From a bacterium (lineage in GTDB: Bacteria > SZUA-182 > DTGQ01), in NCBI GenBank assembly GCA_040752695.1, contig JBFMGO010000103.1:1-21667 (forward strand): a stretch of 21,667 nucleotides of DNA, written 5' to 3'. Shown here piece after piece: positions 1-21,667 of the stretch. Both the position numbers and the translations under genes were made by a program. The notes under the pieces were generated by a model that saw only the letters and a list, made by a program, of their open reading frames with translations, searched no databases and was not told where the DNA came from. Each line of letters begins with the position of its first letter. The first letter of the stretch is position 1.

Positions 1-71
1 CTTGTTGCCGGGGCCACCGGCCGTTTAGTTTTTTCCCCGATGCTTTCGCATCGAAGCATTTGACAATATCC

Positions 72-100
72 ATTATACTGCATGCATAAGATATTATCAA
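72..100 (-). promoter_or_regulatory. sigma70-type promoter firing leftward
   Basis: TTGATA (100-95), 17 bp, TATAAT (77-72) on the - strand, followed by a leader resembling the one downstream of the 955-983 promoter. Confidence 0.6.
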
Positions 101-207
101 ATAAAAAATTTTCTTCGCTTCCCCTTGCCATTTTTCTTGTCAATTTGGCTGCCATTCTCGCTAACCTGAGTTAAGGATTAAACATTACCCGCAGACTTAA
201 GCGGGAG

Positions 208-291
208 AGACACTGTCATTCTGAGCTTTCGCTCAGAATGACAGCTAGTTTTCTTCGAGCTTATGCGCTTATAAAAATACTTGCGAGGTAG
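208..291. repeat. MITE/REP-like repeat, copy 1
   Basis: 236-291 is identical to 1090-1145 (56 bp). It contains a perfect 14-bp inverted repeat CTGTCATTCTGAGC-TTTC-GCTCAGAATGACAG at 213-244. Confidence 0.85.
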
Positions 292-730
292 CAGGATTGA
301 GCGGCGTACTCTTCTTTGCACCAGGCATGGTATAACTGCCGGTTTTGCGAAGCGAGGGGAGAACTTCTGATGTGACCCATTTCCGGAAAGGTTTGACCTG
401 CGGTTTGTTCGAACGAAAAATGAGTGTATAGAGGCCGGATTCATTGATGGCTGTCATTTCCTGGGGTCCACCAAGGGTGTCCATCTTTATGGACACCCTT
501 TTATCATCATCTAATTTTTGAATAGCATCCCTATATTTTGAAATTTCCAGAATATCACATACATCCTTTGCCACCCACCAGGGATTTCCCTGCTCATCAA
601 TTGCTGTCCTTACTGCATGCTCTCCATAGTTGAAACATATTAACGAGAAGTTATCATTATTGGTGGATTGCTGTGAAAAAGGGGAGTTAGAATCGTGCCC
701 GTTTCCGGGCAGAGGTGTAGAACTAGACAT
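269..730 (-). CDS. BRO-N domain phage antirepressor-like protein, probably C-terminally truncated
   Basis: Motifs PWWVAKDVCDILEI, INESGLYTLIFRSNKP and FRKWVTSEVLPSLRKTGSY. The start was moved from 781 to ATG 730 because AGGAGG lies at 743-738. The stop codon falls inside repeat 236-291. Confidence 0.9.
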   Translation of the reverse strand: MSSSTPLPGNGHDSNSPFSQQSTNNDNFSLICFNYGEHAVRTAIDEQGNPWWVAKDVCDILEISKYRDAIQKLDDDKRVSIKMDTLGGPQEMTAINESGLYTLIFRSNKPQVKPFRKWVTSEVLPSLRKTGSYTMPGAKKSTPLNPATSQVFL

Positions 731-774
731 GCTACTGCCTCCTAACGTTTGCGAGGGTAGCTGCCAAAAGAAAA

Positions 775-844
775 AGCCCAAGTGCTGCTACGACCACGTT
801 AGGTAGGCCGCCCCGGTCCTCACGGATTCCGAGACACTTGGACT
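775..844 (-). ncRNA. putative C4/CI-like antisense RNA in the antirepressor leader
   Basis: Closing stem AGUCCAAGUGU/GCACUUGGGCU and an internal UCC-GUGA-GGA GNRA hairpin. The segment CCUAACGU is complementary to ACGUUAGG both upstream (913-906) and at the BRO ribosome-binding site (748-741). Confidence 0.6.
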
Positions 845-875
845 TGATTTTTAGACTCGCTAACCTCAATTTAGC

Positions 876-901
876 AAAAAAAATGGCCAAAGCCGAGGCC
901 A
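876..901 (-). terminator. possible intrinsic terminator/attenuator in the leader
   Basis: TGGCC-TCGGCTTT-GGCCA followed by T8 on the - strand. Confidence 0.45.
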
Positions 902-954
902 CCGGCCTAACGTTTTTATCCGGTGTTTTCACACCGGAGGTTTCAGCACTTATT

Positions 955-983
955 ATTCTATAGCAATCGCTACTAATTGTCAA
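955..983 (-). promoter_or_regulatory. sigma70-type promoter for the leader/BRO unit
   Basis: TTGACA (983-978), 17 bp, TAGAAT (960-955). Confidence 0.75.
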
Positions 984-1035
984 AAATATTCGTGCTGAAG
1001 AAACGTTCTTCGGCCATTCTTTTGCCATTTGACAG

Positions 1036-1145
1036 CTACCTTCGCAATATGGTTAATGTTTAAAAGACACTGGATTCCCGCTTTCGCGGGAATGACAGCT
1101 AGTTTTCTTCGAGCTTATGCGCTTATAAAAATACTTGCGAGGTAG
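1036..1145. repeat. MITE/REP-like repeat, copy 2 (about 110 bp, imperfect terminal IRs)
   Basis: Ends are CTACCTTCGCAA (1036-1047) and TTGCGAGGTAG (1135-1145). Internal ATTCCCGC-TTTC-GCGGGAAT hairpin. 56 bp identical to 236-291. Confidence 0.8.
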
Positions 1146-1164
1146 ACTGCCTTACTGGTATAAT
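1135..1164 (+). promoter_or_regulatory. putative hybrid promoter (-35 supplied by the repeat end)
   Basis: TTGCGA (1135-1140), 18 bp, TATAAT (1159-1164), with an extended -10 TG at 1156-1157. Confidence 0.5.
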
Positions 1165-1272
1165 GCTTCCCTAACTAGACAAGTATTACCTCTTGGGGCA
1201 TACGATTTGCGCAGGTCGTATGCTCTCTGCCTTCTTTCACCTATAATTCAACCGAATCAGAGGATATTGGAG

Positions 1273-1698
1273 ATGAGCCTTTCTTCTTACGTCGAAGCAT
1301 GTAAGCAATTCGAGTGGGAATTAAAAGGAAGTTTAACCACAGAAGAGATAAACGAATTGAGAAAAGACTGTGCCGCTCTTGGTCACGATGGCTGGGAGGC
1401 GTGGGAGGCAGCAAACTACCATATAATCGTTGAATTCGTCGCTGCCGCGCCTTCATCTCGGACAAAGAAAAAGTCCTGGAAGGACCCTGTCTTAAAGCGC
1501 CGTCTTGTATTAGGCGCGATTTACCATGTACAGCGCGCCTGTCATCTTCTGACCGGAATCCATGAAAACTTCCTTGAACCTGGTCCGTCCTATCGTGATA
1601 TGGCTGCAAAGGCTGGTCGTGTGTATCTGGAAATATTTGGTGCAATAATTCCCGACTGGCCGTTCGATGAGCCGAATCCTTTTGAGACTGATTATTGA
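1273..1698 (+). CDS. hypothetical protein (141 aa)
   Basis: ORF 1135..1698. The likelier start is ATG 1273 after AGGA...GGAG. It is convergent with the deacetylase gene, and no family was recognised. Confidence 0.6.
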   Translation: MSLSSYVEACKQFEWELKGSLTTEEINELRKDCAALGHDGWEAWEAANYHIIVEFVAAAPSSRTKKKSWKDPVLKRRLVLGAIYHVQRACHLLTGIHENFLEPGPSYRDMAAKAGRVYLEIFGAIIPDWPFDEPNPFETDY

Positions 1699-1716
1699 AC
1701 TTCATGTCGTTAAGCT

Positions 1717-2928
1717 TCATGCTGCCGCCCTCGATATAGGTATTGCCCTGTACTTTGGATTGGTCAGACCGTTGTACCACTCGTCGATGGTCACACATTT
1801 AATACCGCGGGCTGTAATATAATCGATCAAAGCCCTGAAATCGGCAATGGCCCAGGTATTCGGTCCAGCAACAGCATCGAGGATGTGGCCGTGCAAAAAT
1901 ACGGTGCTTTGGCGACTAATCGCCCGGTCGATCCATGATGATCGTGCTACAGCTAAAGATAAATTACTGTCCAAAGCCTTGCTTTTTAATATCTTGTAGT
2001 TGTCAACAGGTACGGTCTGGAGAAAACTTAAGGTTGACCGTCCCGTATACATGCCGGTAGAATCAAGAGCAGCAAAAACATCATCATTAAAATACCCGCC
2101 AGGATAGGCCAGGTGGTGCGCAGCCCGGGTAAATCCATGATCAATAAGCCACTGGGAACACCGGCTGAGCTCACTTTCAATTTGACTCCGAGTCAAGCCG
2201 GTCAGATAATCTGGAGACCCTGGATGAGTATACGAATGATTGGCAAGAGCCCATCCCGCATCATACATTTCCTCCAATTGGGCTAAAGTGCAGTACCCTG
2301 CCGTACCAATTAAAGTAGGAACAACGTATATGGTGCCTCGCACCCCCCTTGGATGCATGTAAGCATATCCTTCAGTGTAGGCTGATTCGCAGGCGTCATC
2401 AAAGGCGATAACACAGCGGGGAATTCCCTCGACTGAACTATAAATAGAGTCCCAAGAAGCAACTGCTATTTCACTAACTATTGGATTGACCTGAATCTGA
2501 ATAGCAGATATACTTCCCCAGTCGGCCGCTCCGGTAACAGCCCAATCGAGCCGATTGAGAATCATATGATTCCAGCCATTTCGAAAATCTACTCCTGACC
2601 AGGCATACCGATAGTATGCGGTAGCGACGGTCGTAAATAAAACAATCACGATTGTATTTACCTTTGTTGTATCCTCGACATAAATCCAAAAATGCAGATT
2701 TTTGGCACCATCCATTATATCTTCAGCAGCCCCCAGCGTTCGCCTGGCTGTTACACCGGACCCGGATGCACTTGTCAATTTCACTGACTGAGATCCAGTA
2801 TGATACTGCGACGTGTTGGCTGCTACTGTGCCGTTTTCTCCTTGCTTAACCCAATCTCCCAGGATTTCAAAATCCTGCCAAAGGGTTAAAGATTTCACAT
2901 AATCTTGCGGAAGTGCTAATCTTGGCAT
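1717..2928 (-). CDS. polysaccharide deacetylase family (CE4/NodB-like) protein with a beta-rich N-terminal domain
   Basis: CE4 motifs IAFDDA, LANHSYTHP, HLAYPGG and VFLHGH. No signal peptide seen. Confidence 0.85.
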   Translation of the reverse strand: MPRLALPQDYVKSLTLWQDFEILGDWVKQGENGTVAANTSQYHTGSQSVKLTSASGSGVTARRTLGAAEDIMDGAKNLHFWIYVEDTTKVNTIVIVLFTTVATAYYRYAWSGVDFRNGWNHMILNRLDWAVTGAADWGSISAIQIQVNPIVSEIAVASWDSIYSSVEGIPRCVIAFDDACESAYTEGYAYMHPRGVRGTIYVVPTLIGTAGYCTLAQLEEMYDAGWALANHSYTHPGSPDYLTGLTRSQIESELSRCSQWLIDHGFTRAAHHLAYPGGYFNDDVFAALDSTGMYTGRSTLSFLQTVPVDNYKILKSKALDSNLSLAVARSSWIDRAISRQSTVFLHGHILDAVAGPNTWAIADFRALIDYITARGIKCVTIDEWYNGLTNPKYRAIPISRAAA

Positions 2929-2940
2929 ACTTCTAGCCTC

Positions 2941-3759
2941 CTATGCTGGGCTGAATACAATTCTGGCTATGCTATTGGGGTTAAATCCAGTCTCAACGCT
3001 AGCAAAATTTTGCGTGGTACGCTCAATGTTAGAATAAACAAGGCAACCCTCAGTTGCAGATGGAGAGATAATCTGTCTAACAGTAACATTATCGATTTCG
3101 ATATAATCGGAGACGCTCGAATTAGATGGATGACGTAAATAAAACCCTGTCCCTGTTGCAGTTCTAAATAAAAATCCTGTACTTATAGCATCTCCTGTAT
3201 TTAAAGGTATATCTGGTCCTTGGGTTCCAAGCCGAATAGCTAAGGATTTATTACTGCGATATGAAAACGAATATTTATATAATTTATCAGATGTAAGAGG
3301 GTAAATAACAAGTCCTACAATACCTGTACCTATGCTGTATTCTGCCCGTTGTGCATTACCTGAGAATCCATTCCCCGTAACAATGATGCAAGTCGCCACG
3401 GACGAAAATTTATTCCAACCATCAGCCAGGCCGTCAATGTTTGTATCAGGCCAATCTACCCCGTCGGCTGCCAACTCTGCACTTATGCTTTCTCCGCTAC
3501 TACACCCTGGGTACCCGGTAGCGATTTTGCCTGCGGAATCGTATACTGTCACCGTACCACCCAGATAATCACCAACATTCTGCCCTGGCGTATAAATCAG
3601 AGCACCTCCGTTGATAGTGGCCACGTGAATTGTCCCGGTGATTTCCATCTCTTCGAACCCAGACGCAAATGACGGAAATTCCAACCCAAACCCGGGATTG
3701 AGTGGAGACCGAAAAGCAGGAGCGCTGCCAAATCCAGGGGCGCTGCCCAAAATAGGCAT
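2941..3759 (-). CDS. hypothetical beta-rich protein, possibly carbohydrate-binding or virion-associated
   Basis: 272-aa G/S/T-rich ORF with GGAGG upstream. The YIEIDNVTVRQI segment resembles CBM-like sandwich ends. Tightly spaced with its neighbours. Confidence 0.6.
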   Translation of the reverse strand: MPILGSAPGFGSAPAFRSPLNPGFGLEFPSFASGFEEMEITGTIHVATINGGALIYTPGQNVGDYLGGTVTVYDSAGKIATGYPGCSSGESISAELAADGVDWPDTNIDGLADGWNKFSSVATCIIVTGNGFSGNAQRAEYSIGTGIVGLVIYPLTSDKLYKYSFSYRSNKSLAIRLGTQGPDIPLNTGDAISTGFLFRTATGTGFYLRHPSNSSVSDYIEIDNVTVRQIISPSATEGCLVYSNIERTTQNFASVETGFNPNSIARIVFSPA

Positions 3760-3771
3760 GATCCTATCCTC

Positions 3772-4266
3772 CTATACGTTCATGGGCGTGGCCGTGCAGG
3801 TCAGCGTGCCATCGGTAGTACGAGTAGCCCGAATCTTTATGTAATTGGGTATGCCGCGAACTAAAAATGTGTAATTCCCGTCGGCATCCAGGGTCGGAGT
3901 CTGCATTATCTCCCATGTTCCGGCCTGCAACTCATAGCAATTGCCAAATGCCCCGCCAGATATCGCACACCCTAAAATTTCGACCAACCAATTACCAGAG
4001 GAGATAGCAGACACTGCACACTCGATCGAAACGGCATTAAATCCCCGGCAGTCGATCTCTGCGCTGGTGGCCGTAGCGGTAATAGCGTTGTGGGCAATCA
4101 CTACCTCGCCTTTGGATTGTCTGGCTACATCTACGCTGTCCCCCAGTTCGGCTGACAGTAACGTAACCAAATTGCACGGTTGGGGGTTACTGTCTGATAT
4201 CTCGTCATCCCCTATTTTGGGGAGGACGGCTAAAGGCAGTTTATTCTGAGTACTCGTACTCATCAC
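3772..4266 (-). CDS. hypothetical protein
   Basis: 164-aa ORF with AAGGAGG upstream. Its start overlaps the stop of the upstream HTH gene. Confidence 0.7.
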   Translation of the reverse strand: MMSTSTQNKLPLAVLPKIGDDEISDSNPQPCNLVTLLSAELGDSVDVARQSKGEVVIAHNAITATATSAEIDCRGFNAVSIECAVSAISSGNWLVEILGCAISGGAFGNCYELQAGTWEIMQTPTLDADGNYTFLVRGIPNYIKIRATRTTDGTLTCTATPMNV

Positions 4267-4490
4267 TCATGTTCCTCCTTGTCTTCACCATCATTTGAAC
4301 TATGACATGGGTTCTTCACCATGTCTTGATCGATAATGATTCTGTTCTCGATTTCACTTCGCGGTATCCGCAGAGTCTGCGAGATCTTCAAAACCCTGAT
4401 CCTGCCCTCTCGTTTCCACCGATAGATTGTCCGGCAAGAGACTTTCAGCAGATCGGCAGCCTCCTGCATGGTCAAAAGTTTTTCACCCAT
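4263..4490 (-). CDS. excisionase-family (HTH_17/MerR-like) DNA-binding protein
   Basis: LLTMQEAADLLKVSCRTIYRWKREGRI...LRIP. Confidence 0.85.
   Translation of the reverse strand: MGEKLLTMQEAADLLKVSCRTIYRWKREGRIRVLKISQTLRIPRSEIENRIIIDQDMVKNPCHSSNDGEDKEEHE
4297..4328 (-). repeat. 32-bp dispersed in-frame repeat, copy 1 of 7
   Basis: + strand GAACTATGACATGGGTTCTTCACCATGTCTTG; encodes QDMVKNPCHSS. Confidence 0.95.
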
Positions 4491-5508
4491 CTCTTCCCCT
4501 TAGCGAATGCCCCGTCACCTGCCAGGCTGTACACATTTCATAGAGCCGGTCAACGGTATCGCGGCTGATCGTGGATCTGAGTTCCTCCACTGATTTCGAT
4601 GTTGTATATAACGTGGCCAATTCATGGTTGTATCGGTAATTGATAATGCCATAGAGTTCCTCGCTGGCCCAGGGGGAGAGCTTGCGCTGTCCGACCTCGT
4701 CCAGTCCGAGTACCTCGATCTCTTTGGTTTCCTCGATCAACCTGCTGTACTCCGGAGTTCCATCGTCTCCGAAATTGCTTTTCAACCTGGTATAGAACTC
4801 CGGCAGGTTGATAAACAGGCATTTATGATTGGAGCGCATGAGCTCCAGCAATACTGCGCACATGTAGTAAGTTTTACCGGTACCGATACTGCCCATGAAC
4901 CCGATACCTGTTTTACCCGCAGTCTCACGATTTTTACCCGCAGTCTCACGATTGGCTTGTTTCATCTGCCAGCGGGGCTCCCGTCTGTCCAGATATTCCT
5001 GACAAATTGGAATGAACTGATTCTCGTACGGAGACCGTCCCGTGGGCTGGAGCGTGGCTGACCAGTATCGTGGAGGGATCTGTGCCTGTTTGATCCGTCT
5101 GGTCCAGATTTCCTGTTCATGCTGCTCTCTATTATGCGATTCTATACATCCGCATGGGTATAACTTGACCGTCAGACTGGCCCTGATCAGAATCTCCTTG
5201 AAGTGAGAATCTTTGATCGCTGCCCAATCGACACTCGGATTGCGAGGCAAGGCCCCGCAATAGGGGCAGGGCATATCAGCACCTGCTGCCAGCGTGGCTC
5301 CCGTCTCCAATATCAGGGGAGATCTGGGGTCTGGCAATTGTTCTCTGCCAGCGTGGCTCCCGTCGTCATTTGAACTATGACATGGGTTCTTTCCCCTGTT
5401 TTGCTCAAAATACCCGCCTGATGTTTGGCCCTGCTGTCGTCCTGTCAGATTGGTTCTGCTTTTCTTTTTCGCTGCCATTTTCCACCCTGCCAGCGTGGCT
5501 CCTGCCAC
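4483..5508 (-). CDS. DnaC/IstB-like ATP-binding protein (start uncertain)
   Basis: CPYC...CGC, IPPRY, Walker A GSIGTGKT, Walker B LGLDEVG, IINYRYN, DRLYEM, GHSLR. Confidence 0.85.
   Translation of the reverse strand: MAGATLAGWKMAAKKKSRTNLTGRQQGQTSGGYFEQNRGKNPCHSSNDDGSHAGREQLPDPRSPLILETGATLAAGADMPCPYCGALPRNPSVDWAAIKDSHFKEILIRASLTVKLYPCGCIESHNREQHEQEIWTRRIKQAQIPPRYWSATLQPTGRSPYENQFIPICQEYLDRREPRWQMKQANRETAGKNRETAGKTGIGFMGSIGTGKTYYMCAVLLELMRSNHKCLFINLPEFYTRLKSNFGDDGTPEYSRLIEETKEIEVLGLDEVGQRKLSPWASEELYGIINYRYNHELATLYTTSKSVEELRSTISRDTVDRLYEMCTAWQVTGHSLRGRDG
4911..4952. repeat. 21-bp in-frame tandem duplication
   Basis: TTTTACCCGCAGTCTCACGAT x2, encoding NRETAGK x2. Confidence 0.9.
5372..5403 (-). 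repeat. 32-bp dispersed repeat, copy 2
   Basis: GAACTATGACATGGGTTCTTTCCCCTGTTTTG; QNRGKNPCHSS; lies just past the gemA stop. Confidence 0.95.
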
Positions 5509-6145
5509 AGAGGCTCTCCGTGTCTGCCGGTGCAGGCTCTACGGTTCCCGCTGCTGACAGCGGGGCTCCCGCCATTGCCAGCGTGGCCCCATACGTGACT
5601 TCCTGCCGTGCCTGTTTATCACGCTCATGGATCAGAGCGTTTTTCAACCCCTCGATGGCGGATGACGCTGCCGTTTTCGTTAAAAATCTAAAGTCTTCCG
5701 CCTTGAAATATTTCTTCAGGTAATGCCGCAAACCAAAATCCACGGTTTTGCGGTCGTCTGCCGACAGAGGACCATCATCATGCAATTGGCCCTTGAGCTG
5801 AAGATATTGCACGAACTGCAATTCGATATAGCGCAACTGAGCAGGAGTGGCCATACCTGCACGGCCCGCCAGTTCGTCATATTTCTTTCTGGCAGCAGTG
5901 CCGGGCTTTTTCCTCATTTCGAACCCATAAGCTTTGAGGTGACTGAGCATTGCGTTAAACTTATCGCGCGGCATATCGGCAGCCGACGATACTCCTGCAA
6001 CGTTCTTCAGCATATCGCGGTAGATGTCGTCGTCGAGTCTGAGCTCGTTTTTGGCTACGTGCAAGAGAGCTATCTGCGCTTTACTGATAAAGGTTTTGTC
6101 TTCTTTTTTATTTGCCCTGGCGGGACGGTTGGTTCTTTTTTTCAT
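5405..6145 (-). CDS. gemA: GemA/DUF1018 family Mu-like phage regulatory protein
   Basis: QIALLHVAKNELRLDDDIYRDML...GVSSAAD, ATPAQLRYIE, ASSAIEGLK; position next to gam. Confidence 0.8.
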   Translation of the reverse strand: MKKRTNRPARANKKEDKTFISKAQIALLHVAKNELRLDDDIYRDMLKNVAGVSSAADMPRDKFNAMLSHLKAYGFEMRKKPGTAARKKYDELAGRAGMATPAQLRYIELQFVQYLQLKGQLHDDGPLSADDRKTVDFGLRHYLKKYFKAEDFRFLTKTAASSAIEGLKNALIHERDKQARQEVTYGATLAMAGAPLSAAGTVEPAPADTESLCGRSHAGRVENGSEKEKQNQSDRTTAGPNIRRVF

Positions 6146-6211
6146 TTTTTTTATTCCATGTGAAGCAGCGGCAGCCGGTCAGACTGCCGCCTCGATACAC
6201 TATATTCTTGA

Positions 6212-6799
6212 TTATACATCCTTGATCTGAAACTCTTTGGTTTCATAAAAGGGGATGTCCTTGATTTCCTTCTTGGCATTTACCTGATTAAGGCGTTCTA
6301 CAGGCCATGATTTCATAGCCTCTTTATTCAGCTTTTCCTCAATCTTGATTGCCAGCCTGAATTCAGGGTTATCCTTCGCGAAACCTTTGATTAATTCCAG
6401 CGTGTCCTTTTTGGTTTTTACTTTTGTTGACTGCCGGAATCCTATGGTGCCGAAGTTTAACTCGCGGCTTTTGCTTTCAGAGAAGAGAGCATCTTTATTC
6501 TCCTCGATGAAGAGGGTCAAGGCGTCCTCCAGATTCTTGATGTCAAGATGAATCGGCCTGGCCTGGGCCACCTTGTCAGCGGTTATCTTATCGATCTCCT
6601 TCTCGGCCTGGGCCTCGATCTCCTGGATCTGCCGCATCCGGTCGGCCAGTACCCGGAGGACGCTGTCAACCGATTCCAGTGAATTGATCAGCATACTCCC
6701 CTCGTTCCATGCCATGCGAACCGGTGTCAGCTCCGCCAGTTGGACGGGTGCCTCAGTGCTTCCTGATATAACTACCGGTGATTTTGCTTCCTGGCTCAT
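6212..6799 (-). CDS. gam: host-nuclease inhibitor Gam (Mu Gam-like)
   Basis: Coiled coil followed by SKSRELNFGTIGFRQSTKV and EEKLNKEAM; Mu early-operon context. Confidence 0.9.
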   Translation of the reverse strand: MSQEAKSPVVISGSTEAPVQLAELTPVRMAWNEGSMLINSLESVDSVLRVLADRMRQIQEIEAQAEKEIDKITADKVAQARPIHLDIKNLEDALTLFIEENKDALFSESKSRELNFGTIGFRQSTKVKTKKDTLELIKGFAKDNPEFRLAIKIEEKLNKEAMKSWPVERLNQVNAKKEIKDIPFYETKEFQIKDV

Positions 6800-7860
6800 T
6801 CTTTATTATCCTCCTGTCCTTCGTTTTCCTGTGCCTCATCAGTGCTGTTATCTTCAGCGAAAACAGCCGATAAATCCACAAGCTCTCTTGCCTGAGCCAT
6901 CTTGAGGTAGTATAATTTCATAGCGATCCTGATAGCATCAAGTTCCAGATAGGTCTCCTGCAGGTGGATGAATTTCGTGTCGGTTCGTATCTTATGGACA
7001 AGGCAGTTGAGATACTGTACTTTGTTGATGAGATCGTCGTAGTAGCCCTCCAGGATGATCCTGGATACCTTTGAACTATGACATGGGTTCTTTACCCTGT
7101 CTTGGTCTTGCTGCTCTGCACGCGCGGCTGATTCCGTGTTTTTCCCCGTGCCAGCGGGGCTCCCGCAGCTCTTTGCCTGCTCTTCGCTCTCTTTACATGG
7201 AGGAGTGGCAGGCTCAGGTGCAGATTGAGGCTGGAGTGGCGATGTTTCTGCTGCCAGTGGGGCTACCGTCTGGACAGCGTTGGCATCGCCACTTCCGGCA
7301 CTCATGTCGGCACTTTCAGTTGCCAGTGATATTCCCGTCGATTTATCTACAACATAAGGGTCACGGTAAAGAGGATCTGGTTTTTCTGCGCCGCTAACCA
7401 ACGCATATACGACACCTTTCCAACTGGTACTGCTGGCACTATGCCGACCGGAAACAACCTTTTTCAATAATAAATAGCGCAGGAACTTACGCGCATAGGT
7501 ATAGCTGACCCCGCATACCTGGACCAGATCCGAAATAGTGAATTCCCCTTGCTGAGATAGAACCCTGACCCCATGCCACATTTTTTCAGCCGGCGGCTGC
7601 GACCTCTTTTTAATGCCGACGGGAGCCCCGCTGGCAGTTGTATTGACCTGGTCCTGTGCCTGGTCAGGCTGGTTCTGTGCCTGTGCCAGAGGGATGCTCT
7701 CAGCTTCCTCCTCTTGTGCCATATTCTCCTGGTTGTCTGATACTGGTGCCACAGTGGCTCTCTGGCACTCGGTGTCGTCACTTGAACTATGACATGGGTT
7801 CTTTCCCCTGTCTTGGACAACATCATTACCCGTTTTAACCGATCTGAGGTTTCTCCTCAT
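6796..7860 (-). CDS. Mu-like early protein with a probable winged-helix core and low-complexity expansions
   Basis: KMWHGVRVL...FTISDLVQVCGVSYTYARKFLRYL; directly downstream of the MuB-like gene; GGGAGG RBS. Confidence 0.65.
   Translation of the reverse strand: MRRNLRSVKTGNDVVQDRGKNPCHSSSDDTECQRATVAPVSDNQENMAQEEEAESIPLAQAQNQPDQAQDQVNTTASGAPVGIKKRSQPPAEKMWHGVRVLSQQGEFTISDLVQVCGVSYTYARKFLRYLLLKKVVSGRHSASSTSWKGVVYALVSGAEKPDPLYRDPYVVDKSTGISLATESADMSAGSGDANAVQTVAPLAAETSPLQPQSAPEPATPPCKESEEQAKSCGSPAGTGKNTESAARAEQQDQDRVKNPCHSSKVSRIILEGYYDDLINKVQYLNCLVHKIRTDTKFIHLQETYLELDAIRIAMKLYYLKMAQARELVDLSAVFAEDNSTDEAQENEGQEDNKE
7073..7104 (-). repeat. 32-bp dispersed repeat, copy 3
   Basis: GAACTATGACATGGGTTCTTTACCCTGTCTTG; QDRVKNPCHSS. 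Confidence 0.95.
7784..7815 (-). repeat. 32-bp dispersed repeat, copy 4
   Basis: GAACTATGACATGGGTTCTTTCCCCTGTCTTG; QDRGKNPCHSS. Confidence 0.95.
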
Positions 7861-7877
7861 GTTTATCCTCCCTAAAA

Positions 7878-7905
7878 TGTCATTCCCCGCGGAAGCGGGA
7901 ATCCA
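7878..7905. repeat. intergenic REP-like palindrome (GTCATTCCC...GGGAATCCA type)
   Basis: TGTCATTCCCCGCGGAAGCGGGAATCCA is an inverted near-copy of 1071-1097. Confidence 0.8.
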
Positions 7906-7913
7906 CTTTTTCC

Positions 7914-8624
7914 TTATGCTGCTTTGCGTTTCAGTACTGCTTTGGTAGTCATCTCAATCATCTTCCCGGAAATATTAGCAGTGCTGTTAGCCCTGGCCAT
8001 TCTCTCCAGGTGAGAAAGTGCCACGATCGTATCCCTGAAATTGCCCATGGTAGCTGCAAACAATTGCTCGGCTGCCCTATCATCTATGGTAAGACTGCAC
8101 AATTCCTGCCCCAGGATGATGATTTCATTGGCCTTCAGAGGCTGGTAAACTACCTGCTGACTGACCCGGCTCCAGAACTGATGATGCCTCATCAGCTTAA
8201 GCTGAATCTCGTCCATGCCTACCAGCACGACGGGAATATTGGTTTCGTCATGCAGATCCCGGAGCGTGTCCAGCAATTTTCGGTCCCTGACCAGATAGTC
8301 GGCTTCGTCGATAATGATGGTGCATTTAACCTGCTGAATAGCGTTCTGCAGATCTGTAAATTTGTCCTTGATTCTGGAAAGACTGAGAATGTTCAGTTCC
8401 TTGTTAATAGCTTCAAGCATCCAGGATGTAGACCAGGTAGCTTTCGCACGCAAATAAATGGCATTAGTCTGGCATACATACCACTGGACGCTCTTGGTTT
8501 TGCCCATGCCTGCCCCGCCATAAATGAGCCCCAGTCCGGGAACTCCCTCATCGCGGTTCACCAGAGCAGTCAGCGCCTCCTGAAGCCTGCGCACATTCTC
8601 AGTCTGTACAAACTTTGGTTTCAT
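7914..8624 (-). CDS. MuB-like AAA+ transposition ATPase
   Basis: Walker A GGAGMGKT, Walker B IIIDEAD, LRDLHDE, VVLVGM. Confidence 0.9.
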   Translation of the reverse strand: MKPKFVQTENVRRLQEALTALVNRDEGVPGLGLIYGGAGMGKTKSVQWYVCQTNAIYLRAKATWSTSWMLEAINKELNILSLSRIKDKFTDLQNAIQQVKCTIIIDEADYLVRDRKLLDTLRDLHDETNIPVVLVGMDEIQLKLMRHHQFWSRVSQQVVYQPLKANEIIILGQELCSLTIDDRAAEQLFAATMGNFRDTIVALSHLERMARANSTANISGKMIEMTTKAVLKRKAA

Positions 8625-9048
8625 CCGTCACCTCTGATTTTTTCGTCTTTATCAGCCTGATATCCTGGTTGTTTTCGATCAAGTGCTTTTTGAGCTCCTT
8701 GAACGAGGTCCAAAACGAGCTGTATCCAATGAATTTTTTATCAGGATCTGGCAAATGTTCTTCAGCCCATTTTTTACCGTATTTTTTTGCAGCCGTCCTT
8801 AAAGCTGACCGTATCTTCGGGCTATACACGAACTCTACACATTTGCGGCAAAAGCGCCTGCGCTCTTCACAATCATTTAAAATCCAACTGCCATTGAACC
8901 AGCCACCGACAGCGAATGTTATTTCATTACAGGATTCATTCACCTGCACCAAGACGAGTGTCAATTCATAGCCGTCACAAAGCAGATCCACCTGGCGGTT
9001 TATCCGCTTCAACCTTTTCTCGACATACTCCCAATCCTGCTTAGTCAT
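8599..9048 (-). CDS. Mu-like phage hypothetical protein
   Basis: 149-aa ORF overlapping both neighbours. The LLCDGYELTL...FWTSFKELKKHL pattern is recalled from transposable phages. Confidence 0.7.
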   Translation of the reverse strand: MTKQDWEYVEKRLKRINRQVDLLCDGYELTLVLVQVNESCNEITFAVGGWFNGSWILNDCEERRRFCRKCVEFVYSPKIRSALRTAAKKYGKKWAEEHLPDPDKKFIGYSSFWTSFKELKKHLIENNQDIRLIKTKKSEVTDETKVCTD

Positions 9049-9250
9049 GGCTCAATAGCTCATCTCCCTTTTGTTTACTTGCCATAATGGCTCCCTGCTG
9101 ACAGTTTTCTAACTCCGTCTGCACTCTTTCCAGTTTCGTCCGCACTTTTTCCAATTCCCGCTGGTCCTTAAGATTCCAATGAATTTCCCACCCTGCAAGG
9201 AACATGGAAAAAATAACCGCTACCACGATAGGGGCGCATCTCAGTTTCAT
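9041..9250 (-). CDS. small membrane-anchored coiled-coil protein
   Basis: Start ATG 9250 after AGGAGGTGA. Hydrophobic PIVVAVIFSMFLAGW followed by a coiled coil. Confidence 0.65.
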   Translation of the reverse strand: MKLRCAPIVVAVIFSMFLAGWEIHWNLKDQRELEKVRTKLERVQTELENCQQGAIMASKQKGDELLSHD

Positions 9251-9284
9251 TTCTATCACCTCCTTTATTTTGCATTTAACTACA

Positions 9285-9842
9285 TTATTTTGCATTTAAC
9301 TCCCTAAAACGTCTCACCCAGCGATAAACCGAAGCCGGGGGGGCTTGAACTTGCTGAACAATTTTTGATGTTTTGGTTCCGGCCAGAAACAATTCATATG
9401 CTTGCTTGAATTGCTCCAGGTTATTGCCATGAGCAGCCTGCTGTATTATGGTTACACTGCGGTTCCATTTGTAATAAGGCATGCCATTTTCACCGAAAAC
9501 AAGCTCTTTTGCCTGTTGGTTTGCCTGTTGGTTTGCCTGCTCTTTTGCCTGTTGGTTCGAGTTTGAGTCTGTGTTTGAACTTGAGTTTGGTTCCTGATTA
9601 TCATTTTTGGGGTAAATACCGGCCTTTTCGAGAATGCCGGCTATATAGGCTGCAGGATCGTTGGTTTTCTGTGCCAGCTCCACCCAGAGCTTTATCTGCT
9701 GCGTGTACCTGGGAAGCTGCTGTGGTTTACCGCCGATACTGGCGTCAGCATCTCCCCAGAGGGGGAGCTGTACTACTTTCGAACTATGACATGGGTTCTT
9801 CACCAGGTCTTGTTTATCTTTTGTGCTTTTTTCAGTGTTCAT
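9285..9842 (-). CDS. protein with a C-terminal helix-turn-helix
   Basis: AYELFLAGTKTSKIVQQVQAPPASVYRWVRRF; internal QQAN/QQAK repeats. Confidence 0.7.
   Translation of the reverse strand: MNTEKSTKDKQDLVKNPCHSSKVVQLPLWGDADASIGGKPQQLPRYTQQIKLWVELAQKTNDPAAYIAGILEKAGIYPKNDNQEPNSSSNTDSNSNQQAKEQANQQANQQAKELVFGENGMPYYKWNRSVTIIQQAAHGNNLEQFKQAYELFLAGTKTSKIVQQVQAPPASVYRWVRRFRELNAK
9781..9812 (-). repeat. 32-bp dispersed repeat, copy 5
   Basis: GAACTATGACATGGGTTCTTCACCAGGTCTTG; QDLVKNPCHSS. Confidence 0.95.
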
Positions 9843-9854
9843 GATCGGTTCCCT

Positions 9855-12716
9855 TTATTTCCCAGCGGCCGCTTTTTTTCTTTCATACATTCTGGCCAGA
9901 GAATCGTAGTAGTCCTTGCTGAGCCGGTAGAGATCCGTCTGCTCGTATTCAGACATGATAGCCCTGTCCTCGTCCGTGACCAATGCTTGACACCCCTCCA
10001 GAATGCGCTCATAACACCATTCATAACGCTCTCTGGACGTTCCGAAATAATCAGGTCTCCTGGATGAAGCGGCCCCGTTCACCTGGCCCTGGCCCTGGCT
10101 CTGGCCATGGTCCTGCCCCTGGCCCTGGTTGCTGGTGGCTACGCCATCGGTGCCTATAGCCTCTACGGCATCGATGATGCCCTTATAGCGGTCGAGCTCT
10201 ATCGTTTCGCTCTCCTGGCCGCGGGGCTGAACCGGCTTTTTCTGTCCGGCCTGCTTCAACCGCTCCTGCATCCGCCAGTCTTTGTCCTTCCCGTAGTCAT
10301 AGCCGTGGGCTTTGGCCAGGTCAGTGTTGACAGCAGCCTGAGCGGCTATCATCTGCTCGATGTGCCTGGTCTGGCGATGCTGGGCCTTTTTGATTTCGGC
10401 AGGAGTCATTCCGGCAGCGGCCGGATCGTTGGCTATACAGATAAACCGTGCCTCTGTTTTCCTGGCTATAGCGTGGATCTGCTCCGGCTGCCCTTCGGCG
10501 TTTTTAACAGAATCAGGTCCGGGGCTGTTCTTTGGCTCGAAAATGTAGATTTTAGAGGCATCCTGCAGGTCGATTCTGATTTCGAGCTTCTGACCCTCGT
10601 AATTTACCAGCTCAGGAGCGTAATAAAAGCAGTTGTTATACCGGATCGTCATCTTCCTGACCGTCGCAGGTTTGCAGGGCATGAGCAGCAGGTCGAGCTG
10701 GCGTTCGTCTATCCGTTTGGCTACCCATCCCGGCATGTAGAATACTTCACGCGGCCGCATTTTATTCAGCTCTGAGTGCGGGCTCTCCTCGTAGACATTC
10801 GTAATGTAATTGTCGATGAGCACCTGCAATTCTTCCGCTGTGTACTTCTCGATAATGACAGATGGCCGGTTGGCTACGCTGTTACCCGTATAGCCGGAAA
10901 TCTCGGCAAACAAGCCCCTGGTCAGGGTGCCGAAAAACCTCTCGACATGCGGCTTTCTCTCCGGCGCGTACTTTGGCAGCCTGGGCGCGGTTATCTCCAA
11001 TTCGTCGAGAATCTGATTGACCAGCGCAGATTGATAGTCGAGCCCGTTATCACGCAGCATCTCCTGCGGAATCCCCCAGGTCAGGAACCCGGCCCGCAAC
11101 GTCTGCGCAATGCCCCAGCCGCTGCTCTCTGGAAAAAGCCGCACAATGGCGCGACGAGAGCGAATATCGACCAGGCCGATGAGCTTCATGCGCTGACCGC
11201 CCTTGCAGATCACGTCCGCAGGAGAGGAATCGATCTCCCACCGCTCGTTCGGCCAGCAGATCCCTGCGGATGCATTTCCAATAGCCAGTTGATGCTGGCC
11301 TTTCCATTTGGAGCGGCCTTTCGAATGGCTGAGAATGTAATCGAGCGCACTCCTGTGCTTAACCTTGATCTGCTTCACGAAGCGGTATATCGTTGGATAC
11401 GATGGCAATTCACCGTCCGTGAAATAATCAGGTAGACTCTCCGGCCTCTGGAGCTGTAAGTAATGATAAATGGCCGTGGTACTCCGGAGCGGATTCTCGA
11501 AAAGCATGGCCGCTATTTCCCGTTGAGCCTGCTCCGTCAAAATCGGCTTGCGGCCCGGAACCTGCGGAACATACTGCACGGGTGGCCGGGAGGAACCCTG
11601 CCTTGCACCTGCCTGAGTGGCTCCTGCCTGTTGGATTCCTGTGCCAGCGGGACTCCCGGCTTGCCCGGACCCTGCTTGCCTGGACCCTGCCTGCCTGGCT
11701 CTCTGCATCTGCTGTGCCCTGGTTACTCCCGGAGATGCATTCCCGGCGCTTCCGATAATCCCGGAGTTTTCAGTATTTCCGGCACTCCTGGAGCTTCCGA
11801 AACTCTCTCTCTTGCAAAGTACTCCGGGCAGGAGGCCATCGACACCGGCGTCCCTATAGGCATTACGCCAGCGGTAGTAGGTGCCCAGAGACACCGTGCC
11901 TACGATTTCGAGGGTCTCCCGCCTGACCCAGAGGGGAGGTCGATCCTCCGGGCTTTCGGAGTTTGATCGATGAGCTCTGAAGGAAGGAAGGAGTGCATCG
12001 CCACCGTTACCATTACCATTATAATTTTTACTATTATTGCCACCCTCAAACCTGAAGAGTGATCCATCATTGAAGGCGGCTAAAAACTGCTTTATTAAAT
12101 CAACCTTTGAACTATGACATGGGTGCTTTACCCTGTCTTGGTTTATATTGGAATCAGCAGCAGCAGCTAACCGGCTCTCAATCATCCGGTCGATTGCTAC
12201 GATCACAGCCTCACGCTCACGCGCAATGCGCCAGGCTGCCTGGCTTCTGTCCTGCACTGAAGCTGAATCCGTAACGCGCTGCGAACTGGTCCCTGGATTG
12301 CCCAGGGCGATGATTTTTTGATTATTCGAACTATGACATGGGTTCTTTACCCTGTCTTGATTGGACACCCGCGTGGAGAGGTCAAATTTGACATGGTGTT
12401 TCTGATCGAGATCGATGACACTATTGGACACTTTTCCGTTAGGTGTGCTATTGGATGTTATATTGGATGTGCTCTTGGGTGTGCTATTAGACATATGACC
12501 GGTGACAGCCGATATCGCCAGATACCTGGCCAACAGGTCGGGGTGGCTGCCCAGATTGAACTGCAATATCTGGCCGCCGCACCCCTTACCCCGCCCGTCA
12601 ATCTTGCGGTACGGCAAGGTTGATTTAGCCCAGGTTAAGAAACTACCCCCTCTATGAGACCTATCAACCAACCCTGCTAATTGCTTTCCTGTCACCCATT
12701 GATCCATGATGCACAC
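9855..12716 (-). CDS. MuA-like DDE transposase (953 aa)
   Basis: Catalytic triad contexts WEIDSSPAD, LRDNGLDY and KPHVERFFGTL. HTH segments SLGTYYRW and PSYPTIYRF. The C-terminal region resembles the Mu transposase C domain. Confidence 0.92.
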   Translation of the reverse strand: MCIMDQWVTGKQLAGLVDRSHRGGSFLTWAKSTLPYRKIDGRGKGCGGQILQFNLGSHPDLLARYLAISAVTGHMSNSTPKSTSNITSNSTPNGKVSNSVIDLDQKHHVKFDLSTRVSNQDRVKNPCHSSNNQKIIALGNPGTSSQRVTDSASVQDRSQAAWRIAREREAVIVAIDRMIESRLAAAADSNINQDRVKHPCHSSKVDLIKQFLAAFNDGSLFRFEGGNNSKNYNGNGNGGDALLPSFRAHRSNSESPEDRPPLWVRRETLEIVGTVSLGTYYRWRNAYRDAGVDGLLPGVLCKRESFGSSRSAGNTENSGIIGSAGNASPGVTRAQQMQRARQAGSRQAGSGQAGSPAGTGIQQAGATQAGARQGSSRPPVQYVPQVPGRKPILTEQAQREIAAMLFENPLRSTTAIYHYLQLQRPESLPDYFTDGELPSYPTIYRFVKQIKVKHRSALDYILSHSKGRSKWKGQHQLAIGNASAGICWPNERWEIDSSPADVICKGGQRMKLIGLVDIRSRRAIVRLFPESSGWGIAQTLRAGFLTWGIPQEMLRDNGLDYQSALVNQILDELEITAPRLPKYAPERKPHVERFFGTLTRGLFAEISGYTGNSVANRPSVIIEKYTAEELQVLIDNYITNVYEESPHSELNKMRPREVFYMPGWVAKRIDERQLDLLLMPCKPATVRKMTIRYNNCFYYAPELVNYEGQKLEIRIDLQDASKIYIFEPKNSPGPDSVKNAEGQPEQIHAIARKTEARFICIANDPAAAGMTPAEIKKAQHRQTRHIEQMIAAQAAVNTDLAKAHGYDYGKDKDWRMQERLKQAGQKKPVQPRGQESETIELDRYKGIIDAVEAIGTDGVATSNQGQGQDHGQSQGQGQVNGAASSRRPDYFGTSRERYEWCYERILEGCQALVTDEDRAIMSEYEQTDLYRLSKDYYDSLARMYERKKAAAGK
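12109..12140 (-). repeat. 32-bp dispersed repeat, copy 6
   Basis: GAACTATGACATGGGTGCTTTACCCTGTCTTG; QDRVKHPCHSS. Confidence 0.95.
12328..12359 (-). repeat. 32-bp dispersed repeat, copy 7
   Basis: GAACTATGACATGGGTTCTTTACCCTGTCTTG; QDRVKNPCHSS. Confidence 0.95.
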
Positions 12717-12749
12717 CTGACCTGATCAGACCTGTCACCAGGTCAGCTT

Positions 12750-13118
12750 TTACAGCGATTCCAGTGATAGGTCTTCTTTGGCCTGCCTGATTGTCTGCAT
12801 TTTCTTCTGCAATGCTCGCTCTTCAGATACCAACCGGCTATTCAATTCCAGAATTGCCGATTTAATTGAGGGCAAAAACATGTTAATCAACTGTTGATCC
12901 TTGGAAAACTCGATCAGTTCAGGCAGCAAGGCAGCAGGAAAAGGAAGCTTGCCTTCAGCAAAATCATAAAGAGCTCGGATCGAATAATCGACTCCCTTTT
13001 GATGCAAAAAATCTTGAAAAGCCCGGATAGACAGGTCATGCTCCCTGTTTTTCCCCTTCTCAAAGACAAAAATGCGATACAAATGATCGCTGGCGAACTC
13101 TTTGTTCTTATTTTTCAT
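12750..13118 (-). CDS. putative phage regulatory protein (HTH-like plus coiled coil)
   Basis: Part of ORF 12750..13262. The likely start is ATG 13118 after GGAGAG. The SIRALYDFAEG segment is HTH-like. Confidence 0.55.
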   Translation of the reverse strand: MKNKNKEFASDHLYRIFVFEKGKNREHDLSIRAFQDFLHQKGVDYSIRALYDFAEGKLPFPAALLPELIEFSKDQQLINMFLPSIKSAILELNSRLVSEERALQKKMQTIRQAKEDLSLESL

Positions 13119-13296
13119 GTCTCTCCAATCTCCGTTTCTATCACCAAACCTATCCATAAACCCTTCCCTACACATGCAATATGGTCCCTCACACATTTGC
13201 ACTCCCCTTTCTCTCGTCTGGAGGTTCGATTGATTTGAGATAAAATCATAAGTATGATACATTGATAATAGTGATGGTACTGACGAGGATTAAAAA

Positions 13297-13494
13297 TCAC
13301 TTTTCCTCTTCAGGCCAAAGTTCATTCATTGGAATATTTAAATATTTTGCTATTTTTTCTTTGGTCGGGGCTTGCCTTCTGAGCCTGTTTATCGCCTGAG
13401 AGATGGCTGAAGGGTGTACTCCAATCGATTCAGCCAATTCGTCTTGACGAATTCCCCGCTTTAAAAGCAAAATTTTGATTTCTACGGATGTCAT
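13297..13494 (-). CDS. Ner/Cro-like HTH regulator
   Basis: EIKILLLKRGIRQDELAESIGVHPSAISQAI...KIAKYLNIPMNELWP. Confidence 0.85.
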   Translation of the reverse strand: MTSVEIKILLLKRGIRQDELAESIGVHPSAISQAINRLRRQAPTKEKIAKYLNIPMNELWPEEEK

Positions 13495-13566
13495 GGCACT
13501 CTTTTTATGGTTTAAAAGATAACGGTTGTTTTTAATCCCAAAAAGTCATAAAGGAGTAATAAATCT

Positions 13567-13752
13567 ATGGATAAAAAAGAACTTATTCTTACCACAGCTA
13601 AAGACCTTTTAATTGCGGCTTTTAACAACAAAGACATATGGCGTAATATCAGTCTAAATACCAAAACAGGAACAGATCAAATTAATAACCTTGGAGATTT
13701 ATTAGCTACTATGGCAACTAAAGTAAAATCAGTGTACGACAACATTGACTAA
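13567..13752 (+). CDS. small hypothetical protein (61 aa)
   Basis: AAGGAG at 13551-13556; open frame in AT-rich DNA. Confidence 0.6.
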   Translation: MDKKELILTTAKDLLIAAFNNKDIWRNISLNTKTGTDQINNLGDLLATMATKVKSVYDNID

Positions 13753-13922
13753 ATTCGCTCAATATCCACTTTGACATGACAACCTATTAGTATGATCTTT
13801 AATGCTGTTTCCATTATGTCAATAAATTGTAAGATATCTTGTTCGCTATAGTATTTTTTTGCAACTTCAACTATTTCAGCTATGGCTTTTTCTCTATCTA
13901 TAGTCTTTTCCTCTTGAGCCAT
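13749..13922 (-). CDS. small hypothetical protein (57 aa, not in the ORF track)
   Basis: AGGAGGTGA RBS at 13937-13929. Translation MAQEEKTIDREKAIAEIVEVAKKYYSEQDILQFIDIMETALKIILIGCHVKVDIERI. Confidence 0.65.
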   Translation of the reverse strand: MAQEEKTIDREKAIAEIVEVAKKYYSEQDILQFIDIMETALKIILIGCHVKVDIERI

Positions 13923-14047
13923 TGAATATCACCTCCTATCTTTTTTAAATTAGAGCGAGCATTAACCAACAATCAGCCGATATAGTAAATGGAGAAATAT
14001 AACCGCAGAAAAACTTTCAATTTATGCTTACTCTATTTTTTAATGTC

Positions 14048-14069
14048 ATTGATAATATCAATTATCAAT
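14048..14069. promoter_or_regulatory. palindromic operator candidate
   Basis: ATTGATAAT-ATCA-ATTATCAAT, a perfect 9-4-9 IR just downstream of the early promoter. Confidence 0.55.
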
Positions 14070-14075
14070 ACTAAC

Positions 14076-14104
14076 AGTATAATTAAATGAATAATTAATG
14101 TCAA
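14076..14104 (-). promoter_or_regulatory. early (Pe-like) sigma70 promoter
   Basis: TTGACA (14104-14099), 17 bp, TATACT (14081-14076). Confidence 0.75.
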
Positions 14105-14120
14105 GAAAAACGTTAAATAA

Positions 14121-14555
14121 ATGATTAACAAACTAGGTGAACGACTAAAAAAAATAAGATCTGAACGAAAAACCTCACAACGAGAATTTGCCAAAAAATT
14201 AGGGATAAGTTATGTTACATTATGTAATTATGAAACAGAAAAAAGAGAACTTCCTCTTTCTATATTCCATGATATTATTCAAATGTTTAACATATCACCA
14301 CAATGGCTTTTAACAGGTGAGGGCAACATGCTCCAGGAAGGAGCAAAAAAACAGACCAGTCCATTTCCTATTGAAGATTTACCCAAGGAACAAATCAAGC
14401 AATGGCTAGATGATTTTTGGATTCACGCCAGTCCAGATGAACGAACCTGGATAAGAATTGAAATGAAAAAAAAATTCCCCGAGTTTGCGGAATGGTTAAA
14501 AAAAATCGGGGAAGATGGGACAGAGAACGAGCGTTGCGTGGAGAAATTAGCCTAA
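14121..14555 (+). CDS. XRE/CI-like prophage repressor
   Basis: LGERLKKIRSERKTSQREFAKKLGISYVTLCNYETEKRE...ISPQWLLTGEG; divergent from the early operon; no S24 peptidase domain. Confidence 0.9.
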   Translation: MINKLGERLKKIRSERKTSQREFAKKLGISYVTLCNYETEKRELPLSIFHDIIQMFNISPQWLLTGEGNMLQEGAKKQTSPFPIEDLPKEQIKQWLDDFWIHASPDERTWIRIEMKKKFPEFAEWLKKIGEDGTENERCVEKLA

Positions 14556-14764
14556 TGATTAAAAAATTAGAAATAAACAGCAATACTTTATATTAAAATA
14601 CCTATCTAATTTCTAAACTTTTAAAATTTACAAAAAATTCAACCTCTAAAACCTTCCTGTAACTATTTACTACTATTCCACACATTTTCTACACATATAA
14701 TATCTATCTCTTAAACTGTTATATTCTATATAACAGCGTTATATTATTTTTACTACCTATCCAT

Positions 14765-15184
14765 TTTAAAGTGCTCCCACATCAGTCAAAGTGCGCCTAA
14801 CAATTTAAAGTGCGCCCAAACTTTTTCTATTAAATATCAAACAATTAACACAGGAGCACTTTAAATTAGGTGAGAAAAATTCAAATTTATCAACTCTTAA
14901 ACATTTCAAGCGGTTAACCGAGATACACTTTAAATTCTGCCAAGATCCTCTTTAGGTGAGAAAAAATAAGCCAGTTTTGTCAATTCTCTTTAATCTCATT
15001 CACTTAACCAGACTCCGTAACAGGGTCACAGCGGTTAAAATTTCTATTCTCACCTATAGTTTCGCTTGTCGTATCAACTAGTTAACCAAAAATTTATCAA
15101 AATACAGACTCGAAATTCCAAAGGAAAATTACGCCAAATTCCTATCAAATCAATCAATTCCACTTATCAGTTCTCTCTCTTATA
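14765..15184. promoter_or_regulatory. element end region with candidate transposase-binding repeats
   Basis: AAAGTGCKCCYA at 14768, 14788 and 14807. Inverted CACTTTAAA at 14857 and 14926. TTAGGTGAGAAAAA at 14866 and 14952, inverted at 15047-15056. Confidence 0.65.
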
Positions 15185-15198
15185 GTGTATCTGGTATT

Positions 15199-18100
15199 TT
15201 GATAAATGACAGAACCATACGCCTTTGGGATATTGACTCCGGCCGCCAGGTGAAAGTATTGGAGGGACATTCTGGCCCAGTCAATTCAGTTGCTTTCAGC
15301 CCGGGTGGGAAAACCCTGGCATTTACCTCTCTTGATAACACCGTTCGCCTTTGGGATATTGACTCTGGCCGCCAGGTGAAAGTATTCAAGGGGTATTCTT
15401 ATTTGTTTGCTTCAGTAGTTTTCAGCCCGGGTGGTAACACCTTGGCCTCTGCCTCGTGGGATAGCACCACACACCTTTGGAATGTTGCATCTGGCCGCCA
15501 GGTGAAAGTATTGGAGGGGCATTCTGATCCTGTCAATTCAGTAGCATTCAGCCCGGATGGAAAAACCCTGGCCTCTGCCTCGTGGGATGGAACCGTGCGC
15601 CTTTGGGATATGCAGAACCTTGCCCTCATCAGAACCATGTTGGGAGGACAAAAGGGAAACTGGATATCCTGCGATAGTGATGGTAAATGCATCCGCCATG
15701 ATGATGGAACGCTTCTGATACAGATAGATGAAAACGACGCTAATAATGGTAACGATAATAACGGTACAATAATCCCTGTCCTGCCCCAGGTCAAAAGGTT
15801 GCCCTCGCAACTAGAAATCATTGATTTCCCCCAAAAGCTCATCTCCGGCGATGGTACAGTAGTCAAATTCTCTATCAAGATAAAGAATACAGGCCAGAAT
15901 CGCGCATATTGGCTGAATATTATTCATGACATTACCCGCGACCGGAAAAATCAAAACCCGCTTATATTCCATCCCCCCTCTTCCATCATGAAAATAGAGC
16001 CTGAAGAGGTAATAGAGCTGCCATGCGGTATCTCATCGCTTTCAGAATATGCCAACCCGCAAGGGAAAGAGGCTATTCTCCGCTTAACCATCACCAGCGT
16101 CTATGGTGCCGCGCATGCCTTAGAGATTCCGGTACAAACCCTGACCCCGGCTCTGAGTCTGGTTCAGGCAAAGCTCCAGCAGGGAGATAATACTCAGAGT
16201 CTCCTGGTAAGTTTAAAAAACATCGGTGGCCAATCCCTCAAAAAAACCCTGTTTACAGCGACAATTTCAGAGCTTAAGGCTCCCCTCGACACGGTCGAAA
16301 AGTTGGAGCTGCCATCAGGCCAGATGGTGAACCTTTCCTTTGCTCTCCCCAAAGGTACCAGGCTGAATAAAAAGGCTACACTTTCCCTCTTTGCCAGCAA
16401 AGTTGATCACCCTGTCCATGAATGGGTTTTTATTAACCGGCCCATCGCATGGCCAACACCTCCCCTGTTTCTCTATGCCATTTTTACGGTGCTTATGCTG
16501 ATCACTCTAGCCGGTATCTATTACTTTCGCTTATATCATCACCCGCTCGTGGTACGGCTCTCCAGCCAGCCTGCAACGCTCATGAATATTGCCTTTGATC
16601 AGCTCTCTGACACCCGAAAGCTGCTTCGCCGCACAGGCCGCCTGAAGGCAGTATTGTCGGCCAATTCCATTCAGGTGAACACCCTGGAAAAAGCAATTGC
16701 CTTTTTCAGCAGTATAACTCCTGACGAAAAATGCAGCTATTTGGCAGCCCGCTTAAGTGCACAATACAGCCCTGAGCCGAATGGCTACCCGAAGCCTAAT
16801 GGCCATCCGGAACCTAACGGCCATCCTGAGCCGAATGGCCACCCTGCGCCAAATGGCCACCCGAAGCCTAATGACCATCCGGAGCTAATTGGTCACCCTA
16901 AGCCGAATGGCCGCCTTCCGCTGTTTTCTTTGCGCATGGGAGAAGATTTCATCCTGAATATGGAAAAATGCTTTGCGCTGTTTCCGCCTGAAGACATGGA
17001 TGCTCAAGAGCTCATCAGCCGGTTGCGCCCGATAGGCACTATCAGGGAGCATATAAGCCTCGTGATCTGCCTGACTCCAGACCAGCAAAGAGAGTTGCGG
17101 AAGATTCCTCACGACTCAGGATTAATCCTGGTAGTGCCGGACAGCAACGAACTGACCAGACTTCTTCTCTCCCCGCAGCCCCTGATCGATTTTGCCCAGC
17201 TTATGTCCTCTCAGGTTAGTATAATACGCATCTCTCCCTACCAGACGGCAGGGGGATTATCGAAAGAGTCGAAATTTTTTGGCCGCACCCGGTTGCTTGC
17301 GCATATCATGAACCGGGAACTCACTAATTATTTCCTGATAGGGGCGAGGCAGATTGGAAAAACCAGTCTCCTGAAGGCCATAGAAAGGCGGTATCAAGAG
17401 CATCCCCAGGTAGAATGCCATTACCTGCCCCTGACGGAGACCTGCAGTATAGAGGAGCGGCTTTTGAGTGCACTCAAATTGAAAAATATGGACCCCTCCG
17501 GAGTTTTTGCCTATTTGCGGGAGGAGTCCCCGCAGGGTAAAGTCCGCCTCTTTCTGCTCGATGAGGTCGATCCATTCATAAAGCGTGAGGCAGGTTGTGG
17601 CTATCCGACACTTCAGCACTTCAGGAGCCTGAGTGAGCAGGGGTGCTGCCATTTTATATTGGCAGGTTTCTGGTGCCTTTGCCGTTCGATTACCCTGGAT
17701 TACCATTCACCCATTAAAAATTTCGGGGAAAGCCTGTCCATCGGTGCCCTGGAGTATGAGGCATGTGAAGCTCTGGCTGTAAAGCCTATGGCTGCCATGA
17801 ATATCCGCTATGAATCCACCGAGCTTCTCGAAAGGATCATTAACCTGACAGGCCAGCGCGCCAATCTGATAGCCTTTATCTGTAGCGAAATCCTGCAATC
17901 CCCATCCATGGATATGAAGAGCCGGGTAATTAAATCCGACGATGTGCAGTATGCCCTGGCCAGCTACAATTTCCGGAAAGCGCTGGCTGGCTGGGAGTAC
18001 TTCTTCAGTGGCGGCAATGAAAATGCGCCCCTCTACGATCGCAGAGCAGACCACTTGAACCGCCTCATCGTCTATGCCACCATAGGCATGGAGAAGCCAT

Positions 18101-18312
18101 TTAGCCTGGCTGATGTATTAACCCTCCTCAAGGGGCGCAACTACAACTGTACCCTTGAAGAGGTTAAGCAAGCCCTGACTATCCTGGAACTGGCCTTTAT
18201 TCTCAAACAGGAAAATAATGCCTATACCTATCAGGTACCAATATTTCAGAATCTGCTCAGGGCAAGCGGACCAGAACACCTTCTGGCCTCTGAACTGGAA
18301 AGTGGGTATTAA
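15199..18312 (+). CDS. WD40-repeat / TM / P-loop ATPase (STAND-like) protein, apparently 5'-truncated
   Basis: About 3 WD40 repeats (GH..PVNSVAFSP.GKTLAS.S.D.TVRLWD) and a TM helix LFLYAIFTVLMLITLAGIYYF. ATPase motifs SPYQ...FFGR, GARQIGKT and LLDEVD. The ORF begins mid-repeat with no RBS. Confidence 0.8.
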   Translation: MINDRTIRLWDIDSGRQVKVLEGHSGPVNSVAFSPGGKTLAFTSLDNTVRLWDIDSGRQVKVFKGYSYLFASVVFSPGGNTLASASWDSTTHLWNVASGRQVKVLEGHSDPVNSVAFSPDGKTLASASWDGTVRLWDMQNLALIRTMLGGQKGNWISCDSDGKCIRHDDGTLLIQIDENDANNGNDNNGTIIPVLPQVKRLPSQLEIIDFPQKLISGDGTVVKFSIKIKNTGQNRAYWLNIIHDITRDRKNQNPLIFHPPSSIMKIEPEEVIELPCGISSLSEYANPQGKEAILRLTITSVYGAAHALEIPVQTLTPALSLVQAKLQQGDNTQSLLVSLKNIGGQSLKKTLFTATISELKAPLDTVEKLELPSGQMVNLSFALPKGTRLNKKATLSLFASKVDHPVHEWVFINRPIAWPTPPLFLYAIFTVLMLITLAGIYYFRLYHHPLVVRLSSQPATLMNIAFDQLSDTRKLLRRTGRLKAVLSANSIQVNTLEKAIAFFSSITPDEKCSYLAARLSAQYSPEPNGYPKPNGHPEPNGHPEPNGHPAPNGHPKPNDHPELIGHPKPNGRLPLFSLRMGEDFILNMEKCFALFPPEDMDAQELISRLRPIGTIREHISLVICLTPDQQRELRKIPHDSGLILVVPDSNELTRLLLSPQPLIDFAQLMSSQVSIIRISPYQTAGGLSKESKFFGRTRLLAHIMNRELTNYFLIGARQIGKTSLLKAIERRYQEHPQVECHYLPLTETCSIEERLLSALKLKNMDPSGVFAYLREESPQGKVRLFLLDEVDPFIKREAGCGYPTLQHFRSLSEQGCCHFILAGFWCLCRSITLDYHSPIKNFGESLSIGALEYEACEALAVKPMAAMNIRYESTELLERIINLTGQRANLIAFICSEILQSPSMDMKSRVIKSDDVQYALASYNFRKALAGWEYFFSGGNENAPLYDRRADHLNRLIVYATIGMEKPFSLADVLTLLKGRNYNCTLEEVKQALTILELAFILKQENNAYTYQVPIFQNLLRASGPEHLLASELESGY
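16771..16914 (+). repeat. 8 x 18-bp coding tandem repeat (PEPNGH-like)
   Basis: PEPNGY PKPNGH PEPNGH PEPNGH PAPNGH PKPNDH PELIGH PKPNGR. Confidence 0.9.
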
Positions 18313-18354
18313 TCATTTTTAAGTATATCATTCTTCCGGATGATTGCTTGCATA

Positions 18355-18845
18355 TTTACTGGATTGCACCTCTTTACTGGATTGCACCTCGGCTCAGGTG
18401 ATGATTCAAACGGTATATACTCAAACGGTATATACTATGAGATTTCCCAAGGAATAACTTCTCCATTTTAAGACAGGCTCATAACAGCCGCTGAAATTTT
18501 CCTCAAAAAAACAGTCTTGGCAATTTTTCCCGCTCCAGGAAGTAAAGCGCTGCTGTATATGAGTCATTACCTTTTCATAAAAACTACGGCTTGTCGCTTG
18601 CTGCCCCTTGCAAGATTCCACCCTGCCTCCTGCCCCATACACATGCTCCCTGCTCCATGCACATGCTCCATGCCCCCTGCTCCTTGCTCCTTTGTCTATG
18701 CCGTAGCAGGGCCTGCCTGCCTTATTACATCCGAAGAGCCATCCTTTTAAAAAACCGGTCTTTTCTTACGTGGCATAGGTAATGCTTTCTTGCATGGTTC
18801 AAGTAACATCAAATATCTTATGATTCAAGTAAAATCAAATATCTT
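18355..18845. repeat. intergenic cluster of short tandem duplications
   Basis: 18 bp x2 (18355-18390), 15 bp x2 (18406-18435), degenerate heptamers (about 18620-18690), 26 bp x2 (18794-18845). Confidence 0.8.
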
Positions 18846-18908
18846 GATGTATTGTGCAAAGCTTTTTAGGGTGTGATTTTTGGTCATGCAGAGGGGGAGA
18901 TAGTTACA

Positions 18909-20072
18909 TTGAATATAAGAAAGACTATTATAGTATGTTTTGTTACATTGGTTATGATAACCGGTTGTGATGGATACCGTGATAATACCGGTAATAATAA
19001 TGACACCAGCGATAATGACAGCATGGCTGTTACCAGTCCCCTTGTGGATCAGGACGCAGATGGTTACCTCAATGATGTGGATTGTAATGACAACGATCCT
19101 GAAATGTACCCTGGCGCACCGGAAATTTGCGGAGACGGTATAGACCAGAATTGTGACGGCAGTGACCTTGCCTGTCCTCCTGCCGGTGGATTAATAGACA
19201 CACGGGCGAAGAAAATCAGCCCGACGGAATTCACTTTCGAAGTCGATGTTTTCGTCGTTGACGGCAATTCAGACCCAATCCATTCACTCCATGACCAGAG
19301 TTTCACTATTACGGATTTTACATCACCTTCCGGTACTCATTTTAGCTTTTCACTGGAATACTCAGAACCCTTGCAAACTCCCTATCAGGGTGGATACTCC
19401 GCTGTTTTGCTTATGGATCAGAGCAAGAGCGTTACCATTACGGACCCGCAGGATTTGCGAATTAATGCCGCTAAAATATTTTTTCACTCTTTAGGGCCAA
19501 ATGACAATGCATTATTAGCCGCATTCGCTTCAGGGGGAAATATCCCCTATCAGTTCACTTCCTGGGGAGGCTTCGGCAAATCGAACTATGACGCTGTTCT
19601 CGATACACTGGCAGCCAATGAAGGGGGAGGAACCCCCTTATACGATGCAGCGATCACCTTTATCCATAAAGCAGAAAGTAATGCACCAAACCACAATAGG
19701 GCGGTTATTCTTTTTACGGATGGCGTAGATACGGCAAGTACGAGAATGGTATCGGATGTGGTAACTGAAGCGGAAAAGAGCGATGTCAAAGTGTTTACCG
19801 TCGGATTAAGTAATGGCGTCAACCAGGCTGTCCTTTCGCAAATGTCCATTCCAACGGGCGGTTCAATGATGTTTGCCTCTGATGCATCCAAGCTCATATC
19901 GTTGTTCGGGGCACTTGGGAATCTGCTCGAAGGTGATATGGCATATTACAGAACATGCTGGAGATTGACAAGCGATAAGGAATTATTCAGTTTCTGGCTT
20001 ACCACATCCGTTAACATAACGATCCCGGATGGCAGTTCTATTTCTGTCCCGATCTATATTGAAATTGATTAA
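18909..20072 (+). CDS. lipoprotein with a MopE-like putative metal-binding motif and a vWA domain
   Basis: Lipobox MITGC. Motif DADGY...DCNDNDPEMYPGAPEICGDGIDQNCDG. MIDAS elements DQSKS, GGTPLYDA and ILFTDG. Start TTG 18909 after GAGGGGG (the ORF track gives 18873). Confidence 0.85.
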   Translation: MNIRKTIIVCFVTLVMITGCDGYRDNTGNNNDTSDNDSMAVTSPLVDQDADGYLNDVDCNDNDPEMYPGAPEICGDGIDQNCDGSDLACPPAGGLIDTRAKKISPTEFTFEVDVFVVDGNSDPIHSLHDQSFTITDFTSPSGTHFSFSLEYSEPLQTPYQGGYSAVLLMDQSKSVTITDPQDLRINAAKIFFHSLGPNDNALLAAFASGGNIPYQFTSWGGFGKSNYDAVLDTLAANEGGGTPLYDAAITFIHKAESNAPNHNRAVILFTDGVDTASTRMVSDVVTEAEKSDVKVFTVGLSNGVNQAVLSQMSIPTGGSMMFASDASKLISLFGALGNLLEGDMAYYRTCWRLTSDKELFSFWLTTSVNITIPDGSSISVPIYIEID

Positions 20073-20313
20073 ATTCGTCTTGCCCCGCGCTTACGGAAAA
20101 ACGGTTGATACGAAAATAGCAGAGCTCAAAGCAAGGCCGCCTTGCCCCGCGTGTGTACGGAAACGGAGGAGAGAAGATTGAGTGTATACGAAATGTCAAC
20201 TCACCTTGCCCACGGGTGCAGGGGACAGAAAAGCACGGGGCTCCCAATCCATCCGGTCCCCTGCGAGAACCTTTCACTATCACGAAGTCCCCTCGTTCGA
20301 TCCTGGCCAGACT

Positions 20314-21667
20314 TCACTGTGAGAGCGAACGGTTCGTAGGTTCTCCCCCTGATGGCTGGATGAAGATTTTGAAATGCGAATAATCCACGTGATCATCCTC
20401 ATACCCTTCTTCATGCTCATACCCTTCCACATACACATGTTCTTTTTCTTCTGCCGCTTCTTCTACCGCCGGGCACACGATCTGAACGACGCGGTCGCCT
20501 TTCTCCCACATGGGAGGGCTGCCCTGCACGAATTTGACGAAACTCAGGAATCCAGCCACATTTAAGGACACAAAATAAAAGGGGAAAAAGAAAATCTCCC
20601 GTAAAGCCTGAATTAACCTCATACCAAGCTCTCCCATCCAGTTTAATCGGAATGTCTCATGGAGTGCCGGTTCCGGGCACTTCCTTTTTACTTTTCAAGT
20701 AACACATAAAACCCAGCAGGGCCACAAAGTAAAAGGAAATCTGACTTCCGATCAGATATCGATACATCGATCCCTGACGAACTAAAAACAGGTTGCTGAT
20801 CAGGGCTGTCATCAGGAAAAAAGGCAAAAACCAGCGGATTATCTTGTGAGACCACAGGATATACGCGATCAGTCCCCGGCTCGGCAAAAGAAGCGGGGAA
20901 ATATACTTGAGCCCATGAAAGTTGCCTGCGCCTATCCGCACTTTTTGCGAAAAAGAGTCCTTCACCCTGACGCAGGTGTCTTCCAGTGCCCTGACCTGCG
21001 GGTCACTGATGGCCCGGTATCCGGATTCGATAATGCGCAGGGTGATCACAAAATCATCCATAATCGTCTTGTCGGTCGGCAGTGGCTTGAATAAAGCCTT
21101 GCGGATAGCGTAAATGCCGCCGTTCGCTCCGGGAAGGGATGCGATATTTCCCTCTTTGATCTTGACCCAGGTTTCGTAGTTCCAGAATCTGCTCTCGATC
21201 ATGCCCAAGGGGTTCCCTCTCACCGGGCGAAACTGCAACCTGCCGGACACACAGCCGATTTGAGGATCGACGAAATGGCGGATCAGCTTTCGCACCGCGT
21301 CCTTTTGAACAAAGGTGTTGGCATCGGAAAAGACCACGATCTCTCCCCTGACCTGGGGCACACAGATGTTCAGTGCGTTGCTCTTTCCTCCCCTTACCCG
21401 TACGGGAATAAAGGTGAGAAGACCCTTTCTTTGATAGCGGCCAATGATTTCATCCGTGCCATCGTCGGAGCAATCCGAGGCGAAAACGATTTCGAGTTTA
21501 TCCTTCGGGTAATCCAGCGAGAGACAGTTTTCGATTTTCTCCTGAATGACCTGCTCCTCGTTATGGGCCACCACCACAAAAGAGACGAAGGGGAAAAAGC
21601 TCTCATCGACCTCGTGGCCCTTTTTGCTTAAGACGATGTTTAAGATCCAGATAATCAATGGGTAAAG
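20314..21667 (-). pseudogene. glycosyltransferase family 2, frameshifted near the 3' end (starts right of the window)
   Basis: VVAHNEE, DCSDDGT, FSDAN, GANGGIYAIR and DDF motifs in 20657..21658. The typical C-terminus FPFYFVSLNVA...WEK lies in another frame (20314..20637). Confidence 0.75.

Follow-up and report, generated by a model that had tools for sequence, protein, structure and literature searches.

A palindromic repeat of about 33 nt, present in ten copies in a Mu-like prophage, is probably a REP-like miniature element of a genus-level bacterial lineage that inserted into the phage and was filtered by stop codons to a single reading frame. As the repeat is scattered between ordinary genes of a sister species and survives within genes only in frame, it appears to be selfish DNA rather than a control signal of the phage.

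Copies, strand and reading frame

The window, by which we mean the whole analysed stretch of 21,667 nt, is one whole contig. It was originally reported to hold seven copies of an identical 16-mer on one strand, and this was borne out: GAACTATGACATGGGT occurs at 4297, 5372, 7073, 7784, 9781, 12109 and 12328, always on the + strand with 0 mismatches, against 0.17 copies expected by chance, and none of 100 shuffles reached seven. The aligned window copies have a block of 33–35 nt in common. Contig C85, with late genes of the same prophage, adds three copies. A genome-wide count had been proposed; searching the 6.05-Mb assembly with a 35-mer (up to 8 mismatches) gave exactly these 10, all in one prophage and all on the sense strand, along transcription. 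A profile search returned 10 matches at E ≤ 1.6e-7 and a next match at E = 0.97, and neither search found a copy outside the prophage, whose density is thus ten copies in about 39 kb versus 0 in the remaining 6 Mb. The sites fall in seven genes and two gene junctions, one intergenic and one overlapping a stop codon:

Copy 1, 4294..4328, minus strand: in-frame C-terminal tail of a 75-aa HTH_17 protein, ..IIID[QDMVKNPCHSS]NDGEDKEEHE and stop; the next ORF (3772–4266) starts 28 nt downstream
Copy 2, 5369..5403, minus strand: N-terminal part of the DnaC-like ORF (341 aa) as called, where it reads in frame as QNRGKNPCHSS; directly follows the GemA stop codon (5405–5407); the true start of the DnaC-like gene is uncertain
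Copy 3, 7070..7104, minus strand: identical to the consensus; in frame, in the variable linker that immediately precedes the conserved C-terminal domain in a 354-aa ORF; its own first 6 nt are duplicated just 5′ (CAAGAC/CAAGAC)
Copy 4, 7781..7815, minus strand: in frame, codons 16–26 of the 354-aa ORF
Copy 5, 9778..9812, minus strand: in frame, codons 11–21 of a 185-aa HTH protein, MNTEKSTKDK[QDLVKNPCHSS]KVVQLPLW
Copy 6, 12106..12140, minus strand: in-frame N-terminal linker of the MuA-like transposase (953 aa), ADSNIN[QDRVKHPCHSS]KVDLIKQF
Copy 7, 12325..12359, minus strand: in-frame N-terminal linker of the MuA-like transposase, STRVSN[QDRVKNPCHSS]NNQKII
C85 copy, co-oriented: intergenic, 17 nt before the capsid ATG
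C85 copy, co-oriented: before the small-terminase-like (terS-like) gene, −14 from its start; overlaps and supplies a stop codon in frame 2
C85 copy, co-oriented: portal N-terminus, codon 5, in the QDRVKNPCHSS frame

The host ORFs named at the outset were correct, as all seven window copies lie in the sense frame of the HTH_17, DnaC-like, 354-aa, 185-aa HTH and MuA-like ORFs. Across the prophage, 8/10 copies are in the QDRVKNPCHSS sense frame, one is intergenic and one overlaps a stop in frame 2. The shared frame had been attributed to stop codons in the other two frames, and the counts on the alignment agree, with TAG in frame 3 of 7/7 window copies and TAA or TGA in frame 2 of 5/7. Over both strands the repeat has a stop in four of six frames, and it occupies one of the two that are stop-free. 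A 33-nt unit never shifts the reading frame and, given these stops, insertions within genes survive only in a stop-free phase; survival would also be limited to termini and linkers, where a protein tolerates 11 extra residues. This filter, together with the tolerated sites, would be why the in-gene copies all read QDRVKNPCHSS. A second phage-restricted repeat, of 20 nt, has no stop in any of the six frames and occupies 5/6 of them (12 copies); 12 of its 14 genome matches are inside the prophage.

Hairpin architecture and insertion sites

Each repeat unit folds into a stem of 8 bp, in which one base is bulged, with a loop of 5 nt; its 3′ tail, ATAGTTCA, is conserved and unpaired. The hairpin first proposed, GACAGGGT/ACCC(A)TGTC, is recovered as the minimum-energy fold (−10.1 kcal/mol as RNA). 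Among 192 stem cells 91.1% pair, versus 23–50% with the partner slid. Compensatory changes occur in 3 cells, 5/500 shuffles reach the covariation score, and the 11 G-U cells in the stem all pair on the sense strand only; covariation and sense-only wobbles together point to a single strand, not a duplex. Changes among the ten phage copies affect 2/160 cells at positions 17–32 versus 13/160 at positions 1–16 (Fisher p = 0.006), and the 3′ arm and tail are nearly invariant. Counted on the copy alignment, the five synonymous sites of the 16-mer are unchanged in the nine copies that keep it, while the first five codons of the repeat do vary in residue (R to M or L, V to G, D to N). Conservation of the hairpin and of the 3′ half is at the nucleotide (DNA/RNA) level; the strong 3′-half conservation could also reflect a function. 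Variable positions 5, 11 and 12 define subfamilies common to the phage copies and those in the chromosome of a congener.

Contig C9 of another genome in the genus (G002) holds a colinear sister prophage, 65–82% identical in nucleotide sequence over aligned blocks, that has no copy. At three orthologous sites the copies here are clean insertions of 33, 33 and 36 nt relative to the sister. Copy 6 in MuA adds exactly 33 nt (11 codons) where the sister reads ADSDLN/KVQLIKQF; at the small-terminase-like site, taking out 33 nt gives ...CGC TGA, then AAGGA and ATG, which matches ...CGG TGA AAGG in the sister; the portal N-terminus has exactly 36 nt extra. The start of the 354-aa ORF, MRRNLR, corresponds to MRKTLR in the sister, which is without the Copy 4 block. 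Likewise, a paralogue of the 185-aa HTH gene on contig C120 is without the Copy 5 block (MSMNHEKKQ/KILQLPLW), and an Omnitrophota MAG homologue of the 354-aa ORF has neither Copy 3 nor Copy 4. No empty site could be defined for Copy 7, as its flanks have diverged too far from those of the sister phage. The repeat is a DNA-level insertion. Alignment to homologues, suggested as a check, defined the inserted block (33/33/36 nt), but no consistent target-site duplication was found around the copies. That result and the occurrence of both 33- and 36-nt inserts count against the REP-like reading.

The sister prophage has different repeats of its own, (CTGACCA)n and (CGCAGAGA)n. Two boundaries with a copy here, those ahead of terS and of portal, have the octamer in the sister; the heptamer is in linkers of some of the same proteins (C-terminal linker of MuA, C-terminal tail of GemA, N-terminus of the DnaC-like protein).

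The repeat occurs outside phages. In one metagenome, a scan gave only nine loci with an exact core, holding 15 copies, among ordinary chromosomal genes of a related organism; these loci are 66–85% identical, and largely syntenic, to chromosomal contigs of the prophage-bearing genome, and none of the 54 ORFs scanned there belongs to a phage or transposase family. Two copies are in gene termini, in frame. Relative to the containing or neighbouring gene, 11 copies are co-oriented, two opposite and two undetermined (11/13, one-sided p = 0.011; copies not independent). The chromosomal copies are more diverse than those of the phage, with a distinct subfamily, L017a and L017b (9 mismatches), and with both orientations. 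Many host-wide copies in random orientation had been named as the finding that would set aside an element-specific function; this genome has none elsewhere, yet dispersed copies are found in the congener chromosome. Together with the clean indels, they support the proposal of a tiny mobile element colonising coding DNA.

Origin of the repeat

As a REP-like element, the repeat would be copied, like REPs and IS200/IS605 ends, via a folded single strand corresponding to the sense strand, and an enzyme that recognises the hairpin would act in trans. Its uniform orientation (8/8 in-gene copies in the sense open frame and 0 in the antisense open frame, one-sided p = 0.004, with the two non-coding copies likewise co-oriented) may then stem from strand specificity together with preferred insertion at purine-rich AARG targets and better tolerance of a hydrophilic sense peptide. 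AARG occurs 494 times in sense versus 243 in antisense, a 2:1 sense excess, and the hydropathy of the sense peptide is −1.69 versus +0.43 for the antisense peptide; these differences account for the orientation only in part, and post hoc. No mobilising enzyme was found, this genome having one broken Y1_Tnp fragment and the nine metagenome loci none; the lack of an intact enzyme here would explain why the repeat has not spread beyond the imported prophage. Also against the REP-like reading, the unpaired tag in the copy alignment matches neither of the REP tags GTAG and CGTC. A passive-target model does not predict the strong prophage enrichment (10 copies in about 39 kb versus 0 in 6 Mb and only nine exact-core loci in the metagenome scan), and the REP-like reading leaves the 10/10 orientation, the enrichment and the absence from the rest of the genome unaccounted for.

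It is possible, though rather unlikely, that the repeat is a strand-specific stem-loop that processes, stabilises or modulates translation of early and late phage mRNAs and congener host mRNAs, and that the phage gathered copies at cistron boundaries as they help tune polycistronic expression. All ten copies are on the sense strand and all 11 G-U cells pair solely in sense RNA or a sense single strand. For six copies a start codon is no more than about 60 nt away (capsid −17, terS-like −14, the ORF after HTH75 −28, portal codon 5, HTH185 codon 11 and 354-aa codon 16) and a seventh directly follows the GemA stop codon. The congener co-orientation, the enrichment in the phage and the view of REPs as RNA elements (PMC3733652) point the same way. 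However, no site has a counterpart in the sister prophage, whose gene order is the same, three copies are deep in ORFs and far from boundaries (MuA twice and the middle of the 354-aa ORF), and there is no T-run 3′ of the stem. Rfam gave no match over the window at gathering score and, around one copy at E ≤ 10, none except a chance-level lncRNA match.

We consider it improbable that the prophage is both home and vehicle, in which case new copies would arise as the phage replicates or recombines in the Mu manner, for instance by template switching at the hairpin or through a phage protein, and those in the congener would be its footprints. The density in the phage is far above that anywhere else, the repeat is confined to the prophage within this genome, and the second repeat family is phage-restricted too. 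Against this, the greater diversity, distinct subfamily and both orientations of the chromosomal copies suggest an older chromosomal pool, no phage genes are near the nine chromosomal loci, and the sister phage has the same replication genes without the repeat.

Slightly less probable again is an asymmetric duplex-DNA site bound by a phage (c, Ner, HTH75 or HTH185) or host protein whose silencing or organising of the prophage depends on site orientation. Multiple asymmetric sites all running along transcription recall the stoperators of Cluster A mycobacteriophages (PMC6550527), the 16-nt core is nearly invariant, and the repeat core contains GAAC-N10-GTTC. The c/ner immunity/control region (13401–15200) holds no operator-like copy, its best match having 5/16 mismatches, which is window background. 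A closely related prophage without such sites, copies among ordinary chromosomal genes of another organism and the single-strand signature of the stem also speak against it, leaving no support for loading of a phage HTH protein on the repeat, as first suggested, or for use of the repeat as its operator.

A Cys-His peptide module, QDRVKNPCHSS, or a solitary CRISPR-repeat mimic is very improbable: eight in-frame copies carry the 11 residues and the genome encodes Cas1, but 2/10 copies either lack translation or are in another frame, residues change in the first five codons whereas synonymous sites do not vary, and the compared orthologues and paralogue are without the peptide, so that the peptide tag floated originally is largely refuted and was rejected; no CRISPR array turned up in the assembly for comparison, and Rfam gave no CRISPR-DR match (at gathering score for the window and at E ≤ 10 for the surroundings of one copy).

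Comparison with known systems

The small dispersed repeats (SDR) of cyanobacteria, which Elhai et al. in 2008 are said to have described, are reportedly tens of nt long and apparently mobile, with no known enzyme. The repeat is like SDR in size and apparent mobility, and unlike them in lineage and sequence.

REPs include GTAG- and CGTC-tagged superfamilies (PMC3733652, PMC8266576); some REPs are intragenic, and REP stems can contain G-T pairs (PMC3733652). The repeat shares with them a palindromic unit of 20–40 nt, an unpaired conserved tag at one end, G-T stem pairs, a lineage-specific family and a location mostly between genes (in the congener), sometimes in ORFs or supplying a stop codon. 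Unlike them, its tag is ATAGTTCA on the 3′ side, it has very few copies, a search for a RAYT found none, and within this genome only a prophage carries it, with 8/10 copies inside genes.

Rickettsia palindromic elements also occur in frame in genes, and they similarly place palindromic selfish DNA in unrelated protein genes, with a conserved peptide at tolerated positions (PMC10969869); they are about 150 bp, versus 33 nt here, and the genes that carry them are chromosomal, in an obligate intracellular bacterium, and not prophage genes.

The stoperators of Cluster A mycobacteriophages are similarly many short asymmetric sites over a temperate phage genome, nearly all along transcription (PMC6550527). 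They are 13 bp, have the same motif as the operator of the early promoter, bind the phage repressor and were identified as a cognate set in each related genome, whereas the repeat is without an operator copy, is absent from the sister phage and has copies outside phages.

Finally, the subterminal hairpins of IS200/IS605 elements are recognised as single strands by Y1 (HUH) transposases (PMC5027513). Like these ends, the repeat has an imperfect hairpin with an extrahelical base and adjacent conserved single-stranded bases and is strand-specific, and the lagging-strand-template orientation bias of such elements would fit its uniform orientation. Unlike them, it has no IS body or transposase, no fixed tetranucleotide target was seen, and the likeness is architectural only.

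Copies of the repeat and the prophage that carries them

The 16-mer GAACTATGACATGGGT matches the window seven times, always on the + strand and with 0 mismatches, against 0.17 matches expected by chance; the original prediction had described seven same-strand 16-mers and a hairpin, correctly on both counts, as the hairpin is the minimum-energy fold. The alignment of the copies extends over 33-35 nt, beyond which the flanking sequences are unrelated. Because the window's phage genes lie on the - strand, every copy of the element is in the sense orientation, and six ORFs of the window read it as the peptide Q-D/N-R/M/L-V/G-K-N/H-P-C-H-S-S. Across the assembly (6.05 Mb in 239 contigs, of which the window is the entire contig C103), a 35-mer search allowing up to 8 mismatches found ten copies, seven on C103 and three on contig C85. 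With a profile of every known copy, the search recovered the same ten at E <= 1.6e-7, the next match (E = 0.97) being noise. All ten lie in the prophage and are co-oriented with transcription, and eight fall within ORFs. The original prediction had set many host-wide copies against a function specific to the phage element; such copies are absent from this genome, but the chromosome of a related species does carry the element.

By Pfam and PHROGs, the window holds the early region of a Mu-like transposable prophage, with genes for a Ner-like protein, a MuA-like protein, a 185-aa HTH protein, a MuB-like protein, a 354-aa ORF, Gam, GemA, a DnaC-like protein and an HTH_17 protein, and C85 encodes portal, terminase, protease and capsid. 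The closest MuA homologue belongs to a congeneric genome, G002. Its contig, 36 kb long, is colinear with C85 and C103 (65-82% nucleotide identity in the aligned blocks), and 16-mer and profile searches found no copy of the element there. Aligned to this sister prophage, C85 and C103 join into an element with WD40-repeat sequence at both ends, and we therefore treat the two contigs as one prophage of roughly 39 kb. Contig-end overlaps of 127 nt join C103 via C183 to C158, the counterpart in this genome of a chromosomal locus also present in the related species. The link is ambiguous, since the C183 end overlaps C112 equally, and it indicates that the prophage is probably resident in this genome.

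Both host flanks consist of WD40-repeat coding sequence, mutually about 80% identical (window 15199-18312; C85 1404-2242), from which the phage appears to have inserted into or beside a WD40-repeat gene. Six tandem 18-nt units encoding PNGHPE-type repeats lie inside a 1037-aa WD40 protein (window 16752-16913). A perfect 56-nt direct repeat (window 236-291 and 1090-1145, 854 nt apart) flanks a truncated Bro-N/Ant-like ORF, and the Ant-like region (window 292-824) is 87% identical to the C85 end, which probably accounts for the assembly break there. Three ORFs of 164, 272 and 403 aa lie in window 1717-4266, with the early genes to one side and the Ant-like gene to the other. The largest contains a polysaccharide deacetylase domain and weakly matches a tail protein. 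The sister prophage has homologues of the 164-aa and 403-aa ORFs in the corresponding position, and another copy is on contig C60 (61-65% amino-acid identity). In both prophages, the called DnaC-like ORF and the end of GemA share about 100-200 nt (window 5405-5508; sister contig L025, 9329-9537), so where the DnaC-like gene truly starts is uncertain. Two other contigs of this genome, C120 and C51, hold further Mu-like early-region remnants. Both encode paralogues of the 185-aa HTH protein (52-53% identity), and C120 has DnaC-like, Gam, MuB-like and 149-aa ORFs in addition; neither remnant has a copy of the hairpin repeat.

Insertion into phage genes and copies in a related chromosome

The positions of the three late-region copies decide against a peptide-level feature.

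Copies of the element on contig C85
Downstream of the stop codon that ends a 133-aa gene and ahead of the capsid gene's ribosome-binding site: intergenic
Across the end of a 113-aa ORF, in another frame (..KTG*): this ORF terminates on a TGA supplied by the element, with the next ATG 14 nt further on
After codon 4 of the portal gene: a more diverged copy, read as MPDQ[QDRVKNPYQSSI]ERKY

At the second MuA site, this phage and its G002 sister differ by exactly 33 nt. Upstream of the small-terminase-like gene, removing 33 nt gives CGC-TGA-AGGA..ATG, like the CGG-TGA-AAGG of G002, and at the portal site the difference is exactly 36 nt. The right flank of the two clean 33-nt sites (AAGG, AAAGG) is already present in G002, so the inserted unit is CAAGAC...GTTCA, of 33 nt. 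The alignment to homologues proposed with the original prediction thus delimits the unit at orthologous sites without the block (33 nt, or 36 nt at the portal), and by these comparisons the element is an insertion. Paralogues of the 185-aa gene on C120 and C51 share a conserved N-terminus, MN.EK...K[IV].QLPLW, without the block, which places the start codon of the gene upstream of its element copy. G002 and an Omnitrophota MAG (MuB 71% identical) share the start of the 354-aa ORF (MRRNLR / MRKTLR) and its C-terminal domain, and the two copy-bearing stretches are conserved in neither. There is no consistent target-site duplication: AAT/AAT and AAA/AAA occur at two copies and not at the others. 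Tandem duplicates of the element's own first six bases precede two independent copies, each matching that copy's variant (CAAGAC/CAAGAC, window 7105-7110 with 7099-7104; CAAGGC/CAAGGC, metagenome locus L017, 5983-5994), and the insertion mechanism may have left these duplicates behind.

An exact 20-nt core had no match in 185,579 species-representative genomes or in IMG/VR, where no MuB relatives were confirmed either; a 43-nt copy had none among 50,697 phage records, and none of the 60 relatives searched contained the 16-mer. In a metagenome collection the core matched nine contigs, all from one assembly, which hold 15 copies when up to 9 mismatches are allowed. These nine loci are 66-85% identical to chromosomal contigs of this genome over kilobases, with gene order kept, and hence derive from a related species. 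Their 54 larger ORFs encode type II/IV secretion, two-component systems, a ROK kinase, a sulfatase, formate-tetrahydrofolate ligase and ABC binding proteins, with no phage or transposase families among them. Intergenic positions predominate among the copies. One copy comes after codon 3 of a gene for a substrate-binding protein, a gene whose orthologue here is without it, and another lies in frame within the C-terminal tail of a SpoIIE-family gene. Relative to the containing or adjacent gene, 11 are co-oriented, 2 opposite and 2 unassignable. In the chromosomal intergenic regions compared across the two species for empty sites (locus L014 with C23, L018b with C158), divergence is too great for insertion borders to be defined. 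Judged by the gene content of these loci, the element is not phage-specific. A separate repeat family spread through the host genome, its members about 70 nt long and with arms like CCCGCGGAAGCGGGAATCCA, occurs on dozens of contigs here and in the related species, and also in the prophage, one copy lying between MuB and the 354-aa ORF.

Copies of the ~70-nt family
Window 7886-7905
Window 1071-1090
Locus L014 (related species), about 5826-5964
C85 24858-25030

The 33-35 nt unit folds into a hairpin with an 8-bp stem, one bulge and a 5-nt loop. Over 24 distinct copies, 91.1% of stem cells pair, versus 23-50% in slid controls, and three cells have double compensating changes; among 500 shuffles, 5 reached the covariation score, but sequences that are related can beat this control even where no structure exists. 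Eleven stem cells are G-U, valid only on the sense strand; as a G-U pair becomes a C-A mismatch on the other strand, it is the sense strand that folds, as RNA or single-stranded DNA. Phage copies are changed in 2 of 160 cells at positions 17-32 (3' arm and tail) versus 13 of 160 at positions 1-16 (p = 0.006), a test that is biased for the copies from the related species because they were retrieved via that core. The changes seen at positions 5, 11 and 12 are common to phage and chromosomal copies, which in the alignment looks like the pattern expected from subfamilies of a copied element. Counted on the alignment, the synonymous sites of the core never vary and the first five codons change residues, so the constraint is on the nucleic acid.

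Reading frame, orientation and competing explanations

We regard selfish DNA filtered by translation as the most likely reading, and hold it with moderate confidence; of the alternatives first offered, a tiny mobile element likewise fares best. On the sense strand of the 33-mer, stops close two frames (TAA or TGA in one, TAG in the other), and two more are closed on the antisense strand; at 33 nt, the unit cannot shift the frame. In-gene insertions can therefore survive in two phases only. A natural control supports this stop-codon filter. A second repeat, CTGCCAGCGGGGCTCCCGTC, is stop-free in every frame, and within ORFs it occurs in five of six frames, coding for TGATLAA, DGSHAGR, REPRWQ and ASGAPV, for example. 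Of its 14 genome hits (<=3 mismatches), 12 are in the prophage, and none was found in the sister prophage or the other loci examined.

Copies of CTGCCAGCGGGGCTCCCGTC in the prophage
Window 4966-4985
Window 5286-5305
Window 5345-5364
Window 5487-5506
Window 5554-5573
Window 7148-7167
Window 7251-7270
Window 7618-7637, inverted
Window 11641-11660
C85, three copies

The sister prophage has different small repeats. Heptamer arrays, (CTGACCA)n in both orientations, read SGQWSVVSG or TDHWPLTT in the MuA C-terminal linker, the GemA C-terminal tail and the N-terminus of the DnaC-like gene. Octamer arrays, (CGCAGAGA)n, form hairpins at gene junctions, including those before terS and before portal, boundaries also used by the element. 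The shared sites are places where these phages tolerate extra DNA, and the occupants are lineage-specific.

Repeat arrays of the sister prophage (contig L025, G002:C9)
8891-8925
9455-9485
11962-11978
13101-13130
14023-14053
10127-10197
12851-13039

Of the two open frames, each of the eight in-gene copies occupies that of the sense strand and none that of the antisense strand (p = 0.004); both untranslated copies agree in orientation. The sense peptide is hydrophilic (hydropathy -1.69, versus +0.43 for the antisense peptide) and the right-flank motif AARG has twice as many occurrences on the sense strand as on the other (494 versus 243), which together explain the orientation in part. GC skew on the + strand is negative over nearly the whole window, host flank included; since the leading strand is usually G-rich, the sense strand would be on the lagging-strand template. 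Under selfish DNA filtered by translation, orientation and prophage enrichment remain unexplained. The prophage has ten copies in about 39 kb, versus none in the remainder of the genome, and the metagenome scan gave nine loci.

Rather unlikely, in our estimate, is that the hairpin is not passive junk and acts as a strand-specific single-strand signal exploited or propagated by the transposable phage. In one version it would be a mobile single-stranded DNA hairpin copied preferentially during Mu-type replication, with the phage as amplifier and as shuttle between sister species; in the other, an RNA stem-loop recruited by the phage at cistron boundaries. Either version, if true, would explain the prophage enrichment, the 10/10 orientation and the near-invariant 3' half. 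Taken separately, an RNA role at cistron boundaries is doubtful. The loop U-GAAGA-A of three copies may be BoxB (nut)-like. Rfam gave no family at gathering score over the window and, around one copy, a single chance-level lncRNA match at E <= 10. A phage-driven copying mechanism is improbable. Candidate promoters within the element were rejected: a sense-strand sigma-70 promoter (AAGACA-N17-CATAGT with TG) scores 8/12, is absent from the promoter scan and varies in its -35-like part, and the -10-like part of an antisense one (TTGAAC-N16-TACCCT) is not conserved.

A peptide tag or a mimic of CRISPR repeats is unlikely. The Cys-His tag suggested at the outset is contradicted by late copies that are intergenic or in another frame and by orthologous sites without the block. 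This genome encodes Cas1; no CRISPR array was found in the assembly and no Rfam CRISPR-DR family matches the element. A stoperator-like system is very unlikely: it would share the orientation rule, but chromosomal copies of the element exist, and both the operator test and the sister phage speak against it.

As selfish DNA filtered by translation, the element would be a clean natural example of very small selfish repeats entering working genes, its clarity resting on the 33-nt unit that shifts no frame, the stop filter that leaves one reading and the empty sites of the sister prophage. For annotators, it warns that a conserved 11-residue motif common to unrelated phage proteins can be a DNA-level artefact. 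Its restriction to the prophage here and its chromosomal position in the sister species mark phage traffic between species and may point to a mobilising enzyme. Since orientation and enrichment are unexplained, the element may yet have a genuine strand-specific function.

Comparison with known systems

The element is no MITE: MITEs have terminal inverted repeats and a target-site duplication of fixed length, but here the paired arms lie internally, a tail of 8-10 nt extends on one side only, and there is no consistent duplication. Its likeness to IS200/IS605 hairpin substrates, which have a Y1 transposase and a fixed short target, is one of architecture, by analogy: a bulged A and wobble pairs valid on the sense strand only. 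No intact Y1_Tnp was found in this genome, only one fragment with an internal stop; left flanks are unconserved, the right flank starts with AA in most copies, and AARG, pre-existing at the two clean sites, is at most suggestive of a fixed short target. Stoperators are likewise many asymmetric sites oriented with transcription (10/10 here), an orientation rule described in PMC6550527. Here, however, the early/immunity region lacks an operator copy, the best match in window 13401-15200 having 5/16 mismatches, which is background, and the colinear sister prophage has no cognate sites.

The titles and abstracts surveyed describe no such repeats in phage genes. REPs (GTAG/CGTC-tagged and RAYT-associated) share the palindromic stem-loop unit of 20-40 nt, within which the 33-35 nt element falls, and include intragenic members and G-T-rich stems (PMC3733652). 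The element differs in its tag, with a conserved unpaired 3' tail ATAGTTCA, CAA on the 5' side and no stem-adjacent GTAG/CGTC on either strand, and in copy number and location, with ten copies, all in the prophage and eight inside ORFs, where REPs are numerous, dispersed over the host chromosome and mostly extragenic. For a cognate RAYT/TnpA-REP gene flanked by REPs, the one candidate in this genome is the Y1_Tnp fragment, and none was found among the 54 metagenome-locus ORFs. The broken Y1_Tnp would fit an immobile, imported element. On tag and copy number, and with no intact RAYT found in this genome or among those ORFs, we call the element REP-like, not REP. Rickettsia palindromic elements also lie in frame in unrelated ORFs, an insertion habit described in PMC10969869, and are set apart by a unit of about 150 bp versus 33 nt here. 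REPs are thus the closest known family, and the Rickettsia elements the closest for the in-frame habit.
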